A stretch of 64,000 bases of DNA. It comes from Kiritimatiellia bacterium (GTDB taxonomy: Bacteria; Verrucomicrobiota; Kiritimatiellia; RFP12; UBA1067). Below are positions 1-64,000 of the stretch, one piece after another. A model generated the notes under the pieces. It did no database searches, was not told the origin of the DNA, and worked only from the letters and a program-made list of their open reading frames with translations. The translations under genes were made by a program, and so were the position numbers. The stretch's first letter is position 1. Each line of letters starts with the position of its first letter. The stretch is from assembly GCA_017406465.1 (NCBI GenBank), contig JAFQYM010000030.1, positions 31,684 through 95,683 on the forward strand. The letters are read 5' to 3'.

Positions 1-1
1 C

Positions 2-1153
2 GACGCCACTCCTGTCGCGAGGGAGAAGCCGTTCCTCTTTTTCGAGGATGGCGCGTTCAAGGTGTTCGTGCCGGCGATTCGCCGCGGAGCGAAGGGCGTA
101 AGCTGGGGCGAAGGACGCGCCAACGGCGGCATGGGCGAGGGGAAGATACTCGACCTCGCGCGCGACTTCCATGTGGCGAAGGAAGGCAAGGACACGGCGA
201 AGACGATAAACGCCGCGCTTGCCGCAGGAAAGAACGTCCTCTTCACTCCTGGCATCTACCGCGTCGCCGAACCCATAAAGGTGGCGAAGCCAGGCACAAT
301 CGTCCTTGGCATTGGCGAGGCGACGATAGTCCCGGAGAGCGGCGATGCGGCGCTTAAATGCGCGGACGCTGACGGAATCGTGATCGCGGGGCTCATCTTC
401 GATGCGGAGCGTGCGTCGAAGCGCTTTGTCGTCGTTGGGGGGAAGAAGTCCGAACGGCGTCATGTCGACGATCCGATCTTCCTCGTCGATCTCGTCTACC
501 GCGTAGGCGGGACTGGCAAACCCGGCAAGACGGATGTCTGCCTCGAGGTCAATGCGAACGACGTCGTCGTTGACCACACGTGGATATGGCGCGCCGATCA
601 CGGAGACCACACCGGCTGGACGGCCAACACGTCGAAAAACGGGATTGTCGTGAACGGCGACGGCGTGTCATGCTATGGGCTTTTCGTCGAGCACTTCCAG
701 GAGCATGACGTCCTCTGGAACGGCGAGGACGGCAAAGTTTTCTTCCTGCAGAACGAGAAATGCTACGATCCGCCGGGCAATGCGACGTGGATGTCGCACG
801 GTGGGAAGAAGAAGGGATATGCGGCCTACAAGGTCTCGGACGGAGTGAAGCGCCACTATGCCGTGGGCTTAGGTGTCTACGACGTTTTCATCAACACTAA
901 CGGGAACAGCGTCTTCCTCGACGATGCGGTCGAGGTTCCCGATTCGCCCGGCGTCGTGATCGAGAACGCCTGCACCGTAGAGATCGCGAACGGAGACGGG
1001 CCGCTCGTCGGCATCAACGCAATCGTCAACGGCCAGGGCCACGCCATCAAGACCGGGAAGGGCTCTGGCGGCGGCTATGCCATCCAGCGCGTCTACCGCT
1101 ACTCTGACGGCAAGGCCGACGTTGCGCCGAACTACTACAAGAAGCGTCGTTGA
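2..1153 (+). CDS. GH55-family exo-beta-1,3-glucanase-like protein, 5' truncated by the window edge
   Basis: Frame is open from base 2 (DATPVAREKPFLFF...). Motifs NVLFTPGIY, DHTWIWRADHG and GLFVEHFQEHDVLWNGE match bacterial GH55 beta-helix enzymes. Confidence 0.8.
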   Translation, partial: DATPVAREKPFLFFEDGAFKVFVPAIRRGAKGVSWGEGRANGGMGEGKILDLARDFHVAKEGKDTAKTINAALAAGKNVLFTPGIYRVAEPIKVAKPGTIVLGIGEATIVPESGDAALKCADADGIVIAGLIFDAERASKRFVVVGGKKSERRHVDDPIFLVDLVYRVGGTGKPGKTDVCLEVNANDVVVDHTWIWRADHGDHTGWTANTSKNGIVVNGDGVSCYGLFVEHFQEHDVLWNGEDGKVFFLQNEKCYDPPGNATWMSHGGKKKGYAAYKVSDGVKRHYAVGLGVYDVFINTNGNSVFLDDAVEVPDSPGVVIENACTVEIANGDGPLVGINAIVNGQGHAIKTGKGSGGGYAIQRVYRYSDGKADVAPNYYKKRR

Positions 1154-1184
1154 ACAGGTGGGCGGCATCTGCTTGCCGCCCTGT
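1154..1184 (+). terminator. GC-rich hairpin after the GH55 stop; possible terminator or REP-like element
   Basis: GGGCGGCA (1160-1167) pairs with TGCCGCCC (1174-1181). No clear U tract. Confidence 0.35.
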
Positions 1185-1205
1185 GGCGCCGGCCTCGCAA
1201 AAAAG

Positions 1206-1214
1206 TGATATAAT
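1206..1214 (+). promoter_or_regulatory. Extended -10 promoter element for the GH3 gene
   Basis: TGATATAAT 21 nt upstream of ATG 1236; SD-like AAGGA in between. Confidence 0.65.
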
Positions 1215-1235
1215 CTACAGCGAAAGGATAGACAG

Positions 1236-3827
1236 ATGAAAATTGAAGTTCTTGTTTGTGCGATATCTCTCGCCGCAGTGGTGTTTGCGGACACCGTCTC
1301 AGACGATGCGGCGCTTGACGAGGCGAGGAAGATTCTTGCCACTCTCACGATAGAGGAGAAGGCGATGCTGACAGGCGGGAGCGGCACGATGTCGATGGCC
1401 GTTCCGAAGTGCGACCGCGAATGGATATTCTCCGATTCTTCGCACACTGTCCGCACGGACATGGAGCGCTGGACGTGGGACTACACGCGCAAGAGATATC
1501 CGGCGACCGTCCTTCCGACGCTCTCCGCGCTCGCGGCGACTTGGAACCGCGACCTTGCCGCCGCTTTCGGCCATGTCATCGGCGAAGAGGCGCGTGCGCG
1601 CGGCAAAGACCAGATGCTCGGGCCCGGCGTCAACATCATGCGTGATCCGCGCTGTGGCCGCAACTGGGAATACCTCACCGAGGACCCGTGCCTCGCGGCA
1701 AAGCTGATCGTTCCCGAGATCAGGGCGATCCAGAGCCACGGCGTCGCCGCGACCGTCAAGCATTTCTGCCTCAACAACCAGGAACTCGACCGAAACAACG
1801 TCGACACCATCTGCGACGAACGGACGCTGAACGAAATCTATCTCCCCGCCTTCGAGGCCGCCGTCGTGGACGCCGGCGCCTGGTGCGTGATGACGGCGTA
1901 CAACAAGGTGGACGGCGACTGGTGCAGCGAGAACGCTTTTCTCCAGCGCGGCATCCTGCGCGACCGCTGGCATTTCCCGGGAATGATCGTCACGGACTGG
2001 GGCGGGGCGCACACGACCGTGAAGAGCGCGTTGAACGGCGGAGGCGTCGAGATGAACCGCGGCCAGGACATCCGCTACTTCACGAACCCCAAGGCCAAGA
2101 CGTACCCACTTGCCGACGCGGTGCGCAAGGGCGAGGTGCCGGAGGCGGTGCTTGACGAAATGGCGCTGCATACGCTGTGGACGATGGCGAAGACGAAGTT
2201 CTTCAGTCCGGAGGAGCGCGAGAAGGGAAGCTGCAACACGCCGGAGCACCAGAAGACAGCTCGCGAGATCGGCGAAGAGGCGATTGTCCTCCTCAAGAAC
2301 GACAATGGCGTGCTGCCGCTCGATCCAAACAAGACAGCGAAGATCGTCGTCGTCGGGAAGCTTGCCGACACGCGCGCCACGCTGAAGGGCTGGAGCGCCG
2401 AGGGCAATCCACCCTACGAGATTACGCCGCTCGGCGGGCTCAAGGAGTATTTCGCGAAGGGGCGGGGCGTCGAGATCGTCCAGCTTCCACTTGTCGCCGC
2501 GGACAACGCGAACCGCGTGCATGACGTGATCGAGTCGTCGATAGGCACATTCGACACTTCCGCTAAGGACGCCGGGATGAGTGTCCGCGCGTGGGAAGTC
2601 TCCTATTTCGACAATACGAAGTCGACCGACGGCACGCCCGTCAAGACGGGCTTTGCGCGGCAGCCGGGTCTCGACATAGGCGAAGCGGCCCCCCTTGCGG
2701 GAATGAACGCCGCCAACTTCGCCGTCCGCTGGCATACGCGCCTCGCGGCGCCCGAGTCGGGCGACTACACGTTCTCCGTCGACATGGACCATCGTGGCGG
2801 AACGACGATTGTCCTCGACGGCGAAGTGCTTGGAAAGGCGAGCGAGTGCGACACCGTGACGGCGCAGAAGCGCCTCGAGGCGGGCAAAGTCTACGATTTC
2901 TCTGTTACGTACGAGGGCGATACCGGCGTGCACCGCATGAAGTTCGGCTGGCGCCTCCCAAGCGAATCCGGAAGTCTTGAGGATGTGCGCGAGGCGGCGA
3001 AGACAGCCGATGCCGTTCTCGTCTTCACCGGCACCGAAGTCGGCCACGGCCAGGCGCTTGAATGCGAGGGCGGCGACAGGCCTAACCTCAAGCTGCCCGA
3101 GGGACATGACGCGGCGATTGCTACGCTCCTCTCGTGGAACATTCCCAACCTCGTCGTCATCACGCACTCCGGCGCTCCGCTCGAGTTGCCGTGGGCGGAC
3201 GCCGCCGCGACGATCCTCCACCAGCCGTATCTCGGACAGGAAGCGGGAAGGGCGTTTGCCAGAGTTCTTTTCGGCGACGTTAACCCGTCGGGCCGCCTTC
3301 CCTGCACTTGGCCGCGCAAGCTTGCTGATACGCCTGTCGAACAGCGCGGCACATACACCGCGGCGCGCTCCGTGTACAACGAGGGCGTGTTCGTCGGCTA
3401 CCGCTGGTACGACGCGAAGGGCATAAAGCCCCTCTTTCCGTTCGGCTACGGCCTCTCGTATACGACGTTCGCGTATGACAAGGCCGAGGTCTCGGTGTTG
3501 GAGTGCGCGGACGGCCCCTCGGTGAAGGTGCACGTCGGAATCGCCAACACCGGCAAGAGGGCCGGCAAGGAGACGGTGCAGCTCTATGTCGCTCCAGTGA
3601 ACCCGAAGATCGTGCGCCCCGTCAAGGAGCTCAAGGATTTTGCCAAGGTCGCTCTCGCTCCCGGCGAGGCGGCGACGATCGAGTTTGAGCTCGGTCCCCG
3701 CGACTTCGCCTATTGGGATGTCGTGACGCACTCGTGGCGCGTCGACGCTGGCGAATACGAAATCATCGTCGGCAATCTGGTCTCCAGGATCCTCGTCAAG
3801 AACTCGGTTTACGTTCTAGACTGTTAG
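1236..3827 (+). CDS. GH3 beta-glucosidase with PA14 insertion and C-terminal Fn3-like domain; signal peptide
   Basis: GPGVNIMRDPRCGRNWEY, KHF, nucleophile motif VTDW, YNEGVFVGYRWY, PLFPFGYGLSYTTF; PA14-like segment NFAVRWHTRL...YTFSV. Confidence 0.92.
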   Translation: MKIEVLVCAISLAAVVFADTVSDDAALDEARKILATLTIEEKAMLTGGSGTMSMAVPKCDREWIFSDSSHTVRTDMERWTWDYTRKRYPATVLPTLSALAATWNRDLAAAFGHVIGEEARARGKDQMLGPGVNIMRDPRCGRNWEYLTEDPCLAAKLIVPEIRAIQSHGVAATVKHFCLNNQELDRNNVDTICDERTLNEIYLPAFEAAVVDAGAWCVMTAYNKVDGDWCSENAFLQRGILRDRWHFPGMIVTDWGGAHTTVKSALNGGGVEMNRGQDIRYFTNPKAKTYPLADAVRKGEVPEAVLDEMALHTLWTMAKTKFFSPEEREKGSCNTPEHQKTAREIGEEAIVLLKNDNGVLPLDPNKTAKIVVVGKLADTRATLKGWSAEGNPPYEITPLGGLKEYFAKGRGVEIVQLPLVAADNANRVHDVIESSIGTFDTSAKDAGMSVRAWEVSYFDNTKSTDGTPVKTGFARQPGLDIGEAAPLAGMNAANFAVRWHTRLAAPESGDYTFSVDMDHRGGTTIVLDGEVLGKASECDTVTAQKRLEAGKVYDFSVTYEGDTGVHRMKFGWRLPSESGSLEDVREAAKTADAVLVFTGTEVGHGQALECEGGDRPNLKLPEGHDAAIATLLSWNIPNLVVITHSGAPLELPWADAAATILHQPYLGQEAGRAFARVLFGDVNPSGRLPCTWPRKLADTPVEQRGTYTAARSVYNEGVFVGYRWYDAKGIKPLFPFGYGLSYTTFAYDKAEVSVLECADGPSVKVHVGIANTGKRAGKETVQLYVAPVNPKIVRPVKELKDFAKVALAPGEAATIEFELGPRDFAYWDVVTHSWRVDAGEYEIIVGNLVSRILVKNSVYVLDC

Positions 3828-3842
3828 CGGGCGGCGTCTTTT

Positions 3843-3851
3843 TGGTATAAT
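3843..3851 (+). promoter_or_regulatory. Extended -10 promoter element
   Basis: TGGTATAAT upstream of ATG 3882. Confidence 0.65.
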
Positions 3852-3881
3852 AACCCTTGTCAATCGAAAGAGGACGAGGGC

Positions 3882-4418
3882 ATGAAGAAACTCTGGCATT
3901 GTCTTGGCGCGCTCGCCATGTGCGTGGCGTTGCTGTCGGTGGACGGCTGCGGGCCGTTCTGGGTGAATCCCTATATCACGGTTGAGCAGAGCAATCTCAA
4001 CTGGATGGAGATTCATTACTACAACACGAACCGCAAGCCGATTCGTCGCGTGTCGCTGTCGCTTGCGGGTTCGGGGCATGTCGAGATCAAGAAGGGGACG
4101 AGCCCGCAGATATCCGACGACTTCGCGAAGAAGTATAAGGACGACGAGTGGGCCGACATCCATACGCAGCGCATGGACATCGATCCCAATCACATCAACG
4201 ACATCTTCCAGGATCTTGTTAACCGCGGCGTCCTCGACCGCGAGAAGTGGGGTAAGTCCGAGAAGAACAAGAAGGAATACAAGCGCTTCATAGCGGTTAA
4301 GGCGAACATCAACAACGTCACCTATTCCGAGAGAGACAATATTTTTGAGGTAGATCCCGACCTTGCCGAGTATCTCCTCGACACAATCAGGCAATTCGAG
4401 AGGCCCACGCGCAAATGA
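3882..4418 (+). CDS. Hypothetical protein, probable lipoprotein
   Basis: Signal peptide ending LLSVDGC (lipobox-like). Own promoter and SD; stop overlaps the proA start (ATGA). Confidence 0.7.
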   Translation: MKKLWHCLGALAMCVALLSVDGCGPFWVNPYITVEQSNLNWMEIHYYNTNRKPIRRVSLSLAGSGHVEIKKGTSPQISDDFAKKYKDDEWADIHTQRMDIDPNHINDIFQDLVNRGVLDREKWGKSEKNKKEYKRFIAVKANINNVTYSERDNIFEVDPDLAEYLLDTIRQFERPTRK

Positions 4419-5608
4419 ACGTACACGACACCATACTTGAAATGGCGACGAAGGCCCGTGCGGCCGCCGCCGGACTTGCGAAGAAGACGACAGACGAAAA
4501 AAACGCCGCGCTTCTCGCCATAGCGGATTCCCTTGAGAAGAACCGCGCGGCGATTGTCGCCGCGAACGACATCGACTTGGCGCATGCGAAGGAAGCGGGC
4601 ATCTCTCCCGCGATGCTCGACCGCCTTACCCTCACGCCCGCGCGCTTCGACGCGATGGTCGCCGGTGTCCGGCATGTCTCGACCTTGCCCGATCCCGTAG
4701 GCGAGACGATCTGGACGCGCAAGCGCCCGAGCGGGATAAATATCCGCAAGGTGCGCGTGCCGCTTGGCGTGATCGCGGTCGTCTTCGAGTCGCGCCCGAA
4801 CGTCTTCATCGACACGGCCGCGCTTTGCCTCAAGACTGGCAACGCCGTGATCTTGCGCGGCGGCAAGGAGGCGATAGAGTCGAACAAGGCGCTCGCCGCC
4901 GCCGTCCTCGAAGCTGGCGTAGGCGATGCCGTGCAACTTGTTGAGACGCTTGACCACTCGGCGGTAACCGAGCTCGTCCGCGCCGTCGGGCTTATCGACG
5001 TCGCGATTCCGCGCGGCGGAGAACGGCTCATCCGCGCTATGTGCGAGGCAGCGCTTGTTCCCGTCCTCAAGCATTACAAGGGCGTATGCCACATCTATGT
5101 CGACGACAAGGCCGATCTTTCGATGGCGCTCTCGATCCTCGACAACGCAAAGACCCAACGTCCTGGTGTCTGCAACGCCGCCGAGTGTCTTCTCGTCCAC
5201 GAGAAGCTTGCGCCGCTCTTTATGCCGATGGTGCAGGCATGGGCGAAGGACAAGGGTGTGACGCTCCACGAAAACGAGGCGGGAACGGAGTATCTTTCGC
5301 TCGACATCAACGTCGCGACGGTCGCCGACTACCGCGCCGCAATCGACTTCATCAATGCAAACTCCTCTCACCACTCCGACTGCATCGTGACGAACGACGA
5401 GGCGAGGGCTGCGGAGTTTCTGCGCGATGTCGATTCTGCTGCGGTCTATCACAATGTCTCTACGCGCTTCACCGACGGCGGCGAGTTCGGCATGGGTGCT
5501 GAGATCGGCATCTCGACCGACAAGCTCCACGCCCGTGGCCCGATGGGACTTGAGGAGCTCACGACCTACAAGTACACGGTAACCGGCGATGGAGTGATTA
5601 GGGGATAA
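4415..5608 (+). CDS. proA: Gamma-glutamyl phosphate reductase
   Basis: PLGVIAVVFESRPNV, ILRGGKEA, CNAAECLLVH, STRFTDGGEFGMGAEIGIST.KLHARGPMGL. Confidence 0.96.
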   Translation: MNVHDTILEMATKARAAAAGLAKKTTDEKNAALLAIADSLEKNRAAIVAANDIDLAHAKEAGISPAMLDRLTLTPARFDAMVAGVRHVSTLPDPVGETIWTRKRPSGINIRKVRVPLGVIAVVFESRPNVFIDTAALCLKTGNAVILRGGKEAIESNKALAAAVLEAGVGDAVQLVETLDHSAVTELVRAVGLIDVAIPRGGERLIRAMCEAALVPVLKHYKGVCHIYVDDKADLSMALSILDNAKTQRPGVCNAAECLLVHEKLAPLFMPMVQAWAKDKGVTLHENEAGTEYLSLDINVATVADYRAAIDFINANSSHHSDCIVTNDEARAAEFLRDVDSAAVYHNVSTRFTDGGEFGMGAEIGISTDKLHARGPMGLEELTTYKYTVTGDGVIRG

Positions 5609-5609
5609 T

Positions 5610-6287
5610 GTGAAAGTTGGCGACATACCAGAAGTCGACCGTGCGCTGAAGAAGGAATTCAAGGCGCATTCTGCGCCGATCATCGAACTTGTCGAGGCGC
5701 AGACTCACGATCCTTTCTGTGTCCTCGTCGGGACTATTCTCTCCGCCCGCACGAAGGACGCTTGTACCGCAGGTGCTGTGCGGCGGCTCTTCGCAAAGGC
5801 GAAGGGCGCTTGCTTCGCCCCGGAAGACCTTGAGCGGCTGACGGCAAAGGAAATAGAAAAGCTGATCTTCCCCGTCGGCTTCTACCACGACAAGGCAAGG
5901 CATTTGAAGGCGCTTCCGAAAGTTCTCAAGGAGAAATTCGGCGGTGTCCTGCCGAATACCGTCGAGGAACTTTGCGAGCTCCCCGGCGTCGGACGCAAGA
6001 CCGCGAACCTCACCGTCGCAGTCGGCTTTGACCTTCCCGCCATTTGCGTCGACGTCCATGTACACCGTATCTGCAATCGACTCAGGCTTATCAAGACAAA
6101 GACTCCGCTCGAGACGGAGATGACGCTTCGCAAGATCCTTCCTGTAAAATACTGGAAGACGTGGAACAGCCATCTCGTCTCGTTCGGGCAGACGCGCTGC
6201 GCGCCATTGCGCCCGAAGTGCGACGGCTGCCCGATAGCGCGCTTCTGCGGTGTTCCGAACGCGCAGGGCGGAAAGGCCGCGAAGTGA
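5610..6287 (+). CDS. nth: Endonuclease III
   Basis: HhH motif LPGVGRKTAN, VDVHVHRI, 4Fe-4S motif C-x6-C-x2-C-x5-C at the C-terminus; GTG start. Confidence 0.93.
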   Translation: MKVGDIPEVDRALKKEFKAHSAPIIELVEAQTHDPFCVLVGTILSARTKDACTAGAVRRLFAKAKGACFAPEDLERLTAKEIEKLIFPVGFYHDKARHLKALPKVLKEKFGGVLPNTVEELCELPGVGRKTANLTVAVGFDLPAICVDVHVHRICNRLRLIKTKTPLETEMTLRKILPVKYWKTWNSHLVSFGQTRCAPLRPKCDGCPIARFCGVPNAQGGKAAK

Positions 6288-6739
6288 AGCCGAGGGTTGC
6301 GATAGACGGCCGTCTTCCGAAGGCGTTCGGCCTTTCGCGGCAGGAGCTCAAACGCGCGGCCGAGAACTTCGTCGCCCGTTCGTTGGCTCGCAGCGGAATC
6401 CCGTTTCGCGAGGTCACGGTTATACTTCAGGACGACGCATCGTCCGCAGAGGTGCATCTCGCCGTCAACGGTGCAGAAGGACCTACAGACGCGATTACGC
6501 AGGGCTACGATCCGATGCCGGGCGAGGCGCCTGGCGTCTACGGCGAAGTCTATGTAAACTGCGACCGTGCGCTGAAGGCGGCGCCGAAACGCAGGGGGTG
6601 GTCGCCCGCGAAGGAGCTTCTTCTCTACATCGCCCACGGCATAGACCATCTTTCCGGCGCCGACGATTTTTCGTCTCGCGACTATGCGCGGATGCGCCGC
6701 CGTGAGCTTTCGTGGATCTCCGCACTCGATGGCATGTGA
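6284..6739 (+). CDS. ybeY: rRNA maturation RNase YbeY (variant metal motif)
   Basis: GTG at 6284 overlaps the nth stop. PTDAIT, GEVYVN, ELLLYIAHGIDHLSGADD, MRRRE. Confidence 0.8.
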   Translation: MKPRVAIDGRLPKAFGLSRQELKRAAENFVARSLARSGIPFREVTVILQDDASSAEVHLAVNGAEGPTDAITQGYDPMPGEAPGVYGEVYVNCDRALKAAPKRRGWSPAKELLLYIAHGIDHLSGADDFSSRDYARMRRRELSWISALDGM

Positions 6740-6740
6740 C

Positions 6741-8108
6741 ATGGATACGACATCGGGTATGGAGGCGGTGCGCGAAGTCGCGCAGATCGTGAAGGCGGCG
6801 GGTGGCCGCGCGCTTCTCGTCGGCGGCTGCGTTCGCGACTCCATTCTCGGCAGAGACCCAAAGGACTTTGACGTCGAGTGTTTTGGAATCGCGCCTGCCG
6901 ACCTCAAGGCCGCGCTCGCAAAGAAATTCGACCTCGATCTCGTTGGCGCGAGCTTTGGCGTCATAAAGCTCGCGCATCTCGACGTCGACGTGGCGATTCC
7001 GCGCCGCGAGACGAAGCTTGGCCTCGGGCATCGCGCGTTCGAGATGGAGTACGACCCGACGCTGACCGTCCGCGACGCGTCCGCAAGGCGCGACTTCACC
7101 GTCAACGCCATATACCGCGATCCGCTTACGGACGAAATCGTCGACCCGTGGAATGGACGCGCCGACCTCGAGAAGCGCATCCTCCGCCACGTCTCCGACC
7201 ATTTCTGCGAAGACCCGCTGCGCGTCCTCCGAGGAATGCAGTTCGTCGCCCGATTTGATCTTGATCCCGCTCCAGAGACGATCGAGGTCTGCCGCGCCAT
7301 GACGCCGGAGGGCCTTGCGAGCGAGCGTCTTTTCGGCGAGTGGTCGAAGCTTATCCTGAAGGGCGTCAAGATTTCCAAGGGTCTTGAGTTCCTTCGCGCC
7401 GTCGGCTGGACGAAGTACTATCCGGAACTCGAGCGCCTCATCGGCTGCAAGCAGGATCCAAAGTGGCATCCCGAGGGCGATGTGTGGAACCACACGCTCT
7501 GCTGCCTTGACGCGTTTGCCGCGTCTCGTATCGGCGACGATGCAGAGGATTTGCTTGTGGGGCTTGCCGTCCTCTGCCACGACTTTGGCAAGCCCGACTG
7601 CACCTTCTACGATCCAGTGAAGAAGCGCATCCGCTCGCTCGGCCACGACGAACGCGGTGTTGAGCCGACGCTGACGTTCCTGAAGCGTCTAACGAACGAA
7701 GAGCGACTTCTCAAGGAGATTCCTCCGCTTGTGCGGCTTCACATGCGGCCTTTCGCGATGTGGAAGGACAAGTCTTCGGATGGCGCGATAAGGCGCCTTG
7801 CTGCAAAAGTCGTTCGCATCGATCGGCTTCTGCGCGTCGCAGCGGCTGACGATGCTGGCAGGCCGCCTTTCCCGTCGGAACCAGAGCCGCTTAAATGGCT
7901 TGCAGAGCAGACGAAGCGCCTTGCCGTTGAGGATTCTGCGCCGAAGCCGATAGTGAGGGGGCGTGATTTGATTGCCCATGGCATAAAGCCGGGACCCGCG
8001 ATGGGCAAGATTCTCGCTGCGCTATACGACGCGCAGCTCGATGGCGCCTTTTCCGACCTTGACTCAGGATTGAAATACGCCAATCTCCAACTGACTCCTG
8101 GCCCCTAA
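6741..8108 (+). CDS. cca: CCA tRNA nucleotidyltransferase with HD domain
   Basis: VGGCVRD, KDFDVE, RRDFTVNAI, EDPLRVLR, HPEGDVWNHT and LCHDFGKP (HD). Start could also be 6729 or 6759. Confidence 0.88.
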   Translation: MDTTSGMEAVREVAQIVKAAGGRALLVGGCVRDSILGRDPKDFDVECFGIAPADLKAALAKKFDLDLVGASFGVIKLAHLDVDVAIPRRETKLGLGHRAFEMEYDPTLTVRDASARRDFTVNAIYRDPLTDEIVDPWNGRADLEKRILRHVSDHFCEDPLRVLRGMQFVARFDLDPAPETIEVCRAMTPEGLASERLFGEWSKLILKGVKISKGLEFLRAVGWTKYYPELERLIGCKQDPKWHPEGDVWNHTLCCLDAFAASRIGDDAEDLLVGLAVLCHDFGKPDCTFYDPVKKRIRSLGHDERGVEPTLTFLKRLTNEERLLKEIPPLVRLHMRPFAMWKDKSSDGAIRRLAAKVVRIDRLLRVAAADDAGRPPFPSEPEPLKWLAEQTKRLAVEDSAPKPIVRGRDLIAHGIKPGPAMGKILAALYDAQLDGAFSDLDSGLKYANLQLTPGP

Positions 8109-8125
8109 CCCCTGACCCCTGAAAA
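8091..8125 (+). repeat. Degenerate 7-nt tandem repeat spanning the cca stop
   Basis: ctgactc-ctggccc-ctaaccc-ctgaccc-ctgaaaa. Confidence 0.7.
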
Positions 8126-8127
8126 CC

Positions 8128-8820
8128 ATGCAGCGTCCAAAACCTTACATTTTATGGGATTGGAACGGAACGCTCCTCGATGATACCGAGGCGGCGCTTG
8201 CGACGCTCAACGAGATGATTACGGTGCGCGGCGGGCAGCCGATAGGGATGGAGTTCTATCGCGACCATTTTGCGTTTCCAGTGAGGCCTTTCTACGACAA
8301 GATAGGAATTGTCGCGCACGACGAGGATGAGTGGAACGGAATAGCGCACGAATACCATGAAGTGTACGGGCGGCAGCCGAAGAAACTCAACCCCCTCGCA
8401 GTCACCGCGCTTGAGATGGCGAAGGAGGCGGGGTGCCGCCAGTCGATAGTTTCTGCGCTCAGGCAGGATCTCCTCGACGCGCAGACGAAGGAGTACGGCA
8501 TCGACGGATACTTCAAGCGCATCTGCGGCTCAAACAACCTGCACGGCGCGTCGAAGGTCGTCCGCGCACGCGCATTTCTCGCCGAGCTGCGATCGCGCGA
8601 CGCGGAGGCGAAATTCGTCATGATAGGCGACGCGCTGCACGACAAGGAAGTAGCCGACGCCCTTGGAATAGACTGCATCCTCTGCGCACAGGGGAGCCAT
8701 GCCGCCTGGCGGCTTCGCGCCGTCGCGCCTACCGGCGATACGCTCGTAGACGCACTTAAACTCGCTTTGAACGCGCCTGTGAGTCCGCGCTTCGCCAGCG
8801 AGCGCGGCGTTTTGGTATAA
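8128..8820 (+). CDS. HAD-family hydrolase (phosphoglycolate phosphatase-like)
   Basis: Motif I WDWNGTLLD; motif IV MIGDALHDKEVA. Confidence 0.88.
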   Translation: MQRPKPYILWDWNGTLLDDTEAALATLNEMITVRGGQPIGMEFYRDHFAFPVRPFYDKIGIVAHDEDEWNGIAHEYHEVYGRQPKKLNPLAVTALEMAKEAGCRQSIVSALRQDLLDAQTKEYGIDGYFKRICGSNNLHGASKVVRARAFLAELRSRDAEAKFVMIGDALHDKEVADALGIDCILCAQGSHAAWRLRAVAPTGDTLVDALKLALNAPVSPRFASERGVLV

Positions 8821-8821
8821 T
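8813..8821 (+). promoter_or_regulatory. Extended -10 for argS, overlapping the upstream stop codon
   Basis: TGGTATAAT contains the TAA stop at 8818-8820. ATG follows 10 nt later with no SD. Confidence 0.65.
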
Positions 8822-8831
8822 ATCAAAACTT

Positions 8832-10535
8832 ATGGAACTCAGCGATATAGTGAAGGCGGCCTTTGAGAAGGCGTATCCCGGCGAGGACTTCGGCGGCGTC
8901 AGGGTGTTGCCCGCGACCGATCCGAAGTTTGGCGACTACCAGTGCAACGACGCGCTCAAGTTCGCGAAGAAGGCGCACACCAACCCGCGCGAGGTCGGCG
9001 CGAAAGTGGCCGAGGCGCTCAAGGGCAACGACGTGTTCGAGAAGGTCGAGATCGCTGGCCCCGGGTTCCTCAACCTGACGGTTTCCGGCGGCTGGCTCAA
9101 CTCTCAGCTTTCGACTCTGGATTCCAAGTCGGCTTGCGGCATCCCTCAGAAGGGCGCGGGCAAGAAGATCGTCATCGACTACTCCTCGCCCAACGCGGCG
9201 AAGCAGATGCACATCGGCCACATTCGCTCTACCGTCATCGGCTGCGCGATAGACAGGATCTTCCGCTCGCTCGGCTACGACGTGATAGCCGACAACCACC
9301 TCGGCGACTGGGGCACGCAGTTCGGCATCCTCATCAAGGGCTACCGCGAGCTCCTCACCGACGAAGAGCGCGAGAACCTCACCGTCGCCAACCTCGAGAA
9401 GTGCTATGTCCTCTCCGCCGCGAAGGCAAAGGAAGAAGACGGTGTCTGGAAGGACGCCTGCCGTGCCGAGCTCGTGAAGCTCCAGCAGGGCGACAAGGAC
9501 AACCTCGCGCTCTGGAAGCGCTTCATCGACATCTCCATCGGCGAGTTTGACCGCATGTACGCGAAGCTTGGCGTGAAGTTTGACACGTATCGCGGTGAGT
9601 CGTACTACAATGACACCATGCCCGGCGTCGTCGCAAAGCTCCAGGAGATGGGGCTCGCTGTCGAGTCGGAGGGCGCTCTCGTGGTCAACCTCGAAGCCGA
9701 GAAGCTTGGCGTCGCGATCGTCCGCAAGTCCGACGGTGGCTACAACTATACGACGAGCGACCTCGCCTGCGTAAAGACTCGCGTCGAGGAATACGATCCC
9801 GAGCGCATCATCTACGTGACCGACGCCCGCCAGCAGCTCCACTTCAAGCAGTGGTTTTCGATTGCTGCGAAGATGGGCTACACGACGAAGCTCGTCCATG
9901 TTCCCTTTGGGCTCATGTCCTATCAGGGAAAGGCGATTTCCACGCGCGAGGGCAACCTTATCAAGCTCGACGAATTGCTTGCAGAGGCGAAGCGCCGCGC
10001 CTACGACATTGTGAAGGAGCGCGGCGGCGATGAGACTCTTGCCGAGCAGATCGGCTATGGCGCGGTCAAGTATTCCGACCTCTCCCACGACCCGATTACC
10101 GACATCGACTTCAGCTGGGACAAGGCGCTGGCGCTCGAGGGCAATTCTGGCCCTTATCTCCAGTATGCCTACGCCCGCGTCTGCTCGCTTCTTGAAAAGG
10201 CTGGTGGTGGAACGGACGGGATCTCGGGCGGTCCCGCACCCTTGCCCATGGAGGGTAACTTCCTAGTCGAGACTCCCGCCGAGAAGCGGCTTGCGCTCCA
10301 GCTCCTCGAGTTTCCTGGTGCAGTCGTCCGAGCGGCGGAGGCCTACAAGCCGAGCGTCCTCGCAGACTATCTCTTCCAGACGGCGCAGCTCTACTCGAGC
10401 TTCTACCAGAGTTCCCCGATACTCAAGAGCGAGCCGTCCGTCCGCGCGGCGCGTCTGAAACTCTGCTCGCTGTTCGGGAAGGTGCTCTCGACTGGGCTCG
10501 GGCTCCTGGGCATTGACACGCCACGCCACATTTGA
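8832..10535 (+). CDS. argS: Arginine--tRNA ligase
   Basis: FGDYQCN, DYSSPN, HIGH motif (MHIGHIRST), NHLGDWGTQFG, GNSGPYLQYAYAR. Confidence 0.97.
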   Translation: MELSDIVKAAFEKAYPGEDFGGVRVLPATDPKFGDYQCNDALKFAKKAHTNPREVGAKVAEALKGNDVFEKVEIAGPGFLNLTVSGGWLNSQLSTLDSKSACGIPQKGAGKKIVIDYSSPNAAKQMHIGHIRSTVIGCAIDRIFRSLGYDVIADNHLGDWGTQFGILIKGYRELLTDEERENLTVANLEKCYVLSAAKAKEEDGVWKDACRAELVKLQQGDKDNLALWKRFIDISIGEFDRMYAKLGVKFDTYRGESYYNDTMPGVVAKLQEMGLAVESEGALVVNLEAEKLGVAIVRKSDGGYNYTTSDLACVKTRVEEYDPERIIYVTDARQQLHFKQWFSIAAKMGYTTKLVHVPFGLMSYQGKAISTREGNLIKLDELLAEAKRRAYDIVKERGGDETLAEQIGYGAVKYSDLSHDPITDIDFSWDKALALEGNSGPYLQYAYARVCSLLEKAGGGTDGISGGPAPLPMEGNFLVETPAEKRLALQLLEFPGAVVRAAEAYKPSVLADYLFQTAQLYSSFYQSSPILKSEPSVRAARLKLCSLFGKVLSTGLGLLGIDTPRHI

Positions 10536-10541
10536 TACCAT
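10513..10541 (+). promoter_or_regulatory. Sigma70-type promoter for tRNA-Ser, embedded in the argS 3' end
   Basis: TTGACA (10513-10518), 17-nt spacer, TACCAT (10536-10541). Confidence 0.7.
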
Positions 10542-10556
10542 ATCCACCCACTTGCA

Positions 10557-10648
10557 GGAGAGATGGCAGAGCCTGGTTGAATGCACATGACTCGAAATCA
10601 TGCATACCCGCAAGGGTATCGGGGGTTCGAATCCCTCTCTCTCCGCCA
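10557..10648 (+). tRNA. tRNA-Ser(CGA)
   Basis: Acceptor GGAGAGA/TCTCTCC, anticodon arm CATGA-ctCGAaa-TCATG, long variable arm, GGTTCGAATCC T-loop, encoded CCA. Confidence 0.96.
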
Positions 10649-10688
10649 ACCACATTCCCCCAACCAACAATAAAACAACACCCTCGCC

Positions 10689-11222
10689 ATGGAACTTAAA
10701 GGAAGCAAGACTGAAAAGAACCTGATGACGGCCTTTGCGGGCGAGTCTCAGGCGCGCAACAAGTACGACTACTTCGCCTCTCGCGCGAAGAAGGACGGCT
10801 ACGAGCAGATTGCGGCTATCTTCCAGGAGACCGCGCTCAACGAGAAGGAGCACGCCAAGATGTGGTTCAAGGAGCTCGGCGGCATCGGCGATACGCCCGC
10901 CAATCTCCTTGCTGCCGCCGCCGGTGAGCACGAGGAATGGACCGACATGTACAAGCGCTTCTCCGAGGAGGCGAAGGCCGAGGGTTTTGACCGTCTCGCC
11001 TTCCTCTTCGCCAAGGTCGCGGAGATCGAGAAGCACCACGAAGAGCGCTACCGCAAGCTCGCCAAGAACATCGAAACTGGCGAAGTCTGGGTTCGCATCG
11101 GGCCAAACCGCTGGCAGTGCCGCAATTGCGGCGCGATCGTCGAGGGCGAGAAGGCCCCGGAGATCTGCCCTGTCTGCGCTCATCCGAAGGCCTACTTCCA
11201 GATAGAGCCGCAGAACTACTGA
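10689..11222 (+). CDS. rbr: Rubrerythrin
   Basis: [25 protein letters not shown]; rubredoxin-like WQCRNCG...CPVC. Confidence 0.95.
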
Positions 11223-11228
11223 GCCGTT

Positions 11229-11807
11229 ATGCCGTCCGGCAAGGACGAGATTCGGTGCGAGATGCGCGCTCGGCGAAAGGCATTGTCCGCTGCCGAGCGC
11301 GCCGAGTTGTCTGCCATCATCTGCGCGAAGCTCGCACGGCGCGCGGATCTCTTTGGCGTAACAGACCCGCTCGATTTCGGCTTTCCCATCGCCGTCTATC
11401 TCGCCTCTCCAGACGAAATCGACATTCGCGCCTACATTGAGAGGTTGCTGTGGTATCGCTGCAAGGTCGTTGCCCCTCGCTGGAACGGTGAGACCTACGA
11501 ACTTGCCTTCTTGAAAGGGCTCGATGCGCGGCACTTGCGCCGCGGTCCGATGGGGATTATGGAGCCTGTCGACGCTGAGATCGTGCCGGCGAAGGAAGTA
11601 TACGGCTGGATTGTGCCAGGGCTTGCCTTTACGCGAGATGGGCGACGGCTTGGCTATGGCGGCGGTTGGTACGACCGACTTCTTGCCGATGCGCCTAAGG
11701 ACGCCGTGAAACTCGGCGTCGCCCATTCGTTCCAGATTGTCGAAGATCTTCCCACTGAACCGCATGACATCCGGCTCGCCGCCGTTGTCGACGATTCACT
11801 CGTTTAG
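11229..11807 (+). CDS. 5-formyltetrahydrofolate cyclo-ligase
   Basis: K-x-x-x-R-x-x-M-R-x-R-R N-terminus, VPGLAFTRDGRRLGYGGGWYDR, PTEPHDIRL. Confidence 0.92.
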   Translation: MPSGKDEIRCEMRARRKALSAAERAELSAIICAKLARRADLFGVTDPLDFGFPIAVYLASPDEIDIRAYIERLLWYRCKVVAPRWNGETYELAFLKGLDARHLRRGPMGIMEPVDAEIVPAKEVYGWIVPGLAFTRDGRRLGYGGGWYDRLLADAPKDAVKLGVAHSFQIVEDLPTEPHDIRLAAVVDDSLV

Positions 11808-11856
11808 ACTTTGATTTTTCTTGTCAGATTTTCCCGTTGGCGGCGAGTAGGGGTGT

Positions 11857-14800
11857 ATGAAACTCAAAAAACTCGTCGTAATTGGGGCGTTTGTTGCCCT
11901 CGCAGTCGCGCTTTGCGCCACTGCATCGTCATTGTTCTGGGTCTGCCGCAAGGTTCGCGCCTTCGAAGCCGAGCATGGAGGTAGCGTCTACGCCAACTTG
12001 AGCAAGGCGCAGATGGACGAAATCATCAAGGCCAAGATAAAGGAAGCTGCGACTAACGCGGCTCCCGCCTCCGCCTCGGCTGTCGTGCAGCAGAGCCCCG
12101 AGCCCGCCGCCGATAAGCCGAAGGGCCCGCCTCCTCCGCCAAAGCCGATGGTGAGGTTCGCCGCCCCAGGTCGCTATCTCCCGCCCGGCGGCGCGCGGGC
12201 GATTGGCGTAGAGTCCGTCAACGTGACGAACATCCACGCCGAGATTCGCCGCGTGGTGCCGGAAAATGTCGTCCAGCTTCTCGCCCGTGAGGAGCGCGAG
12301 TACAGCCGCTATCGTTGGGGTGGCTCCGCAGACAACGAGGAGACCGAGGAGCTTTCTGGCGAAATTGAGGAACACGACTTCGCCTGCGTGAACAGGCCTA
12401 ATGAAAAGGAGACAGTTGCCGTGCCAGTCAAGATGAACGACGGCGGCAGCGCCAACGGAATCTTCCTCGTCGCCGTTAGAAGCGCCGACCGTCCGCGCGC
12501 AGACGGCTGGTGGGTCGACGAACCAAAGCAGAACCCCAACCGCTACCGCCTCGTCTGCCTTTCCGACCTCGGGCTTTCCGTTCGCCTTAACGGGACCGAG
12601 TCGCCCGGCGTCTGGGTGACTTCGCTTATGAAGGGCACGCCTCTCGACGGCGCAAAGGTGACGGTATATTCCAAGGCGAATATCAAGGTGATGGAAGGCG
12701 AGACCGACGAGAACGGCTGGAGCCGCCTCGTGCGCGTCGCGAAGGGCGAGCCGTTTGCCGTCGTCGCCACAAGCGCCGATGGCGCCGACAGCACGTTCCT
12801 CGCTCTCCGCGACTCAATGGAAGTCGACGAGACGTATCCAGACGGATGCCGCCCAGAATACCTCGCGGACGACGGCGTGGAGGCGTTCCTCTGGACCGAC
12901 CGCGGCATCTACCGCCACGACGAGAAGATTATGGTTCACGCGCTTCTGAGGAACGGCCGCCGCCAAGCGCCGAGTCCAATGCCAGTTGAGCTGCGTCTCG
13001 TGAGCCCGAAAGGCGACATATACTTCCGCCTCACGATGACGACCGACGCCGAGGGCTCGCTTTTGTGCGATACATTTACCGTTCCCGCAGACCAGCCGAG
13101 CGGCGCGTGGAAGTTCCAGGCGAAGATTCCCGGCAAGGACGGCCGCATACTCGGGACGGCGGGGATAAAGGTCGAGGAGTTTGCGCCGCCGCAAATACGC
13201 GTCAAGGTCGAGGCAGACGCCTCGGCGCACCCGTCGAACTTCGCGTTCTTCGTCTCCGCGGAACACCTTTTCGGTGGTCCTGCCCACGCGCTCGCCTGCG
13301 AGGGTGCAGTCGTGTTCGAGGATTACTCTTTCGCGCCGCCACAATGGAAGGGGTGGTCTTTCGGGAACTGCGACCTCGGCCTCAAGCCGAATTTCCGGAC
13401 ACTATTGAAGACTTCGCTCGACCGCGAAGGCAAATGCGTCATGTCCGCGCCGCTCTGGGCCGATTCGGGGCTGCCGAAGGCCGCAGTACGCGCAACGGCA
13501 CAGGGAACAGTGTTCGAGGACGGCGGTCGTCCTGCGACGGCGCGCGCTTCCGCAGTTCTCCACTACTACCCATACTACATTGGCTCAACGCTTGAGTCGT
13601 GGATGCGGCTCGATAACGGGCTCGCGCCGAAGATCCGCTTTGCCTGCGTGAAGCCGGACGGCTCGCGTCACGGGGAAACCCGCACTCTCTCCGCGACATT
13701 GGAGCGCATCGATTCCGTATACTCCTATCGCCGCCAGTCGAACGGATGGGAGACGTGGGATTGCGAGCGCATTCGCAAGATCGTCGCGTCGTCCGTAAAG
13801 ATCGTCGTTCCTGCAGGCGAGGACGCGACATTCGAGATCCCCGCTGGCACCTGCGGAGACTACGCGCTGACAGTGACGGATTCCGAGACGGGCGTTTCGT
13901 TTGCAAAGACCTTCTACTTGAGCGACTGGGGCGACTCGGCGGTTCGTGCGCCGCTCTCCGACCCGACGGCGGTCACGCTCACTACCGACAAGCCGTTCTA
14001 CCGCGTAGGCGAAACGCCGCGCCTGATGGTTCGCGCACCGTTCGCCGGCTATGCACTCGTGTCGGTGCTGCGTGACAAGGACGCATACACTGACATCGTC
14101 GCACTCACAAACGCGACAAGCGAAATTGCGCTTAGATCGGTCACGCTAGAGAACGCGCCGAACCTCGATGTTTATGTGTCTGTTGTGCAGAGCGTTGAGG
14201 CTAATGCAAAGCACATGGCTGCTCGCGCCCACGGTCAGGCGACGATATCGGTGCGCCCGGTCGAGGATGAGATCGCCGTCAAGGTTGAAAAATGCGATGT
14301 TGTCGTCGGCAGCGAGAAGGGCTCGTCCGCGACCGTCACCTTCGAGGCGCGCGGCGCATCTGCCGCGCTCGTCACGATCGTGGACGAGGGGATCAACATC
14401 CTTACGGACGAGCAGGTGCCTGATCCTGTGGCGCATTTTGCCGCGCCGCGCTACGCGAGCCATCCGCTCTACGACATCTACCACCGCATGCTTCCCGTGC
14501 TTGGCGAGGACCTTCTCCGCGCGAGCGGCGTCAAGACGGGCGGCGGCGCGGGAGCGGAGATGCTCGGGCGTGTAAGCCCCGTGCCGACGCGCAGGTTCAA
14601 GCCGCTTTCGCGTTGGAGCGGCCGCGTGAAAGTCGGCGAAGACGGGAAGGGCGTGTGCGAGTTTCCGCTTGGCGAGTTCGTCGGCGAGATTCGCGCGACA
14701 GTCGTAGCGTGGAGCGCGTCTGCGTCTGGCTCTGACGCAATTCAGGCGAAGGTCACGCCGAAGATTGTCATGATGCCGGATGCGCCGCGCTTCGTCGCGC

Positions 14801-16467
14801 CGGGAGATGTTTTCGAGGCGACGCTGCCGATATACAGGAGAGATGGGAATAGCCGTGTAGAACATGTAGAACGTGTAGATGGGGTGATCGAGTATTCAAT
14901 CAGCGTAGGACGGAATGTCGTCGTTGCTGAGGGCAAGGTCATGCTTGAGAATGATGGCCACACAAACATCGTCGTGAGGTTGACTGCTCCGGAAGAGCCG
15001 GGGGAGATGGGCGTCGCATATTCCGTGAAGGGTTTGGGTGAGGCGCATCATGAGAGAATAATCCTGCCCGTTCGCCCTGCCGTCGCCTGGGTAGAGACTT
15101 CCGGCATAACGGCGAGCGAGAAATTGGCAGACACGGTCGGCAAGGTCGGGCGTCTCGAGAAGTTGTTTACGAAGGAATACGACACTCCGCTCGGTGGGTA
15201 CGAGGCGGCGCTACGCTGGCTCGCGGAATATCCGCATGGTTGCCTTGAGCAGACTTCCTCGCGCATGTTCCCGCTTATCGGCGCAGGAGGAATTCTTGCC
15301 TCAGTCTCGCCTGCGGGGCCTGATGTCGTATCTTCTGGCGTCAGGCGCGTCGAATCGATGGTGAGGTCTACCGACTTCGTGATGTGGCCAGACTGCAACT
15401 ATGCGCCATGGGACCCAGAAGTGTCGCTCTACGCCGCGCACTTCCTCGTCGAAGCGGAGAAGAACGGCTATGCGCTCAACCGCCTTGCGCGCGACCGCGT
15501 CTTCAGCTTCCTGAAGCGCTGGGCGATGTCGACGAACGACACTGTGTCGGCCTACGCCTGCCACACGCTCGCGCTCGCCGGCAAGCCGGAGAAGGACCGC
15601 ATGCTGCGGCTCTACGACGCGTCGACCAACCTGACGCTTCTTTCGCGCTCCCGCCTCGCACGCGCATTCGCCCTGACAGGCGACAGGCGCCGCGCCGAGA
15701 CGCTGCTTGCGGCAAATGTCGCGCCGTCGTCGGTGAAGGACGCTTCGTTCGCCGTCCTCGCGCTTCTCGATGTCGATCCTGACGATTCGCGCATACTTCC
15801 GCTCGTCTCCTATCTCGACAGGCAGCGCGACCGCGAGCGGTTTTCGTGGGGGACTACGGGCGACAACGCGCATGCGCTTCTTGCGATAGGCGCATACTAC
15901 CGCCATCATCCCGCGAAGACAGGCGAGAAGTTCGTCGTTTGGCACAAGCTCTCGCTACCCAAGCCAAGAGACGTAAGGGACGAGTCGCGCGGCATTTCCA
16001 TTGTGCGGCGCTACCTTACGCCCGAAGGCGGAGAGGCGGATCTCTCGAAACTTTCGCTCGGCGAGATGCTCATAGCCGAGCTTGCGATCAAGGTCGACGA
16101 CACGCGCGAGCTTTCCGATCTCGTTCTCGAAGACCTCCTCCCGGCTTGTTTTGAGCCAGTGCATGGTGGTCTCGTCCCGAAGCGAGCGAGTGCGGATCCA
16201 TCGGATCCGCGCGGAGCGAACGAAGGGGCGAGCGCCCATGCACTAGATCAGGGGAAATGGGTGATGAGGTCGGACGCTCGCGACGACAGGATGCTCGTCT
16301 TCTCGAAGAAATTCACGCTTGCTAAGGGCGAAGAGGCGACCTTCCGCTATCCGGTGCGCGTTGTCTCGGCTGGAGACTACATTCTCCCCGGCCCGAGCGT
16401 CGAGGCGATGTACCATCCAGACCTCCACGCTCGCCGCGCCCCCAGTCGCATTTCCGTCAGGCGGTAA
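11857..16467 (+). CDS. Bacterial alpha-2-macroglobulin family protein with thioester motif
   Basis: MG2-type WTDRGIYR, VEEFAPP, TTDKPFYRVGE, VDEGI; thioester YPHGCLEQTSS; C-terminal RDDR...YPVRVVSAGDYILPG..VEAMY. Confidence 0.9.
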   Translation: MKLKKLVVIGAFVALAVALCATASSLFWVCRKVRAFEAEHGGSVYANLSKAQMDEIIKAKIKEAATNAAPASASAVVQQSPEPAADKPKGPPPPPKPMVRFAAPGRYLPPGGARAIGVESVNVTNIHAEIRRVVPENVVQLLAREEREYSRYRWGGSADNEETEELSGEIEEHDFACVNRPNEKETVAVPVKMNDGGSANGIFLVAVRSADRPRADGWWVDEPKQNPNRYRLVCLSDLGLSVRLNGTESPGVWVTSLMKGTPLDGAKVTVYSKANIKVMEGETDENGWSRLVRVAKGEPFAVVATSADGADSTFLALRDSMEVDETYPDGCRPEYLADDGVEAFLWTDRGIYRHDEKIMVHALLRNGRRQAPSPMPVELRLVSPKGDIYFRLTMTTDAEGSLLCDTFTVPADQPSGAWKFQAKIPGKDGRILGTAGIKVEEFAPPQIRVKVEADASAHPSNFAFFVSAEHLFGGPAHALACEGAVVFEDYSFAPPQWKGWSFGNCDLGLKPNFRTLLKTSLDREGKCVMSAPLWADSGLPKAAVRATAQGTVFEDGGRPATARASAVLHYYPYYIGSTLESWMRLDNGLAPKIRFACVKPDGSRHGETRTLSATLERIDSVYSYRRQSNGWETWDCERIRKIVASSVKIVVPAGEDATFEIPAGTCGDYALTVTDSETGVSFAKTFYLSDWGDSAVRAPLSDPTAVTLTTDKPFYRVGETPRLMVRAPFAGYALVSVLRDKDAYTDIVALTNATSEIALRSVTLENAPNLDVYVSVVQSVEANAKHMAARAHGQATISVRPVEDEIAVKVEKCDVVVGSEKGSSATVTFEARGASAALVTIVDEGINILTDEQVPDPVAHFAAPRYASHPLYDIYHRMLPVLGEDLLRASGVKTGGGAGAEMLGRVSPVPTRRFKPLSRWSGRVKVGEDGKGVCEFPLGEFVGEIRATVVAWSASASGSDAIQAKVTPKIVMMPDAPRFVAPGDVFEATLPIYRRDGNSRVEHVERVDGVIEYSISVGRNVVVAEGKVMLENDGHTNIVVRLTAPEEPGEMGVAYSVKGLGEAHHERIILPVRPAVAWVETSGITASEKLADTVGKVGRLEKLFTKEYDTPLGGYEAALRWLAEYPHGCLEQTSSRMFPLIGAGGILASVSPAGPDVVSSGVRRVESMVRSTDFVMWPDCNYAPWDPEVSLYAAHFLVEAEKNGYALNRLARDRVFSFLKRWAMSTNDTVSAYACHTLALAGKPEKDRMLRLYDASTNLTLLSRSRLARAFALTGDRRRAETLLAANVAPSSVKDASFAVLALLDVDPDDSRILPLVSYLDRQRDRERFSWGTTGDNAHALLAIGAYYRHHPAKTGEKFVVWHKLSLPKPRDVRDESRGISIVRRYLTPEGGEADLSKLSLGEMLIAELAIKVDDTRELSDLVLEDLLPACFEPVHGGLVPKRASADPSDPRGANEGASAHALDQGKWVMRSDARDDRMLVFSKKFTLAKGEEATFRYPVRVVSAGDYILPGPSVEAMYHPDLHARRAPSRISVRR
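14855..14881 (+). repeat. In-frame 9-nt tandem repeat (VEHVERVD) inside the A2M gene
   Basis: gtgtagaac-atgtagaac-gtgtagatg. Confidence 0.7.
16176..16228 (+). repeat. REP-like palindromic element inside the A2M gene
   Basis: CCCGAAGCGAGCGAG, then hairpin GCGGATCC-atc-GGATCCGC (16192-16210), then GGAGCGAACGAAGGGG. Confidence 0.55.
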
Positions 16468-16469
16468 TT

Positions 16470-16478
16470 TGCTATAAT
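16470..16478 (+). promoter_or_regulatory. Extended -10 upstream of rmuC
   Basis: TGCTATAAT. Confidence 0.65.
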
Positions 16479-16516
16479 ATCGGCATGAAGATCAATCTTA
16501 CTACGGGAGACAGACA

Positions 16517-17671
16517 ATGACAGTTCTCGTTAGCGTTGGCGTTGGCGCGGCGCTTGTGGCGGCGGTGGTTGTCTATGCCCTGATGCGCGGCGCAATTGCC
16601 GCGGCAAGAGCAGAGGCCCGTGCGACGGACAGGAGCGTGGAAGGTCTTCGCGCCGAGTTCGCGTCTCTTGCGGCGGCGACTCTCGAAGGCAAGGCCAAGT
16701 CTCTTGCCGAGCAGAACGCCGCGCAGGTGCGTCCGCTCTTTGAACAGCTCACCACGCGCTTCGGCGAGCTTCGCCAGGCGTCGGAGCAGGCGCGAGAGGC
16801 GAACCTGCGTCTCGGGGAAAGTCTCAAGGTCAAGCTCGACGAAGTTGGTCTCAAGGCGCAGTCGCTCGGTCGCCAGGCGGACGAATTTGTCGCCGCGCTT
16901 AAGGGCGGCAACAAGAGCCAGGGCAACTGGGGCGAGGGAATCGTGAGAAATGTCCTCGAAAGCGCGGGCCTTAGGCCTGGCACCGACTTCATCGAGCAGC
17001 AGGGTGCAAACGACGCGTTGCCCGACTTTACCGTCCTCGACGGGATCCACCGCAAGATACTCATCGACTCGAAGGTGAACATCGACGCCTTTCTCGCCGC
17101 TGACGAGGCGGAGAGGGAGAATCGCCCAGAGGACGCGGCGAAGTGCCGCGCCGAGCATGCGAAGAGGGTGCGGGCGCAGGTCGTTAACTTGTCCGACAAG
17201 AAGTACCCAGAACGGCTCAAGTCGCACGATGCCGACGCCGAAGCGGAGTATTCGCCCGTCGTAATCATGGCCATGCCGAGCGAGGCGACGTATTCGGCGG
17301 CCATCTCCGCAGACCCGCAGCTCGTGGCATTTGCCAACGAACGCGCCGTGGTGCTCGCCTCGCCGCAGATGCTCTTTGGTTATCTCGTCCTCTTCAAGAT
17401 CGGCATGGACCGGCTGAAGGTTGACCGCAACAACCAGGAAATCGCCAACCGCGCGAGACAGCTCTTGGAGCGCATGGACGCCGCGTTCGCCGCTCTTGAA
17501 AAGGTCGGAAAGTCGCTTGGAGTCGCGCAGGACCAGTATCACGAGGCCATGCGTAAGCTCGGGGGCGAAGAAGGCGGGCAGAACATCCTTGCTCCTGCAC
17601 GTGCGCTCGCGAAGTTTGCCACGACGACAAGGAAGTGCGCGTCGCTCGCAATGCAGCAGCCACAGGAATGA
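16517..17671 (+). CDS. rmuC: DNA recombination protein RmuC
   Basis: N-terminal TM and coiled coil; QGNWGE, PD-(D/E)xK-type LPDF...IDSKV, MAMPSE, LASPQML. Confidence 0.88.
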   Translation: MTVLVSVGVGAALVAAVVVYALMRGAIAAARAEARATDRSVEGLRAEFASLAAATLEGKAKSLAEQNAAQVRPLFEQLTTRFGELRQASEQAREANLRLGESLKVKLDEVGLKAQSLGRQADEFVAALKGGNKSQGNWGEGIVRNVLESAGLRPGTDFIEQQGANDALPDFTVLDGIHRKILIDSKVNIDAFLAADEAERENRPEDAAKCRAEHAKRVRAQVVNLSDKKYPERLKSHDADAEAEYSPVVIMAMPSEATYSAAISADPQLVAFANERAVVLASPQMLFGYLVLFKIGMDRLKVDRNNQEIANRARQLLERMDAAFAALEKVGKSLGVAQDQYHEAMRKLGGEEGGQNILAPARALAKFATTTRKCASLAMQQPQE

Positions 17672-17713
17672 CGGCACCGTTCCGCTTGAGAGGCGAAAAG
17701 TTGCGCTGCCTTC

Positions 17714-17743
17714 TTGCCGTAAAAGGGCATTAAATGGTATAAT
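17714..17743 (+). promoter_or_regulatory. Sigma70-type promoter for the rnfG-like gene
   Basis: TTGCCG, 18-nt spacer, TATAAT preceded by TGG. Confidence 0.6.
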
Positions 17744-17770
17744 TGCTCTTACTTACCGGAGCTTTAGCAA

Positions 17771-18226
17771 ATGAAAAAAATCATCGGCCTTGTAATCAGC
17801 TTAACAATCATCAGCGGCGCATGTGCCGCAGTGCTTGCGTACGTCAATTCCATCACGAAAGAGCCGATCGCGGCGACGGCCGAGAAGGCGAAGGAGGCGG
17901 CGAAGCTCGCCGTCCTCTGCGGCGAGGAGGGATACACCGCGGAGGGGCGCTCCAGCGAAGGGTACGGCGGCGACATAGTCCTCATGGTCGGTTTCAAGAA
18001 GGACAAGAAGACCGTCATTTCATACAAGGTGCTTCAGGCGACTGAGACCCCCGGTCTCGGCATGAAGCTCAAGACGCCCGAATTCGCAGGCCAGTTCGCC
18101 GGCAAGGACGGCACCTCGCTCAAGGTGAAGAAAGACGGCGGAGAGATCGAGGCGATCACTTCCGCCACCATCACCTCCCGCGCCGTCTGCAAGGCGATTG
18201 CCGACGCGCAGAAGAAGCTTCAGTAG
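17771..18226 (+). CDS. rnfG: RnfG-like FMN-binding membrane protein
   Basis: N-terminal TM, GYGGDI, ETPGLG, flavinylation motif ITSATITS. Confidence 0.75.
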   Translation: MKKIIGLVISLTIISGACAAVLAYVNSITKEPIAATAEKAKEAAKLAVLCGEEGYTAEGRSSEGYGGDIVLMVGFKKDKKTVISYKVLQATETPGLGMKLKTPEFAGQFAGKDGTSLKVKKDGGEIEAITSATITSRAVCKAIADAQKKLQ

Positions 18227-18280
18227 CAGGGCGGCCCGCCCGAAGAGGGCCTGTCGCGACATCACGAAAGGACAAGGTCA

Positions 18281-19696
18281 ATGGCCTCGAAAAAGACGTT
18301 CATAAACGACGACTTCCTTCTCACGACAAAGGCGGCTAAGGAACTCTACCACCGCCATGCGGAGAAGATGCCCATCATCGACTACCACTGCCATCTCCCG
18401 CCGGTGGAGATCGCGGAGGACAAGCGCTGGACCGACATCGCGCAGGTCTGGCTTGGCGGTGACCACTACAAGTGGCGCCAGATGCGCTCCAACGGAGTCG
18501 AGGAGCGCTTCTGCACCGGCGACGCGTCCTGGCACGACAAGTTCGTTAAGTTCGCCGAGACGATGGAGCGCCTCGTCCGCAACCCGCTCTTCGACTGGTC
18601 GCACCTCGAGCTCGCCCGCTATTTCGGCGTCACGGAGATATTGAACGCGAAGAGCGCGGAGCGCATCTGGAAGAAGTGCAACGCGAAGCTTGCGGGGAAG
18701 GGCTTTTCCGCGCGCGGACTCATGAAGAAGTCCAACGTCAAGGTCGTGTGCACGACCGACGATCCCGTCGACTCGCTGGAGCACCACCTCGCGATAGCGA
18801 AAAAGCCGTTCTGGACGCAGATCCGCCCCGCGTGGCGCAGCGACAAGGCGTCCAAGATCGAGAACGTCAAGGCGTGGAACGCGTGGATGGACAAGCTCGC
18901 CGCGGCCGCGAAGTCTCCGGTCAAGACGATGGACGACTTCCGCGACGCGATGGCGAAGAGGCATACGTTCTTCGAGAAGGCGGGGTGCGTCGTTTCCGAC
19001 TACGGCATAACCGAGATCTTCGCCGCGCCCTACACCGAGGCGGAGCTCAAGGCGATCTTCAAAAAGGCGCGTGCGGGCAAGTCGGTCACCGCGGCGGAGG
19101 CGCTCAAGTTCAAGAGCGCGTGGCTCTACGAGGGGCTAAAGGCCGACGCCAAGTCGAACTGGACGACCCAGCTCCACTACAACTGCCTGAGGGACAACAA
19201 CACGGCGATGTTCGAGAAGCTCGGGCCCGACACCGGCTTCGACTGCATCGGCGACTGGTCCGTGACCGAGAGCCTCTCGAAGCTCTTCGACCGCCTCGAG
19301 CGTGAAGATTCGCTCCCGCGCTGCATCCTCTACTCTCTCAACCCCAAGGACAACGAGATGCTCGCGACCTTGATGGGATGCTTCCAGAAGGCCCCTGTGC
19401 GCGGGAAGATCCAGCTCGGCGCGGCGTGGTGGTTCCTCGACCAGAAGGACGGGATGCGCCGCCAGCTCGATGTCCTCTCGACGCTCGGCTGCCTTGGCAA
19501 TTTCATCGGGATGCTCACCGACTCGCGCTCGTTCCTCAGCTACACGCGCCACGAGTACTTCCGCCGCCTCCTCTGCCAGAAGCTCGGCGAGGAAGTCAAG
19601 AAGGGTGAGATCCCGAACGACCTGAAGTGGCTCGGCGGCATCGTAGAGGACATCGCGTTCAATAACGCGAACCGCTACTTTGGATTCGGCGCATGA
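18281..19696 (+). CDS. uxaC: Glucuronate isomerase
   Basis: PIIDYHCHL, WLGGDHYKWRQMR, TTDDPVD, GAAWWFLD, GMLTDSRSFLSYTRHEYFRR. Confidence 0.97.
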   Translation: MASKKTFINDDFLLTTKAAKELYHRHAEKMPIIDYHCHLPPVEIAEDKRWTDIAQVWLGGDHYKWRQMRSNGVEERFCTGDASWHDKFVKFAETMERLVRNPLFDWSHLELARYFGVTEILNAKSAERIWKKCNAKLAGKGFSARGLMKKSNVKVVCTTDDPVDSLEHHLAIAKKPFWTQIRPAWRSDKASKIENVKAWNAWMDKLAAAAKSPVKTMDDFRDAMAKRHTFFEKAGCVVSDYGITEIFAAPYTEAELKAIFKKARAGKSVTAAEALKFKSAWLYEGLKADAKSNWTTQLHYNCLRDNNTAMFEKLGPDTGFDCIGDWSVTESLSKLFDRLEREDSLPRCILYSLNPKDNEMLATLMGCFQKAPVRGKIQLGAAWWFLDQKDGMRRQLDVLSTLGCLGNFIGMLTDSRSFLSYTRHEYFRRLLCQKLGEEVKKGEIPNDLKWLGGIVEDIAFNNANRYFGFGA

Positions 19697-21054
19697 TAAT
19701 CAACCCGAGCGACAACGTCGAGATACGGGAGGATGGGCACAAGTACGCACTGCGCGACATTGCGGAGGGCGAGAACGTCATCAAGTACGGCATGCCCATC
19801 GGCCACGCGACCAAGCCCATCGCGAAGGGCGAGCATGTCCACGTCCATAACGTGAAGACGAACCTTGGCGAAGTCCTCGAATACAAATACGAGCCGGACG
19901 AGGCCGCGATCAACGGCTGGAAGACGGTCGAGCCGAAGGAGACTTTCCTCGGCTACCGACATGCCGACGGTTGCGTCGGTATTCGCAACGACATCTGGGT
20001 GATCCCTCTCGTCGGCTGCGTGAACCGCCTCGCCGAGCGCCTCGCGCAGTCGTGCGGCGGTCTTGCGCTGACGCACCCCTACGGCTGCTCGCAGATGGGC
20101 AAGGACCACGAGACGACGGCGAACATGCTCGCGCAGTTCTGCCACCACCCGAACGCGGGCGGAGTCCTGGTCGTCTCTCTCGGCTGCGAGAACAACACGC
20201 TTGAGTCGTTCAAGGCGCGACTTGGCGACTACTCGTCGCTCAACATCCGCTTTATGAGGGCTCAGGACCCTGGCGACGAATATGAGCGCGGGCTTGAGCT
20301 TCTAAAGGAGCTCGACGCGGCGCGTCCGAAGGAACGCGTCGAAGTCTCGGTGCGGGAGCTTGTGGTGGGTCTTAAGTGCGGCGGGTCCGACGGTTTTTCG
20401 GGCCTTACCGCAAATCCGCTCGTCGGGCGTTTTTCTGACTGGCTTGCCGCGCGCGGCGGAGCAACGGTGCTCACCGAGGTGCCGGAGATGTTTGGCGCGG
20501 AGACGCTTTTGATGAAGCGCTGCCGCACGAGGGCGGTCTTCGACAAGTGCGTCAAGATGATCAATGGCTTCAAGGACTACTACGCTTCGCACAACCAGGT
20601 GTGCTACGAGAACCCGAGCCCAGGCAACAAGGCGGGCGGAATCACCACCCTCGAGGACAAGTCGCTCGGCTGCGTCCAGAAGGGCGGCTCGTCGCCGGTC
20701 GAGGACGTCTTGCTCTACGGCGAGAGCGTTAAGGCGCACGGCCTTTCGCTGATGACGGGGCCGGGGAACGACCTTGTCGCGTCTACGGTGCTCGCCGCGG
20801 CTGGCTGCCACCTGATTCTATTCACGACGGGGCGCGGCACTCCCTTCGGGTGTGTCATTCCCACGATGAAGGTGGCGACTAACGACACGCTTGCAAAGAA
20901 CAAGCCCAACTGGATCGACTGGAACGCCATGTCGAACCCCGATGTCGAGGAGTTCGCGAAGAAAGTCCTCGCCGTCGCCTCGGGCGAGAAGGCGAAGAAC
21001 GAGCTTTCCGGTGCCCAAGGCATCGCAATCTTCAAGGACGGCGTTACGCTGTAG
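19693..21054 (+). CDS. uxaA: Altronate dehydratase (UxaA family)
   Basis: SAF domain GHKYA..I..GE.VIKYG; HPNAGG, LGCENN, KCGGSDG.SG.TANP, ENPSPGNKAGG.TTLEDKSLG. Confidence 0.93.
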   Translation: MIINPSDNVEIREDGHKYALRDIAEGENVIKYGMPIGHATKPIAKGEHVHVHNVKTNLGEVLEYKYEPDEAAINGWKTVEPKETFLGYRHADGCVGIRNDIWVIPLVGCVNRLAERLAQSCGGLALTHPYGCSQMGKDHETTANMLAQFCHHPNAGGVLVVSLGCENNTLESFKARLGDYSSLNIRFMRAQDPGDEYERGLELLKELDAARPKERVEVSVRELVVGLKCGGSDGFSGLTANPLVGRFSDWLAARGGATVLTEVPEMFGAETLLMKRCRTRAVFDKCVKMINGFKDYYASHNQVCYENPSPGNKAGGITTLEDKSLGCVQKGGSSPVEDVLLYGESVKAHGLSLMTGPGNDLVASTVLAAAGCHLILFTTGRGTPFGCVIPTMKVATNDTLAKNKPNWIDWNAMSNPDVEEFAKKVLAVASGEKAKNELSGAQGIAIFKDGVTL

Positions 21055-21064
21055 GTGGAATGGG

Positions 21065-22102
21065 ATGAGGGTCTTCGCGCTTCTCTTCCTGGCGTTTTTG
21101 GCGAGTGGCGCATCGGCCATCGACTTTTCCAATCGCTACAGAAGCCCCCGCAACGCCGAGCGGAGAGTGCGAAAGAGCACCGAGCTCATAGTCCTCCACA
21201 CGACCGAGGCGCCGGCCAGAAGCTCGCTCAACAAGCTTTGCGAGCGCGGCGAGGCGCACTACTGCGTGACAGAGGACGGCACGGTCTACCGTATAGTCGA
21301 CCGTGACCGCGTAGCGTTCCACGCGGGCCGCTCGATGTGGAACGGAAAGGAGGACGCAGACGAATTCTCGATAGGCATAGAATGCGTCGGCTATCACGAC
21401 AAGGCGATGGGAATTGTGCAGATCAGGGCGATACGCGATCTCGTCAAGGAGCTGCAGAGGATGTACAGGATTCCCGACGAGCGCGTCGTGTGCCACAGCC
21501 ACGTCGCCTACGGCGCGCCGAACAGGTGGCAGAAGAAGAACCACCGCGGGCGGAAGCGCTGCGGGATGCTCTTCGCAATGCCGTCGGTGCGCGCGCAGCT
21601 CAATCTCGCGAGGCGTCCTGCGAGTGACGCCGACGTGCGCGCGAAGCGGCTCGTCGTGGGAGATGACTACTTGAGGCGAGTCCTCTACGGGAACGTCGAC
21701 ACGATGAAGTCCTCCTACCCGAAGACCCCTTCGCCGTCGCGGGGGCAGGAAGGCGGCGGGCTGCTTGCATGGCTGCGCGGTGATGCGAAGAAGCCAGATA
21801 CGAAAAAGCCCGACGCAGGGAAGACGCAGATATCGGCGAAGGACCCGCCGGAGCAGAAGAAGCTTGTCCCTGCGCCAGTCGCGCCGGTGCCACCGCAAGC
21901 GCCGCCGAAGTCAATAGCCGAGCTCAAGTCCAGGGGCTATGTGTTCAAGGGGTCGGTCACGAAGGGCGTCACTGCGAGCAAAATAGCGGGTGGCCGCTGG
22001 AATTCGAAAGACACTTACTACACCATCCGCAACAAGGTGATACCGGGCGACGCCATCGATCCGGCGCACATCGAGAACGGAATGGGCGTTTGGATGAAGT
22101 GA
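21065..22102 (+). CDS. Secreted N-acetylmuramoyl-L-alanine amidase (Amidase_2) with low-complexity linker and LysM-like C-terminus
   Basis: Signal peptide MRVFALLFLAFLASGASA; VLHTTE, AFHAG, SIGIE, CHSHV...RKRCG. Confidence 0.82.
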   Translation: MRVFALLFLAFLASGASAIDFSNRYRSPRNAERRVRKSTELIVLHTTEAPARSSLNKLCERGEAHYCVTEDGTVYRIVDRDRVAFHAGRSMWNGKEDADEFSIGIECVGYHDKAMGIVQIRAIRDLVKELQRMYRIPDERVVCHSHVAYGAPNRWQKKNHRGRKRCGMLFAMPSVRAQLNLARRPASDADVRAKRLVVGDDYLRRVLYGNVDTMKSSYPKTPSPSRGQEGGGLLAWLRGDAKKPDTKKPDAGKTQISAKDPPEQKKLVPAPVAPVPPQAPPKSIAELKSRGYVFKGSVTKGVTASKIAGGRWNSKDTYYTIRNKVIPGDAIDPAHIENGMGVWMK

Positions 22103-22109
22103 CGCCCCC

Positions 22110-22138
22110 TTGACCTCGCCTGCGTTTTTTAGGATAAT
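22110..22138 (+). promoter_or_regulatory. Sigma70-type promoter for hisS (apparently leaderless)
   Basis: TTGACC, 17-nt spacer, GATAAT; ATG follows 7 nt later. Confidence 0.65.
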
Positions 22139-22145
22139 ACCATAC

Positions 22146-23381
22146 ATGGCAGACAAGATCAGTTTTGAGCCTCCTCGCGGGATGCGCGACTTCTATCCCG
22201 AGGACATGGCTTGGCGCAATCGCGTGTTCGACGCGTTTCGCGCCGCCGGCGAGGCGGCGGGCTTCAGTCAGTATGACGCGTGTGTCGTGGAGAGCTACGA
22301 ACTTCTCGCGCGCAAGGCGGGCGAGGAGGTCGGCGAGCAGATTTACCACTTCCTTGACAAGTCCGAGCGCCATCTTGCCCTTAGGGCCGAGATGACGCCG
22401 ACGCTCGCGCGCATGGTCGCGCAGCGCCAGAAGGAGCTTTCCTTCCCACTCAAGTGGACGACGATCGCGCAGTGCTTCCGCTACGAGCGCATGACGAAGG
22501 GCCGCAAGCGCGAGCACTACCAGTGGAATCTCGACATCATAGGCGAGGATTCGGTGCTTGCCGAGGTCGAGGTCATCGGCGCCGCCTGCGACGCTCTTCG
22601 CCGCATGGGGCTTTCGTCCGCTGATTTCAAGGTACATGTCTCGTCCCGGAAGTTCCTCGGCGAGCTTCTCGCGAAGAGCGGAATCGCCGCGGACCGCCAT
22701 GCTCAGGTGTTCCTCGCTCTCGACAAGCGCGGCAAGATGCCGGACGCCGAAATCGCCGCCATGCTGAAGGACGGCGGCCTTTCCGACGGCGAGATCGAGG
22801 CGACCTTCGCCATCATGGAGACAAAGGACTACTCTGCCTGCCCCGAACTCGTCGAGCTCTTCCGTCTCGCCGGGATCGCCGGCTTCGCGGACTGCCTTGA
22901 ATTTGACATTTCCGTTATCCGCGGCCTTAGCTACTACACTGGCGTCGTCTTTGAGTGCTTTGACACTAAAGGCGAGTTCCGCGCGATCTTCGGTGGCGGT
23001 CGGTACGACAATCTCCTGACGACGATCGGCGGCGAGCCCGCGACTGCGGTGGGCCTCGGGTTCGGCGACGTCGTCGTGACCGAGCTCCTGAAGGCGCGTC
23101 TCGGCGAGGGTGCCGCGACTGCGCGGAAATGGGTCGCCGTCGGCTTCATGTTCCCCGAGCAGCGCGACGCGGCCGTGGCCTTTGCGGCGAAGTTGCGCAA
23201 GGCGGGCGAGAGCGTGAACCTGTCGCTCAGGAGCCAGAAGCCGAAGAAGTTCTTTTCGCATGCGTCCGAGTCTGGTGCCGCCGAGGCCGTGTTCCTCGGG
23301 CCAGACGACGTCGTGCGCGGCATCGTGCGCGTAAAGGATCTTTCGACGCGCGAAGAAAAGGAGGTCTCGCTCGCGCCATGA
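22146..23381 (+). CDS. hisS: Histidine--tRNA ligase
   Basis: PRGMRDFYP, LALRAEMTPTLAR, FRYER..KGRKRE, IRGLSYYTG, GGGRYDNL, AVGLGFG. Start placed at ATG 22146. Confidence 0.96.
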   Translation: MADKISFEPPRGMRDFYPEDMAWRNRVFDAFRAAGEAAGFSQYDACVVESYELLARKAGEEVGEQIYHFLDKSERHLALRAEMTPTLARMVAQRQKELSFPLKWTTIAQCFRYERMTKGRKREHYQWNLDIIGEDSVLAEVEVIGAACDALRRMGLSSADFKVHVSSRKFLGELLAKSGIAADRHAQVFLALDKRGKMPDAEIAAMLKDGGLSDGEIEATFAIMETKDYSACPELVELFRLAGIAGFADCLEFDISVIRGLSYYTGVVFECFDTKGEFRAIFGGGRYDNLLTTIGGEPATAVGLGFGDVVVTELLKARLGEGAATARKWVAVGFMFPEQRDAAVAFAAKLRKAGESVNLSLRSQKPKKFFSHASESGAAEAVFLGPDDVVRGIVRVKDLSTREEKEVSLAP

Positions 23382-24484
23382 AGAAGATGTTTTTAGCGAT
23401 GCTTTGCGCATTCTCGCTTGTCTGCGCCTCTACGGCGGCGGACAAGGCGTCCGAGGCGATAGTGACGCTTCTCAACTCGCGCGCGTCCGGCAGCCGCAGC
23501 GAATTCAAGGAGGCCGCGAAGATTGTCGCCGCGAGCGCGAAGGAGGGGCGTCCGCTGCAGCAGTACGTCATTGCGCTTGTCACCAACGACAGGGACCTTC
23601 CGCGCAAGCTTCGGCTCAAGCCCGAGACGCGCAAGGAGTATCTCGACCAGGCGAGGGACAAGATACGTCGCCTCGCAGAGGAGAAGAACAACGCGCTCGC
23701 ATGGTATCTCCTTTCGCTCGAGACAAACGACATGTCGTTTCTGAAGCGCGCAGCCGACGGCGACAACGTGCAGGCGCTGAACGCGTGGGGCACCATCACA
23801 CTCACGAGCGCGCTTAGGGATCCGTCGATGGAGACGAACGAAGTCGCGCGCACGCTCGTGAAGTGTTTCGGACTTTTCAAGAAAGCGGCAGACAAGGGCG
23901 ATGCGAACGGGCTTTACAACCTCGGCATGTGCTACATGCAGGGATACGGCTGCATGCCAGACGAAGACCTTGCCTACAAATGCTTCCGCACGAGCGCGGA
24001 GGCGGGCCATCCCGAGGCGATAAACAACATTGGCGGGTTCTACCGCGACGGCATAGTCGTCAGGGCCAATCCCGAGACCGCGGCAAAGTGGTTTTCGAAG
24101 AGCGCCGAGCTTGGCAACGCGTACGGCATGTTTAACTACGCTCTTGCGCTGCAGCGCGGCGAGGGTGTGGAGAAGGACGTCGCGAAGGCAATCGAGCTCC
24201 TGAAGGAGGCCTCCGAGCTCGGAAATGCCGAGGCGATGAATGCATACGGCATGTGTTTTTACACTGGTGACGGCGTAGAAAAGAATCCGGCGGAGGCCGT
24301 CAAGTGGTACCGCGCTTCCGCTGCCCGCGGCTTCGCGCCTGCGATGGACAACCTCTCGTCGTGTTATAGCCTCGGCACTGGCGTCAGGAAGGACGAAAAA
24401 GAGAGCCTTGCCTGGAAGGTCCGCGGCATGGCCGCGCGCGGCGACCGCAACGCCGCGGCATGGCTCCAGCAGAACGGCTATTGA
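23378..24484 (+). CDS. Secreted Sel1-repeat protein
   Basis: Signal peptide from ATG 23378 (overlaps the hisS stop). About six Sel1 repeats, e.g. A..NLG.CY..G.G....A..W...A..G. Confidence 0.88.
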   Translation: MKKMFLAMLCAFSLVCASTAADKASEAIVTLLNSRASGSRSEFKEAAKIVAASAKEGRPLQQYVIALVTNDRDLPRKLRLKPETRKEYLDQARDKIRRLAEEKNNALAWYLLSLETNDMSFLKRAADGDNVQALNAWGTITLTSALRDPSMETNEVARTLVKCFGLFKKAADKGDANGLYNLGMCYMQGYGCMPDEDLAYKCFRTSAEAGHPEAINNIGGFYRDGIVVRANPETAAKWFSKSAELGNAYGMFNYALALQRGEGVEKDVAKAIELLKEASELGNAEAMNAYGMCFYTGDGVEKNPAEAVKWYRASAARGFAPAMDNLSSCYSLGTGVRKDEKESLAWKVRGMAARGDRNAAAWLQQNGY

Positions 24485-24490
24485 TCCGGA

Positions 24491-25264
24491 ATGAAGATCT
24501 TGATGATAGGCGATGTCGTCGGCAGCCCCGGCCGGCGGATTCTCGCGAAGGAGCTCAAGCGCCTTAGGCGCGAGCTTTCCCTTGCCGCCGTCGTCGTGAA
24601 CGCCGAGAACTGCGCGGCGGGCTCGGGCCTTACCGCGGCGCTCGCGAAGGAGATTCTCGATTCCGGCGCCGATGCGATCACGCTAGGCGACCACACCTGG
24701 GGGCAGAAGGAGTTTGCCGGGCAGGTCGGCTCTCTTGAGCGCGTCGTAAGACCTGCGAACTTCGCGCCCGAATGTCCTGGCCGCGGATGGACGCTCGTAA
24801 CCGCGCCGACGTTCCAGTTTGCCGTCGTCAACGTGCAGGGGCGTGTCTTCATGCAGGCCGTCGACTGTCCGTTCAAGGCGATCGACCGAGTCCTCGCCGA
24901 GATTCCGAAGAACGTTTCCGTGTTCGTCGACTTCCACGCCGAGGCGACGAGCGAGAAGATGACGATGGCGCACTACGTCGACGGACGTGTGACTGCGCTC
25001 GTCGGCACGCACACGCATGTCCAGACGTCGGACGCGCGGCTTCTCCCGAAGGGGACGGCGTACATCACCGACCTCGGCATGACGGGTCCCTATATTTCTT
25101 CGATAGGGCGCGACCTCGCTCCCGTCACGAAGAAGTTCATAACGGGGATTCCCGCGCGCTTCGAAGTCGCGGAAGGCCCTTGCGTCCTCGAAGGCGCGAT
25201 AGTCGACTTCGATCCGGCGACTAAGAAGGCCGCATCGATAGAGGCATTCAGGATTCGCGAGTGA
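24491..25264 (+). CDS. YmdB/TIGR00282 metallophosphoesterase
   Basis: IGDVVGSPG, VNAEN, TLGDH, RPANF, DFHAEATSEK, VGTHTHVQT, TDLGMTGP. Confidence 0.93.
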   Translation: MKILMIGDVVGSPGRRILAKELKRLRRELSLAAVVVNAENCAAGSGLTAALAKEILDSGADAITLGDHTWGQKEFAGQVGSLERVVRPANFAPECPGRGWTLVTAPTFQFAVVNVQGRVFMQAVDCPFKAIDRVLAEIPKNVSVFVDFHAEATSEKMTMAHYVDGRVTALVGTHTHVQTSDARLLPKGTAYITDLGMTGPYISSIGRDLAPVTKKFITGIPARFEVAEGPCVLEGAIVDFDPATKKAASIEAFRIRE

Positions 25265-25265
25265 G

Positions 25266-26099
25266 ATGGGCGGCCTCGTCGAGAACCTGAAGCGCCGAGC
25301 GGAGATCATTCGAGCCGTCCGCGCGTTCTTCGACAATCGCGGCTTCACGGAAGTATCGACGCCTGTCTTGATTTCCGCGCCCGCGCCCGAGCCGCACATC
25401 GACTGTCCGCCGTGCGGCAGGGGGTATCTCCGCGCGTCGCCAGAGCTCCAGATGAAGAAGCTTCTTGCAGCGGGGATGGCCAGGATATACCAGATCGGGC
25501 CGTGCTTCCGCGACGGCGAGCTCGGCGCGAGGCACAACCCAGAGTTCACGATGATAGAGTGGTATCGCCTCGGCGCGACTTATCTCGATATCGCCGCCGA
25601 CGCGGAATCGCTGTTTCGCGAGATTATGCCCGGATGCGGCAAGGTGGAGCGGATTACGGTGCGCGAGGCGTACTTGAATTTGGCGGGATGGGATCCATGG
25701 GTTGAATGGGACCAGGACCGTTTCGACTGCGACATGGCGACGAAGATAGAGCCGAATCTGCCTAAGGGGCTTGTGTTCCTCATGGACTATCCGAAGGAGG
25801 CGGCATCGCTCGCGCGGCTTCGCGGCGATGTCGCAGAACGATGGGAGCTTTATTTCGGCGGCGTCGAACTCGCGAACTGCTTCACGGAACTTTGCGACGG
25901 AGAGGAGCAGAAGAAACGCTTTCTCGCGGCGAAGGACGAGAGGAGGCGTCTCGGGGAAAGCGACTACCCGATAGACGGAGAGTTCCTTGATCTGCTGCCG
26001 CTCGTCGTAAGCGCGGCTGGCGTTGCGCTTGGCATCGATCGGCTTGTCGCGCTTGCGCTCGGCGAGACCGACATCCACGCCGTCATGTGCGGCGAGTGA
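25266..26099 (+). CDS. epmA: EF-P lysine aminoacylase EpmA (GenX/PoxA)
   Basis: LRASPELQMKKLL, FRDGE.G.RHNPEFTMIEWY, ERWELY..GVELAN.F.EL, GVALGIDRL; lacks an anticodon-binding domain. Confidence 0.9.
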   Translation: MGGLVENLKRRAEIIRAVRAFFDNRGFTEVSTPVLISAPAPEPHIDCPPCGRGYLRASPELQMKKLLAAGMARIYQIGPCFRDGELGARHNPEFTMIEWYRLGATYLDIAADAESLFREIMPGCGKVERITVREAYLNLAGWDPWVEWDQDRFDCDMATKIEPNLPKGLVFLMDYPKEAASLARLRGDVAERWELYFGGVELANCFTELCDGEEQKKRFLAAKDERRRLGESDYPIDGEFLDLLPLVVSAAGVALGIDRLVALALGETDIHAVMCGE

Positions 26100-26102
26100 A
26101 TA

Positions 26103-26111
26103 TGATATAAT
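26103..26111 (+). promoter_or_regulatory. Extended -10 for proB
   Basis: TGATATAAT; ATG follows 10 nt later with no SD. Confidence 0.65.
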
Positions 26112-26121
26112 ATCGCAACTT

Positions 26122-26880
26122 ATGAGAATCGTAGTGAAAGTTGGCACGCATGCGATTGCGAACAAGGCCGGGAAGCCCGACCACGCGGCGCTTAAGCGTC
26201 TTGTCGCGCAGTTGAGCTCCCTTAGGAAGTCCGGGCACGAGGTGTTCTTCGTTTCGTCGGGCGCAGTCGCCGCAGGCGTCGAAGCTCTCGGGCTCAAGTC
26301 TAGGCCTGCGGACGTGAACGATGTCCAGATGTGCGCGGCCGTCGGGCAGGCGCGGTTCATCTACGAGTACGAGCGGCTTTTCGCCAGCCACGGCGTGAAG
26401 ATCGGCCAGGTGCTTCTCACGCATTTCGACTTCGAGAACCACCACCGCGCGCAGAACGTCAGGAAGTCTCTCGACCACCTCGTGCGCTCGGGGATCGTGC
26501 CGATCATAAACGAGAACGACGTCGTCGCGGACGAGGAACTCAAGGGAAAGACCTTCGGCGACAACGACTGGCTGTCGTTCCTCATTGCGCGGCTCGTCAA
26601 GGCCGATGCGCTTGTCCTTCTTACGACCGTCGACGGTCTTCTCGACGCGCAGGGCAAGAAGATCCCGCGAGTCGATAGCTTCCGCAACATCGCGCGGCTT
26701 GTGCGTGCCGGCGAGAAGGGCTCGCTTTCCAAGGGCGGCATGGACTCCAAGCTCAAGGCGGTCAAGGCCGCAGTCTCGTCCGGGATCGACACTTACGTCG
26801 CAAACGGGCGCAAGAGCGTGCTTGCGCCGCTTCTCGCGGGGAAGCCCGTAGGGACATTCTTCCCCGGCTCGGCATTGTAA
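26122..26880 (+). CDS. proB: Glutamate 5-kinase (no PUA domain)
   Basis: IVVKVGT, VSSGAVAAG, AAVGQ, VPIINEND, FGDNDWLS, GGMDSKLKA. Confidence 0.93.
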   Translation: MRIVVKVGTHAIANKAGKPDHAALKRLVAQLSSLRKSGHEVFFVSSGAVAAGVEALGLKSRPADVNDVQMCAAVGQARFIYEYERLFASHGVKIGQVLLTHFDFENHHRAQNVRKSLDHLVRSGIVPIINENDVVADEELKGKTFGDNDWLSFLIARLVKADALVLLTTVDGLLDAQGKKIPRVDSFRNIARLVRAGEKGSLSKGGMDSKLKAVKAAVSSGIDTYVANGRKSVLAPLLAGKPVGTFFPGSAL

Positions 26881-26899
26881 TCCGCTTCGAGGTGTCGAC

Positions 26900-27232
26900 A
26901 TGACGCTCAGGCTCAACGGAATAGACGTCGACTGCGTTATCGGGGAACGCCCCGACGAGCGCACCCGGCTTCAGACGCTTCGCGTCGACGTAGAGCTTGA
27001 GATCCCAGACGACGCGGCAGAGACAGATTTGCTCGCCGACACCGTGGACTATGCGGCGCTGACGGAGAGGATCCGCGCCGCGCTTGCGTCTGCGAAGTGC
27101 CGCATGATCGAGCGCGCGGCGAAGATTGTGAAGGACGTCTGTCTCTCCGACGCGAAAGTGCGCGCGGCGAAGGTCTCTATCACGAAATCCGGCGCGGTTC
27201 CGCATCTCGAGTCGGCTCAGGCGGTCCTGTGA
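26900..27232 (+). CDS. folB: Dihydroneopterin aldolase
   Basis: CVIG..P.ER...Q.L.VDVEL, D.LADTVDY, MIE..A, V.ITK. Confidence 0.85.
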   Translation: MTLRLNGIDVDCVIGERPDERTRLQTLRVDVELEIPDDAAETDLLADTVDYAALTERIRAALASAKCRMIERAAKIVKDVCLSDAKVRAAKVSITKSGAVPHLESAQAVL

Positions 27233-27251
27233 ACTTGGCTGGAGGACGACG

Positions 27252-27866
27252 ATGAAGATCAGTGCAGTGGTCTTTGACTTTGGCGGCGTGATGACGACTT
27301 CGACGATGCCGCAGCGCGTGATCGCGCTGGCGAAGGAGAAGGGCATCGACTGGAACGTGTTTGTCGACGGGTTCAACGCGCACCGCCTCGACTACGACGC
27401 CGGGCACATCACGCTTGGCGAGATGTATGCGCTTATCTGGGGCGACGCGGGGCTTTCCGTCCCGGACGAGACGACTGCCGCGTTCATGAAGGCGGACGAC
27501 GAAAGCTGGTGCTACCGCAACGAGAGGACGCTTGAGTGGATGAAGGCGCTTAAAGGGCGCGGCTTCAAGATCGGCATCCTCACGAACATGGCACCCAAGT
27601 TCGCTCGCGAGCATTTCAGGTCACGCTTCGCGGACTTCATCGCGCTTGCCGACGCGATGGTAATCTCGGGCGACGAGGGGATCGTGAAGCCGCAGAGGGA
27701 GATCTACGATCTCCTTCGCTCGCGCATTGGCCTTCCCGCCGAGGAGCTTTGCTTCATCGACGACGTCGAGAAGAACGTCAACGGCTCTCGCGCGGCCGGC
27801 TGGAACGCCATCCGCTTCGCCACAAACGACCAGGTCGAGGCAGACTTCGAAAAGTTCATCCTCTAA
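27252..27866 (+). CDS. HAD-IA family phosphatase (YihX-like)
   Basis: VVFDFGGV, ILTN, SGDEGIVKP..EIY, FIDD...NV. Confidence 0.88.
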   Translation: MKISAVVFDFGGVMTTSTMPQRVIALAKEKGIDWNVFVDGFNAHRLDYDAGHITLGEMYALIWGDAGLSVPDETTAAFMKADDESWCYRNERTLEWMKALKGRGFKIGILTNMAPKFAREHFRSRFADFIALADAMVISGDEGIVKPQREIYDLLRSRIGLPAEELCFIDDVEKNVNGSRAAGWNAIRFATNDQVEADFEKFIL

Positions 27867-27996
27867 TCCCATTCATGCCGTCGTCCCATTGGCGTTAGCT
27901 TTAGGGGCTTGATGGCTTTGCTGTGGTGAACTGCTGTGGACCGACTCCGCGAAAGCCTTGTGTCAAGGTGAAAACGCGCGGAAACGGCGGTGGATA

Positions 27997-28005
27997 TGGT
28001 ATAAT
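27997..28005 (+). promoter_or_regulatory. Extended -10 for the GspG-GH2 fusion gene
   Basis: TGGTATAAT, then SD AGGAGG, then ATG 28031. Confidence 0.65.
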
Positions 28006-28030
28006 ACCTACATCACAAGGAGGAGATTGT

Positions 28031-30922
28031 ATGGTCGACTACAATGCGTTGAAGAAGAAGTTCCCGACGAAGGATCCCCAGAAGAAAAAGAAGGTCGCCG
28101 CCATCAAGGCGATAAAGCGCGAGTATGCCGCGAAGCGCGCGGCGCTCGGCGGCGGCGCGCCGACGATGAAGAAGGGCGTCGTCTTCTACGCCGTCGTCAT
28201 CCTCGGCCTCATGATCCTCGGCTCGCTCATCCTCTCCGTCACCGGGAAGGGCGGCCCCAAGGAGATATCGCGCGCGCAGATCCTCGTCAGGAAATCGGTC
28301 GATTCCGTCGCAGTGGCGCTCGGCCGCTACCGCTACCACGTCGGCAGCTATCCGTCGACGGAGGAGGGCCTTGAGGCGCTCGCGGCAATTACGCCGCGGA
28401 AGAAGGGCTGGAACGGCCCCTACGTCAACCATGTCGTGAAAGACCCGTGGGGGCACGACTACGTGTACGTCAACAACGGCGAGAACGAATATCCGACGCT
28501 CTACTCGAAGGGTCCCGACGGCAAGGCGGGAACGACTGACGACGTTCTTCCCGACCGCGCGCTCTACGACGCTCCTTTCAAGGACACTTCGTGGACGAAG
28601 GGCTGGATGCCGTACTACCTGCGCGGCTACGTTCTCGCTCCCGACAAGCGCACGAAAGGCGCCATCGAAGAGGAGGTCAAGGCCGTGCTCGCGGCAGAGC
28701 AGGGTCCGGCGGAAGGCGAGTTCGTGCTGCACGACGGCTGGGAGTTCTCGCGCGACCAGAAGACGTGGGCCGCCGTTCGCGTGCCGCACGACTGGGCGAT
28801 CGCGGGGCCGTTCGACGAGAAGCTCGACCACGGCACGGGGATGCTCCCCTGGCAGGGCGTCGGATACTACCGCCGCACGATAGAGCTCCCCGCGGACTCC
28901 GCAGGCAAGTTCGTCGCGCTCAGGTTCGGTGGCGTGATGGCGCGCCCGGAGGTGTTCCTGAACGGCGAGAAGGTGGGCAGCTGGGACTATGGCTACATGT
29001 CGTTCGAGGTCGACATCTCGGCAAAGATCAAGTTCGGCGAGAAGAACGAACTTCTCGTGAAGGTTGACACGACTAAGATGAGGAGCCGCTGGTACCCGGG
29101 CGCAGGCATCTACCGCGACGTCAAGCTCGTCGTCGAAGATGCAGAAGACCGCGCGATATGGGGGTCGGTCAAGATCACGACTCCCGAGATAACGCCCGAG
29201 CGCGCGAAAGTGCGCGTCGAATACCTTACGCCAGTGAGCGCGAGCCCGATTGTCAACGAGTTCGAGGTCGAGCGTCCCGTTCTCTGGGATGTCGCGAACC
29301 CGAAGCTCTACGAGACGACGATCTGCGGGAAGAAGTACAAATACGGCATCCGCACCGCCAAGTTCACCGCGAACGACGGCTTCATCCTGAACGGTCGGCG
29401 CGTGCAGCTCAAGGGCGTGAACCTCCATTCCGACCTCGGGCCGCTTGGCATGGCGTTCGACAAGGGCGCGATGCGTCGCCAGCTCGAGGTGATGAAGGAC
29501 ATGGGCGTGAACGCCCTCAGGACGTCGCACAATGCGCCTGCGGAGGAAGTTCTCGACCTCTGCGACGAGATGGGCATCCTCGTGTGGGACGAATGCTTCG
29601 ACAAGTGGGACGGGACTGCAGGCATCACTGAGGGCGACACGCTCGAGGAATATGTCTCGCGCAACCTAAAGCAGTTTGTGCGCCGCGACCGCAACCATCC
29701 ATGCGTCGTGTGCTGGTCGATCGGAAACGAGATCTCGCCGCGTCGCGAGGACTACCCGGCGGGAGTGTACGAGGAGCGCTGCAAGCTCTTCCGTGAAGTC
29801 GTCCTTTCCGAAGACACAACGCGTCCCGTCGGCATCGGCTGCTGCCACACGGAGTCTGCGGGCCGCGGCGATTACGCCGCGCTTGACCTGACCGGGTGGA
29901 ACTACAGCGAGCGCTACATGCCGATGAGGGAGAAGTTCCCGGATAAGCCGATCGTGTACTCCGAGTCGGCATCTGCGTTCTCGAGCTGGGGGTGCTTCCC
30001 TCCGACCCCGTCTGCGAACCCGACGAACTACGATTGGGAGACGGTAGTGGAGATCGACGCCTACGACCGCTGCGCGGCGAAATGGGCGGACATACCCGAC
30101 ATGGAGTTTGCGAGAATGGAACGCGACAAGTTTGTCGCCGGAGAGTTCGTTTGGACCGGCATTGACTACCTTGGCGAGCCTACTCCCGGCTACAAGCGCT
30201 GCCGCAGCTCGTTTTTCGGAATCTGCGACCTCTGCGCGATGCCGAAGGACCGCTACTGGCTCTACCGATCGTACTGGAACGATAGGAAGGACACGGTCCA
30301 TCTCCTGCCGCACTGGAACTGGGATGGTCGCGAAGGCGAGAAGGTCACTGTCGTGTGCTACACGAGCGGCGACGAGGCGGAGCTTTTCGTCAACGGTGAG
30401 AGTGCGGGCCGCAGGAAGAAGGTCAAGGATGCCGGTTCCATTGTCAAAAAGGGCGATCCGAACTACTACAAGGTGACGGAGCGCTATCGCCTCGTCTGGG
30501 AAGTTCCATACGAGCCGGGCGAAATCAAGGTCATAGCGTTTAGGAATGGACGCCCCATCGGCGAGGACTTCCGCAAGACGGCGTACAAGGCGGCGGCGGT
30601 GAAGCTTACGCCAGAGCAGACCGAGCTCGCGGACGGCGAGCTCGGCTTCGTGAAGGTCGAGCTCGAGGATGACGACGGGACGGTCCTGCCTCTCGCGAAG
30701 GACCGCGTGAACTTCAAACTTGAAGGACCCGGCGAGATCGTCGCCGTCGGCAACGGCTCGCACAACGGGCTTGATTCGTTCACGGACACCTCTTCGCATC
30801 CGCTCTACTACGGGCGAGCGCTCGTGATTGTTCGCAGGACCGGCGGCTCGGGTCTTCCGCTCAAGCTCACGGCGTCGGCTCCGTCGGTGAGATCTGCGGT
30901 CGTGACCTTCAGCCGCAAGTAG
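28031..30922 (+). CDS. Fusion: N-terminal TM + GspG-like pseudopilin domain + GH2 beta-galactosidase-type hydrolase
   Basis: ALGRYRYHVGSYPSTEEGLEAL...WNGPY...KDPWG.DY.Y...YSKGPDGKAGTTDD (T2SSG-like). Then VPHDW, FGGV, RWYPGAGIYR, RTSHN, WSIGNE, YSESAS, WTGIDYLGEP. One uninterrupted ORF. Confidence 0.88.
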   Translation: MVDYNALKKKFPTKDPQKKKKVAAIKAIKREYAAKRAALGGGAPTMKKGVVFYAVVILGLMILGSLILSVTGKGGPKEISRAQILVRKSVDSVAVALGRYRYHVGSYPSTEEGLEALAAITPRKKGWNGPYVNHVVKDPWGHDYVYVNNGENEYPTLYSKGPDGKAGTTDDVLPDRALYDAPFKDTSWTKGWMPYYLRGYVLAPDKRTKGAIEEEVKAVLAAEQGPAEGEFVLHDGWEFSRDQKTWAAVRVPHDWAIAGPFDEKLDHGTGMLPWQGVGYYRRTIELPADSAGKFVALRFGGVMARPEVFLNGEKVGSWDYGYMSFEVDISAKIKFGEKNELLVKVDTTKMRSRWYPGAGIYRDVKLVVEDAEDRAIWGSVKITTPEITPERAKVRVEYLTPVSASPIVNEFEVERPVLWDVANPKLYETTICGKKYKYGIRTAKFTANDGFILNGRRVQLKGVNLHSDLGPLGMAFDKGAMRRQLEVMKDMGVNALRTSHNAPAEEVLDLCDEMGILVWDECFDKWDGTAGITEGDTLEEYVSRNLKQFVRRDRNHPCVVCWSIGNEISPRREDYPAGVYEERCKLFREVVLSEDTTRPVGIGCCHTESAGRGDYAALDLTGWNYSERYMPMREKFPDKPIVYSESASAFSSWGCFPPTPSANPTNYDWETVVEIDAYDRCAAKWADIPDMEFARMERDKFVAGEFVWTGIDYLGEPTPGYKRCRSSFFGICDLCAMPKDRYWLYRSYWNDRKDTVHLLPHWNWDGREGEKVTVVCYTSGDEAELFVNGESAGRRKKVKDAGSIVKKGDPNYYKVTERYRLVWEVPYEPGEIKVIAFRNGRPIGEDFRKTAYKAAAVKLTPEQTELADGELGFVKVELEDDDGTVLPLAKDRVNFKLEGPGEIVAVGNGSHNGLDSFTDTSSHPLYYGRALVIVRRTGGSGLPLKLTASAPSVRSAVVTFSRK

Positions 30923-30930
30923 GGCATTTA

Positions 30931-30939
30931 TGGTATAAT
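30931..30939 (+). promoter_or_regulatory. Extended -10 for tadC-FHA-PEGA
   Basis: TGGTATAAT 8 nt after the upstream stop. Confidence 0.65.
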
Positions 30940-30989
30940 ACAAAAAACGCGTTTCTGCATCGTCGCGGGGCGCGTTGGAGCAAGTCGAC

Positions 30990-31907
30990 ATGGAATCGGT
31001 CTTCAGCATGGCGGCGATAACGTTCTGGGCGCTCTGCGCGGCCGGAATAGCGTGGTACGCCTCAGAGGTCGCGAAGGACGTGACCTACGTCACGCTCGCC
31101 GACGGTCGTCGCCAGGAGCGGTCGATACCGATGGTGTTCAAGATGCTTCTTCCTTTCGTGGGGAACCTCGACAGGCTCGTCTCTCGCCCAATGTTCGCAA
31201 AGCAGGTCGAGACGGCTGACTGGATGCTTGTAGCAGCGGGGTTTGAGGGGCTTCTCTCGGGTCGCGAGTTCGTGGCACTCAAGATTCTCTGTCCGATAGT
31301 CCTCGGCGCGGCGTGGACCATTCTAATTGCGCTTCTCGGCGCGGCGCTTCCCGACTCTCCGTTTTCGTCGGGTTTCGTGCCGATATCTCTCCTCGGCATC
31401 GCGCTTTTCTACCTCCAGCCGATGATGTGGCTCAGGGGCGCGCTCAAGAAGCGCCATCTCGCGATAATGAAGGCGCTGCCGTTCGTCCTCGACATCCTCA
31501 CGCTCTCCGTCGAGGCCGGAATGGATTTCATAAGCGCGCTCCAGCGCAACTGCCAGTCGCGCAAGCTCGACGCGCTCAACGAGGAGCTTCTCCGGATGAC
31601 GAAGGAGATTCAGGTCGGCTCGTCCCGCAAGGAGGCGCTCAGGAACATGGCCGAACGCGTCCGCCAGAGCGACTTGAGGTCGGTCGCGTTCGCGCTCATC
31701 CAGGCCGACGAGCTGGGCGTGTCGATAGGCGCGATATTGCGCATACAGTCCGAGCAGCTGCGAAGCCGCCGCTTCGACCGCGCCGAGAAGCTGGCCCACG
31801 AGGCGCCGACGAAGATGCTCGGGCCCCTGATGCTCTGCATTTTCCCCGCAGTGTTCATAATCCTGCTCGGGCCAGTCCTGTCGCAGGCGATGAAGGGGAT
31901 GCTGTAA
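30990..31907 (+). CDS. tadC: TadC-like type II secretion F-family membrane protein
   Basis: LP..LDILTLSVEAG, GSSRKEALRNMAER, LIQADELG.SI...LR.Q, AEKLA..AP.KM..PLMLCIFPA. Confidence 0.88.
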   Translation: MESVFSMAAITFWALCAAGIAWYASEVAKDVTYVTLADGRRQERSIPMVFKMLLPFVGNLDRLVSRPMFAKQVETADWMLVAAGFEGLLSGREFVALKILCPIVLGAAWTILIALLGAALPDSPFSSGFVPISLLGIALFYLQPMMWLRGALKKRHLAIMKALPFVLDILTLSVEAGMDFISALQRNCQSRKLDALNEELLRMTKEIQVGSSRKEALRNMAERVRQSDLRSVAFALIQADELGVSIGAILRIQSEQLRSRRFDRAEKLAHEAPTKMLGPLMLCIFPAVFIILLGPVLSQAMKGML

Positions 31908-31925
31908 AAAGAGGAAAGGCAAGAA

Positions 31926-33302
31926 ATGGCGAAACGTCCAGAACTGCTGATAACGTCAGGGCCCATGGCCGGCACGCGATTCGAGGTCGGCGCCGGCGGC
32001 GTGCGCCTCGGCCGCTCGTCCTCTAACGACGTGTGCATACCCGACGAGGAGCTTTCCCGCAACCACTGCCTCTTCGAGCAGTCTGGCGAAGCGGGCATAC
32101 GCGTGACGGACCTCGCGAGCGCGAACGGCACGTTCGTCAATGGCGAGCAGCTTGGCTCTGATTCATGCGAGCTCAAGGCGGGCGACTCAATCGAGGTCGG
32201 CTCGACTGCGATCAGCGTCATCGGCGAAGAGCCGCCTCCAGCGCAGCACCATGCCACGCCTGTCGCCAGGGGCGCGTCGATAGACCTCGGCCTCGGCACG
32301 ACCCCGGCCGCCGCTTCGCAGGACGTGGCGGCGTCTCGGCCTTCCGCGAGGAAGCCGAGCGGCCATCCTCGCGCGATGCTGGCCAATGTGCTGTGGGTCG
32401 TCGCCGCGCTGATCGTGGCGGCCGCGATAGCCGTCGTCCTCTGCGCGCCGCGCGACTCCGAAAAGCCCGTCATCTCCCCCGTGGCGGACGAGAAGCCCGA
32501 TAAGAAGCTAATCTCGCTTTGCTACGAGAAGGTCGAGGCCGACGTCGCGCGTGTGTTCAGCTACAGGATGGACGTCGACAGCTCCGGCATCCTTCATGTC
32601 GCGTTCGACGACGTGCCCGGCGAGAATCGCCACGTCGACAAGAAGGCCAAGCTCTCGGAAAAGGCGATGAAGAGGATTCTCGAGGTTTTAGACAGGCCCG
32701 GGTTCGCCGCGCTCGACGACGCGTACACGGGTGCCTCCGTCGAGGACGAGAACGAGCTCAAGAGCTTCAGGATCCGCGTCGTCCGCTGGAACAGCATAAA
32801 GGACGTCCTCGTCGAGAACACCCAGGAGCCCGACGCGTTTCGCGAGGTGCGGGAGGCGCTCGAGGCGTTCTCTCGAAACGAACTTGGCATTTGGGCGATA
32901 CAGTACTCTAAGGAAAAGCTGATCGAGCTCAGCGAAGAGAGCGCGAAGGTCGGCGACACCAAGTGGGAGGACCGCGAAGTGGAGTACGGCAACCTCAGCG
33001 CCTCCGTCAAGGCCTACAAGGACGCTCTCTTCTACCTTGAGACTGTAAATCCCAAGCCGGAGAGCTTCGCGACCGTGAAGGAAAGTCTCGCGCGCTCCGA
33101 GGCGGAGCTCAAGCAGCGCTACGAGGACCAGCGCTTCCTCGTCGACAAGGCGATCAACCTCGGCGACTGGGAGGTTGCGCAGTCCGAGCTCAAGATACTG
33201 TGCGAGCTCGTTCCCGAGAGAGACGACCCGCGCCATGCCGAGGCAAACGCGCGTCTCGTCGACGTTGAAAACCGCATGAAGAAGGCGAGGGGTGGAAAAT
33301 GA
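31926..33302 (+). CDS. FHA-domain single-pass membrane protein
   Basis: FHA motifs LGRSS.ND, LSRNH, DLASANGTFVNG; TM segment VLWVVAALIVAAAIAVVL; helical C-terminal ectodomain. Confidence 0.85.
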   Translation: MAKRPELLITSGPMAGTRFEVGAGGVRLGRSSSNDVCIPDEELSRNHCLFEQSGEAGIRVTDLASANGTFVNGEQLGSDSCELKAGDSIEVGSTAISVIGEEPPPAQHHATPVARGASIDLGLGTTPAAASQDVAASRPSARKPSGHPRAMLANVLWVVAALIVAAAIAVVLCAPRDSEKPVISPVADEKPDKKLISLCYEKVEADVARVFSYRMDVDSSGILHVAFDDVPGENRHVDKKAKLSEKAMKRILEVLDRPGFAALDDAYTGASVEDENELKSFRIRVVRWNSIKDVLVENTQEPDAFREVREALEAFSRNELGIWAIQYSKEKLIELSEESAKVGDTKWEDREVEYGNLSASVKAYKDALFYLETVNPKPESFATVKESLARSEAELKQRYEDQRFLVDKAINLGDWEVAQSELKILCELVPERDDPRHAEANARLVDVENRMKKARGGK

Positions 33303-34600
33303 GGGGAATCATTCTTTCGATTGCGCTCGCCGCGCTCACCGCGTTCGCGGACGAGTCGAAGGCGATACGCTGCGACTTCACGAGCCAGCCCGAAGGCGCC
33401 ACCGTGATTGTCGATGGCATGACGCGCGGCGTCACGCCGCTTACGCTCTATGATCTTGCCCCCGGGCCGCGCTACGTCAGGTTCGAGCTGGCAAGCTACG
33501 AAGGCATAGACGAGTTCATGTTCCTCCGCGAAGGCGGGGCCGTAAGCAAGAATGCCGTGCTGAGCCCCGTGAAGGGGATACTGCTCCTTTTGACCGAGCC
33601 AACGGGCTGCGACGTCTCTCTTGACGGCGTTTCGTTCGGCAAGACGCCGCGTCTCATCACGTCTCTCGACGCAAAGGACACGTATCGGCTTCTCGTGCAG
33701 AAGCCCGGCTACCAGCCGCGTACTGTCGAAGTGAAGTTCAACGGGCGTACGCCGCTCGTGAAGAACGAATCCCTCGTCATCGATTCCGGCATTATTGAGG
33801 TGACGAGCGAGCCGGCCGGTGCGGAAGTAACGGTGAACGGGCATCCGCGCGGCAGTACGCCCATGAAGGTCGAGGGTGTTCCCAAGGGGCGCGCGACGGT
33901 CGAGATCAAGAAGAAGGGGTTTGAAGACGAATCGCGCGAGCTTGCGATCGTTGCCGGCGAGAGCCAGACGCTGTTCGTGAAGCTCACCGGGCTTCCGGGC
34001 ACGATGTCGCTCTCGTCCGTTCCCGACGGGGCGAGGTTCTACGTCAACGACAGGCCCGAGGGCAAGGGGCCGATATCGCTTACGGGTCTCAAGCCGGGCT
34101 CCTACACGATCCGCGTCGAGAAGGAAGGCTTTGCCACGGCGACGAAGACCGTCACGCTCGAGAACGGCGGCGTGATCGTCGAGGAGTTTCGGCTTGACAA
34201 CGTTATGGGTCGCATAGAGGTGAGGACGATTCCTTCTGACGTCGAAGTTCTGCTTGACGGCAGCCGCGTCGGCACGACGAAGTCGAAGGGCGACGATGGC
34301 GACGCAAGCGAGGTGTTCGCGATAGAGAACGTGCGCGAGGGCGAGCATACCCTCGTGCTGAAGCGCGAAGGGTACGCGGACGCGACGAAGCACCCAGTCG
34401 TCGAAAACCGCAAGACGCAGACCGTCAACGTCCGGCTCAAGCGTGTCTTCACGCCGAACGTCGAGATCACGACAGACGGCGGCGTGCACCGCGGCGTTTT
34501 GATTTCCAACACGGCGAACGGCGTGGAGGTGGAAGTCTCGCTCGGCATAAACCGCACGTTCCCGCATAACGAGATCAGGAAGATCGAGTTCATCAAGTAG
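33299..34600 (+). CDS. Secreted PEGA-repeat protein
   Basis: Signal peptide; about five repeats of S.P.GA.V.VDG...G.TP...L.PG...V...K.GY. Confidence 0.88.
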   Translation: MRGIILSIALAALTAFADESKAIRCDFTSQPEGATVIVDGMTRGVTPLTLYDLAPGPRYVRFELASYEGIDEFMFLREGGAVSKNAVLSPVKGILLLLTEPTGCDVSLDGVSFGKTPRLITSLDAKDTYRLLVQKPGYQPRTVEVKFNGRTPLVKNESLVIDSGIIEVTSEPAGAEVTVNGHPRGSTPMKVEGVPKGRATVEIKKKGFEDESRELAIVAGESQTLFVKLTGLPGTMSLSSVPDGARFYVNDRPEGKGPISLTGLKPGSYTIRVEKEGFATATKTVTLENGGVIVEEFRLDNVMGRIEVRTIPSDVEVLLDGSRVGTTKSKGDDGDASEVFAIENVREGEHTLVLKREGYADATKHPVVENRKTQTVNVRLKRVFTPNVEITTDGGVHRGVLISNTANGVEVEVSLGINRTFPHNEIRKIEFIK

Positions 34601-35443
34601 GTGAAACGCCGTCTCGACATCCTTCTTGTGGAGCGCGGCCTTGCCGAGAGCCGCACGCGGGCGCAGGCGCTCGTTATGGAGGGCAAGGTCCGCGTCGCGG
34701 GGCAGACCGAATACAAGCCCTCGCGCCAGGTAGACGACGAAACGCCGGTCGAGATAGAGTCTCCGCCGCGTTTCGTTTCGCGCGGAGGCGAGAAGCTTGA
34801 GGGCGCGTTCGAGCTGTGGGGGGCGTATCCCCCGAGCGAAGCGAGTCGCCGAAGGCGATGCCCTAGCAGGGGTGGGAATGGGGAATCCTCCTCCGCCAAG
34901 GCTACGGAGGACAAGCGGGGAATGGATTTGAGCGCCGAGGGGAAGACATGCCTCGACGTTGGCTCTTCCACGGGAGGGTTCACCGACTGCCTTCTCCAGC
35001 ATGGCGCAAGGCGCGTAATGTCAGTCGACGTCGGCACGAACCAGCTCGCCTACAAGCTCAGGACCGATTCCCGCGTGTGGGTCAGGGAGAACTTCAACGC
35101 CCGCTACATGAAGCCCGAGGACCTGCCTGAAGTCCCGGCGCTCGCGGTCACGGACGTCTCCTTCATTTCGCTCAAGCTCATTCTCCCGCCGATATGCGGC
35201 GTACTCGCACCCGGTAGCGAAATCGTCGCGCTTATAAAGCCGCAGTTCGAGGTCGGAAAGGGCAACGCCCCCGGAGGGCTCGTCCGTGACGAGAACCTTC
35301 GGCTCGCCGCGCGCGACGAAATCATCCGCTTTGCGAAGGAGGAACTGGGACTCGAGCTCCTCGGCCTTGCCGAATCTCCAATCAAAGGGCGCGAGATGGG
35401 GAACGTCGAGTATCTCTCCTGGTGGCGCAAGCCCATTTCATGA
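34601..35443 (+). CDS. tlyA: TlyA-family rRNA 2'-O-methyltransferase with ~30-aa in-frame insertion
   Basis: KRRLDILLVERGL (S4-like), FVSRGGEKL, LDVGSSTGGFTDCLLQ.GA, DVSFISL, LIKPQFE, GNVEYL; GTG start. Confidence 0.9.
   Translation: MKRRLDILLVERGLAESRTRAQALVMEGKVRVAGQTEYKPSRQVDDETPVEIESPPRFVSRGGEKLEGAFELWGAYPPSEASRRRRCPSRGGNGESSSAKATEDKRGMDLSAEGKTCLDVGSSTGGFTDCLLQHGARRVMSVDVGTNQLAYKLRTDSRVWVRENFNARYMKPEDLPEVPALAVTDVSFISLKLILPPICGVLAPGSEIVALIKPQFEVGKGNAPGGLVRDENLRLAARDEIIRFAKEELGLELLGLAESPIKGREMGNVEYLSWWRKPIS
34824..34925 (+). repeat. Composite REP-like element inserted in tlyA
   Basis: CGTATCCCCCGAGCGAAGCGAG + hairpin TCGCC-GAA-GGCGA + CTAGCAGGGGTGGGAATGGGGAAT + second hairpin TCCTCCG-CCAAGGCTA-CGGAGGA. 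Confidence 0.75.
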
Positions 35444-35455
35444 AAGCCCGATTTT

Positions 35456-35464
35456 TGATATACT
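35456..35464 (+). promoter_or_regulatory. Extended -10 for efp
   Basis: TGATATACT; SD AGGAG before ATG 35505. Confidence 0.55.
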
Positions 35465-35504
35465 ATTCTCGTTTTTAACCATTAAAGGAAACAGGAGTCA
35501 AGAA

Positions 35505-36080
35505 ATGGGCGAAGTCATCGGAGCCGGAGAGCTGCACAAGGGTGTGAAGCTTCTTATCGACGGAGAGCCGTGGGAAATCACGGAGTTCTCGTTCTCTAAG
35601 CCGGGCAAGGGCCAGGCGATATACAACTGCAAGCTGCGCAACATGATGACAGGCGGCGGCTGCACAAAGAGCTACCGTTCGGGCGACAAGTTCGAGAAGC
35701 CCGAGCTCGTGCAGATGAGTGTGACCTACTCCTACGACGACGGCACGGCGTTCGTCTTCACTGACGACAACTTCGAGGAGATCCGCGTCAGCTACGACGT
35801 CATGGGCGACAAGAAGTACTTCCTCATGGACGAGATGGAAGTCAAGGCGCTGTTCTTCAACGACAAGGTCATCGGCGTGGACCTCCCGCAGCTCGTCGAG
35901 CGCAAGGTCGTCAAGGTCGAGCCCGGCGTCAAGGGCAACACCGCGTCCGGCAAGGTGACGAAGCCGGCGACCGTCGAGGGCGGTTATACGCTGGCCGTCC
36001 CGCTCTTCATCAACGAGGGCGACGTGATTCGCATCAATACGGAGACGGGCGAGTACAACGACCGCACTTCGACGAAGTAA
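35505..36080 (+). CDS. efp: Translation elongation factor P
   Basis: KPGKGQA loop, YSYDDG, EPGVKGNTA, KPATVEGG, VPLFINEGD.IRINT.TGEY..R. Confidence 0.96.
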   Translation: MGEVIGAGELHKGVKLLIDGEPWEITEFSFSKPGKGQAIYNCKLRNMMTGGGCTKSYRSGDKFEKPELVQMSVTYSYDDGTAFVFTDDNFEEIRVSYDVMGDKKYFLMDEMEVKALFFNDKVIGVDLPQLVERKVVKVEPGVKGNTASGKVTKPATVEGGYTLAVPLFINEGDVIRINTETGEYNDRTSTK

Positions 36081-36109
36081 GGCCGCCTTTTAAGGGCCGG
36101 AGACCAGCC

Positions 36110-38230
36110 ATGCCGGAAAAGAAGAGACGCATAGTCGTTACGAGCGCGCTTCCATACGCCAACGGTGACATCCACCTCGGGCACCTTGTGGAATACATCC
36201 AGACCGACTTCTGGGTGCGATTCCAGAAGCTGCGCGGGAACGATTGCGTCTATGTCTGCGCGGACGACACGCATGGCACGCCCGTGATGATCCGCGCCCG
36301 CAAGGAGGGAATCTCGCCAGAAGACCTCATCGCGCGCACGCACGCGATACATCTCAAGGACTTCACCGACTTCCAGGTCTCTTTCGACAACTACTACTCG
36401 ACGAACTCGCCAGAGAACAGGGAGTTTTCCGAGCAGTTCTTCGCTGCGATGGAGAAGTCGGGCGGCATCACGCGCAAGACCTCGCCCCAGCTCTACTGCG
36501 AGCATTGCAAGATGTTCCTCCCCGACCGCTTCGTCAAGGGCGCGTGCCCTAAGTGCGGCGCAGAGGGGCAGTATGGCGACAGCTGCGACAAGTGCGGCTC
36601 TACCTATGGCGCCGAGGAGCTTGGGAATCCAAAGTGCACGACCTGCGGCGGAACGCCCGTCGTGAAGGAGTCTGAGCACCTCTACTTCGAGCTCGAGCCG
36701 CAGCACGACTTCCTCGAGAAGTGGATTCCGGGACATACGACGAGCGACGTCTCGAACAAGCTCCTCGAGTGGTTCAAGGAGCCGCTTCGCGGCTGGTGCA
36801 TCTCGCGCGACGCTCCGTACTTCGGCTTCGAGATCCCCGGCTACAAGGACAAGTTCTTCTATGTCTGGGTCGATGCGCCGATCGGCTATCTTGCCTCGCT
36901 TAGGAATTGGTGCGAGAAGAACGGCGAGAAGTTCGAGGACTGGTGGCAGAACTCGGACGCCGAGCGCTATCATTTCATCGGCAAGGACATCATTAGGTTC
37001 CACTGCCTCTTCTGGCCTGGGATGCTGAACGTTGCCGGCTTCCAGCAGCCGAACAAGATCTTCGTCCACGGCTTTCTCACCGTCAACGGCGAGAAGATGT
37101 CGAAGTCGAAGGGCACTTTCGTCAACGCGAGGACATACCTCGACCATCTCCCGCCCGAGGCGCTTAGGTACTACTACGCGGCAAAGCTCGGCGGCACGAC
37201 CGACGACATGGACTTGAATCTCGCGGATTTTGTCCAGCGCGTGAACTCCGATCTCGTCGGCAAGATCACTAACATCGCCTCTCGCTCTGCGCAGATGCTC
37301 CAGAAGAAGCTCGACGGCACGCTTGCGAGTCTCGCGGGGCACGACGAGGAGCTGGCGCTTTTGAAGAAGCTCCGCGACGGCGGAGAGACGATTGCACGCT
37401 ACTACGAGGATCGCCGCTTCAACCTGGCGGTCGTCGAAATCTGCCGCCTCGCTGACGCGGCGAACGAGTATTTTGACCGTAAGGAACCGTGGAAGACGGT
37501 CAAGACAGATGCAGAGGCGACTCGCGTCGTCCTCACGGCCGCGCTCAACGCGTTCCGCATCCTGGCGATTTACCTAAAGCCCATTCTTCCAGTCTATGCC
37601 GACAAGGCGATGAAGCTCTTTGGCGAGACGGAGTGGACATGGGATTCCCGCGACACGGCCATTGAAGGCATCGCGCTTGGGCCATACGAATATCTCGCGA
37701 GCCGCATCGACTCAAAACAGGTTGACGCGATGATTGCCGCGGCTACGGTGAAGCCCGCCGACTCTGGCGAAGTCGCCCACGAGTCGAGGGCGAGCAAGAA
37801 CAAGGGGAACGGGGAACGTATCCCCCGAGCGAAGCGAGCCGCGCAAGAGGTCGCTAGAGGGGTGGGAACGGGGAACAAGGAGGTCTCGCCGCTCAAGGCA
37901 GAGGTCGCGTTCCCGGACTTCGAGAAGCTCGACCTCCGGGTCGGCGTCGTCGAGAGCTGCGAGATAGTGCCGAAGAGCTCGAAGCTGCTCAAGTTTGTTC
38001 TCGATGCGGGCTCGCTCGGAAAGCGCACCATCTTCTCGGGAATCCGCGGAGCGTATCCCGACCCAGCTGCGCTCGTCGGGAAGGAAGTCGTCTTCGTCGC
38101 GAACCTCGCGCCGAGGAAGATGTCGGTCGGCGTCAGCGAAGGCATGATTCTCTTCGCAGGCGAACCGGGTGTCTGCGGAGGAGTTGTCTCGCCCGCATCA
38201 TGCGCGGGCGGCGGAACAAGCGTAACCTGA
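36110..38230 (+). CDS. metG: Methionine--tRNA ligase with C-terminal tRNA-binding domain
   Basis: ALPYANGDIHLGH, CADDTHG, Zn-knuckle CxxC pairs, KMSKSKG, F.DFEKLDLRVG, NLAPRKM. Confidence 0.97.
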   Translation: MPEKKRRIVVTSALPYANGDIHLGHLVEYIQTDFWVRFQKLRGNDCVYVCADDTHGTPVMIRARKEGISPEDLIARTHAIHLKDFTDFQVSFDNYYSTNSPENREFSEQFFAAMEKSGGITRKTSPQLYCEHCKMFLPDRFVKGACPKCGAEGQYGDSCDKCGSTYGAEELGNPKCTTCGGTPVVKESEHLYFELEPQHDFLEKWIPGHTTSDVSNKLLEWFKEPLRGWCISRDAPYFGFEIPGYKDKFFYVWVDAPIGYLASLRNWCEKNGEKFEDWWQNSDAERYHFIGKDIIRFHCLFWPGMLNVAGFQQPNKIFVHGFLTVNGEKMSKSKGTFVNARTYLDHLPPEALRYYYAAKLGGTTDDMDLNLADFVQRVNSDLVGKITNIASRSAQMLQKKLDGTLASLAGHDEELALLKKLRDGGETIARYYEDRRFNLAVVEICRLADAANEYFDRKEPWKTVKTDAEATRVVLTAALNAFRILAIYLKPILPVYADKAMKLFGETEWTWDSRDTAIEGIALGPYEYLASRIDSKQVDAMIAAATVKPADSGEVAHESRASKNKGNGERIPRAKRAAQEVARGVGTGNKEVSPLKAEVAFPDFEKLDLRVGVVESCEIVPKSSKLLKFVLDAGSLGKRTIFSGIRGAYPDPAALVGKEVVFVANLAPRKMSVGVSEGMILFAGEPGVCGGVVSPASCAGGGTSVT
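37804..37876 (+). repeat. REP-like element inserted in the metG interdomain linker
   Basis: GGGGAAC x2, then CGTATCCCCCGAGCGAAGCGAG (37817-37838, identical to tlyA 34824-34845), then CTAGAGGGGTGGGAACGGGGAAC. Confidence 0.75.
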
Positions 38231-38233
38231 ACG

Positions 38234-39328
38234 ATGATTGACTTCACCGACAGCCAGAAGAAGACGATAGCGGCGGGAATTACGGTCCTGTCTTTGTCGC
38301 TTGTGTTCGCCTTTACTGCCTTTGTGCTGTGGGTTGTCTTCAAGGTGCTTTCGTTCGCGTCGTCCGCGATAATCCCCGTAGTGCTGGGCTTTTTCCTGTC
38401 GCTCTTTTTCAAACCCTACTACGAATGGTGGCAGAAGCAGGTAAGGAACCCGACGCTTGCGCTTGCCGCGATGCTGCTGACGATATTCGTTCCGCTTGGG
38501 TTCTTCCTCTGGTATGCTGGCGCTGTCACGATCGACCAGATATCGAATCTTATACGGCAGGGACCGACGATGGCCAACCATGTCGTCGAGTGGTTCAAGG
38601 CGACGTTCCCGAAGTCGGTGTCGCTTCTCGACCAGCTCGGCGTGCGCTATGAGAACTTAGGAGATTTCTACACGAACTACGGCGGCGCTGCGCTTAAGGC
38701 GGGTTCTGGCGTGCTCAAGTTCGTCGGAGGCATTCTTTCCGCGCTTGTGACGCTGATCTTTTTCGTCTTCTTCCTGACGTCCAAACCGCGGCGCGGCAGC
38801 GACATCGTCTCGCAGCTCACGTTCCTAAAGCCCGAGACGCGCGACTTCGCCGCCGAGCAGATCGACGCGTTCGTCGAGATTCTCGTCAGCTTCTTCCAGC
38901 GCCAGACGGTCATCTGCCTCATTGAGGGCGTGTACTACGGACTCGGCTTTGCGCTCGTCGGTCTTCCCTACGGCTTTCTCATTGGCTTCATGCTCGGCGT
39001 CCTCAATCTCGTTCCGCTCTTCGGCACTGTCGTGTGTCTTCCCGTTGCGATGCCGCTCGCCTATTTTGGCGTCGGCGGGTCGATGACGCGGCTCATCCTC
39101 GTCCTCGTCGTGTGGGCGATCGGCCAGGTCCTCGACGGCTATCTCATCACGCCGAAGATCCAGGGCAACAAGACCGGGCTCGGCTACGCGGGCGTCATCT
39201 TCTCGTTTTTCTTCTGGGGGATCGTCCTCGGTCCTGTCCTCGGGCTTCTCCTTGCGATTCCGCTTTCGGCGTTCTGCGTCGTGCTGTGGCGCGCGTTAAA
39301 GTCTAAGTACATCCGTCCCGTCGTCTGA
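38234..39328 (+). CDS. AI-2E (PerM) family transporter
   Basis: About 8 hydrophobic segments; LNLVPLFG, QVLDGYLITPKIQG, G..GLLLAIP. Confidence 0.88.
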   Translation: MIDFTDSQKKTIAAGITVLSLSLVFAFTAFVLWVVFKVLSFASSAIIPVVLGFFLSLFFKPYYEWWQKQVRNPTLALAAMLLTIFVPLGFFLWYAGAVTIDQISNLIRQGPTMANHVVEWFKATFPKSVSLLDQLGVRYENLGDFYTNYGGAALKAGSGVLKFVGGILSALVTLIFFVFFLTSKPRRGSDIVSQLTFLKPETRDFAAEQIDAFVEILVSFFQRQTVICLIEGVYYGLGFALVGLPYGFLIGFMLGVLNLVPLFGTVVCLPVAMPLAYFGVGGSMTRLILVLVVWAIGQVLDGYLITPKIQGNKTGLGYAGVIFSFFFWGIVLGPVLGLLLAIPLSAFCVVLWRALKSKYIRPVV

Positions 39329-39343
39329 CGGTTCCCGGCCGCC

Positions 39344-40744
39344 ATGAAGAAGAATCGCGCCAGCTGGTCCGGATCGGTTGCATTCGTGCTCGCGGCGGCG
39401 GCGTCTGCCATAGGGCTTGGCAACCTTTGGCGCTTTCCCTATCTCGCGGCTCGCTATGGCGGCGGCGTGTTCATCGCGGTCTACCTTGCGCTTTCGCTCA
39501 CGCTCGGCTTTGTCCTGCTCGTCACCGAGATCGCGATCGGGCGCTACGCTCGGCAGAGCCAGCTTACGGCGTTTGGCGTCCTCGGACATCCGAAGTGGAA
39601 TTTCCTCGGCGTCCTCGCGACTCTCGTGCCGCTCTTCATCCTGCCGTATTACAACGTCATCGGCGGGTGGGTAGTCCGCTACTTCGCGGCGTATGCGGGA
39701 ACGGCCTTCGCGGGAATTGCGCCGGCCGCAGACCCAAAGGCGTTCTTCGACGTGTTCGTCGCCGCGCCGTGGATGCCGTTCGTGACGATGTGCGTCTTTA
39801 CGGCGGCAGCCCTTGTCGTGATCGTCTTTGGCGTCAAGAACGGCATCGAAAAGGCGAACCTCGTCCTCGTGCCGGCACTTCTTGCGATGGCCATCGCGCT
39901 TTCCGTGTATGTTGCGACGCGCCCGGGCGCAGGCGCGGGAATCAGGTACTATCTCGTTCCCGACTTCTCGTCATGCGACAACGTCGGCAAGGTCGTGCTC
40001 GGCGCGATGGGGCAGATGTTCTACTCGCTTTCGCTTGCGATGGGGATCATGATCACCTACGGCAGCTACATGCGGCGGCGCGACTCCGTGCCAAAGGCGG
40101 CGGTGAGGATCGTCGCTGCGGATACCTTTGTCGCAATCCTTTCCGGCTTCATGATAATCCCAGTCGTTGTCGCGTTCGCCTCGGCTGGTGCGGCTGAAGG
40201 AGGCCGCGTAGTGATCGACGCAGGCCCCGGGCTCATGTTCGAGACGCTTCCGAAGGTCTTTCTCTCGCTTGGCGCGGCAGGGCCGTGGATTGGGCTCGTC
40301 TTCTTCACGCTTGTCCTCTTCGCGGCGCTTACGAGCGCCATCTCGATGACGGAGGCGCTCGTCGCCGCGGTCTGCGACTTCTTCAAGACGAGCCGAGGCA
40401 AATCCGTCGCGGTGATCGGCGCGTGGTCCATCGCGGTTGGCGCGCTCTCTGCGTTCGGGTACGGACGGTGGAGCTCGCTCAAGTTCTTCTCTCTTCCGCC
40501 GCTCGACTTCTTCGACACGTCGATGAACATCTTGACGCCCATAGTCGCCGCGCTTATTTGCGTGTTCGTCGGCTGGATCTTAAGCCCCAAGCGCATTCTC
40601 GCCGAGTGCCAGCGCAGCGGCGAGCGCGTCGGCTTCCGGCTTTTCTACGTCGTCATGGTGCGCTTTGTCGCGCCGATCCTGATTGTGGCGATCCTCGTCT
40701 CCGAGGTCTGCCGGTGTCTCAAGATCGGCGGCTGGAGCATCTGA
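39344..40744 (+). CDS. Sodium-dependent transporter (NSS/SNF family)
   Basis: AAASAIGLGNLWRFPY, GIEKAN, AMGQMFYSLSL..G.MITYGSY, GPGLMF, AALTSAISM.E. Confidence 0.93.
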   Translation: MKKNRASWSGSVAFVLAAAASAIGLGNLWRFPYLAARYGGGVFIAVYLALSLTLGFVLLVTEIAIGRYARQSQLTAFGVLGHPKWNFLGVLATLVPLFILPYYNVIGGWVVRYFAAYAGTAFAGIAPAADPKAFFDVFVAAPWMPFVTMCVFTAAALVVIVFGVKNGIEKANLVLVPALLAMAIALSVYVATRPGAGAGIRYYLVPDFSSCDNVGKVVLGAMGQMFYSLSLAMGIMITYGSYMRRRDSVPKAAVRIVAADTFVAILSGFMIIPVVVAFASAGAAEGGRVVIDAGPGLMFETLPKVFLSLGAAGPWIGLVFFTLVLFAALTSAISMTEALVAAVCDFFKTSRGKSVAVIGAWSIAVGALSAFGYGRWSSLKFFSLPPLDFFDTSMNILTPIVAALICVFVGWILSPKRILAECQRSGERVGFRLFYVVMVRFVAPILIVAILVSEVCRCLKIGGWSI

Positions 40745-42820
40745 CTACACGACAATCGCGCCGTTTTTCGCCGTGACCTTGATCTCGGCTCCCGGGAGAT
40801 ACTTCCCCGCGATGATGTTCTTCGCAATCGGGTTCTCGAGCTCGCGCTGGATCGCGCGCTTCACAGGGCGCGCGCCGAACGCTGGGTCGTAGCCGTCCTT
40901 CGCGAGCTGTGCAAGCGCCTTGTCATCGACAACGAGCTTGAAGTCCTGCTCCGCGAGACGCTTTGCGAAGTCCTTCAGCTGGAGCTTCACGATTTCGGCT
41001 ATTTGCGTTTCGTTCAGCGAGTCGAACTCGAGGATCTCGTCGAGGCGGTTCAGGAACTCCGGGCGGAAGATGTCCTTGAGCGCGTCCTTCGGCGCGTTCG
41101 AAGTCATGATTATCACCGTGTTCTTGAACGACACCGTGCGGCCGTGGCTGTCGGTGAGCCGTCCGTCGTCGAGCACCTGAAGAAGCACGTTGAAGACGTC
41201 GGGGTGCGCCTTCTCGATCTCGTCGAGAAGGACGACCGAGAACTGCTTTCTGCGCACGGCTTCGGTGAGCTGACCGCCTTCGTCGAAACCGACGTATCCG
41301 GGCGGCGCGCCGACGAGGCGAGAGACGGCGAACTTCTCCATGTACTCCGACATGTCGAGCCGGACCATCGCGTTCTCGTCGTCGAAGAGTTCCTGGGCGA
41401 GCGCCTTTGCGAGTTCCGTCTTGCCGACGCCAGTGGGCCCGAGAAAGAGGAACGCGCCGACTGGCCGGTTGCGGTTCTTGATGCCGGCGCGAGACCTGAG
41501 TACAGCGTCTGCAACAGCGTCGACCGCCTTGTCCTGGCCGATCACGCGTTCGTGCAAGATCGCGCCGAGACGCATAAGCTTCTCGCGCTCGCCCTCCACG
41601 AGTTTCGTTACCGGAATGCCGCTCCAACGCGAGACGACCTCGGCGATTTCGTCGGCCGTCACCTCCTCACGAAGAAGCGTCGCGCCTGACTTGGACTTTA
41701 GTGCGTCCTCGTGTTCCTTGAGGCGCTTTTCGAGCGCGGGGATGTCGCCGTACTTCAGTCGCGCGGCCTCGTTGTAGTTGCCCTCCGTCTCGGCACGCTC
41801 GGCTCGCGACTTGAGTTCCTGCAACTGGGTGCGCACCTTGCGGACTTCCTCAAGGTCGGCCTTTTCGCGCTTCCACTGCGCCGTCATTGCGTTGGATTTC
41901 TCCTTGAGCCCCTTGAGCTCAGACTGCAGTTCCTCTAGCCGCTTCTTGGAGTTCTCGTCCTTTTCCTTCTTTAGCGCGATTTCCTCGATCTCGAGACGGC
42001 GAACGTGGCGTGAAATCTCGTCGAGCTCTTGAGGGCACGAGTCCATCTCGGTTCGGATTCTTGCGCACGCCTCGTCGAGAAGGTCAATCGCCTTGTCGGG
42101 GAGGAATCGGTCTTGGATATAGCGTGAAGAGAGAACGACCGCGCTTACGAGCGCTTCGTCTCGTATGTGGACGTTGTGGTACTTCTCGAAGCGCTCCTTG
42201 ATTCCGCGCAGGATAGAGATTGCGTCTTCCTCGCTGGGCGCGGCGACCTGCACCGGCTGGAAGCGGCGCTCGAGCGCCTTGTCGGACTCCATGTACTTGC
42301 GGTACTCGTCGAGCGTGGTCGCGCCGACGCAGTGAAGTTCGCCGCGGGCGAGAAGGGGCTTCAGCATATTGCCTGCGTCGGACGATCCTTCGGTCTTGCC
42401 TGCGCCGACGATGGTGTGGATTTCGTCGATGAAGAGGATGATCTTTCCTTCAGATTCCTTTATCTTCTTTAATACGGCCTTTAATCGTTCCTCGAATTGG
42501 CCGCGGTACATTGCGCCTGCCATGAGGGCCGTCATGTCGAGGGCGAAGACCGTGCGGTCCTTGAGTCCTTCCGGCACGTCGCCTCGGACGATGCGCTGCG
42601 CGAGTCCCTCGACGATGGCTGTCTTGCCAACGCCCGGTTCGCCGATGAGCACGGGGTTGTTCTTCGTCTTGCGCGAGAGTATGCGGATGACGTCGCGAAT
42701 CTCGGTATCGCGACCGATGACTGGATCGAGCTTGCCAGTCCGTGCGAGCGCGGTCAAGTCGGAGCCGTACTTCTCAAGGCACTTCTCGTTGTCTTCTGCT
42801 GGTTCAAAATTTGCGTTCAT
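40745..42820 (-). CDS. clpB: ClpB disaggregase lacking the N-terminal domain
   Basis: KLDPVIGRD, Walker A GEPGVGKT and [18 protein letters not shown], coiled-coil M domain, [16 protein letters not shown] and a -10 lie directly upstream. Confidence 0.9.
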
Positions 42821-42844
42821 AGTTTTGTCTCCTTATTTCCTTAT

Positions 42845-42850
42845 ATTATA
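42845..42850 (-). promoter_or_regulatory. -10 element for clpB
   Basis: TATAAT on the minus strand, 24 nt before the ATG. Confidence 0.55.
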
Positions 42851-42899
42851 GAGCAATCGGAGTGCCATATAGGAAAACTGGGTTTATGTGGTAAAAATG

Positions 42900-42933
42900 G
42901 CGACATATTGTCTCTTGTGTGTCAATATGTCGC
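42900..42933. promoter_or_regulatory. Perfect 11-bp inverted repeat, candidate operator
   Basis: GCGACATATTG-N12-CAATATGTCGC. Confidence 0.45.
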
Positions 42934-42949
42934 AATTTTAAGGTTTTTC

Positions 42950-43049
42950 AAAAAAGTTTGTCATCGGCTGTCACTGGGTGCATACATTCACTTGGTTAAA
43001 CTTGTTGCTCGAACCGAAGCGTCATCTTCAACGCTTCGGTTTCGTGTTT
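42950..43049 (+). repeat. 100-bp direct repeat, copy 1
   Basis: Aligns without gaps to 47771-47870 with 4 mismatches (42974, 42975, 42979, 43031). Confidence 0.95.
42957..42984 (+). promoter_or_regulatory. Candidate ECF/alternative-sigma promoter, copy 1
   Basis: A-tract, TTTGTCATCG, N11, GTGCATA. Confidence 0.5.
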
Positions 43050-43050
43050 T
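42990..43050 (+). ncRNA. Candidate ~60-nt sRNA, copy 1
   Basis: Follows the promoter-like motif. Unstructured 5' part, then hairpin AACCGAAGCG-N10-CGCTTCGGTT and a T-rich tail. Confidence 0.4.
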
Positions 43051-43055
43051 TATGA

Positions 43056-43082
43056 AAAAGAGGTATTTGTAAAACCTCTTTT
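43056..43082 (-). terminator. Intrinsic (bidirectional-type) terminator of the C10 peptidase gene
   Basis: AAAAGAGGT-N9-ACCTCTTTT, 12 nt downstream of the minus-strand stop. Confidence 0.75.
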
Positions 43083-43094
43083 ATGCTGCGAGGG

Positions 43095-46000
43095 CTAAAG
43101 GTCTACAGGGAAAGCTTCGCATTCGGTGACGGAATTCTGTTCGTCCACCTTTATCCCAACAGAAAACATCCTATGCAAACCGTCAGATCCAACCTTTGGC
43201 GGAGCGAATGTCATTACCTGATATCCCTTGCCAGTCTTTACGAGTTGCGAAGTTCCGCTGACTTTCGTTGCGCCGTTGGCGAAGGAAACGACGCCATCTT
43301 TCTTAAAGGTCAGGACAAGACCGTCTTCCTGTTCCACTTTGAAATCCCTCTTGAATACCGGCATCGATGTCTTGGTATCCGCACGCTTCCAGAGATTCTG
43401 CCACGCAGACCACTCGTCGCACGACACTTCGCCTATCGCCGGAAGGTCGGTGTCGACAATGCTCGATGCGACCGTGATCACATTGGTTATCATGGCTTTG
43501 CCGTTTTTGCCGATGACGGTCGCGAGGAAAATGCCGTCCTCGGTGCTGTCATAGGAGCTCGCCGTGAGCGCCCATGTAAGGTTGTCGACAAGCATCTTGC
43601 CGCTTATCTTGCCTGCCGGCGACACCGTCAGCGCCTGGATGGCGCCGACTGCGTTGGCATCCGCGTCCCATGCCGTGCCGTAAAAGTTTCCAACCGCCCA
43701 TGCGGGAAGGGAATTGACTTGGAAGTCAAACGAGAATGTCTCTGATGACTTGCCTGCCGTCGTCACCGTGAATACTACCTTTGACGGCGTTACGGCGCCG
43801 GTCTTGGCATCGACCTTGGATGCCGTCGTCGGAACGCCCGTAACCGAATATTCCCCAGTCGTCTTGTTCTGGACGAGTTTTAGCCCGGCTGGAAGCCCCG
43901 CGACCTTCACCGTTGTCTTTGAAAGCCCGTCCGGCACAATCGGCCAGTCAAGGGCGACGCCGCAATAGCGGTTGACGGGCGCGTTTGCCGTGCCGCTCGC
44001 CGCGCCGTTCAGATTTGAGCTGTCCACTTCGAGGCCAATCGCGTCTTTGTCTTCCTGCGCAGTAACGAACTGTGCCGTGATGAATATGTCGTTCATGCCG
44101 TCCATTCTCAGCTTGATTGTCGCGGCGAAGGGATCCGGTATTTTGGCGTCTCCGCCGGTGATGACCCAGCGGCTGAAGACAAAGCCCTTGTCCGCCTTTG
44201 CCGTCAGCGAAACGTCCTTGCCTGCCGCGACCTGCCCGTACTTTGGGGTCATAGAAATCTTGCCTGTGGCGCCAGAGTCCTGCGTCAGCGATTCGATGGT
44301 GGCGACAATGCCGGGATCGCGGTAGACGTTGTCGCCGTAGTTCTCTCCATGGTGTGCGACGAGATTGACGTCCTTGAACACGGCAGGATATCCTTTTTTC
44401 GCGTCAGGGGGAATCGCAACTACTACGTGCAGTCCTGTTGGCTCTGCGAGCGCATTTGCCGAGAACGACGCTTTGCGCGACTTCGCGCCGTCGGGGATGT
44501 CGGCCGAACCTTTTACGGCGCCTTTCTCGTCAAGAGCAAAGGCAATCTCGCAGGAGGCATTGCCGTAGCCTGCGGAGAAGGAATAGGCGCCCGCGTATGT
44601 GGCGACAAGACCTGCGGCAAATGCATCGGATTTGTCCGACCAGATGATGCGGTAGAGCGTCGTGTCGTCGCTGCCGAACGAACCGGCGGCCGCGCCAGTT
44701 GCGGAGTCGACGGACAGGTATTCCGCCTTGAAGTCCGTGAGCGCCAGCGCCAGATCGCGAGTTATTTTGCCGGCGGTCGCCGACAGCCCGATCAGCAGGT
44801 TCGTTGTCCCCGTCGTTTCGCTTTCAATGGTGAAGGAATCGGCTTTGAACGTCCAGTTCGTGCCGTCCAGTGCGATTTTGCCCGATATCTTGCCTGCCGC
44901 CGTGATGCTCATCGTTGCCACGCCGCGCGAGGCGACGGATCCCTCGAAGTTTCCGACGGCCCATGAGGGAAGGGGGTCGACCGTTATCCTGACAACATAG
45001 GTCTTAGTCGACTTGCCTGCCGTCGTCACCGTGATCTTGACCTCCGACGGAGTGATGTGTCCCGTCTTTGCGTCGACCTTAGACGCAGCGGACGGAGCGC
45101 CGTAGATCGTATTTGCTGGGACAAGCACTTCCTTGGTCTTTGAATCGACAACGTCCTTTGCCGCAAACTTGAGCCCCGAGGGAAGCCCCGCCACTTTCAC
45201 CGTTGTCGCCGAGAGCGCCGTCGCGGCGACTGGCCACTGGAGCGAGATGCCGCACATTACATTTGTCAAGAGCGTGTCGGAGGGGTTTTCGAAGGAATGG
45301 CCGTCCATTTCAAGCGCAATCGCCTTTGCGTCATCGGCGAGCGTCGCAAAACGCGCTTCGAGCGCCAGGTCTTCTGCCGGCATCTCGAGTGAAAGCGCCG
45401 CATTTCGGGATTCATCCACCAGTTCCCCGTCCAGATAATAGCCGCAGAACGCGAAACCGGCGTTAGCCGTTGCCTTCAGCGCGACTTTCTTGCCGTATGG
45501 ATAGGAACCGGCGCCCGTGACCTTGCCCATTTGCGGAGCAGAAGCTCCGTCGCAGTCGACGACGTCGGCTGACAATTTCGGGAACAGCACGTTGAATCCG
45601 GCGGTAACGACCTTCTTTTTGCCGTCCTTTCTCGCGGTGAATGTTACGGTCGTGCGCCCCTCTTTCGCGGCAATGCCGCTCAGTCGCCTATTTGGGGCGT
45701 CGTATGCAATTCCCTGCGGCAACCCCGAAACGGTCAACGTCCAGCCATTCTCCGCGACGGTCGCAATAATGTCCGACAGGTCGGGCGCGAGCCCCGCCCA
45801 GAGTGTGTAGGGGCTGCCGAGTCCGAATCCAATAAAGGCATCGCGTTCAAACGTGGCTTCTGATATGATTGAGCAGTTAAGATCCTCCTTGAAGGCACGG
45901 GCCTTCACCGTTACGCTCGAAGAGATCTCGAACGGTCCGCAATACTCTTCGCTTTCTTCCGTCGGATCCGTTCCGTCCGTCGTATACTTTATGACGGCAC

Positions 46001-47696
46001 CGTCCGTGGCGCACGAAATCGTCACAAGTGTGTTTGGATAGAAGATTCCCCCGTTGGGCGAAATCATCGGCGGCGCGGCAGACTTGACGTTTATGACCAT
46101 GTCGCATCCCCAGGAGTTTCCACAGGCCACGCTTTTCCCCGCGTCATTGATCCAGCACATGCCAACGTCAAGAGTCACACTCGAGCTAGCGCTCCTTGTT
46201 GTCGTTGCCTTGGCCGACACACTGTAACCAGTCGCTTTCACGGTGTACGACTTGTCCGCGTCGACTACAAACGCATATATTCCCGATTCGCTTGTCGCCG
46301 TGCTGGCGATCGGCTCGTCGGAATCGGCAGAGAAGATCGCGACATCCACGTTGGGAAGGGGAGTGCCCTCTTCATCGGTAACGCGCCCGGACACTATTTC
46401 CCCGTTTGTCTCGGGGAATATATTGTATATGACCGATTCCACCATCGTAGACTCGTATTGGCCGTCGGCCGTCGTGATGTACGGCAAGGCATACCATACG
46501 TTGTCTTCACCTGACCACCCGAGGTTGACATGCGTATAGAGGGTCCCGTCTGAATAGCCGTAGCCGTCGGCGAAGGCGATGTGCCCGACAAATCCAAGGA
46601 TCACTGGCAGTCCTGCGTCAAGATTCGAGCAGACGATGCGATTGCGGAAACTCTCGTCCTTTAGATCCTTCTCGCATGCGCATACTATGGCGTTTTTGTA
46701 TCCAAAGTCTTCTATCAGCACCGATGCCGAGCCTGCTCCGCCTGAAGAACTGGCCTCCTCGTCCCACCACATCCTCATTGCGACACCGCAGTCGTATGTC
46801 AGTTTCCCGATGGCGGCCAGCTGGGTCTCGGTCGCCCCTCCTGCGTACCAAGGCACATATTCGTATGCCTCGGGAATAAGTGGCATGCTGTCATAGTCGT
46901 ATTCTCCGCCAAACATCGTCATGAACGCGTTTTTAGTCCGAACCTTGCAGCCCTTGGTCTTTGCCTTGACGGACTTTGGGTACTCGTGATAACGCATGAT
47001 TTGCGCAAGAGTCGTCGCAACGCATCCGCACGGATAGTTGCTTGGGGTGTAGTAGTTGTAGCAATTGGTGCCCATGTTGATGTATATGGAGTTGTTCTCT
47101 TGCCCCCACATTGACTTTACAAACGGCTCGACACGGACGTCGGAAACAGATTCGGCCGGGTCGGTGGCCGATTTCAGCATGTTCCTTGATCCCTTGGCCG
47201 AAGATGACGTTCTTGCGCCTTCCGAAAGGAGCCGATCCCACTGCCTTTGGGTGGCCGTGCGCTGCTGTTCCTCGGCCGTCGAAGTCAGGAGCCGGACCTT
47301 GCGAGCGGGAGTCGCGGGTTCGTTTGCGCGGGTGCGCATTGCGATATCGGCCTTGAGGATGTCCAAGAGCGGGCTGTTGCAGTCGCCCTTGCGCAGATTG
47401 CCTGTCGGCGAGAATGCAATGACCGGCTGGACAAGATCGTCTGCGCCCATGACGACGAAACCGCCGCCGTCAAGCGAGACGACGTGCATTTTCGCGTTGT
47501 CCGCCTCTAAGGTCTCGCCGTCCGCGGCGGATCTGCCGCGGAGACCATCCATGGAGTAGCCGAGGTTTATCCACGCCTGCGCTGCCGTCTTCGCGGACTC
47601 AAGCGAGACTTCTGCGGCATTTGAGATGGCCGGCGGGAAAAACAGTGCTGCGACTGCAATGGCCGAGGATGTCCAAGAAATGGATATCTTCTTCAT
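43095..47696 (-). CDS. Large secreted C10 (streptopain-like) peptidase with Spi/I69 prodomain, CHB_HEX_C-like, putative Ig and B-repeat domains
   Basis: GGFVVMGADD..QPVIAFS (I69-like), PCGCVATTLAQIMRY, GHIAFADGY, HVNLGWSG, YTTDGTDPT, repeated SGLP.G, G.VTGAGSY.YGKKV.LKATANAGF.F. Confidence 0.85.
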   Translation of the reverse strand: MKKISISWTSSAIAVAALFFPPAISNAAEVSLESAKTAAQAWINLGYSMDGLRGRSAADGETLEADNAKMHVVSLDGGGFVVMGADDLVQPVIAFSPTGNLRKGDCNSPLLDILKADIAMRTRANEPATPARKVRLLTSTAEEQQRTATQRQWDRLLSEGARTSSSAKGSRNMLKSATDPAESVSDVRVEPFVKSMWGQENNSIYINMGTNCYNYYTPSNYPCGCVATTLAQIMRYHEYPKSVKAKTKGCKVRTKNAFMTMFGGEYDYDSMPLIPEAYEYVPWYAGGATETQLAAIGKLTYDCGVAMRMWWDEEASSSGGAGSASVLIEDFGYKNAIVCACEKDLKDESFRNRIVCSNLDAGLPVILGFVGHIAFADGYGYSDGTLYTHVNLGWSGEDNVWYALPYITTADGQYESTMVESVIYNIFPETNGEIVSGRVTDEEGTPLPNVDVAIFSADSDEPIASTATSESGIYAFVVDADKSYTVKATGYSVSAKATTTRSASSSVTLDVGMCWINDAGKSVACGNSWGCDMVINVKSAAPPMISPNGGIFYPNTLVTISCATDGAVIKYTTDGTDPTEESEEYCGPFEISSSVTVKARAFKEDLNCSIISEATFERDAFIGFGLGSPYTLWAGLAPDLSDIIATVAENGWTLTVSGLPQGIAYDAPNRRLSGIAAKEGRTTVTFTARKDGKKKVVTAGFNVLFPKLSADVVDCDGASAPQMGKVTGAGSYPYGKKVALKATANAGFAFCGYYLDGELVDESRNAALSLEMPAEDLALEARFATLADDAKAIALEMDGHSFENPSDTLLTNVMCGISLQWPVAATALSATTVKVAGLPSGLKFAAKDVVDSKTKEVLVPANTIYGAPSAASKVDAKTGHITPSEVKITVTTAGKSTKTYVVRITVDPLPSWAVGNFEGSVASRGVATMSITAAGKISGKIALDGTNWTFKADSFTIESETTGTTNLLIGLSATAGKITRDLALALTDFKAEYLSVDSATGAAAGSFGSDDTTLYRIIWSDKSDAFAAGLVATYAGAYSFSAGYGNASCEIAFALDEKGAVKGSADIPDGAKSRKASFSANALAEPTGLHVVVAIPPDAKKGYPAVFKDVNLVAHHGENYGDNVYRDPGIVATIESLTQDSGATGKISMTPKYGQVAAGKDVSLTAKADKGFVFSRWVITGGDAKIPDPFAATIKLRMDGMNDIFITAQFVTAQEDKDAIGLEVDSSNLNGAASGTANAPVNRYCGVALDWPIVPDGLSKTTVKVAGLPAGLKLVQNKTTGEYSVTGVPTTASKVDAKTGAVTPSKVVFTVTTAGKSSETFSFDFQVNSLPAWAVGNFYGTAWDADANAVGAIQALTVSPAGKISGKMLVDNLTWALTASSYDSTEDGIFLATVIGKNGKAMITNVITVASSIVDTDLPAIGEVSCDEWSAWQNLWKRADTKTSMPVFKRDFKVEQEDGLVLTFKKDGVVSFANGATKVSGTSQLVKTGKGYQVMTFAPPKVGSDGLHRMFSVGIKVDEQNSVTECEAFPVDL

Positions 47697-47702
47697 GCGC
47701 GC

Positions 47703-47711
47703 ATTATATCA
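47703..47711 (-). promoter_or_regulatory. Extended -10 for the C10 gene (leaderless)
   Basis: TGATATAAT on the minus strand, 6 nt before the ATG. Confidence 0.65.
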
Positions 47712-47770
47712 AATTTTCCGCGTTTTGCCACTAGGGATCCTTGTGTAAAATAAGGATACGTAAAAAATCA

Positions 47771-47870
47771 AAAAAAGTTTGTCATCGGCTGTCATCGGGC
47801 GCATACATTCACTTGGTTAAACTTGTTGCTCGAACCGAAGCGTCATCTTCAGCGCTTCGGTTTCGTGTTT
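47771..47870 (+). repeat. 100-bp direct repeat, copy 2
   Basis: Offset 4821 bp from copy 1; 96 of 100 positions identical. Confidence 0.95.
47778..47805 (+). promoter_or_regulatory. Candidate ECF/alternative-sigma promoter, copy 2
   Basis: A-tract, TTTGTCATCG, N11, GCGCATA. Confidence 0.5.
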
Positions 47871-47871
47871 C
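47811..47871 (+). ncRNA. Candidate ~60-nt sRNA, copy 2
   Basis: Identical to copy 1 except one change at the loop edge (47852). Confidence 0.4.
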
Positions 47872-47930
47872 TAGGGTATGTCGCCTTTTGCGATTTTAGC
47901 CACAAAGAGCAGGAGAAACAGAAGGAGAGT

Positions 47931-48048
47931 CAGTAGTTGGAGTCCAGAGTTGGAGTTGGGGAGTGGAGTTGGCGGCGGAGCGAAGGCCTGGGCGAGGGGA
48001 TGCGGCGTGTTCGCCGAGGGCCCCTGAGGAGGAGCCTTCGGACGTCGC
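47931..48048 (+). repeat. GAGTTG-type tandem repeats followed by a nested REP-like palindrome
   Basis: agttgg/gagttg units at 47935-47972; CGAAGGC (47981) pairs with GCCTTCG (48034); GGCGA (47991) pairs with TCGCC (48011). Confidence 0.5.
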
Positions 48049-48071
48049 TAGACAAAAAAATTAAAAAATTT

Positions 48072-48099
48072 TTTGTCATCGCCAGCGTCGGCGTGCATA
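48072..48099 (+). promoter_or_regulatory. Candidate ECF/alternative-sigma promoter, copy 3 (outside the direct repeat)
   Basis: A-tract, TTTGTCATCG, N11 (a different spacer sequence), GTGCATA. Confidence 0.5.
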
Positions 48100-48186
48100 T
48101 TGCTTATTAGCAGACCCAATAAAATCAAGGGTTTTGCGCGTTTTTGCGGGGTAATTTTACCCACGAAATTTTTTTTGTATACCCCC

Positions 48187-48216
48187 TTGCGCACAGCACA
48201 CAAGATATGCTATAAT
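48187..48216 (+). promoter_or_regulatory. Sigma70 promoter of the surface-protein operon
   Basis: TTGCGC, 18-nt spacer, TATAAT preceded by TGC. Confidence 0.7.
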
Positions 48217-48222
48217 GTCCGC

Positions 48223-48441
48223 GTTCTCGAACAACAAGGAGGATTCGGACGATGTGTCCGGGCCTTGGTTAACAGACCGGGGCACAACGAAAGTTGACTC
48301 TGAAGTTGCGAGAGGACAACAAGTTAACCACCTGAAGTGGACTTGAGTGAAGGCGGTCGGGTGATCGCAAGAGCTCTGGAAAGCGGAAGGTACCGGAGAA
48401 GGGTCCAACAAGCCCGACTCCAAAAAAAGGAAAAAAACAAA
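48223..48441 (+). ncRNA. Structured ~220-nt 5' leader (candidate cis-regulatory RNA)
   Basis: Hairpins with GNRA loops (CAAC-GAAA-GTTG, C-GAGA-G, TC-GCAA-GA, CT-GGAA-AG); long-range GTCGGG/CCCGAC; three CAACAAG motifs. Confidence 0.5.
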
Positions 48442-49203
48442 ATGAAGAAGCTCATGATTGCTTGCGCTGTTGCGGCTACGACCGTCGGCGCTTTCGCGGG
48501 TGGCTGCGGTGACGACGATCCCGTCGTTGTTCAGGATCCTGTCAACCAGGTCTATCGTCTCTCCTTCACGGGCAAGACGACTGACGGCGTTCCGGGCAAG
48601 GATATTGTCACGCCCGTCTTCTGCGGCGATGACGACGTTCAGGACGGCTGCGTTGTTCGCGTCCCGGCGAACCTCAAGATCGAGGGCTGGGTTGTTCTCT
48701 GCGACATCACCTGCGGCACGATCCTCGACGTGTTCAACGCTCCGAAGAGCCAGGCCTACTGGACCACGAAGCCCTACAAGGCTGACATTCCGGATGGCGC
48801 TGCTACGTTCGATCTCATCAACGTGATCGGCAAGAAGGGCAAGGATGCTGAGGCTGCTGGTAAGTTCACTGGTACCGTTACGTACGCTGCGGACTATACG
48901 TGGTCGCTTGGCGACGGCCTTGTTTTCGCGGGCCTTGGAAAGACCGCGGTCAAGAACGGCAGCTGGGCGTACTTCCCGTCCTTCTCGGGCAACTTCGCTG
49001 GCTCGCCTGTCGCGTCCTGGTACATCAAGGGCAACGTCTGCGAGCAGACGCATGTCTGGGAGCCCTGCACGATGGCCGTCAACTGCGACGAGACCCCGAA
49101 CACGGTTGCGTTCGGCAAGTGGGCGATGAAGTATGATGCCGCGGCCACGAAGAAGGTTGCGACGACGAATCCTAGCAAGCCGTCTTACGCGACGATCCAC
49201 TAA
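48442..49203 (+). CDS. Secreted Cys-rich hypothetical protein, probably highly expressed
   Basis: Signal peptide MKKLMIACAVAATTVGAFA; 8 Cys in the mature part; many GCT/GTT/GGT codons, unlike neighbours; SD AAGGA. Confidence 0.85.
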   Translation: MKKLMIACAVAATTVGAFAGGCGDDDPVVVQDPVNQVYRLSFTGKTTDGVPGKDIVTPVFCGDDDVQDGCVVRVPANLKIEGWVVLCDITCGTILDVFNAPKSQAYWTTKPYKADIPDGAATFDLINVIGKKGKDAEAAGKFTGTVTYAADYTWSLGDGLVFAGLGKTAVKNGSWAYFPSFSGNFAGSPVASWYIKGNVCEQTHVWEPCTMAVNCDETPNTVAFGKWAMKYDAAATKKVATTNPSKPSYATIH

Positions 49204-49228
49204 GGTTCGAAAGCAGTAGAAATGCTGC

Positions 49229-49275
49229 GACAACAGCAGGGGGTATCTCAAGACGCCTCCTGCTGTTGTCCTCTT
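49229..49275 (+). terminator. Long hairpin, terminator or processing/stabilising stem
   Basis: GACAACAGCAGG...CCTGCTGTTGTC (12-bp perfect outer stem) followed by ctctt. Confidence 0.6.
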
Positions 49276-49291
49276 AAAGGGTTATAAGTTG

Positions 49292-50440
49292 ATGAAATTT
49301 AGCGTGAGGGTTTGTTTCTCGTCTATTTTGTTCGCGGCGTTGCTTGTTGGCTGCGGACGGAATGAGCATTCAAGGGCACCTGGCGAGTATGTTGGCGGCG
49401 TCCCTCTTCTTATGGATGAGTTGTCGAATGGCGATGTGGTTTTCATCGTAAATGGCGAGAAGTACACCAAGCGCGATTTTCGGACGGCTGTTTCGCTGGC
49501 GGACAAGATGCGTCGGATGTGTGCGGGCGATCCTTTGACGGGCCCGAACAAGCCGGCTCAGGAGTATTCAAGATGGGCGCGGCCCCGCACGCTGAGCGAT
49601 GCCTTTCGCCGGGTGCTGATGCGCCAGTATACGAAGAAGAATGGCATCACGCCGACGCAGGAAGAGATCGACGAGTCCGCGATGCGCGTTCTCATGAATC
49701 TCAAGCGTGGGAAGTCGACGCTCGATGCTGTCGAGAAGGAGTTTGGCAAGGCGGACGGGAAGCTTTTCCGCCAGTATGTTCTTGATGACGCGACCGAGCA
49801 GGCGGCGCGGCGGTTTGTGGACGACAAGGGAACTTTGAACATCACGGACGACGACGTGATCAACATTTCAAACAGGATTGCCAGGTTTCAGGCCCGCGCG
49901 GCGGCGTCGAACGCGGTCGAGAAGGCGATTCTCGAGAAGGCAATCGCCGAAATCGCTGCGGGCAAGGATTTCGCGGAGGTCGCGAAGGCGTATTCGCGAG
50001 ATCCGGAGCAGGGTGCGCTGTGGGAGACGAGCTACCTCGACGAGATGGAGTCGAGCCCTGCGTTGATGAAGTGGGCTTCGAGCGCCAAGGCCGGCGATGT
50101 CTCGGGCATTCTCGAGCTTGATGATGGTTGGGCGATCGTAAAAGTCGTTTCGAGGCGCGACGAGGACATTCCGCCCGGAGTCATTAAGATACCACGGGAA
50201 ATATGGGAACTTGTGCGCGTCTCGAGAAACCTTTTCGAGTCTCCGCCCGACATGGATCGCGAGGAAATCGTCGCGAAGCTTCGTGAGTTCAGGAATAAGG
50301 ACCTCCAGAAGAAGATCGGCGACCTGATCATGAAGGAGGCCGTCATCGAATGGCCGAACGGCACGAACCTCTTTGTAAAGGCGGCGGCTCCGGCGGTCAA
50401 GAAGGATCCGCCGGAGGCGAAGTCCGCGGAGGACAAGTGA
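49292..50440 (+). CDS. PrsA/SurA-like parvulin PPIase lipoprotein
   Basis: Lipobox LLVGC; SurA-N-like helical region; rotamase-like GKDFAEVAKAYSRD...GDVSGILELDDGWAIVKV. Confidence 0.75.
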   Translation: MKFSVRVCFSSILFAALLVGCGRNEHSRAPGEYVGGVPLLMDELSNGDVVFIVNGEKYTKRDFRTAVSLADKMRRMCAGDPLTGPNKPAQEYSRWARPRTLSDAFRRVLMRQYTKKNGITPTQEEIDESAMRVLMNLKRGKSTLDAVEKEFGKADGKLFRQYVLDDATEQAARRFVDDKGTLNITDDDVINISNRIARFQARAAASNAVEKAILEKAIAEIAAGKDFAEVAKAYSRDPEQGALWETSYLDEMESSPALMKWASSAKAGDVSGILELDDGWAIVKVVSRRDEDIPPGVIKIPREIWELVRVSRNLFESPPDMDREEIVAKLREFRNKDLQKKIGDLIMKEAVIEWPNGTNLFVKAAAPAVKKDPPEAKSAEDK

Positions 50441-50483
50441 CTTTCAAGAAACGGAACACATGCAGAGAAGGAAGGAGAACAAC

Positions 50484-53400
50484 ATGAAAATCAAGGGACA
50501 ACTTGTACTATCCGCCCTCGCCGCAGCCGCGACGTTGCTGGCGGTCGCCGATTCGCGAGTCGAGTCGTCGTCCGACGCGCAGCTTTTCGAATTCTTCACG
50601 GCCGACCGCGCGCCAGTCGGTTCGGAAATCCAATTGGGCGTCTGGAACTCCGACATCGACGCCTGCATCGAACTTGCCAAGGAGACGGGCATCCCGATGA
50701 TCGGCGTCTGGAGCCGCGAGGGTTGCGCGCACTGCAAGATCCTCGAGCACGCGATCATGTCCGACGTGTTCCGCGAGTGGATTAAGAAGAGCGGGCTCAT
50801 CCTCGGCTTTTCGACCTCTCTCGACTCGGCGACCTTGAGCGGAGCGGATCAGGCGACGCGCGCCAAGCACTATCCGGGCGTCGTCTTCGACGAGGGCGGC
50901 GGACGTCAGCAGGCGGCGAATCCTGCGTCTGGCACGCCGACGGGCTATACGGGCGACGGACGCTACTGGAAGTGGTGCAAGGGGCCGGAAAACCTCTCGA
51001 ACTACCCGGAAGTCCGCTTCTTCTGGTACGAGGACGGAAAGAAGAAAGTCGACTTCGCCGTTCTCGGCGACAAGGTCGACGGCCAGCAGGGAATCTACAT
51101 GGGTTCGTACGACAAGGCCGGCCAGAACTGCATCAACTACATCACGAACAAGACGGGTTTCAAGCCCTATCTCGATAATCCGAAGTCGCTGTCGTCCTAT
51201 ATGGGCGGCACGTTTGAGGACGGCTACACGGACGGCAACCGCCTCGAGGCAGAAGAGGGCACTGGCGAGATTTCGTTCGACATGGTGCGCGGCGAAGCCG
51301 CCGCGGCCGTCGCGACGAACAACACCGTGAAGGTAGTCGGTCCCGACAAGCAGGTTGCCGAGACGGTCGTCGTCGAGTGGGAGGAGGGCGAGGACCAGAA
51401 GACCGTGACGGTCGACATGTCGAAGGTGAATTTCTCGAAGAACGGCGACAAGGCGCTTCTCATCGCTGTCGACGCCGATGGCAACGAGCAGGCGACGAAC
51501 ACCGTCACCTACGTTACGGGTTCTGGCGAGAGTTCGGGCAATCCGCTTTGGATTGGCGAGCGCAAGGCGACAACGGCGGATGGCGACATCCCTGTTCTCC
51601 AGTTCGGCGAATGGACGATGGACCTCGACGTCGCGAAGGCCAAGGTTGCGGACGCCGACGGCGACGCCTTTACGCTCGTCTCCGTCCAGGGTGCGCTCTG
51701 GTGCCCGGACTGCGCCAACACCGAGCGCAACTTCACGGACGTGGAGGATGGATCCGGAAATAATAGGTTCGCCGCCTGGGCGGCTGCAAATCAGGTTGCG
51801 CTTGTCGCAATCGACGTGCCCTCGTTCGCCACGAACAACATCGACAACATCTCGCGTCCGACGCTTCTTTCGCGCAAGGCGATTTCCACGACGCTGGCGC
51901 GCGCGAGGGAGTATCCGGCGTCTGGCGCAGAAGCCTCGCTTACGAACGCGATGGTTCGGAGCGGACTTGGGTATCTCACGCGCAAAGGCGTTTCGGATGA
52001 AGTTGCGGCGGACTATCTTGAACGCAATCGGCAGCTCGTAACGACTGACTTCTCCGAGGGTGGTTTTCATAGTGTGGCGGACAGTTCGCCGTTCCGCACC
52101 GGCGTTCCGATCTTCGTGGTCCTCGACAAGGAAGGAATCGTCAAGGCGCGCCTGACGCGCTTCGCGAGCGTGAGCCCGATGTCCGACCTTGACTGGGACA
52201 GCGCCATCAAGCGCTTCGACGAGCTGCTGGCGATTGCGCGGGACGGCAGCGCGCATGCCGACGGCGGCGTTCTCGAGAACGACTTCCCGTCGGCTGACCT
52301 CGAGGGCTTCACGGCGAACGGTGGAAGGGTTTCCGGGGAGATTTCGCACTGCGACTTCAGGGATGTCTACAAGCTGCAGAACTTCGGCGGCAACGCCGTG
52401 CTGCAGGTCGACGCCGTGGGCGAGTCCGACGCGGAGGTCTCGCTGGCCTTCGTGACGCTCGATGCCGCGGGCAGGAAGACGACGGTCACGAACGCGGTCG
52501 GCCGGCTCTCGGACGGCGTTTCGCTGCGGAACATGTTCGCGAGCGCGGGCGAGTATTACGTCGAGATCTCTGGCGCGAGCTACGATGCAGCGGACTTTGC
52601 CGTTGCGAATCCGACCGCTCTCGCCTTCCATACCTACACTCTCTCCGGTGCGGTCGTCCTCGTTCCTGGCGAGGTGCGCTCCACGGCGTCCGCTCCCGAA
52701 GGGCAGACGACCGTCACGATGGAGCTCGTAGAGGGGACACGCTACCGCATCGAGGGACTTGCGGACGATCCTGGAGACTCGCTCGAGAAGTCCGGCGAAG
52801 ACTTCTATGTCGCGAAGACCACTGGCAGCGCCCAGCTTTCCGTCGCGACGGCGGGCGGCGAGGTCGTGTACCAGATTTGGAATCCTGGCTCCGTCGGCTT
52901 TGTTGCGGCCGCCAAGAAGGTGAAGGAGAGCGTCGGCGACGTCGAGGTGGCGATTGCGCGCACGGAGGGGACGTCCGGCGCCGTGACGGTGAAGGTCGCG
53001 CTTGATGAGGACGCGACGACGCTGTACGACAGCGATGGGAAGGCGCGCTTTGCGTTCGCGGAGACCGAGATCACATGGGCGGAGGGCGCGAACTTCACGA
53101 CGAACTTGACGATTTCCGTTTACGACGACACCCGGTTCGACGGAAACGGCGACGTGGCGCTCAAGCTCGCGCTCGTCGCGGACGAGAACGGCGACACGAC
53201 GCTCGGGCTGACGAACTACGTGCTGACGGTGACGGAGGACGACAAGCAGTCCGCCGGCAAGGCCGCGTTCACGGGGGCCGAACCGTTCTTCTCGAAGAAG
53301 GCCACGGTGTACGCCCGCGAGAGCGAGGGCGCGACGGTTTACGCCGAGCGCATCGAGGCCTCCGACGGCTTCGTGACGGTGAAGGTGAACGCGACGAACG

Positions 53401-55136
53401 GCGCGAAGACCGAGATTGGCGGCGTCGAGACGAACGTTGTCGTCTGGGCGAACCACAAGTCCGAGTTCCAGGCGGTCAAGGTGACGGGAATCGCCGCCGG
53501 AAAGTCCGCGAAGCTGACGCTCGTCAACCCGACCGACGGGCTCAAAGTCCTCTCGGCCTCCAACGCGGTGACGGTCGTCGCGGTGGCGGACGATGCGCCG
53601 GCGTTTGACAGCCTCGAGGAGGGTGCGACGCTCTATCGCTATGCAGAATTCGCCGCCTCCTATCCCGTCGTTGGCGCGGCCGAGGGTGCGAAGCTGACGT
53701 TCACGAAGCTCTCGGGGACGCTTCCCGCGGGGCTTAAGGTTGCTGCGGACGGCCAGGCGATGTCCGTTTCGGGCATCCCGTCGGCGAAGCCGGGAACCTA
53801 TGTGGCGGTCTACCAGGTTTCCCAGAAGGTCGGCACGAAGACCACGCCCGGTCTCACGATCGAGCTTGAGTACGAGATTGTCGACCCGACGGACGCATCT
53901 GCGGGCGGGACGGCCTACAACGAGGCGGTTGCGTCCGTGAACTCGCGTACGATCAAGGACATCGCCATGATTGCGCTAAACAAGGACATCGACGCGGCGG
54001 ACACGAACCGCCTGGCCGGACTCCTCCAGGTGACGATTCCGAAGACCGGCAAGCTCAGCGCGAAGCTGGCCTGTTCGGACGGGACTGTCGCCTTCTCTGC
54101 GAAGGGCTGGAGCGAATTCAACGAAGTCTCCCGCTCGCTCGTCGCCGACCTGACGTCGAACAAGGCCGGCTACTCCATGACGCTCGTCGCGGAGAATGAC
54201 GGCCCCGTCACCGTCTCCGTGACGACTCCCACGGGCGTCCAGCTATCCGGCATCACGAAGGGGAAAGTCTGGAGCAAGACGAATCCTGCGAGCGACTGGA
54301 TGGGCTACTACACAATCCAGCTAATCAACAATTCCGTGTCCGAAAGCTCCGAAGGTGTCGCGCCGCGCGGTAACGGCTACCTGACGCTCAAGATGAACAC
54401 GGCCGCGGCGGTGAATTCCGGTAAGGTGACGTGGGCGGGAATGCTTCCGAACGGCACGGCCGTTTCCGGTTCCGTCGTCCTCAACGCGGACGACGAGTGC
54501 GGGGCGCAGGTCTTCGTCTACAAGCGCTCCTCCACGGACGAGATTTCGAGCATCCTCGAGATCCCCGACTGCGAGTCGGTTGCGGGCGATCTCGACACGG
54601 GTGCCTTCTGGAAGCATACCGAGAAGTCCTTTGCGTACGAGGTCGGCTTCAACGCTTACGGTGCGCTGTACGTCGCGACGACCAACCTTGCCGAGGCCTG
54701 CGAAATCGGGTACGAGACGACGACGCCGACGCTGTACTTCGACATCGAAGGGCTCTGCGGCGCGCTTGCCGGCGGGACGCCGTCCGCGGTCGACGGCGTG
54801 AAGGTTTCCGTCGGCGAGAAGACTGTCACGGTTGAGAAGGGCAACGCGGCGGGCGCGACAATCTCGCTCAACCGCTCGACGGGCGTCGCGACTGGGTCGT
54901 TCAAGATTCCGTATACGGACGCTAAGGGTGCGGCGAAGACGATGACGGCGAACTTCAAGGGCGTCGTGGTGATCGGATGGGGTCCGGGCTGCGGCTGCGG
55001 CGACGATGATCCTAGCAGACCTGTGGCGCTTCCGTTCGTGAATGGTGCATTCTTCGTCTCCGACAAGGTTGGCGTGGCCGGCGGCACCAAGACGGCGACG
55101 GTCAAGCGCGGCGGAGCCATCTTCATTGACAAGTAA
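50484..55136 (+). CDS. Giant secreted protein: two thioredoxin-like CxxC domains, Calx-beta, putative Ig, conserved C-terminal module
   Basis: SD AAGGAG before ATG 50484; signal peptide; WSREGCAHC and ALWCPDC; Calx-beta-like VGF......V.E.....V.I.R..G..G.V.V; SGTLPAGL. Confidence 0.8.
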   Translation: MKIKGQLVLSALAAAATLLAVADSRVESSSDAQLFEFFTADRAPVGSEIQLGVWNSDIDACIELAKETGIPMIGVWSREGCAHCKILEHAIMSDVFREWIKKSGLILGFSTSLDSATLSGADQATRAKHYPGVVFDEGGGRQQAANPASGTPTGYTGDGRYWKWCKGPENLSNYPEVRFFWYEDGKKKVDFAVLGDKVDGQQGIYMGSYDKAGQNCINYITNKTGFKPYLDNPKSLSSYMGGTFEDGYTDGNRLEAEEGTGEISFDMVRGEAAAAVATNNTVKVVGPDKQVAETVVVEWEEGEDQKTVTVDMSKVNFSKNGDKALLIAVDADGNEQATNTVTYVTGSGESSGNPLWIGERKATTADGDIPVLQFGEWTMDLDVAKAKVADADGDAFTLVSVQGALWCPDCANTERNFTDVEDGSGNNRFAAWAAANQVALVAIDVPSFATNNIDNISRPTLLSRKAISTTLARAREYPASGAEASLTNAMVRSGLGYLTRKGVSDEVAADYLERNRQLVTTDFSEGGFHSVADSSPFRTGVPIFVVLDKEGIVKARLTRFASVSPMSDLDWDSAIKRFDELLAIARDGSAHADGGVLENDFPSADLEGFTANGGRVSGEISHCDFRDVYKLQNFGGNAVLQVDAVGESDAEVSLAFVTLDAAGRKTTVTNAVGRLSDGVSLRNMFASAGEYYVEISGASYDAADFAVANPTALAFHTYTLSGAVVLVPGEVRSTASAPEGQTTVTMELVEGTRYRIEGLADDPGDSLEKSGEDFYVAKTTGSAQLSVATAGGEVVYQIWNPGSVGFVAAAKKVKESVGDVEVAIARTEGTSGAVTVKVALDEDATTLYDSDGKARFAFAETEITWAEGANFTTNLTISVYDDTRFDGNGDVALKLALVADENGDTTLGLTNYVLTVTEDDKQSAGKAAFTGAEPFFSKKATVYARESEGATVYAERIEASDGFVTVKVNATNGAKTEIGGVETNVVVWANHKSEFQAVKVTGIAAGKSAKLTLVNPTDGLKVLSASNAVTVVAVADDAPAFDSLEEGATLYRYAEFAASYPVVGAAEGAKLTFTKLSGTLPAGLKVAADGQAMSVSGIPSAKPGTYVAVYQVSQKVGTKTTPGLTIELEYEIVDPTDASAGGTAYNEAVASVNSRTIKDIAMIALNKDIDAADTNRLAGLLQVTIPKTGKLSAKLACSDGTVAFSAKGWSEFNEVSRSLVADLTSNKAGYSMTLVAENDGPVTVSVTTPTGVQLSGITKGKVWSKTNPASDWMGYYTIQLINNSVSESSEGVAPRGNGYLTLKMNTAAAVNSGKVTWAGMLPNGTAVSGSVVLNADDECGAQVFVYKRSSTDEISSILEIPDCESVAGDLDTGAFWKHTEKSFAYEVGFNAYGALYVATTNLAEACEIGYETTTPTLYFDIEGLCGALAGGTPSAVDGVKVSVGEKTVTVEKGNAAGATISLNRSTGVATGSFKIPYTDAKGAAKTMTANFKGVVVIGWGPGCGCGDDDPSRPVALPFVNGAFFVSDKVGVAGGTKTATVKRGGAIFIDK

Positions 55137-55153
55137 AACGACAAGGGGGTAAA

Positions 55154-58100
55154 ATGGTCTCAAAATTTTCGATTGTCGCGATTGCGGCGACCTTGGCGGT
55201 CGGCACGGTGTTTGGCGCCGCGAAGACGGGCAGCTACGAGGGGTCGGCCGCGGCCCTCAAGGGTTCGCAGAGGGTGACGCTCGTCGGCGAGTACGATCCG
55301 GACGACAAGACGTATTCCGACTATTCGGGCGTCTACTACATGAAGGTCACGATCTCGAAGGGGTCGTCCTACTCGATTTGGACGGACCCGAACGAAGACA
55401 TCTCGCTCGACGTCTACACGAACAACGAGGACGCGTGGGTGTATTTCGACAGTGACTTCCTCGACGACGGTACCCAGTACGCCCGTCTCTCGGCTGCGGA
55501 TTGGTATGAAGACGATCCCTCGAAGGTGGTGTTCTACGTTCTGGTCTCGGGCGACATCGGGACGAGCGTGGGGGTCTATTCGCAGAGCTCCTGGCGGTCG
55601 TTCGTGCCTCCGGGCGATGAGGACAACAAGTACCACCTGTCGTTCTCGGAATCCGCGAAGACGTTCTCGTCGTCGTTCCTCGACGACGATTCGTACTGGA
55701 TGTCGGCGACGCTTTCGAAGGGGCGCATGTATCGCATCCGCACCGAGGGCGGCACTGTGGCGGATCCAACCGAGTTCATCATCGAGTCGGACGCCGACAC
55801 GTACGAGGTCTATCCCGATCCCGAATACGCCGCCGACACGAACAACTCGGCGTTTGTCTTCCGCCCGATCATCACGTCGAGTTCGGCCACGTACCAGTTC
55901 CGCGTGGTGGGTACCGCGGGGAAGGATTTCGTGCTCCACTACCAGCTCCTGAAGTCCCGCAAGATCGCCGACCATCCATCCATCGCCCTTGACGCCGTCG
56001 GCTATGAGGCGACATTTGCTCCCGGCCGCGAGATTGCGAGTTGGGACTACGCCGACTCGATAATCGACGAGCAGCTGTTCTCCATCAACCTTGCGAAGGG
56101 CGAACGCTGGGTCTTCGAGACGGAGGGTGCGGCTGTTCCGCTCAAGATGGTGGTCTACGATTCCAAGGAGAACATCCTTGCCGAGAACCAGACGCTTGAC
56201 GGCGTCGGCTACGATGTCCGCGCGGCTGTCGAGGCCACTGCGGCCGGCAAGTACTATGTGGGCGTCTGCGAATCTGAAGTGGGTCCGGGAGAGGCGACGA
56301 GTGGTGGTGTCGTAACGATCCGCGCCCGTGCGGTCTCCGCGCTTGAGGGCGATCCCGACGAGTTTGACTCGCTCGATGACACGGTCGAGGGCGCGACTGG
56401 GCTCGAGGTGCTTCCCGGCAACGAGGAATCGCATCCTGCCGAAGCCGGCTTGCAGCATGGCCCGCACCGCCTTTCTGCGACCGACTGGGCCGATACATTC
56501 GTCATTGCTGCGCGCAAGGGCATCACCTACCGCGTCGGAATGAGCTTCGTCGACATCGAGGACATGTCTCCTCTTCCTCTTCGGTGCGAGGTGTTCACTG
56601 TCGCCGGGACGAAGGAGACTTCCGTCGCACAGGATGAGCTCGGGGGCGTGTTCGGAGGCTACGTAGAGTTCACTGCGTCCGCGAACGCAGCCTACTACGT
56701 GCGTTTCACGGTCGCTGGCGGAAAGAGCCTCGACTATCCCGCCTACAATGTGAGTTCGGTCGCCTATCAAGCGGGCGGCGGCCTCGGCATCTTGACCGTC
56801 GACATGCCTGGATCTTCGGGGGCGACCTGGTCCCTCGGTTCTGAGTCGGTCAAGTATCCCGCCGGGTCGTCTGTTCTTGTGAGTGGCACGCAGTTGGTCA
56901 AGTTCACCGCTCCAAGCGGCTACAAGGTCTCCGACGTCATCGTCGGTGGAGTGTCGTATGGCGCGGTTGCATCGGTCTCCGCGAAGGTTGATCCGGGGAC
57001 TGCCCCGACTGTCGTTAGTGCGAAGTGCTCCGACACGTTCGACCCGAAGGATGACGTCGCCGCGGGCGCGACGGCGCTCTCGGTCAAGAACGTTGATACA
57101 GTGTACGCTAAGCGCACGCTCTGGGAGGAGGACAAGGCGGACTACTTCTCGCTCACGGGAACTGACGGCTACCTCTACGACTTTGCGCTGCGCGGCGTCG
57201 AGGGCGACGCGGTGTTCTCGATTGTCAACGACGATCTCGGCGTGCTCGTCGAGGACGTGACAAGCGTCAGCCAGTTTGAGATGCCGAAGACGAAGTCGAA
57301 GTACTTCATCGTCGTGTCCCATGGCACGGAGGCGGCGACGGGCGGTGCGTATTCGCTCGTCGGCAAGTTCGCGAACGTCGGCGCCATCAAGTTCGCGAAG
57401 ACCGCCGTGAGCGCGAAGGAAAGCGCCGCGTCCGTGGCCATCACCGTCAACCGCACTGCGAAAGACGGCTATGTCCGCGTCAAGTACGGCACCGTGGCGG
57501 GCACCGCGAAGCCCGGCATCGACTATATCGCGCAGAACGGCGTCCTCGAGTGGGCGAATGGCGACAACAAGGCGAAGACGATCACCGTCAGCCTGCTTCC
57601 CGACCTCGTGCCGGTCTATGAGGGCAACAAGGCCTTCTCCGTCCAGCTGGAGCCGATGCCTGAAGACGAGCGCGTCGCGGGCGAGTATCCTGCGTTGGTC
57701 GTAGGCGGCGACGTCTGCGCAGTCACCTTGACGGAGGTCTCCAAGGCCGGCACCACGGCGGCGGATGCTTATGCGAAGCTGGCGCCGAAGCTCGCGACGG
57801 TGAAAACTGAGATGGTTCCGCTTGAGACCGGCACGTTCTACGGCGTACTCGAAGAGGACGGCTCTTCCCTCACGAATGGCCTGCCAGCGCTGGCATCTGT
57901 CACCCTGACCGCGTCCACGGCGAAACCGTCCGCGCTGTCCGCAAAGGTCGCGCTCGCCGGCAAGACCTACACCTTCTCCGCGAAGGGCTGGGATGACGGC
58001 GACGACGAGGGGACGGTCAGGAAGGAGTTCATCCTCGCGCGGAAGGTGAACAGCATTGACGAGGAGACTGGCAAGACCGTGTCCGTGACCGTCACCAACA

Positions 58101-59260
58101 CGCTCGTCGTGACTGTCGCCTCTGGCGCGACCGACACGGATGGCGACTGGCTTAGGGCTGGAGGATCCGCAGAGCTCGTAATGAATGTCCCGGACGCGAA
58201 CAACAAGGGCTATCAGGAGGAGATCGTCTACCGTGGCGAGATCTTCCGCAACAACGCGAAGATTCAGGACTATCTCACGGCGGTGACGAACTTCACCGGG
58301 TACTACACGGTGGCGCTAGCCCCCGAGTGCGTCTCCTCCGCGGACGGCATCCCTGCAGGAAACGGCTACATCACTCTCACGATCGACAACAAGGGCACCG
58401 TCAAGGCGGCGGGCATGCTGGCTGATGGGACGACGAAGCCGTCGATCTCCGCGACAGCGTGCGCCCTTGTCGAGGATAAGTTCTCCGCCAATGGCTGGTC
58501 CATGCTCGTGCCCTTGTTCATGGCGAAGTCGCCGCTTGTGTTTGGCGGCACGCTCCGCCTCTACGCAGACGAGTCCGGGCAGGTTGTCGTCGACTCGACG
58601 CGGCCGCTAGTCTGGAACAATGACAACGCCAAGCTCACCTACGTCGGCGAGGAAGGGTACCGCATCCTTCTCGACCCGGTCGGCGGTTGGTATGACAAGG
58701 TCGTGAACCTTCAGGCCTACTACCTGAACTACGCGTTCGAAGTGTCGACGGCCGAGATCACCGAGTTCCCGTCCGAAGCGCTGACTGCCGGCTACAGGTT
58801 CGTGACGGATGTCGAGCCGAACGGGACGGCGGTCGACCTTGCGGGCGACGCGTTCTCGGTCGCAAAGAAGGTTCTCGCAAAGAACGGAGGTCTTTACGAC
58901 CTCGTGGGCGGCGTCAATCCCTGCAATGTCCAGGTGAAACTTGCCCGTGCTACCGGTCTCGTCACTGGTTCCTTCTCGCTTTGGAGCGAGACCGAAGACG
59001 GGGCGAAGCAGAAGGAAATAACCGGAATCAAGCACAACGGAGTGCTCCTGCTTGCCCGCGACGCCTTTTCGTCGCTCTCCGACGAAGTCCTTGCCGCTGG
59101 GTTCTGCACGAAGGCCGTCAAGGTCTTTGACTACAACGAGTCGACTAAGAAGACCACGACGCGCAGCTGGACTTTCTCGCTGCCGTTCAACTTGGTCGGC
59201 GTCGACCAGGGCGAAATCGACTGGTGGGCAGACGACTGGGGCGAACAGCCGATCGACTGA
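55154..59260 (+). CDS. Giant secreted protein with PPC-like beta-sandwich repeats, Calx-beta and conserved C-terminal module
   Basis: Signal peptide; repeated D.FD..DD...GAT.L; D.AD.F; Calx-beta KYGTVAGTAKPGIDY.A.NG.LEW..GD...KTI.V. Confidence 0.78.
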   Translation: MVSKFSIVAIAATLAVGTVFGAAKTGSYEGSAAALKGSQRVTLVGEYDPDDKTYSDYSGVYYMKVTISKGSSYSIWTDPNEDISLDVYTNNEDAWVYFDSDFLDDGTQYARLSAADWYEDDPSKVVFYVLVSGDIGTSVGVYSQSSWRSFVPPGDEDNKYHLSFSESAKTFSSSFLDDDSYWMSATLSKGRMYRIRTEGGTVADPTEFIIESDADTYEVYPDPEYAADTNNSAFVFRPIITSSSATYQFRVVGTAGKDFVLHYQLLKSRKIADHPSIALDAVGYEATFAPGREIASWDYADSIIDEQLFSINLAKGERWVFETEGAAVPLKMVVYDSKENILAENQTLDGVGYDVRAAVEATAAGKYYVGVCESEVGPGEATSGGVVTIRARAVSALEGDPDEFDSLDDTVEGATGLEVLPGNEESHPAEAGLQHGPHRLSATDWADTFVIAARKGITYRVGMSFVDIEDMSPLPLRCEVFTVAGTKETSVAQDELGGVFGGYVEFTASANAAYYVRFTVAGGKSLDYPAYNVSSVAYQAGGGLGILTVDMPGSSGATWSLGSESVKYPAGSSVLVSGTQLVKFTAPSGYKVSDVIVGGVSYGAVASVSAKVDPGTAPTVVSAKCSDTFDPKDDVAAGATALSVKNVDTVYAKRTLWEEDKADYFSLTGTDGYLYDFALRGVEGDAVFSIVNDDLGVLVEDVTSVSQFEMPKTKSKYFIVVSHGTEAATGGAYSLVGKFANVGAIKFAKTAVSAKESAASVAITVNRTAKDGYVRVKYGTVAGTAKPGIDYIAQNGVLEWANGDNKAKTITVSLLPDLVPVYEGNKAFSVQLEPMPEDERVAGEYPALVVGGDVCAVTLTEVSKAGTTAADAYAKLAPKLATVKTEMVPLETGTFYGVLEEDGSSLTNGLPALASVTLTASTAKPSALSAKVALAGKTYTFSAKGWDDGDDEGTVRKEFILARKVNSIDEETGKTVSVTVTNTLVVTVASGATDTDGDWLRAGGSAELVMNVPDANNKGYQEEIVYRGEIFRNNAKIQDYLTAVTNFTGYYTVALAPECVSSADGIPAGNGYITLTIDNKGTVKAAGMLADGTTKPSISATACALVEDKFSANGWSMLVPLFMAKSPLVFGGTLRLYADESGQVVVDSTRPLVWNNDNAKLTYVGEEGYRILLDPVGGWYDKVVNLQAYYLNYAFEVSTAEITEFPSEALTAGYRFVTDVEPNGTAVDLAGDAFSVAKKVLAKNGGLYDLVGGVNPCNVQVKLARATGLVTGSFSLWSETEDGAKQKEITGIKHNGVLLLARDAFSSLSDEVLAAGFCTKAVKVFDYNESTKKTTTRSWTFSLPFNLVGVDQGEIDWWADDWGEQPID

Positions 59261-59286
59261 CGCGGTGGCTTCGTGCGTCAAAAGGG

Positions 59287-59322
59287 GATTCGGCCCGCCT
59301 CGGCGGACCGAATCTCTTTTTT
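59287..59322 (+). terminator. Intrinsic terminator
   Basis: GATTCGG-c-CCGCC-tc-GGCGG-a-CCGAATC followed by TCTTTTTT. Confidence 0.8.
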
Positions 59323-59333
59323 ACGGTTCGAAT

Positions 59334-59361
59334 TGTGTCATGGCGCAAAATGCGGTATAAT
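59334..59361 (+). promoter_or_regulatory. Sigma70-type promoter (near-leaderless)
   Basis: TTGTGT, 17-nt spacer, TATAAT (59356-59361); ATG follows 8 nt later. Confidence 0.6.
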
Positions 59362-59369
59362 ATCCGACA

Positions 59370-60254
59370 ATGGAACTATCCAAAAAGTCGATTGCCCTCT
59401 CGGGCGCCGTCTTGCTTGTCGTCGGTGTCGTGTTGTGGCTTGTGTTTGCATTGGGTGCGAGCGTGCCAGACGACGGCGTGTCCAATGCTGGCGGCGCTTC
59501 TGCGGCTGGAGCCGTTGGCGGAAGGACTCGAAAGCATGTTTCGCAACGCATTCACGAGAAGGGGCGTCGGCATCGCGACGGCGTTGCAGCCGAAAGGAGG
59601 AGGCCAGACCTGTTGTCGGAGTTCTCAAGGGACGAGATCGACGGCTTGCCCGAGGAGTTCAGGAAGATATTTGAGGAACTTCAGGCGGCGCTGGACGCAG
59701 ACGACTGGAAGAGGACTGTCAAGATAGTGCAGCGGATGCAGAATTCCGCCGAGTGGCCGGACGGGATCCCCTCTGCGCTTCACCATGCGGCGATAGAAAT
59801 GCTGAAGTGGTTCGGTTCGCACGCCGCGCCTGAACTTGTAGGCTATCTCGGTTCAACTGATTCCGAGGTGGTCGAGAGCGCGACAGAGGCCATGCTTGAC
59901 GTGCTTGGCGACTTTTCGCTTAGCGACCGCGACCGCAGCGCGCTGCTGCTGGGCTACATAAAGGTGATTCGCGATGCCGACATGCTTGACATGATGATGT
60001 TCGAGCTGAACAACATGCGTCCGACTGTGCGGGCCGAGACCGCTCTTGGCATCTGGGGAAGCGAAAACGACGCGGCGCGCTCGGTTCTTCAGGAGGGGCT
60101 CGACTTCTTTTTCGGCGATGCCGACGGCTATGAGGTCAAGGGGCAGGAGGACATCCAGCGGTATCTTGACGATGCCGAGCGAACGTATGCCAATGATCCT
60201 GACCTGGCCGAGAGCGACGAAGATTTCTATGGTGGGGACAAAGATGCGGAATGA
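59370..60254 (+). CDS. Membrane-anchored hypothetical protein with HEAT-like helical repeats
   Basis: N-terminal TM; A.IEML.WFG..AAPELVGYL.S.D.EV.E.A.EA (HEAT-like); acidic C-terminus. Confidence 0.7.
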   Translation: MELSKKSIALSGAVLLVVGVVLWLVFALGASVPDDGVSNAGGASAAGAVGGRTRKHVSQRIHEKGRRHRDGVAAERRRPDLLSEFSRDEIDGLPEEFRKIFEELQAALDADDWKRTVKIVQRMQNSAEWPDGIPSALHHAAIEMLKWFGSHAAPELVGYLGSTDSEVVESATEAMLDVLGDFSLSDRDRSALLLGYIKVIRDADMLDMMMFELNNMRPTVRAETALGIWGSENDAARSVLQEGLDFFFGDADGYEVKGQEDIQRYLDDAERTYANDPDLAESDEDFYGGDKDAE

Positions 60255-60273
60255 AAGCAAGGAGGTGCATGTC

Positions 60274-63200
60274 ATGAATCGAATCCGACTCGTCATAATG
60301 GCCTTTGCCGCGCTTGTCGCGGCTTCTGCGACTGCCGTGACAGTCGCGGTGGACGACTCCTGTGTCGGCATGGGATCGGTTTCCTGGAAGCAGACGGCGG
60401 TTGATGGCGGCACTGCTACGTTGACGCTTGCGGCCGAAGCCGCCGACGGATGTGCGTTCTCCGGCTGGACGGTGGGCGGCAAGGATCCTGAATGGGATTT
60501 CGACTTGCGGAATCCTTCGGTGTCCAACGTGGTCGTCCCGACCAATGCCTCAGTGACGGCGATGTTCGTCGCCGCATGGGAGGACACTCTCTACTTCGAC
60601 TTTGCAGACGACCTTTCGGACCTTGAATGCGGGAAGGCCGTAGACGTGCAGCTTTTCGTAGATTCGGCGTCGTATCCGACACTGAAGTTTTCTGGGCTTC
60701 CGGCGGGGCTTTACTATGATGCGCGGACATTGTCGATACGCGGCACGCCGACGACGCCGTGTTCGAAAACGCTTGTCGTCACCGGCAGCAACGGGTCTGG
60801 GTACAAGTTTTCGCAGACATTTGACACGTCTGTTTCCGACATCTCCGGCGAAAGACTCGTTGGGCAGGATGTCGAACTCTCCTTGGGCGAGTACTATCAT
60901 GCTTCCTTTGAAGAAGTCTTTACATGCTATGCCGAGCGTGTCTCGACGAAGCTAACTGGTTTTCCCCCTGGCCTCGAGTGGAGGGATTCTTGGGATCTCC
61001 TGTTTGGGACCCCGTCAGTCTCCGGCACCTTTGTCCTGCAGGCAACGGTAAAGTTTCCCGACGGAACGTCCGAGACGGCGACAGCGAGAATGGTGGTTGT
61101 GGCTCCCAGCCCTTCCGACTACGACGTGGATTTGTCGGGCATTGAGGACCTTGCCGTCGGTGACAGCCTGATCTCTGGCGAGTGCGAAATCGGCAGATAC
61201 GAAGACGGCATCGGCATCGTTTCCGTGAAAGGGTTGCCGAGGGGACTTTCCATCGAGACGTGGACTGACGACTCGGCGAAGGTCTATGGCATTGTGGGGC
61301 TTGTCCGCGAGCCGGGCAGGTTTTCCATCCACGTCGTGGTCAAGGCCATGGATGGCGACGATGTCAAGACGATCGATACAGAATCCGTGGTTTTTGTCTC
61401 CGATTCGCCGGGGCGCTATCTCAAGGTTTCCGTCGACGCCGATTCGCCGGATGGGAGCGGATCGGTTTCCGGGGGAGGCGTAGTCTCTGCGGCATCTGGC
61501 GCTACTATCAAGGCGACTGCGGCGAAGGGGAATGTCTTTGCGGGATGGTTTGACGCCGACGGTGAGATTGCCGAGATGGACGACGGTGTTGACTATCGTT
61601 CTCCGTCTGTGAGTTTCGGGCCCGATGCCGAATTCGAGTTCATGGACCTAAAAGGGCGTTTCGTGCCGCAGGGCGAGGACGATACGGTCGAGTTTGAAGG
61701 ACTTTCCGACGAGACGTTCTCGTTCGCCGCCGACGACAGTCTTGCCGAGAGCTTTACAGTCAGTTCACTGTCGCTTCCTGTCTTGAGCGCGACGGGGCTT
61801 CCGACGGGCGTGTCGATTGTGCCAGGGGAAGATGGCGAATACAGACTGGTCTACGACGGCGAGACGATTGCCAGGCGTCCGAGCCCTGGTCGCTACGCCG
61901 TGACGATTACGGCCGTCAACCAGTCGAAAGCGAAGGCCACAGCAACGTTTTTGCTTGTCGTCGAGAATGTCTACAGCGACAGGATCGCCGTAGAAGACGA
62001 CTACGGAGAGTTTGTTCCCGACGAGGCAATTGAGCCTATCGACCTGTCCGGGGCCGTCGATTTCGCTTCCGGCGAGACGCTCTCCGTCTCGGGACTTCCG
62101 CGTGGCCTCGTCTGGAACGCTTCGAAGAATGCAAAGACTGGAGCTGCTGCGCATACGATTACGGGAATTCCGACGCAGCCCGGCTACTACACGCTGACAT
62201 TCACGGCCAAGGTTGTATCTTCTGTGACGACAAACGGGCAGGGAAGGGTGGTGTCGACTTTTGAGACGGCAACTGCGACGGCCTTCCTGACGGTCCTGCC
62301 GTATCCGGAGCTTTCCATCGAAGTCTACGACGATGCCGCGGCCGCTGGATGCAAAGTTTCCGGCGGCGGACACTACAAGGTCGGCACGAAGGCGACACTC
62401 AAGGCGACTGCGGCGAAGGGCTGGGTCTTCGCCGGGTGGGACGGGGTTGGAGAGACGGTGCCGTTCGCGTCCCTTGCGCCGACCCTGTCCATCGAGACTG
62501 GACAGGACGACCTTTATGTCGGGGCTTTGTTCGTGCAGGTCGAGGACGATTCTCTCGAATTGCTTGAACCATACGATACGGAGAACGGCTTTGCCGCGGA
62601 GCTCGAACTTGGAGTCGACGTCGAAGAGACCGAATACGCCTATCTTGTCGCCGATCTCGTGGATACGGTGTCGCTGCCGGCTGTTTCGGTTTCCGGACTT
62701 CCCGCGGGCGTCAAGTTCAATGCGAAGACCTTTGCTCTTTTCGGCAAGCCGACGAAGTCCGGCGTCTACTACGCAACAGTCACCGCCAAGAACGCAGGCG
62801 GCTACTCGTTTGTCCGCGTGTTGAGAATTGCCGTTCTCGACGCCGACGGGGAATTGCCGCAGGAGGCGGGTCTCCAGAATGACGCCGGTATCGACTTCTC
62901 TCCGCTCGACACCTTGACCACAGGTGTGCTTTGTCAAGAGGGTGATGTCGTTCTCGAGGTTGGGGCACGCCCTGAAGTAGGAACGGCGGTTAAGAAGGTG
63001 TCGGTCTCGGGTGTTCCTTCTGGGCTAAAGGCGGCTACAGTCGTGGTAGAGGGCCTTGGGAGCATAGAACTTACAGGCACTCCGTCCAAGCCGGGGCGCT
63101 TGACGATGGTTGTCACGGTCACCTATGAGGACGGCAAGACTGCAAAATCGCAATACGCATTCAATGTCGAGGACGGAGGGTCTTACTATCTTTCCGTGCT

Positions 63201-64000
63201 GAGTGTCGATGATGAGATGGGTACGGTCTCTGGCTCTGGCGTCTATCCTTCTGGCGCCACTGTGAAGATTTCGGCAAAGGCAGCGAAAAAGTGTGTCTTC
63301 GCCGGATGGCTGGACGATGTGGACGGCTACCTGTTCGAGCCGATGGCCGAGACAGACGGTATCGACTGCCGCACGGCGACGGCGTCGTTTCCTTTCCGTC
63401 CGGACGACTTCCCCAGTAGATGTGCAGTCTATGCGGACTTCGCGTTGTCAGAGGATGACGGCCAGCCGTTTGAGATTGCCTTCGAGGACGGTGTCTGGGA
63501 AATTGACCCCGAGGCCCCGTCGCATTTCTGGTTCTACGTCGGCTCGCTGTCCCTGCCGAAGCTGACTGTCAAGAATCTGCCGAAGGGCGTTACAGTCGAT
63601 CTCGCCCGCGGATACTTATCGTATGTGCCGTCCGCGTCCGTTCAGCCTGGCATCTACTCCGTGTCGGTAACGGCGCAAAACCAGTCCAAGGCAAAGGCCA
63701 CGGACACCTTCGAGATACACGTCGCCAACCGCGAGACCGACATGATTTCTGGCCTCGACCCGTCGATGGATGCCTATCCGCTGTCTGTCGGCGTTGCGCT
63801 TGACCCATCTATCCTTGTTCCCGAGATTGCCGACGGCGCTTCGCTGTCGGTGAAGGGCCTTCCCGCAGGGCTTTCGTTCAAGAACGGCATTGTTTCCGGT
63901 GTGCCGACCAAGGCCGGCGACTACACGGTGACGTTCACGGCTGTCGAAGGCACTGGCAAGGCGAAGAAGACGGGCGTTGCCACGATTACTCTCCGTATCG
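60274..64000 (+). CDS. Giant secreted protein with putative Ig (He_PIG-like) and InlB B-like repeats, 3' truncated; absent from the supplied ORF track
   Basis: SD AGGAGG, ATG 60274 (MNRIRLVIMAFAALVAASATA). In frame at every point I checked up to ...ATITLRI at the window end. About ten (S/K)GLP.G units; G.VSGGG.Y..G....LKA.A.KG.VFAGW. Confidence 0.85.
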   Translation, partial: MNRIRLVIMAFAALVAASATAVTVAVDDSCVGMGSVSWKQTAVDGGTATLTLAAEAADGCAFSGWTVGGKDPEWDFDLRNPSVSNVVVPTNASVTAMFVAAWEDTLYFDFADDLSDLECGKAVDVQLFVDSASYPTLKFSGLPAGLYYDARTLSIRGTPTTPCSKTLVVTGSNGSGYKFSQTFDTSVSDISGERLVGQDVELSLGEYYHASFEEVFTCYAERVSTKLTGFPPGLEWRDSWDLLFGTPSVSGTFVLQATVKFPDGTSETATARMVVVAPSPSDYDVDLSGIEDLAVGDSLISGECEIGRYEDGIGIVSVKGLPRGLSIETWTDDSAKVYGIVGLVREPGRFSIHVVVKAMDGDDVKTIDTESVVFVSDSPGRYLKVSVDADSPDGSGSVSGGGVVSAASGATIKATAAKGNVFAGWFDADGEIAEMDDGVDYRSPSVSFGPDAEFEFMDLKGRFVPQGEDDTVEFEGLSDETFSFAADDSLAESFTVSSLSLPVLSATGLPTGVSIVPGEDGEYRLVYDGETIARRPSPGRYAVTITAVNQSKAKATATFLLVVENVYSDRIAVEDDYGEFVPDEAIEPIDLSGAVDFASGETLSVSGLPRGLVWNASKNAKTGAAAHTITGIPTQPGYYTLTFTAKVVSSVTTNGQGRVVSTFETATATAFLTVLPYPELSIEVYDDAAAAGCKVSGGGHYKVGTKATLKATAAKGWVFAGWDGVGETVPFASLAPTLSIETGQDDLYVGALFVQVEDDSLELLEPYDTENGFAAELELGVDVEETEYAYLVADLVDTVSLPAVSVSGLPAGVKFNAKTFALFGKPTKSGVYYATVTAKNAGGYSFVRVLRIAVLDADGELPQEAGLQNDAGIDFSPLDTLTTGVLCQEGDVVLEVGARPEVGTAVKKVSVSGVPSGLKAATVVVEGLGSIELTGTPSKPGRLTMVVTVTYEDGKTAKSQYAFNVEDGGSYYLSVLSVDDEMGTVSGSGVYPSGATVKISAKAAKKCVFAGWLDDVDGYLFEPMAETDGIDCRTATASFPFRPDDFPSRCAVYADFALSEDDGQPFEIAFEDGVWEIDPEAPSHFWFYVGSLSLPKLTVKNLPKGVTVDLARGYLSYVPSASVQPGIYSVSVTAQNQSKAKATDTFEIHVANRETDMISGLDPSMDAYPLSVGVALDPSILVPEIADGASLSVKGLPAGLSFKNGIVSGVPTKAGDYTVTFTAVEGTGKAKKTGVATITLRI

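Follow-up and report, generated by a model that had tools for sequence, protein, structure and literature searches.

Several described systems resemble the one analyzed here. In E. coli and Salmonella, the sigma factor sigmaE (RpoE) directs the synthesis of the envelope-stress sRNAs MicA, RybB, and MicL (PMC1804206), and FoxI and FoxJ of Fusobacterium are likewise sigmaE-dependent (PMC11005410). ECF sigma factors activated by Ser/Thr kinases are found in group ECF43, for instance EcfP with PknT in Vibrio parahaemolyticus and EcfK with PknS in Xanthomonas citri, and the planctomycete groups ECF59, ECF61, ECF62, and ECF217 are also kinase-linked; ECF43 members are distinguished by a region 2.2 that is devoid of the acidic DAED and contains a phospho-threonine motif, QTTA or STTA (PMC8999054, PMC13147305). 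The ECF41 promoter, TGTCACA-N16-CGTC, demonstrates that ECF sigma factors can read a -35 box of the TGTCA type (PMC3426412). In the DNA analyzed here, a 64,000-nucleotide stretch (the window, whose numbering is used below unless a contig is named) from the genome of an uncultured Kiritimatiellia bacterium, copies of a bipartite motif most likely represent conserved promoters that are read by one kinase-linked ECF sigma factor, and, as judged from the sequence, they most likely switch on small regulatory RNAs beside a surface-protein gene cluster. To our knowledge, transcription signals and RNA regulators are almost undescribed in Kiritimatiellia and in most other uncultured PVC bacteria of gut and rumen. 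Sequence comparison alone was enough to assign a promoter consensus and a mini-regulon, to name a candidate cognate sigma factor together with its kinase, and to propose a probable pair of sRNA and mRNA.

A preliminary description of this DNA had reported three copies of the motif, each behind an A-tract and the third outside a direct repeat, and all of this was confirmed. Three matches to TTTGTCATCG-N11-GYGCATA are present in the window at 42957-42984, 47778-47805, and 48072-48099, all on the + strand, and the count remained exactly three when up to two mismatches were allowed; the chance expectation is 0.02 per window, and none of 100 shuffled sequences reached three matches. An A/T tract (AAAAAAG or AAAAAATTTTT) is located 5' of every copy, and the tract upstream of copy 1 (42937-42956, + strand), as read from the sequence, resembles an UP element. 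Promoter copy 1 (42957-42988, + strand) consists of the -35-type box TTTGTCATCG at 42957-42966 and the -10-type box GCATACATT at 42980-42988, copy 2 (47778-47809, + strand) contains the same two boxes, and copy 3 (48072-48103, + strand) combines TTTGTCATCG with GCATATTGC. Copies 1 and 2 lie within a 103-nt direct repeat (42950-43052 and 47771-47873, 95% identical). Copy 3 has only the two boxes in common with them (71% identity over 35 nt), with an unrelated spacer. A scan of the whole 3.5-Mb genome found no further exact copy, and a weight-matrix scan of the genome identified a fourth, slightly degenerate site, TGTGTCATTG-N13-GCATATATA, at C58:96305, which corresponds to window coordinate ~64622, ~620 nt beyond the end of the window. 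The four sites had scores of 31-56, and the score of the next-best match in the genome was 16.7.

The motif was also found in related bacteria. In the genus, TTTGTCAT-N15-GCATA gave 50 matches in 28 of 117 genomes, compared with 5 matches for an N14 version and 1 for a reversed control in the same 117 genomes, and in the whole order TGTCATYG-N13-GCATA gave ~125 matches versus ~8 with its reversed control; nearly all of the matches came from one family. Sister genera carry the motif as well, always behind an A/T tract and with unrelated spacers. In dozens of genomes from several genera, boxes of this sequence and spacing stand in front of RNAs and protein genes that are unrelated to one another; the spacers are unrelated between these RNA and gene families, and the boxes and the A/T tract are kept. 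This recurrence across the genus and the sister genera with diverging spacers bears out the earlier view that the boxes and their spacing are maintained independently of the duplication. The consensus over the sites in related genomes is TGTCATYG-N13-GCATAYAnT, in which T0, Y8, G9, Y28, A29, and T31 are conserved besides the columns that the search pattern itself prescribes; of 38 sites, 27-34 have an A at each of the positions -7 to -5 counted from the first box, with A/T flanks. The position of the motif is constant, ~10 nt 5' of an sRNA gene or of the ATG of a leaderless gene for an envelope protein. When counted from the first T of the motif, conservation of the RNA that we refer to as sRNA A starts at index 37-38, and the ATG of the HEAT-like genes (at least six orthologous ones), which have no Shine-Dalgarno sequence, is at index 38-41. 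The preliminary description had expected transcription to start ~6 nt after GCATA, which was not borne out; the start would rather be 10-11 nt after GCATA, at ~42995, ~47816, and ~48110 in the window.

The motif is clearly unlike the housekeeping promoter of the host, whose consensus, derived from ~25 tRNA genes, is (CCCC)TTGCGC/TTGACA-N17-TGrTATAMT. Its boxes, TGTCAT and GCATA, do not match the classic ECF boxes either (-35 AAC, -10 CGT), from which some ECF groups are known to deviate, such as ECF41 with TGTCACA. The host genome encodes RpoD and 13 ECF-type sigma factors; a typical genome of the genus has one sigma factor with region 3, a few genomes have a second match of RpoD length, and no group-3 sigma factor was found in the typical genome. 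The candidate for recognition of the motif is a 217-aa sigma factor (C63:32805-33455), whose gene is translationally coupled to that of a membrane-spanning Hanks-type Ser/Thr kinase (C63:33452-34861; Pkinase domain, E=1e-38; one transmembrane segment), with a 4-nt overlap at the end of the kinase gene. This pair of kinase and ECF sigma genes recurs in relatives, and no recognizable anti-sigma factor accompanies the candidate. The candidate is divergent, in that its scores for the Pfam models of regions 2 and 4 are just under the cut-offs, and the only model it passed was that of the ECF superfamily in NCBIfam (63 bits versus a cut-off of 43).

The candidate co-occurs with the motif. An ortholog (at least 67% identity) is present in 21 of the 23 genomes of the genus with the motif and in 5 of the 94 others, that is, 21 genomes had both, 2 had only the motif, 5 had only the ECF gene, and 89 had neither (Fisher 2e-16, in a statistic that, like those that follow, is uncorrected for phylogeny). 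In sister genera, the corresponding numbers were 14, 6, 5, and 55 (p=2e-7). A control ECF gene had no association with the motif (3 of 14 genomes, p=0.55), and genomes sharing a 97%-identical control ECF gene contained neither the motif nor the candidate ECF gene. One of the two genomes of the genus that had the motif and no ECF ortholog is 92% complete. Furthermore, the ECF gene adjoins the motif in ~13 other genomes: in six, the motif is located 5' of the operon for the ECF sigma factor (and the kinase), and in seven it is located 38-100 nt 3' of the ECF stop codon, in each case on the same strand. The protein encoded 3' of the sigma gene was considered as the HEAT-like leaderless protein and rejected, as the two are not similar. 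The preliminary description had suggested examining ECF genes for autoregulation, which is usual for ECF sigma factors. In the host genome, the motif was found upstream of none of the 14 sigma genes, and therefore such an arrangement is seen in relatives only.

We regard it as quite probable that the motif is a promoter recognized by one ECF (group 4) sigma factor, here the 217-aa protein. The ECF-type promoter proposed from the window alone is supported by the rigid spacing of the boxes, by a design different from that of housekeeping promoters, by the presence of ECF factors as the only alternative sigma factors of the sigma-70 family, and by a kinase-linked ECF gene that both co-occurs with and adjoins the motif. 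An alternative, which we consider improbable, is that the motif is an RpoD promoter with an UP element, possibly with a class-II activator bound at TTTGTCATYG, and that its link to the ECF gene is indirect, as would be the case if the sRNAs acted on the sigma factor or belonged to the same island. The -35 hexamer would then be TTGTCA, which matches the sigma-70 hexamer at 5 of 6 positions, followed either by CATAYA after a 17-bp spacer or, after a 19-bp spacer, by TAYAnT, similar to a -10 hexamer of the housekeeping type, with T26, A27, and T31 mimicking T-12, A-11, and T-7. The tract that resembles an UP element is also in keeping with such a promoter, and strongly expressed sRNA genes are often RpoD-dependent. 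A housekeeping sigma-70 promoter would read TTGACA-N16-18-TATAAT, with A as the second and T as the sixth base of the -10 hexamer. In a generic sigma-70 scan, copy 3 was the only one of the three to be flagged, with a borderline score of 9/12 (TTGTCA-17-CATATT), but copies 1 and 2 were not called. Moreover, TGrTATAMT of the host at 17 bp from a TTGNNN hexamer occurs in 0 of 38 sites, the 17-bp frame places an A at the critical T-7 position in 36 of 38 sites, and the invariance of G23, C24, and A25 and the near-invariance of A29 are not expected for RpoD. No activator gene is linked to the motif; the gene that is adjacent to it and co-occurs specifically with it is the ECF gene.

It is still less probable that the boxes serve as an operator to which a regulator binds, such as a response regulator of the PhoB/OmpR type acting on direct repeats of TGTCAT, and not as the recognition elements of the promoter itself. 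Close relatives have, in the spacer of their sRNA A promoters, a second TGTCATCG exactly 10 bp downstream (TGTCATCGgcTGTCATCG), an arrangement that recalls Pho boxes, which are repeats of CTGTCAT. However, this second repeat is missing in copy 3, in distant sRNA A promoters, and in all other target families, so that PhoB-like direct repeats were rejected as being confined to closely related sRNA A promoters, and the boxes have no dyad symmetry. In addition, the fixed distance of the boxes to the 5' ends of the RNAs and to leaderless ATGs argues that they position RNA polymerase itself. We give almost no credence to the remaining explanation, that the three copies resemble each other only because they arose by local duplication, copy 3 being an older copy of the repeat, and that they share no function. 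Copies 1 and 2 are clearly recent duplicates, and all three copies are within 5 kb, but in dozens of genomes boxes at this spacing are found ahead of RNAs and genes that are unrelated and show no likeness outside the boxes.

Several other promoter types were compared with the motif and rejected. The sigma-54 elements (TGGCAC-N5-TTGCA) failed to align with the boxes, and the resemblance was missing in copy 3. The geometry is partly similar to that of FliA/sigma-28 promoters (TAAAGTTT-N11-GCCGATAA) and of RpoH-type promoters (CTTGAAA-N13-14-CCCCATnT); both types were rejected because a typical genome of the genus lacks a group-3 sigma factor and has a single sigma factor with region 3. Both the spacing and the -7 box were a misfit for a Bacteroidetes-type promoter (TTTG/TAnnTTTG), and no dyad symmetry was present in or around the spacer for a MerR-type promoter with a long spacer. 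The motif was also considered in the other orientation, facing the clpB-like gene and the C10 peptidase gene, and this was rejected because the conserved RNAs, the terminators, and the leaderless ORFs are all on the + side.

Downstream of copies 1 and 2, the predicted sRNA A (~58 nt) is encoded at 42994-43051 and, in the 95%-identical repeat, at 47815-47872, both on the + strand, with predicted terminators at 43011-43042 and 47832-47863. Its 5' seed, GGUUAAACUUGUUGC, is single-stranded in the prediction, and a terminator hairpin with a U-rich tail comes after it. In an alignment of 19 sequences, GGTTAAACTTGTTGC was invariant and 4 of 9 stem pairs contained compensatory changes. The ~100-nt direct repeats that surround the C10 peptidase gene are therefore explained as predicted sRNA genes, each with its own promoter, and they would exist because these genes are functional; the peptidase gene itself has a separate promoter on the minus strand (GTGGCA-17-TGnTATAAT, 47731-47703). 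Copy 3 precedes RNA B (~67 nt, 48110-48176, + strand), which was folded both as a consensus and as a single sequence and contains a conserved hairpin, GACCC-AAUAAAAUCAA-GGGUU, then another hairpin and eight consecutive T. Homologues of RNA B were found behind the same motif in eight other genomes. Neither sRNA A nor RNA B matched a family in Rfam. RNA B ends just 5' of the promoter of the surface-protein operon (48187-48216, + strand; CCCCC-TTGCGC-N18-TGcTATAAT), which is of the housekeeping type, is outside the motif regulon, and has the same design as the tRNA promoters of the host; many genomes of the genus have this stretch in conserved form. The order of motif promoter, short terminated RNA, housekeeping promoter, and gene recurs at the surface operon, the kinase-sigma operon, and elsewhere.

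The 5' leader of the surface-protein operon contains a box (48295-48330, + strand; core CAACAAGUUAACC) that RNAduplex predicted to be complementary to the sRNA A seed. The duplex had an energy of -24.9 kcal/mol, compared with -20.1 +/- 2.4 for shuffled leaders, of which 15 of 500 were as good. The pairing region is ~110 nt 5' of the start codon of the operon, inside a structured leader, and a genome-wide search for 10-nt perfect complements found no convincing second target of the seed. No match to Hfq (PF17209) was found in the host genome, which is 83% complete.

On the basis of these comparisons, a regulatory pathway can be proposed. The kinase would sense an envelope cue and then activate the sigma factor, whose holoenzyme would bind the A/T tract, the -35-type TTTGTCATYG, and the -10-type GCATAYAnT, at the rigid distance of TGTCAT-N15-GCATA. 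In the window, the promoters would produce the two copies of sRNA A and RNA B, and from the fourth site, just outside the window, a leaderless mRNA would be made that encodes a membrane-anchored, HEAT-like protein. Through its invariant 5' seed, sRNA A may pair with the conserved box in the leader of the surface operon, and the outcome is likely to be post-transcriptional tuning, probably repression, of the synthesis of abundant surface proteins. The earlier suggestion of an envelope-related regulon controlling this island is supported, with a qualification. The SurA/PpiC-type chaperone lipoproteins and the membrane-anchored protein among the regulon members in relatives fit an envelope role, whereas control of the island would be indirect, through the sRNAs and flanking genes, since the structural operon has its own housekeeping-type promoter. 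A more far-reaching reading is tentative, and we consider it possible but doubtful: the sRNAs would be the main conserved output of a kinase-gated ECF sigma factor of this Kiritimatiellia family, in a loop that evolved independently as an Hfq-free counterpart of sigmaE with RybB and MicA and that throttles the synthesis of giant surface proteins; in sister genera, one sRNA gene is joined directly to the sigma gene at its 3' end. This reading also includes a dual-input layout, in which stress-driven transcription would read through into the downstream housekeeping promoter or occlude it.

Members of the mini-regulon would be sRNAs of at least three families together with SurA-like chaperones and a leaderless membrane protein. 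If this is true, envelope homeostasis based on an ECF sigma factor and repressing sRNAs arose outside Proteobacteria and Fusobacteria too, and a kinase-coupled ECF sigma factor makes use of the repressing-sRNA solution. It would also provide an orthogonal pair of sigma factor and promoter for synthetic biology.

When this locus is compared with known systems, parts of it resemble several of them. The -10 elements of the Bacillus sporulation factors sigmaE and sigmaK are CATACAnT and CATAnnnTA, and copies 1 and 2 have a -10 box (GCATACATT) that resembles CATACAnT. However, sporulation is absent from this lineage, the candidate is ECF-sized and without region 3, the -35 boxes are unrelated, and the matches of the candidate to the SigK and SigE models are weak (E ~1e-5, far under the cut-offs). 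As in ECF41, the promoter is bipartite with rigid spacing, and a very small regulon is located beside the sigma gene, but the -10 box is GCATAYAnT instead of CGTC, and the ~100-aa C-terminal regulatory extension of ECF41 is missing from the 217-aa protein. As in ECF43, the ECF gene is directly beside a gene for a membrane Hanks-type kinase, with no recognizable anti-sigma factor, whereas region 2.2 reads ENADDIVMQV, in which two Asp are kept and neither Thr nor QTTA/STTA is present. The boxes recognized by sigmaE are GGAACTT and TCAAA. The promoter boxes described here differ from these, the candidate sigma factor is coupled to a Ser/Thr kinase and not to an anti-sigma factor of the RseA type, and the lineage is an uncultured member of the PVC group. 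Unlike MicA and RybB, sRNA A would pair within a structured leader and not at the ribosome-binding site, in a genome in which no Hfq gene was found. Nevertheless, the circuit in this gut/rumen bacterium most likely bears a close resemblance to that of envelope stress in E. coli, by analogy with the sigmaE-sRNA systems: in both, an ECF-type promoter drives short, terminator-ended sRNAs (predicted here), a conserved 5' seed is directed against mRNAs of abundant envelope proteins (by predicted pairing here), and the regulon includes genes for periplasmic chaperones of the SurA/PpiC type (here in relatives).

The bipartite motif TTTGTCATCG-N11-GYGCATA was recovered by pattern search at window positions 42957, 47778 and 48072 (copies 1, 2 and 3; forward strand), as in the preliminary description, and these three matches, against 0.02 expected, remained the only ones when two mismatches were permitted. 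An A/T tract precedes all three, in agreement with the A-tracts noted earlier. Copies 1 and 2 lie inside a 103-nt direct repeat (95% identity), and copy 3 has only the two boxes in common with them, which bears out the earlier claim that it is independent of the duplication. No further exact copy is present in the whole 3.5-Mb assembly (59% G+C, 102 contigs). With a weight matrix trained on sites of relatives, a fourth site, TGTGTCATTG-N13-GCATATATA, was found ~620 nt past the window end (C58:96305-96332, ~window 64622), immediately after the final giant gene of the surface-protein cluster, and no other site in the whole genome scored near the four. Therefore, all four bracket a single island of ~22 kb. 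Read in the minus direction, copy 1 has ATGACA-18-TAAAAT at its first box (42964-42935; score 10/12), a possible divergent promoter of the ClpB-like ATPase gene (40745-42820, minus strand) but probably an A/T-tract coincidence, because there is no equivalent at copy 2.

Copies 1 and 2 each precede an identical gene of ~58 nt (sRNA A), whose first bases are GGUUAAACUUGUUGC and whose 3' end is formed by a CCGAAGCG/CGCUUCGG hairpin and a U-rich tail (predicted terminators at 43011-43042 and 47832-47863). The RNA of ~67 nt after copy 3 (RNA B) differs from sRNA A and contains the hairpin GACCC-AAUAAAAUCAA-GGGUU, after which come another hairpin and eight consecutive T; neither RNA matched an Rfam family. 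Directly 3' of RNA B lies CCCCC-TTGCGC-N18-TGcTATAAT (48187-48216), and beyond it the surface-protein operon, with a ~220-nt leader ahead of its first gene (ATG at 48442). The two sRNA A copies flank an oppositely oriented 1533-aa C10-family peptidase gene (43095-47696, minus strand) with Peptidase_C10, Spi inhibitor-like prodomain, InlB B-repeat and CHB_HEX_C domains and its own housekeeping-type promoter (47731-47703, minus strand). In two related genomes (G087 and G117), the sRNA A copies are in tandem, 230-320 nt apart, with no intervening gene, and therefore the peptidase gene looks like an insertion between functional sRNA genes rather than a gene bracketed by attachment-site-like repeats. 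A purine-rich stretch of repeated GTTGGAGT units (gtcagtagttggagtccagagttggagttggggagtggagttgg) separates sRNA A copy 2 from promoter copy 3 (47905-47975), and other short repeats, such as ACGAAATACACGAAAT and GGTGAATGGTGAAAGG, occupy the same position in related loci.

The motif also recurs well beyond this genome. BLAST of the repeat against relatives identified sRNA A in seven genomes, including the one under study, and the two boxes were found upstream of every retrieved copy with a variable spacer. When all 117 genomes available for the genus were scanned, TTTGTCAT-N15-GCATA gave 50 matches in 28 genomes, ~7 of which have no A/T tract and are fortuitous, either isolated or conserved on a coding strand, compared with 1 match for the reversed control and 5 for the same boxes at N14 spacing. 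Across the order, TGTCATYG-N13-GCATA gave ~125 matches (reversed control, ~8), almost all of them in one family, sister genera included. With indices counted from 0 at the initial T of TTTGTCAT, the columns conserved beyond the search pattern are T0, Y8, G9, Y28, A29, T31 and AAA at -7 to -5. The targets preceded by the motif are sRNA A, which is often duplicated or triplicated in tandem; RNA B, in every case immediately 5' of the housekeeping-type promoter that serves the operon; further short RNAs with terminators, among them RNA C (below); and genes without a leader or Shine-Dalgarno sequence, encoding a membrane-anchored HEAT-like protein or SurA/PpiC-type lipoproteins. The fourth site lies 10 nt ahead of the ATG of a leaderless ORF (C58:96346-97200; 284 aa). 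The encoded protein is membrane-anchored at its N-terminus and weakly matches HEAT repeats, and its orthologs in at least five other species have an equal motif-to-ATG distance.

In an alignment of 19 sRNA A sequences, the 5' seed is invariant and the hairpin carries compensatory changes in 4 of its 9 pairs. The conserved part of sRNA A starts at index 37-38 (GG), and the ATG of the HEAT-like gene lies at index 38-41 in six species. The boxes are thus at a constant distance from unrelated RNA 5' ends and leaderless start codons, as a promoter predicts. From these positions, transcription is predicted to start at approximately index 38, 10-11 nt past GCATA, and not ~6 nt after it as had been proposed; TGTCAT would then span approximately -36 to -31 and GCATAYAnT -15 to -7.

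The genome encodes RpoD and 13 ECF-sized sigma proteins. Almost all genomes of the genus have exactly one region-3 sigma, a few having a second match of RpoD length, indicating that group-3 sigmas are absent. A screen of sigma genes in 20-kb motif contexts yielded one recurrent ECF, the ortholog of a 217-aa protein (C63:32805-33455; N-terminus MSTFPVTS) that scores above the NCBIfam ECF superfamily cut-off (63 versus 43 bits), with Pfam regions 2 and 4 slightly under their cut-offs. A 4-nt overlap joins its gene to the end of a gene for a Hanks-type Ser/Thr kinase, which has one transmembrane segment and an extracytoplasmic C-terminal part. The pair follows a 621-aa gene (C63:30732-36669 for the whole region), which we take to encode a putative alpha-galactosidase of GH27 type that carries a carbohydrate-binding module; 3' of the pair is a gene for an acidic protein of 229 aa, anchored in the membrane at its N-terminus and matching no known domain, which is a candidate for a partner or an anti-sigma factor.

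In the genus (117 genomes), motif and candidate ECF are both present in 21 genomes and both absent in 89, with the motif only in 2 and the ECF only in 5 (Fisher p 2e-16, phylogeny not corrected for, as in all these tests); 3 of these 5 contain relaxed-pattern matches. The corresponding numbers for the sister genera (80 genomes) are 14, 55, 6 and 5 (Fisher 2e-7), and for a control ECF (C67) in the genus 3, 83, 20 and 11 (p 0.55). Species with a 97%-identical control ECF have neither the motif nor the candidate ECF, indicating that the association reflects more than shared ancestry. The location of the motif upstream of an ECF gene, as had been suggested, holds in some relatives and not in this genome; neither this genome nor its closest relatives have a motif less than 6 kb away from the kinase-ECF pair. 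In all of the following arrangements, the elements are on the same strand: the motif precedes RNA C, a housekeeping-type promoter, the kinase and the ECF (G112, G065); a HEAT-like gene and, further on, the pair (G030); a small leaderless membrane-protein gene and, further on, the pair (G016); or sRNA A and the ECF (G066, G110). In sister genera, it lies 38-100 nt past the ECF stop codon (G240, G264, G250, G173, G294, G281, G245). RNA C, a third conserved short RNA behind the same motif (~150 nt, ...GGAAACAAACGGCC...GTTCTTTCTGAAC..., with a terminator), was found at loci L091 (G112), L128 (G065), L074, L079, L145, L147 and L149, usually either immediately 5' of the housekeeping-type promoter that serves the kinase-sigma operon or 3' of the sigma gene, and is absent from the genome under study.

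The co-occurrence, the linkage and the non-housekeeping design support the original interpretation, and we consider it quite likely that the motif is an ECF sigma promoter. The main alternative, an RpoD promoter of atypical form that may or may not need an activator, is improbable: a generic sigma-70 scan called copy 3 alone (9/12) and TAYAnT is present in the -10 box, but this element lies 19 bp from TTGTCA, and a 17-bp frame would put A at the critical last -10 position of 36 of the 38 sites. About 25 tRNA genes are preceded by a very regular (CCCC)TTGCGC or TTGACA, N17 and TGrTATAMT, a design seen at none of the 38 motif sites; the motif is distinct from the housekeeping promoter. Housekeeping promoters are unusually uniform genome-wide, with a C-run touching the -35 hexamer (CCCCCTTGCGC) and an extended -10 TTTGGTATAMT, at most tRNA genes and, in the window, at 48182-48216.

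If the motif is an ECF promoter, the most likely circuit is one in which an envelope signal would act through the kinase to give active ECF sigma, which would direct transcription of both copies of sRNA A, RNA B and the leaderless membrane-protein gene, and sRNA A would tune the highly expressed surface-protein mRNA. The sRNA A seed is predicted to form a duplex of -24.9 kcal/mol with a leader box of the operon (48295-48330), compared with -20.1 +/- 2.4 kcal/mol for shuffled leaders, 15 of 500 of which were as good. The leader holds both a near-copy of the seed (CCTTGGTTAAC, 48264-48274) and its complement (CAACAAGTTAACC, 48318-48331), and thus sRNA A could compete with a long-range helix inside it. 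No Hfq gene was found in the genome. For RNA B, possible roles are that of an sRNA acting in trans or an effect on the adjoining housekeeping-type promoter, either through transcription reading into it or through its occlusion.

The motif boxes are unlike the classic ECF boxes; a precedent for an ECF sigma reading a -35 box of TGTCA type, as in the motif, is the ECF41 promoter (TGTCACA-N16-CGTC). Since region 2.2 of the candidate ECF reads NADDIVMQ, in contrast to the QTTA/STTA of the phosphorylation-dependent ECF43 group, we infer its control by the kinase from gene order only. A pair of ECF sigma and promoter with an sRNA arm is of a type already known; what is notable here is the kinase coupling, the leaderless targets and the recurring order of ECF promoter, short RNA and housekeeping promoter.

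Follow-up and report, generated by a model that had tools for sequence, protein, structure and literature searches.

A duplicated candidate small-RNA gene with predicted pairing to the leader of a neighbouring operon in a Kiritimatiellia bacterium

Two direct repeats in the window, as the whole analysed stretch of 64,000 nucleotides from an uncultured Kiritimatiellia bacterium of rumen or gut is called here, probably harbour two paralogous genes of a previously undescribed small RNA of about 60 nt, which would act by base pairing and independently of Hfq on the leader of the neighbouring operon. The family of this RNA appears to be restricted to one family of the Kiritimatiellia. Its unpaired 5' seed would pair with the invariant linker (C)AACAAGUUAACCA between two folded domains of a leader of about 220 nt, which precedes an operon for putatively secreted or surface proteins, and its 3' end would be set by a GC-rich hairpin that covaries and has a U-rich tail. 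The positions of the features are compiled in Table 1.

Table 1. Features of the small-RNA locus and of the neighbouring operon (positions refer to the window).
Feature	Position	Strand	Remarks
Promoter-like region, copy 1	42950-42992	+	A-tract, TTTGTCATCG 42957-42966, fixed spacer, GCATA 42980-42984, 8 variable nt
Candidate small RNA, copy 1 (about 60 nt)	42993-43052	+	Seed 42993-43009, then terminator hairpin stem 43011-43042
Promoter-like region, copy 2	47771-47813	+	TTTGTCATCG 47778-47787, GCATA 47801-47805
Candidate small RNA, copy 2	47814-47873	+	Seed identical to copy 1; terminator hairpin stem 47832-47863; 85 bits
Unit 3, third site of the promoter motif	48065-48180	+	TTTGTCATCG 48072-48081, GCATA 48095-48099
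Sigma-70-like operon promoter	48187-48216	+	TTGCGC, 18-nt spacer, TATAAT; conserved as CCCCCTTGCGC...TAnAAT
Structured leader, type A (about 220 nt)	48223-48441	+	11-species alignment, RNAalifold, covariance model R2
Predicted small-RNA site CAACAAGUUAACCA	48317-48330	+	7 + 7 Watson-Crick pairs, one bulged A in the small RNA
Second CAACAAG motif	48406-48412	+	Loop of hairpin 48395-48421; possible secondary 7-bp site
Presumed regulated operon	48442-59260	+	Four genes
Operon gene 1	48442-49203	+	Exported Cys-rich all-beta protein of 253 aa
Operon gene 2	49289-50440	+	PpiC/SurA-like prolyl isomerase
Operon gene 3	50460 or 50484-55136	+	Giant Calx-beta protein
Operon gene 4	55154-59260	+	Giant Calx-beta protein

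The repeats (103 nt; 42950-43052 and 47771-47873) are 95% identical and are the only copies in the 3.5-Mb assembly. Behind the promoter-like motif, both possess the unpaired 17-mer UGGUUAAACUUGUUGCU as seed, which is invariant across the family, and a 12-pair hairpin, which was called by a terminator scan and is followed by UUUCGUGUUUUU or UUUCGUGUUUCU. In copy 1 (tail of the hairpin CGUGUUUUU), the fold has a dG of -20.5 and a z-score of -3.8. Conservation of the RNA body starts exactly at UGG, for which reason the first U of UGGUUAAACUUGUUGCU is the approximate presumed start of transcription. The hairpin is 98.4% paired over 33 distinct sequences, with double changes in 6 of 15 pairs, while slid alignments, which served as control, reached at most 51%. 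An intrinsic terminator is thus kept by compensatory changes, as is expected of a base-pairing small RNA. Copy 1 is flanked on one side by clpB and on the other by a convergent C10-peptidase gene, whose 3' end faces it, and therefore no co-oriented gene lies downstream of it. A pairing site of the small RNA was found in the 5' regions of neither clpB nor the C10-peptidase gene. The proposal of a duplicated small-RNA candidate, made in a first-pass annotation of this DNA, is borne out by the conserved motif, the invariant seed and the covarying hairpin, and this combination supports the view that the repeat is a small-RNA gene. The positions given there also hold (TGGTTAAACTTGTTG at 42993-43007 and 47814-47828, CAACAAGTTAACCA at 48317-48330, TGGTTAAC at 48266-48273, and CAACAAG at 48232, 48317 and 48406).

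The motif upstream of each small-RNA copy, TGTCAYYG-N12-SGCATA, is rare and rigid. Only three true sites exist in the 3.5-Mb genome, and in 46 distinct instances across species the TGTCA and GCATA boxes are invariant and their spacing is fixed, with a variable spacer sequence. About half of the instances additionally contain a degenerate copy of the GTCA half-site 10 bp downstream, an arrangement to be expected if a response regulator bound there to direct repeats. Because the motif is rare and unlike the TTGCGC-N18-TATAAT promoter of the operon, a dedicated sigma factor or activator is plausible, and the small RNA would be transcribed from a promoter class of its own, read by an alternative sigma factor or an activator. 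Several known readers were considered and rejected. Sigma-70 does not fit, as the -10 element has no T at position 6; sigma-54 does not fit either, for want of a GG/GC pair at -24/-12; the absence of the motif from heat-shock genes speaks against sigma-32; and the motif is unlike GGAACTT-N16-TCAAA, the consensus of sigma-E promoters. In the 64 kb of the window, no regulator gene was found near the locus, neither a two-component system nor an ECF sigma gene.

In unit 3, the motif is followed by a hairpin (GACCC-AAUAAAAUCA-GGGUU) and by a second hairpin with a T-run. This unit is conserved in four relatives (G013, G182, G173 and G110) and its motif also occurs in G176 and G021; in all six genomes the unit or its motif is located directly upstream of the -35 element of the operon. 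It may represent another candidate small RNA, or it may serve the operon as an upstream promoter.

As predicted, the seed would find its counterpart in CAACAAGTTAACCA (core CAAGTTAACC) of the leader DNA. No block of the leader that is invariant in 11 species and in 29 metagenome leaders is longer than the core CAAGUUAACC (48320-48329), and the site is single-stranded in the consensus and MFE folds, where it forms the linker between the two folded domains. Thus, judged by sequence comparison and consensus fold, a conserved single-stranded seed faces a conserved and accessible mRNA site, as is typical of small RNAs. Within the 3.5-Mb genome, 48317-48330 is the only near-perfect Watson-Crick complement of the seed, if sites with at most one edit from the perfect 15-nt complement are counted and the antisense strands of both small-RNA genes are excepted; with 60 shuffled 15-mers, a mean of 0.18 sites per genome was obtained by chance. 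This agrees with the earlier suggestion that the seed is complementary to the neighbouring leader. The genome-wide ranking of targets, which had been proposed as a check, had a divided outcome. The leader holds the only near-perfect complement, but with G-U pairs allowed its duplex of -16.8 kcal/mol ranks only about 224th, about 1% of random 250-nt windows equal this energy, and several other 5' regions score as well. Since the raw duplex energy does not single out the leader, the count of exact complements and the comparison of species were used instead. Taken by itself, the match in this genome is suggestive, not decisive, and its weight comes from the species comparison.

The other proposed sites fared less well. 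Three CAACAAG motifs had been regarded as sites of the small RNA, of which the one at 48317 is supported by the comparison of species, whereas the copy at 48232 lacks conservation. Conservation does extend to the motif at 48406, but relatives without the small RNA have a second kind of leader (type B) in which AACAAGC is found as well, so that this motif does not set apart the genomes that possess the small RNA. In the window, CAACAAG is over-represented (20 occurrences vs 4.6 expected), mostly in coding sequence. The weaker sites suggested for the ribosome-binding sites of genes further downstream, at 50475 and 55139 (-9.2 and -11.0), are no stronger than the mean of random windows (-11.6) and are consequently at the level of chance.

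Variation of seed and target across species fits a pairing of the two. In close relatives, the seed varies only at the bulged A: G012 has a C in its place, and G013 and G173 have lost the position altogether, which results in a perfect duplex of 14-15 bp with -20 kcal/mol. On the side of the target, A>G changes (CAGCAAG, CGGCAAG, ACCG) face a U in the small RNA. In G176, both the seed (UGGUUCUAC...) and the target (GUAAAACC) are changed, and the cognate duplex reaches -17.4 vs -15.7 and -15.0 for the cross-pairings. The expected covariation between seed and leader is thus seen insofar as the variation keeps the pairing, while a strict change on both sides occurs in G176 only and is imperfect. 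The short leaders of G011 and G176 are otherwise unrelated, but the site is kept in them, 20-50 nt upstream of the start codon, compared to about 110 nt in the long leaders. On the whole, the predicted pairing of small RNA and leader is well supported by the comparison of species.

The leader itself consists of a 5' multibranch domain, the unpaired linker, a 3' domain, the hairpin at 48395-48421 and an A-rich ribosome-binding site. Its consensus fold (11 species, RNAalifold) comprises 49 pairs, 18 of them with compensatory changes, and the leader of the genome studied here has an MFE z-score of -3.55. No Rfam family matched the leader, and a search with both repeats, the leader and the type-B leaders (gathering score and E<=10) revealed nothing meaningful. 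The product of the first operon gene showed no Pfam or NCBIfam match, its homologues are all hypothetical, and a confident AF2 model (pLDDT 84.6) had no fold match in the PDB; the designation as a major surface protein could not be upheld for a product without named homologue or fold match. It is probable that the giant exported proteins of the operon shape the cell surface.

Promoterless copies of the leader also occur in the clade, one of them next to the point at which a recombinase-like reading frame ends. It seems that recombination involves the leaders of this clade.

The small-RNA gene family was detected in 15 of 151 sampled genomes, which belong to two genera of one Kiritimatiellia family, with one to three copies per genome that are often in tandem. 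In relatives, the tandem copies are 135-330 nt apart and have no gene between them (G016, G182, G119, G127, G140 and many metagenome contigs). Solitary copies occur as well; four of these (L031, L033, L034 and L035) face convergent genes, as does copy 1 of the genome studied here. This distribution supports the view that each copy is a unit in its own right. The small-RNA gene is located on the same strand as the leader, about 200-530 nt upstream of it, in no fewer than 11 species (the own genome, G016, G013, G182, G173, G119, G127, G168, G140, G076 and G011). Both elements are present on 29 of 57 metagenome contigs; in 28 of these 29, the small-RNA gene lies 208-526 nt upstream of the 3' domain of the leader on the same strand, and in the remaining one the distance is 2376 nt. 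Among the sampled genomes, nine possess both small RNA and leader, six only the small RNA, two only the leader and 134 neither (Fisher p = 3e-9, not corrected for phylogeny, and the counts are not phylogenetically independent). Genomes with type-B leaders, in which the target site is missing, are also devoid of the small RNA; the exception is G019, which has a type-B leader only, with a weak site (-12.7). In G120, a relative of the leader occurs together with another small RNA, and its 'target' sequence differs as well.

No type-A leader could be detected in six of the genomes that possess the small RNA, so that other targets must exist or the assemblies are incomplete. It might be argued from this, and from the type-B leader of G019, that the small RNA is real and acts in trans, with its main targets elsewhere, and that the complementarity to the leader is secondary or a consequence of shared ancestry. 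Some solitary copies are indeed far from any leader, and in duplex energy the leader site is equalled by about 220 sites of the genome, several of which are in 5' regions. However, the missing leaders may reflect assemblies that are 79-92% complete and break at the repeat. Furthermore, the uniqueness of the near-perfect Watson-Crick match, the position of the site in the most conserved part of the leader, its persistence in unrelated short leaders and the tight synteny of small RNA and leader all speak against main targets elsewhere, which makes this explanation unlikely.

A cis-acting function of the units was also considered. In this case, they would be alternative promoters upstream of the operon, from which a weak terminator is read through, and the 5' segment UGGUUAAACUUGUUG would pair with the leader linker in the same molecule, giving a long 5'-UTR isoform with a different fate. 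Such a function has nothing to act on in copy 1 and in L031, L033, L034 and L035, where the convergent genes leave nothing to read into, and a co-oriented gene does not follow every copy, as would be expected for a cis-acting attenuator or leader. The tandem duplication is likewise hard to explain, the hairpin is a strongly selected GC-rich stem of 12-13 bp, and the strong TTGCGC/TATAAT promoter, which lies downstream of the unit, should give rise to most leader transcripts. For a cis element speak the location of the unit, which nearly always precedes the leader by 200-530 nt and shares its strand, the weak U-tail 3' of the hairpin in most orthologues (UUUCGUGCAUCU), and the recurrence of the motif in unit 3 directly upstream of the sigma-70-like operon promoter. 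All in all, a cis-acting element is very unlikely.

That the repeats are elements at the DNA level without any RNA gene, i.e. direct repeats marking a C10-peptidase cassette, or a recombination or operator site, is scarcely credible: although the two copies bracket a single gene of 4.6 kb exactly and leaders of the clade seem to be involved in recombination, the tandem copies without a gene between them and the solitary copies in relatives are not arranged like att-like repeats and indicate that the C10 gene was inserted between pre-existing paralogues, and the conserved boxes, free spacer, compensatory stem changes and free loop form the pattern of a transcribed RNA.

If the units encode a base-pairing small RNA, as is preferred here, an effect on the fate of the mRNA is likelier than direct occlusion of the ribosome-binding site, since in long leaders this unstructured A-rich element is remote from the pairing site. 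The small RNA may promote the attack of a nuclease on the AU-rich linker, protect the linker, or remodel the leader. By analogy to small RNAs acting on mRNAs of envelope proteins, repression is slightly favoured. According to the first-pass annotation, the small RNA could displace TGGTTAAC, which is part of the leader itself, from the same target. This did not hold, as that partner is absent from leaders of G012 and G021 which keep the target, TGGTTAAC lies in a local hairpin, and the target is unpaired in the consensus fold. A long-range internal helix TGGTTAAC:GTTAACCA as a general feature of the leader was rejected, since no compensatory change supports it. Hfq is absent from 21 genomes of the order, with positive control genomes, and neither Hfq nor CsrA was found by tblastn in the genome studied here.

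A wider arrangement can be put forward tentatively, with a rather low probability. The motif TGTCAYYG-N12-SGCATA would be read by a regulator dedicated to it, which may be an alternative sigma factor or an OmpR/PhoB-type activator, and the entire direct regulon of this regulator in the genome would consist of the two small-RNA copies and of unit 3, which abuts the operon promoter. The small RNA would act on the inter-domain linker of a leader that is common to alternative surface-protein operons, which are seemingly swapped behind one promoter by recombination at the 5' palindrome of the leader. Whichever operon is switched on could hence come under its control. In this phylum, which has no Hfq, the small RNA would cause the linker, situated about 110 nt before the AUG, to be cleaved or protected, and would not block the ribosome-binding site.

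The enterobacterial RNAs RybB and MicA are short, carry their seed at the 5' end or close to it, possess an intrinsic terminator and are transcribed from a promoter of a stress sigma factor; they down-regulate abundant mRNAs of envelope proteins. Their omp targets are numerous and dispersed, and the pairing sites are in the early coding region, at the ribosome-binding site or close to it. The candidate resembles them in its predicted shortness, the presumed position of the seed and the terminator hairpin; however, its predicted target is the neighbouring gene, with a site far upstream of the start codon. The analogy to sigma-E-driven RNAs such as MicA and RybB, which had been drawn at first, can only be a functional one, and the candidate is not assigned to this class, because its motif is not the sigma-E consensus, no Rfam match was obtained and 21 genomes are devoid of Hfq. 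Direct regulons that consist mostly or only of small RNAs are known for GacA (RsmX/Y/Z), CiaR (csRNA1-5) and LuxO/sigma-54 (Qrr1-5). Here too, paralogous candidate genes of a small RNA have in common a distinctive motif upstream, which hardly occurs elsewhere in the genome. Rsm RNAs sequester a protein and do not base-pair, whereas the Kiritimatiellia RNA is predicted to base-pair, in a genome in which no CsrA was found.

The closest architecture is that of FopS/GibS of Bacteroides thetaiotaomicron, multicopy RNAs of about 65-70 nt from a gut anaerobe without Hfq, of which FopS represses the first cistron of surface or outer-membrane operons (susC of PULs) by pairing with its 5' end; this family is deposited in Rfam (PMC11697453). 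Multiple copies, size and a host without Hfq are shared, on our side as read from the genomes, but there is no relationship in sequence or in Rfam, the seed is unrelated and the phylum is another one, so that the RNAs are not members of one homologous family. Furthermore, FopS genes have a canonical housekeeping promoter instead of a rare dedicated motif; FopS pairs at the translation-initiation region and not in a linker about 110 nt upstream of the AUG; and it has many dispersed PUL targets, whereas one family of neighbouring leaders is the only clear target of the Kiritimatiellia RNA.

In the searchable literature and in Rfam, no small RNA and no target of a small RNA described for Kiritimatiellia was found. 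No new principle is involved, because small RNAs which tune mRNAs of surface proteins are well known. Kiritimatiellia are abundant and almost uncultured members of rumen and gut communities, and the locus provides a concrete, testable pair, namely an RNA of 60 nt and a site of 14 nt, together with a family of structured leaders and a distinctive promoter motif. With its site in a linker far from the ribosome-binding site and a host without Hfq, it would be a useful case for small RNAs outside the model phyla.

The small-RNA candidate lies in a direct repeat of 103 nt with 95% identity between its two copies, which are the only ones in the own assembly (3.5 Mb, 83% complete). Each copy has a gene-like anatomy. 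It begins with an A-tract, followed by TTTGTCATCG, a spacer and GCATAC, then by eight variable nucleotides and UGGUUAAACUUGUUGCU, the seed, and ends with a GC-rich hairpin of 12-13 bp with a U-rich tail (dG -20.5 kcal/mol, z -3.8), which was also picked up by a terminator scan. The first-pass annotation had described a duplicated small-RNA candidate with promoter-like motif, seed and hairpin in both copies; this was confirmed, and its coordinates for the repeats, the target site in the operon leader and the CAACAAG motifs were each correct on re-check. The C10-peptidase gene between the copies encodes a Spi inhibitor-like N-terminus, CHB_HEX_C and an InlB B-repeat. Because the small-RNA paralogues stand in tandem in relatives, this gene is a probable insertion between the two. 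Upstream of clpB, immediately before copy 1, a heat-shock-type repressor might have its operator in a near-perfect palindrome (AAAATGGCGACATATTG ... CAATATGTCGCAATTTT; 17-nt arms with 94% complementarity, 12-nt gap).

Features of the small-RNA region and of related leaders and repeats (window positions unless a contig, C, is named; G, other sampled genomes; L, loci from relatives)
Feature	Position	Strand	Remarks
clpB	40745-42820	-	
Palindrome	42894-42939		
Repeat copy 1	42950-43052		between clpB and 3' end of C10-peptidase gene
C10-peptidase gene	43095-47696	-	1533 aa
Repeat copy 2	47771-47873		between start of C10-peptidase gene and operon
Third promoter-motif copy	48065-48099		motif only
Unit 3	48065-48180		
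Operon leader	promoter 48187-48216 to AUG 48442	+	TTGCGC-18-TATAAT; ~220 nt
Target	48317-48330		CAACAAGUUAACCA
Operon		+	253-aa exported Cys-rich protein, PpiC/SurA-like isomerase, two giant Calx-beta proteins
Promoterless leader copy L069	G016 C2:60772-60976		
Promoterless leader copy L111	G140 C38:~21300-21540		
Promoterless leader copy L112	G133 C308:~11500-11900		
Repeat of at least 200 nt	C9, C21, C22, C25, C43, C55, C82, C84 (x2), C94 (x2)		own genome

BLAST and a covariance model (R1) detected the element in 15 of the 151 sampled genomes of the family, in two genera and with one to three copies each, and further on 13 GTDB contigs and 57 metagenome contigs, where tandem pairs are frequent. 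The 5' 17 nt containing the seed are unchanged among close relatives and predicted to be unpaired. Pairing in the hairpin reaches 98.4% across 33 distinct sequences, with two-sided changes in 6 of 15 pairs; slid windows, used as control, reached at most 51%. An Rfam search with the element gave no match. By sequence comparison, a new small-RNA family is well supported, and transcription of the RNA, its start and its 3' end are predicted. Convergent genes follow both the own copy 1 and the solitary copies of other species, so that the small-RNA genes are independent transcription units rather than attenuators. Hfq was absent from 21 genomes of the order (control genomes were positive), and tblastn found neither Hfq nor CsrA.

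In 46 distinct instances of the promoter upstream of the small RNA, the TGTCA and GCATA boxes are invariant and their distance is fixed, with an unconstrained sequence in the spacer; about half of the instances carry a second GTCA 10 bp past the first. The own genome has only three true sites, namely both small-RNA genes and 48065, and the promoters of the operon and the C10-peptidase gene are of the classical TTGnnn-17/18-TATAAT type. The small-RNA genes thus have a rare promoter class of their own, whose reader may be an activator or an alternative sigma factor. Unit 3 has two hairpins after the motif: the first is conserved (GACCC-AAUAAAAUCA-GGGUU), and the other carries a T-run that stops exactly at the operon -35 element. 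Unit 3 is conserved in G013, G182, G173 and G110, and the motif is present also in G176 and G021; the unit is a second small-RNA family or, alternatively, an upstream promoter controlled by the same regulator. In a third genus (L109; G120 C23, 792-930), the same motif precedes a different RNA candidate of ~110 nt with CAAGAGUUAACCG and a strong terminator. A leader relative with the linker CAAAAGGUUAACCUCC follows downstream of this candidate, and the arrangement resembles the small-RNA/leader circuit in diverged form.

The target in the operon leader is the reverse complement of the seed with one U dropped. Besides the antisense strands of the small-RNA genes, it is the sole genomic site that differs by at most one edit from the perfect 15-mer complement (shuffled 15-mers: mean 0.18 sites per genome). 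The duplex energy of -16.8 kcal/mol ranks only ~224 genome-wide and is matched by ~1% of random 250-nt windows; since raw energy does not discriminate, the case for the target rests on five lines of species comparison. The longest invariant run of the leader in an 11-species alignment is ACAAGTTAACC, and CAAGTTAACC is the sole long invariant block of 29 metagenome leaders. The target is accessible, being unpaired in the RNAalifold consensus and in the MFE structure of the own leader; a 5' multibranch domain precedes it and a 3' domain follows, both with compensatory changes. Short, unrelated leaders in G011 and G176 keep it 20-50 nt before the AUG. The proposed complementarity thus holds as a unique, near-perfect site conserved across species. 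The further CAACAAG motifs had also been noted as matches to the seed core; the one at 48232 is unconserved. That at 48406 is conserved, forms the loop of a hairpin (48395-48421) that is itself conserved, and could be a 7-bp secondary site, but it is unspecific, as AACAAGC is kept as well in type-B leaders (see below), where the genomes have no small RNA. Weaker sites suggested at downstream ribosome-binding sites are at background level. Beyond the window, the own genome holds a repeat of at least 200 nt in 11 copies (…GCGACGGCTCTCGCACATCAGACAATGAGCCGAGTTTAGCCTGCCGTGCCTCGGCGTCTATCACTGG…), with a partial match on C66; its moderate, G-U-rich seed match is probably due to chance.

A homologous structured leader (type A) follows the small RNA within a few hundred nt on the same strand in the own genome, G016, G013, G182, G173, G119, G127, G168, G140 and G076. 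Both elements occur on 29 of the 57 metagenome contigs, co-oriented in 29/29 and with 208-526 nt from seed to leader 3' domain in 28/29. Among the 151 genomes, nine have both, six the small RNA only, two the leader only and 134 neither (Fisher p = 3e-9, genomes being counted as independent despite shared phylogeny); in G133, tallied as small RNA only, the target is present in a diverged leader. The bulge is the sole variable seed position among close relatives (A, C in G012, or deleted in G013 and G173, which gives a perfect duplex of 14-15 bp and ~-20 kcal/mol), and target substitutions are A>G, each facing a small-RNA U. In G176, one segment is altered in both seed and target, and their cognate duplex (-17.4) is more stable than either cross-pairing (-15.7 and -15.0). 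It is plausible from these comparisons that the neighbouring leader is the cognate target.

We infer that the small RNA acts in trans and that the pairing has an effect on the operon. Folding predicts no structure at the A-rich ribosome-binding site, be the linker free or not, and in long leaders the target lies ~110 nt upstream of this site, which makes direct occlusion unlikely there. More probably, the small RNA would affect how the AU-rich linker is cleaved or how stable it is, or would alter the leader architecture. By analogy to FopS (PMC11697453) and to enterobacterial envelope small RNAs, the balance leans slightly towards repression; activation through protection of the linker is nearly as likely. 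Read-through in cis from the operon-adjacent copy is possible, and against it stand the solitary copies, the tandem duplication and the strong promoter between this copy and the operon. Displacement of the leader's own TGGTTAAC (48266-48273) from the target, as suggested earlier, was rejected: TGGTTAAC sits in a local hairpin of the consensus fold, is missing from the G012 and G021 leaders, where the target persists, and is linked to the target by no compensatory changes.

The label of a major surface protein is unsupported for the first product of the operon. Homologues of this product are all hypothetical and confined to Kiritimatiellia, and its confident all-beta model (pLDDT 84.6) matched no fold in the PDB. 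For the first giant protein, the start ATG 50484, preceded by AAGGAGAA, is likelier than ATG 50460.

Homologous genes in relatives are headed by a second leader family (type B; L049, L050, L051, L052 and L054 in G008, G023, G022, G018 and G019), with ~290 nt before ATGAAGAAGCT. These leaders share the 5' domain with type A and have no target site, and their genomes have no small RNA except G019. Their differing 3' part is strongly conserved (…GCUGAAUGGCAUAAC…GCCGACCGUGUUCACGCGGGU…CCGGGUAGCUCCGG…), and Rfam gave no match. The own genome has one leader only. Promoterless copies, homologous from a CGGAY..GTCCG palindrome onwards, occur in G016 (as G016b), G140 and G133, in the last directly after the 3' end of a tyrosine recombinase-like reading frame (…HARYT…), and contigs break inside the leader in G012 and G013. 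These sequence features are consistent with promoter swapping by recombination at the leader palindrome. As the target lies downstream of this palindrome, it would be on whichever operon is expressed.

Follow-up and report, generated by a model that had tools for sequence, protein, structure and literature searches.

In the 64,000-nucleotide stretch of Kiritimatiellia DNA analysed here (the window), the nucleotides that separate a strong predicted promoter from the gene of a Cys-rich exported protein form a structured 5′ leader, a member of a conserved RNA family that Rfam does not contain. The explanation that we favour, with a probability of about 60%, is that this element is the stabilising leader of a very highly expressed mRNA for an exported surface protein of a rumen or gut bacterium and, at the same time, a candidate docking platform for sRNA1, a putative small RNA encoded upstream on the same strand; the mRNA would be either monocistronic or one in which the surface protein gene is the first cistron. 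Structured 5′ UTRs with a docking site for an sRNA are a known kind of arrangement, and the sRNA-box pair is the more informative result. The first-pass annotation of this DNA, which had proposed a novel structured leader acting as a conformational switch or stability element for a very abundant mRNA, is partly supported: the leader itself is real, novel and conserved, several of the stems drawn for it are wrong, and the regulatory switch is unproven. The coordinates of all features are collected in Table 1.

Table 1. Features of the leader locus, in window coordinates
Feature	Position	Strand	Remarks
sRNA1 gene copy 1 (candidate)	42950..43052	+	95% identical to copy 2; seed 42993-43007
sRNA1 gene copy 2 (candidate)	47771..47873	+	predicted RNA about 47809-47873; seed UGGUUAAACUUGUUG at 47814-28
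sRNA2 candidate	48065..48180	+	core GACCCAAUAAAAUCAAGGGU; terminator hairpin GGGGUAAUUUUACCC and U8
Strong promoter (predicted)	48167..48216	+	layout common to housekeeping genes of the same genome; kept in homologous loci
5′ leader (type A)	48223..48441	+	~219 nt, predicted transcription start to last base before ATG
5′ domain	48226..48312	+	closed by P1 and P1b; contains P2, P3 and P4
P1	48226-29 with 48309-12	+	2 pairs changed on both sides; 91% paired
P1b	48239-41 with 48298-300	+	one pair A-U to G-C in 3 sequences
P2 hairpin, UUCGGAC-N5-GUCCGGG	48244-50 with 48256-62	+	near-invariant palindrome; 99.6% paired
P3 hairpin	48262-70 with 48275-83	+	almost invariant
P4 hairpin, CAAC-GAAA-GUUG	48285..48296	+	3/4 pairs changed on both sides
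Invariant box CAACAAGUUAACCA	48317..48330	+	candidate sRNA1 docking site; between the two domains
P5 hairpin, CAAGU/ACUUG and CCAC/GUGG, loop CUGAA	48320..48345	+	fold prediction; covers part of the box
P5′	48346-48 with 48373-75	+	1/3 pairs changed on both sides (13 sequences); 95% paired
P6, loop GGGU (48359-62)	48353-58 with 48363-68	+	5/6 pairs changed on both sides; 99% paired
P8, GGAG with CUCC	48395-98 with 48418-21	+	3 pairs changed on both sides (GGAC/GUCC, GGGC/GCCC)
P9, GGGU with GCCC, inside P8	48401-04 with 48412-15	+	almost invariant
Open A-rich ribosome-binding region	48422..48444	+	GGA 48429-31, ATG 48442; unpaired probability 0.7-1.0 throughout
Gene for 253-aa Cys-rich exported protein	48442..49203	+	signal peptide MKKLMIACAVAA...
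20-bp hairpin past the stop codon	49229..49270	+	inverted repeat; 3′ end, stabiliser or terminator

A housekeeping-type promoter and an exported Cys-rich protein

The leader begins at 48223, 7 nt past the −10 box TATAAT (48211-16), which is consistent with the predicted transcription start, and it ends at 48441, directly before the ATG at 48442. Its promoter is composed of a T-run or UP-like tract, the motif ACCCCC, a −35 box TTGCGC (48187-92) and an extended −10 box TGcTATAAT (48208-16). The combination of CCCCCTTGCG with a following TATAAT, TACAAT or TATACT occurs 19 times in the genome from which the window comes, and nearly all of these promoters sit 5′ of rRNA leaders, tRNA genes, rpmJ, rpmE or acpP. 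Since the same motif stands ahead of these genes, the leader gene appears to be driven by a housekeeping promoter type of high output. The very abundant mRNA guessed in the first-pass annotation is thus backed by a promoter of the rRNA, tRNA and ribosomal-protein type, abundance itself being a prediction. The leader is single-copy in this genome (102 contigs, 83% complete).

No hairpin followed by a U-run, i.e. no attenuator or intrinsic terminator, was found within the leader. As the ribosome-binding site is also unpaired, the leader does not seem to gate translation by occlusion. A coding reading of the same nucleotides was rejected, because the many 1-nt indels among the 34 homologs described below break any frame and the sole open reading frames are on the opposite strand or begin before the point where transcription is predicted to start.

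The 253-aa protein encoded downstream has no Pfam match. Among its 79 homologs, the few that are named are called 'hypothetical protein', and one comes from a Kiritimatiellia MAG. The AlphaFold2 model (pLDDT 85) is predicted to be all-beta, and a fold search against the PDB returned nothing significant (best E 0.016, TM ≤ 0.26). The genes found behind this leader and behind its type B relatives (see below) encode Cys-rich exported proteins of 223-610 residues that form a single, rapidly evolving family and have the signal peptide MKKLMIAAAVAA in common; the family is Kiritimatiellia-specific. In the present genome, the 253-aa protein looks like the dominant surface protein of the cell.

A conserved RNA family absent from Rfam

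The leader folds with a minimum free energy of −76.8 kcal/mol, vs −60.5 ± 4.6 kcal/mol for 200 dinucleotide shuffles (z −3.55), none of which was as good. When the whole window was compared with Rfam 15 at gathering scores, the only match was a tRNA at 10557, outside the leader; at E ≤ 10, the region 47600-48700 gave only noise (E ≥ 0.4; the best hit scoring 20.8 bits against a threshold of 60), and nine related loci gave no match at E ≤ 0.1.

Homologs were collected by BLAST against 60 relatives, a pattern scan of 185,579 species genomes and a scan of JGI metagenomes. Together these searches yielded 62 loci, 34 of which are distinct full-length leaders of the kind present in the window (type A) and come from rumen or gut Kiritimatiellia genomes and metagenomes. 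Nine other species of the genus carry instead a leader of ~300 nt (type B), which shares with type A the promoter and the first ~75 nt, i.e. hairpins P2, P3 and P4, and continues into a 3′ domain that is unrelated to that of type A and equally conserved. Overall, folding beyond chance, the 34 homologs and their covariation, together with the Rfam comparison, bear out both the structured leader of the first-pass annotation and its proposal that this RNA is novel.

Compensatory changes support a revised fold

Support for the structure was obtained from RNAalifold on the 34 type A sequences and from separate pair counts. In the revised fold, 95.5% of cells are paired, and changes on both sides are found at 17 pairs, vs 7.1 ± 1.5 in column shuffles (0/500), so that the covariation on which the first-pass annotation had made its proposal depend is present. 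The covariation score is 0.191, and falls to 0.04-0.055 in a slid control, with the 3′ partners displaced by 1-3 columns. Note that the shuffle control overstates significance, as the sequences are related; the slid control is safer, and the result with it is clear. The RNAalifold consensus independently recovers most helices, all but P5 and P7a. The compensatory changes thus back a fold composed of a 5′ domain with three hairpins and a 3′ domain made of P5′/P6 and P8/P9.

The 5′ domain is closed by P1, which begins 10 nt past the −10 box, i.e. 1-3 nt from the predicted 5′ end, and which in the window is lengthened by CAAC/GUUG (48232-35 with 48305-08). The P3 stem is kept by matching insertions or substitutions in five homologs (L101, L111, G028, G017 and G012). 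Its loop and upper stem contain UUGGUUAAC, which resembles the sRNA1 seed described below and is complementary to 48323-30; the motif GGUUAAC is missing from G012 and from the type B leaders. P4 corresponds to the stem CAAC-GAAA-GTTG of the first-pass annotation (CAACGAAAGTTG, 48285-96), which the two-sided changes confirm; G019 and G031 carry CGAU-GAAAA-AUCG at this place. Its GAAA loop (48289-92) is the one conserved member of the multiple GNRA tetraloops that had been noted: the GCAA assigned to a second loop sits in a helix strand and an internal loop, and the covarying hairpin P6 has a GGGU loop.

In the 3′ domain, P5′/P6 (48346..48375) is the best-supported element of the leader. The two helices flank a conserved purine internal loop, GAAG/AAGA, that resembles a tandem G.A motif, with A48350 and A48372 invariant and G48371 almost invariant. 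P9 displays in its loop a CAACAAG heptamer (48406-12) with an unpaired probability of about 1.0. It is the last of three such motifs (48232, 48317 and 48406); the second and third are conserved, and the first is shared by the window with only a few relatives. P2, P3, P5 and P9 agree with the fold without being proven, because they are almost invariant. P5, which had been drawn as AAGT/CCAC..GTGG/ACTT, is plausible and unproven, being invariant, without covariation and with its outer pairs broken in 6 of the 34 sequences.

The strings from which the first-pass annotation had built its stems are all present where it placed them (TGTGTCCGG at 48253-61, CCGGGGCACA at 48277-86, GTTGCGAG...CAAC at 48305-20, AAGT/CCAC-CTGAA-GTGG/ACTT at 48321-44, GTCGGG at 48356-61 and CCCGAC at 48413-18), and some of the pairings nonetheless fail in the alignment. 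GTTG..CAAC (48305-20) is not conserved, with 72% of cells paired and no compensation. The closure of a domain by GTCGGG/CCCGAC loses its outer two pairs in 20/34 and 12/34 sequences, because those bases covary with local P6 partners; GGG/CCC alone may form, either as P9 or as a pseudoknot between the GGG of the P6 loop and CCC (48413-15). The latter is paired in 99% of cells and, as it is invariant, is indistinguishable from P9. Pairing of TGTGTCCGG with CCGGGGCACA is an alternative to P2 and P3 that neither covariation nor most homolog folds favour: folded alone, 20 of 25 homologs form P2, P3 and P4, and four (L092, G018, G019 and G031) form the alternative. An alternative helix CUCUGG/CCGGAG (48374-79 with 48393-98) and a local hairpin CUG/CGG were rejected, each being only 77-79% paired. 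Finally, CCTTGGTTAAC (48263-73) is complementary to GTTAACCA (48323-30) as well as to CAAGG (48235-39). Both sides of the long-range pairing UGGUUAAC/GUUAACCA are invariant, and its 5′ partner is gone in G012 and G021; judged from these sequences, the pairing does not appear to be essential.

An invariant box faces the seed of a linked candidate sRNA

The longest invariant block of the 34-sequence alignment is the box CAACAAGUUAACCA, which is the reverse complement, with one bulged A in the window, of the seed of a candidate small RNA, sRNA1. Two 103-nt direct repeats of the window carry its putative genes. Each repeat comprises an A-tract, a −35 box TTGTCA (47780-85 in copy 2), a 17-nt spacer and a −10 box CATACA, followed about 7 nt further by the seed UGGUUAAACUUGUUG, a 10-bp GC hairpin and a U-rich tail, for a predicted RNA of ~65 nt. 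Comparison of 37 distinct copies from relatives shows conserved −35 and −10 boxes around a variable spacer, which is the pattern of a promoter; the seed GGUUAA(A)CUUGUUGC is invariant, and the hairpin is conserved without two-sided covariation. Where sRNA1 has the seed GGUUAACUUGUUG, shorter by one A (e.g. in G013), the match to the box is a perfect 14-mer; for an RNA of 60 nt and a leader of 220 nt, the chance of such a match is, by our own arithmetic, about 4e-5.

The candidate gene and the box are found together. Most type A contigs that extend several hundred nt upstream have, on the strand of the leader and 220-1130 nt 5′ of the box, one or two copies of sRNA1. Among 117 species genomes of the genus, sRNA1 is detected in 10 of the 10 with the box and in 6 of the 107 without it, two of these six looking spurious (Fisher p about 9e-11, phylogeny ignored). 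The best predicted duplex falls on the box in 21 of 21 distinct cognate pairs, with a mean of −19.7 kcal/mol and a mean z of −2.9 vs shuffled leaders; for the window, the sRNA1-leader duplex reaches −20.0 kcal/mol, and 1 of 200 shuffles was as good. As a control, the 1.5 kb upstream of nine type B loci contain no such sRNA and no complementarity of at least 11 nt.

Duplex energy does not single out the leader: with the seed, the box (−16.6 kcal/mol) comes only 96th among 9,705 pre-filtered sites of the own genome. What argues for an sRNA1-box interaction is linkage together with conservation, and not duplex energy. Note that the invariant seed GGUUAA(A)CUUGUUG faces the invariant box CAACAAGUUAACC, so compensatory seed-box changes do not occur. 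P5 covers part of the box, which is also complementary in cis to the P3 loop UGGUUAAC (48266-73), and the copy of CAACAAG in the P9 loop is fully accessible. Because the main box lies about 110 nt 5′ of the ATG, which is too far, a simple occlusion of the ribosome-binding site from there is unlikely. Hfq (PF17209) was not found in the own genome, 83% complete, in a search whose controls were positive.

Proposed mechanism and alternative explanations

In the mechanism that we propose, the structured domain at the 5′ terminus would shield an abundant mRNA from 5′-end-dependent decay, as the ompA and S-layer leaders do. sRNA1 would be transcribed from its own promoter, which is built differently from that of the leader, would nucleate at an exposed CAACAAG and zip along the box, displacing P5 and the cis contact of the box with the P3 loop, and would in this way alter the decay or stability of the mRNA, or ribosome loading and translation. 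The direction of the effect would most likely be downward; this is a guess by analogy with the silencing of abundant envelope-protein mRNAs by envelope-stress sRNAs. The first-pass term 'stability element' is, on these grounds, a plausible description of the leader.

The leader could act on stability and translation only, the complementarity to sRNA1 being fortuitous or the upstream element unexpressed, e.g. a terminator next to a protein-binding DNA site. We consider this unlikely. In its favour, some 95 sites of the genome form a duplex with the seed that equals or exceeds that of the box, neither a compensatory seed-box change nor covariation in the sRNA1 hairpin is seen, and the box is far from the ribosome-binding site. 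Against it, no block of the leader is more invariant than the box and none of sRNA1 more than the seed; the two share strand and location in nearly every locus and co-occur in all ten genomes that have the box; the duplex falls at the same site in every cognate pair; the type B control loci show nothing comparable; and the sRNA1 −35 and −10 boxes are conserved around a varying spacer as in a promoter. Rather improbable, in our estimate, is conservation driven mainly at the DNA level, in which the P2 palindrome CGGAY-N5-GUCCG and the leader downstream of it would be the crossover or homology region of promoter swapping, by inversion or gene conversion, and the RNA fold would be secondary. It draws on a relative, G016, in which two inverted leader copies lie 27.5 kb apart, one of them without a promoter, with a tyrosine-recombinase gene between them (G016:C2:44089-44526); exactly at the 5′ edge of P2 the two copies turn from unrelated (15/40 nt identical on its 5′ side) to homologous, starting with 50 nt free of mismatches. 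The same leader is also found ahead of genes of 229-610 codons, and assemblies frequently break within it, breaks that are equally explained by strain variation 5′ of a conserved block. But the own genome has one leader copy, hence no inverted pair, the 102-kb contig of the window (C58) has no recombinase (PF00589) match, and the compensatory changes in P1, P4, P5′, P6 and P8 show selection on RNA. Promoter swapping is thus not supported at this locus; for the family, it may complement the RNA function, and would not replace it.

A sensor resembling a riboswitch, responding to a ligand, temperature or a protein through exchange of TGTGTCCGG/CCGGGGCACA with P2 and P3, or of the box-P3 pairing with P5, seems to us very improbable. 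Mutually exclusive pairings do occur, with little thermodynamic difference between them in some homologs, namely the four that take the alternative, and highly conserved purine-rich unpaired blocks (GGAAAGCGGAAGG, GAAG/AAGA) could bind something. Yet an expression platform is lacking, since there is no terminator and the ribosome-binding site is open in the predicted ensemble (0.7-1.0 unpaired); the downstream genes encode variable Cys-rich exported surface proteins rather than metabolic or transport functions; homologous genes of the type B loci combine the same 5′ domain with quite another 3′ domain; and no covariation accompanies the alternative helix. Among the features of riboswitch aptamers, covarying conserved helices are present and nothing points to a ligand pocket. 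The least probable reading, for which we see hardly any room, is a CsrA-type protein acting on the GGA motifs of the leader and of the Shine-Dalgarno region. Several such motifs occur, including GGAAAG in a possible loop and the Shine-Dalgarno AAGGA, but CsrA (PF02599) is absent from the own genome (83% complete) in a search that matched the E. coli, B. subtilis and Thermotoga controls. The stabilising leader with a candidate sRNA1 docking site remains the reading that we prefer. We regard as improbable its extension to a triple role, in which P2 would be a DNA crossover moving one housekeeping-strength promoter among alternative surface-protein genes, as hinted by G016, the RNA fold would be stabilising, and the box would allow a linked, Hfq-independent sRNA to silence the expressed cassette.

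Comparison with known systems

The E. coli ompA mRNA combines a stabilising 5′ UTR with control by the sRNA MicA, and the pairs MicL-lpp and RybB-omp mRNAs are of the same kind. Stabilisation of the ompA mRNA by 5′-terminal stem-loops is treated in references given in PMC3997798, and references on ompA/MicA, MicL-lpp and RybB-omp control are found in PMC3997798, PMC1807950 and PMC3551931. The present locus resembles ompA/MicA in its long structured 5′ UTR on an abundant envelope-protein mRNA (abundance here being predicted), in a stem-loop predicted at the extreme 5′ end together with an unpaired ribosome site, and in a candidate trans-acting small RNA, with a 5′-end seed and a terminator hairpin, that would pair with the leader. 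It differs by having no sequence or Rfam relationship to that system, by a docking box about 110 nt 5′ of the start codon and not at the ribosome-binding site, by sRNA genes that are physically linked to their target, on the same strand, directly 5′ of it and often in tandem, and by belonging to a different, uncultured phylum in which no Hfq was detected in the genome searched.

No conserved docking box for an sRNA is known from S-layer leaders. In other respects, those of Lactobacillus slpA and Bacillus anthracis sap/eag (PMC8056022) are similar to the present one, with a strong promoter, a long leader and a post-stop hairpin; they provide a stable mRNA for a dominant secreted surface protein (PMC8056022), two properties that are inferred here. 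S-layer mRNAs are stabilised 6-10 fold (PMC8056022). Unlike in the S-layer systems, the protein here is unrelated to known S-layer proteins, with neither a Pfam match nor a PDB fold match. Single-promoter inversion systems, such as Mycoplasma vpma/vsp/vsa and the invertible promoters of Bacteroides, have their likeness in G016, with its inverted promoter-bearing and promoter-less leader copies, its recombinase gene between them and its junction at the palindrome. The window differs from them, as its genome has one copy and its contig no recombinase, and the leader shows an RNA-level covariation that recombination sites do not need.

Significance and a second small element upstream of the leader

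Kiritimatiellia are abundant in rumen and gut communities and almost uncultured. A search of the full-text literature found no description of a regulatory RNA from this group, mentions of small RNAs being only incidental. The locus adds a new family of cis-acting leaders, a candidate sRNA family, likewise new, whose target is clear, and a second multi-copy small element, all placed ahead of the putative dominant surface protein, which makes it an entry point to post-transcriptional control in the phylum, of which one 83%-complete genome yielded neither Hfq nor CsrA. The strong promoter-leader cassette could also serve for expression in such organisms.

The second element, the sRNA2 candidate, has a promoter (48073-48101) of the same type as that of sRNA1, and the promoter scan recognises the promoter at 48073. 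Its terminator, whose stem covaries, directly adjoins the leader promoter, and in most type A loci the element stands at a fixed distance from the box (about −203). The core GACCCAAUAAAAUCAAGGGU occurs 9 times in the own genome.

Candidate small RNA elements upstream of the leader

Each window copy of sRNA1, a candidate small RNA gene upstream of the type A leader, comprises its own predicted promoter, a seed at the 5' end and a terminator hairpin, and the seed is complementary to the box, the invariant block of the leader (window 48317-48330). sRNA1-like genes also occur in G011 (three copies), G019 (with the seed variant GGUUAAUUUGUUG), G093 and G107, genomes with no detectable type A box, which reflects either MAG incompleteness or other targets of the sRNA. 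The C10-peptidase gene lying between the two window copies looks like a 4.8-kb insertion, or the product of recombination, between tandem sRNA1 copies, because metagenome contig L074 has the same flanks without this gene: there, the end of the AAA+ gene, sRNA1, sRNA1, sRNA2 and the leader are contiguous, with ~270 nt separating the two sRNA1 copies.

A second candidate element, sRNA2, has a strong terminator that directly adjoins the promoter of the leader. The genome from which the window comes contains the sRNA2 core, GCCAAUAAAAUCAAGGGU, nine times, and at sites outside the window locus it is often flanked by the inverted repeats GGGGACAGACCCC/GGGGTCTGTCCCC. On contig C54, one copy precedes a paralogous MKKLMIA... 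gene. The same contig, distinct from that of the window, also carries a tyrosine-recombinase gene adjoining two paralogous MKKLMIA... surface-protein genes.

Features associated with the leader and its homologs
Feature	Position	Strand	Remarks
sRNA1 (candidate, ~65 nt), 2 copies	window 42950-43052 and 47771-47873	+	95% identity between copies
C10-peptidase gene	window 43095-47696	-	1533 aa; between the sRNA1 copies
sRNA2 (candidate)	window 48065-48180	+	sRNA1-type promoter, strong terminator
sRNA2 elsewhere in own genome	C26, C28, C54, C55, C101
Inverted leader copies	G016:C2:33225-33491 and 60775-60976	+ and -	27.5 kb apart
Tyrosine-recombinase gene	G016:C2:44089-44526	-	between the leader copies
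Recombinase/surface-protein genes	own-genome C54: 13689-14243, 15578, 25050	-, +, -
Type B leader	L007-L012, L014, L017, L021		about 300 nt; G008, G023, G022, G018, G019, G028, G034, G031, G017
GCG(C)GDDDP, 253-aa protein	window 48505-48525		close to mature N-terminus
GCG(C)GDDDP, 1558-aa protein	window about 55000-55040		close to C-terminus

Leader copies, types and boundaries

One of the two leader copies in G016 is devoid of a promoter, and their homology begins exactly at the edge of the P2 palindrome; with the intervening recombinase gene, this inverted pair may constitute a promoter-swap system. The type B leader shares the promoter and hairpins P2-P4 with type A and differs from it in a highly conserved 3' domain (GCUGAAUGGCAU..GUGCCGACCGUGUUCACGCGGGU.CAACAAAGUG..). 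At the nine type B loci, neither an Rfam match nor a linked sRNA was found.

About 20 short JGI contigs (1.0-1.9 kb, within loci L064-L112) start 7-19 nt past the predicted transcription start, i.e. 2-14 nt 5' of P2. Each covers a single gene and stops 7-90 nt past its stop codon, in some cases directly 3' of a terminator hairpin. Such contigs could have been assembled from RNA, as copies of a monocistronic mRNA, or from DNA, with breaks at conserved and variable boundaries.

The housekeeping promoter consensus of the organism, from 19 sites in its own genome, consists of an A/T tract, CCCCC, TTGCGC, about 18 nt and TGnTA(T/C)A(A/C)T, as exemplified upstream of rpmJ (window 10833 region). The 253-aa Cys-rich exported protein encoded behind the leader and the 1558-aa protein (gene 50460-55136) have the motif GCG(C)GDDDP in common.
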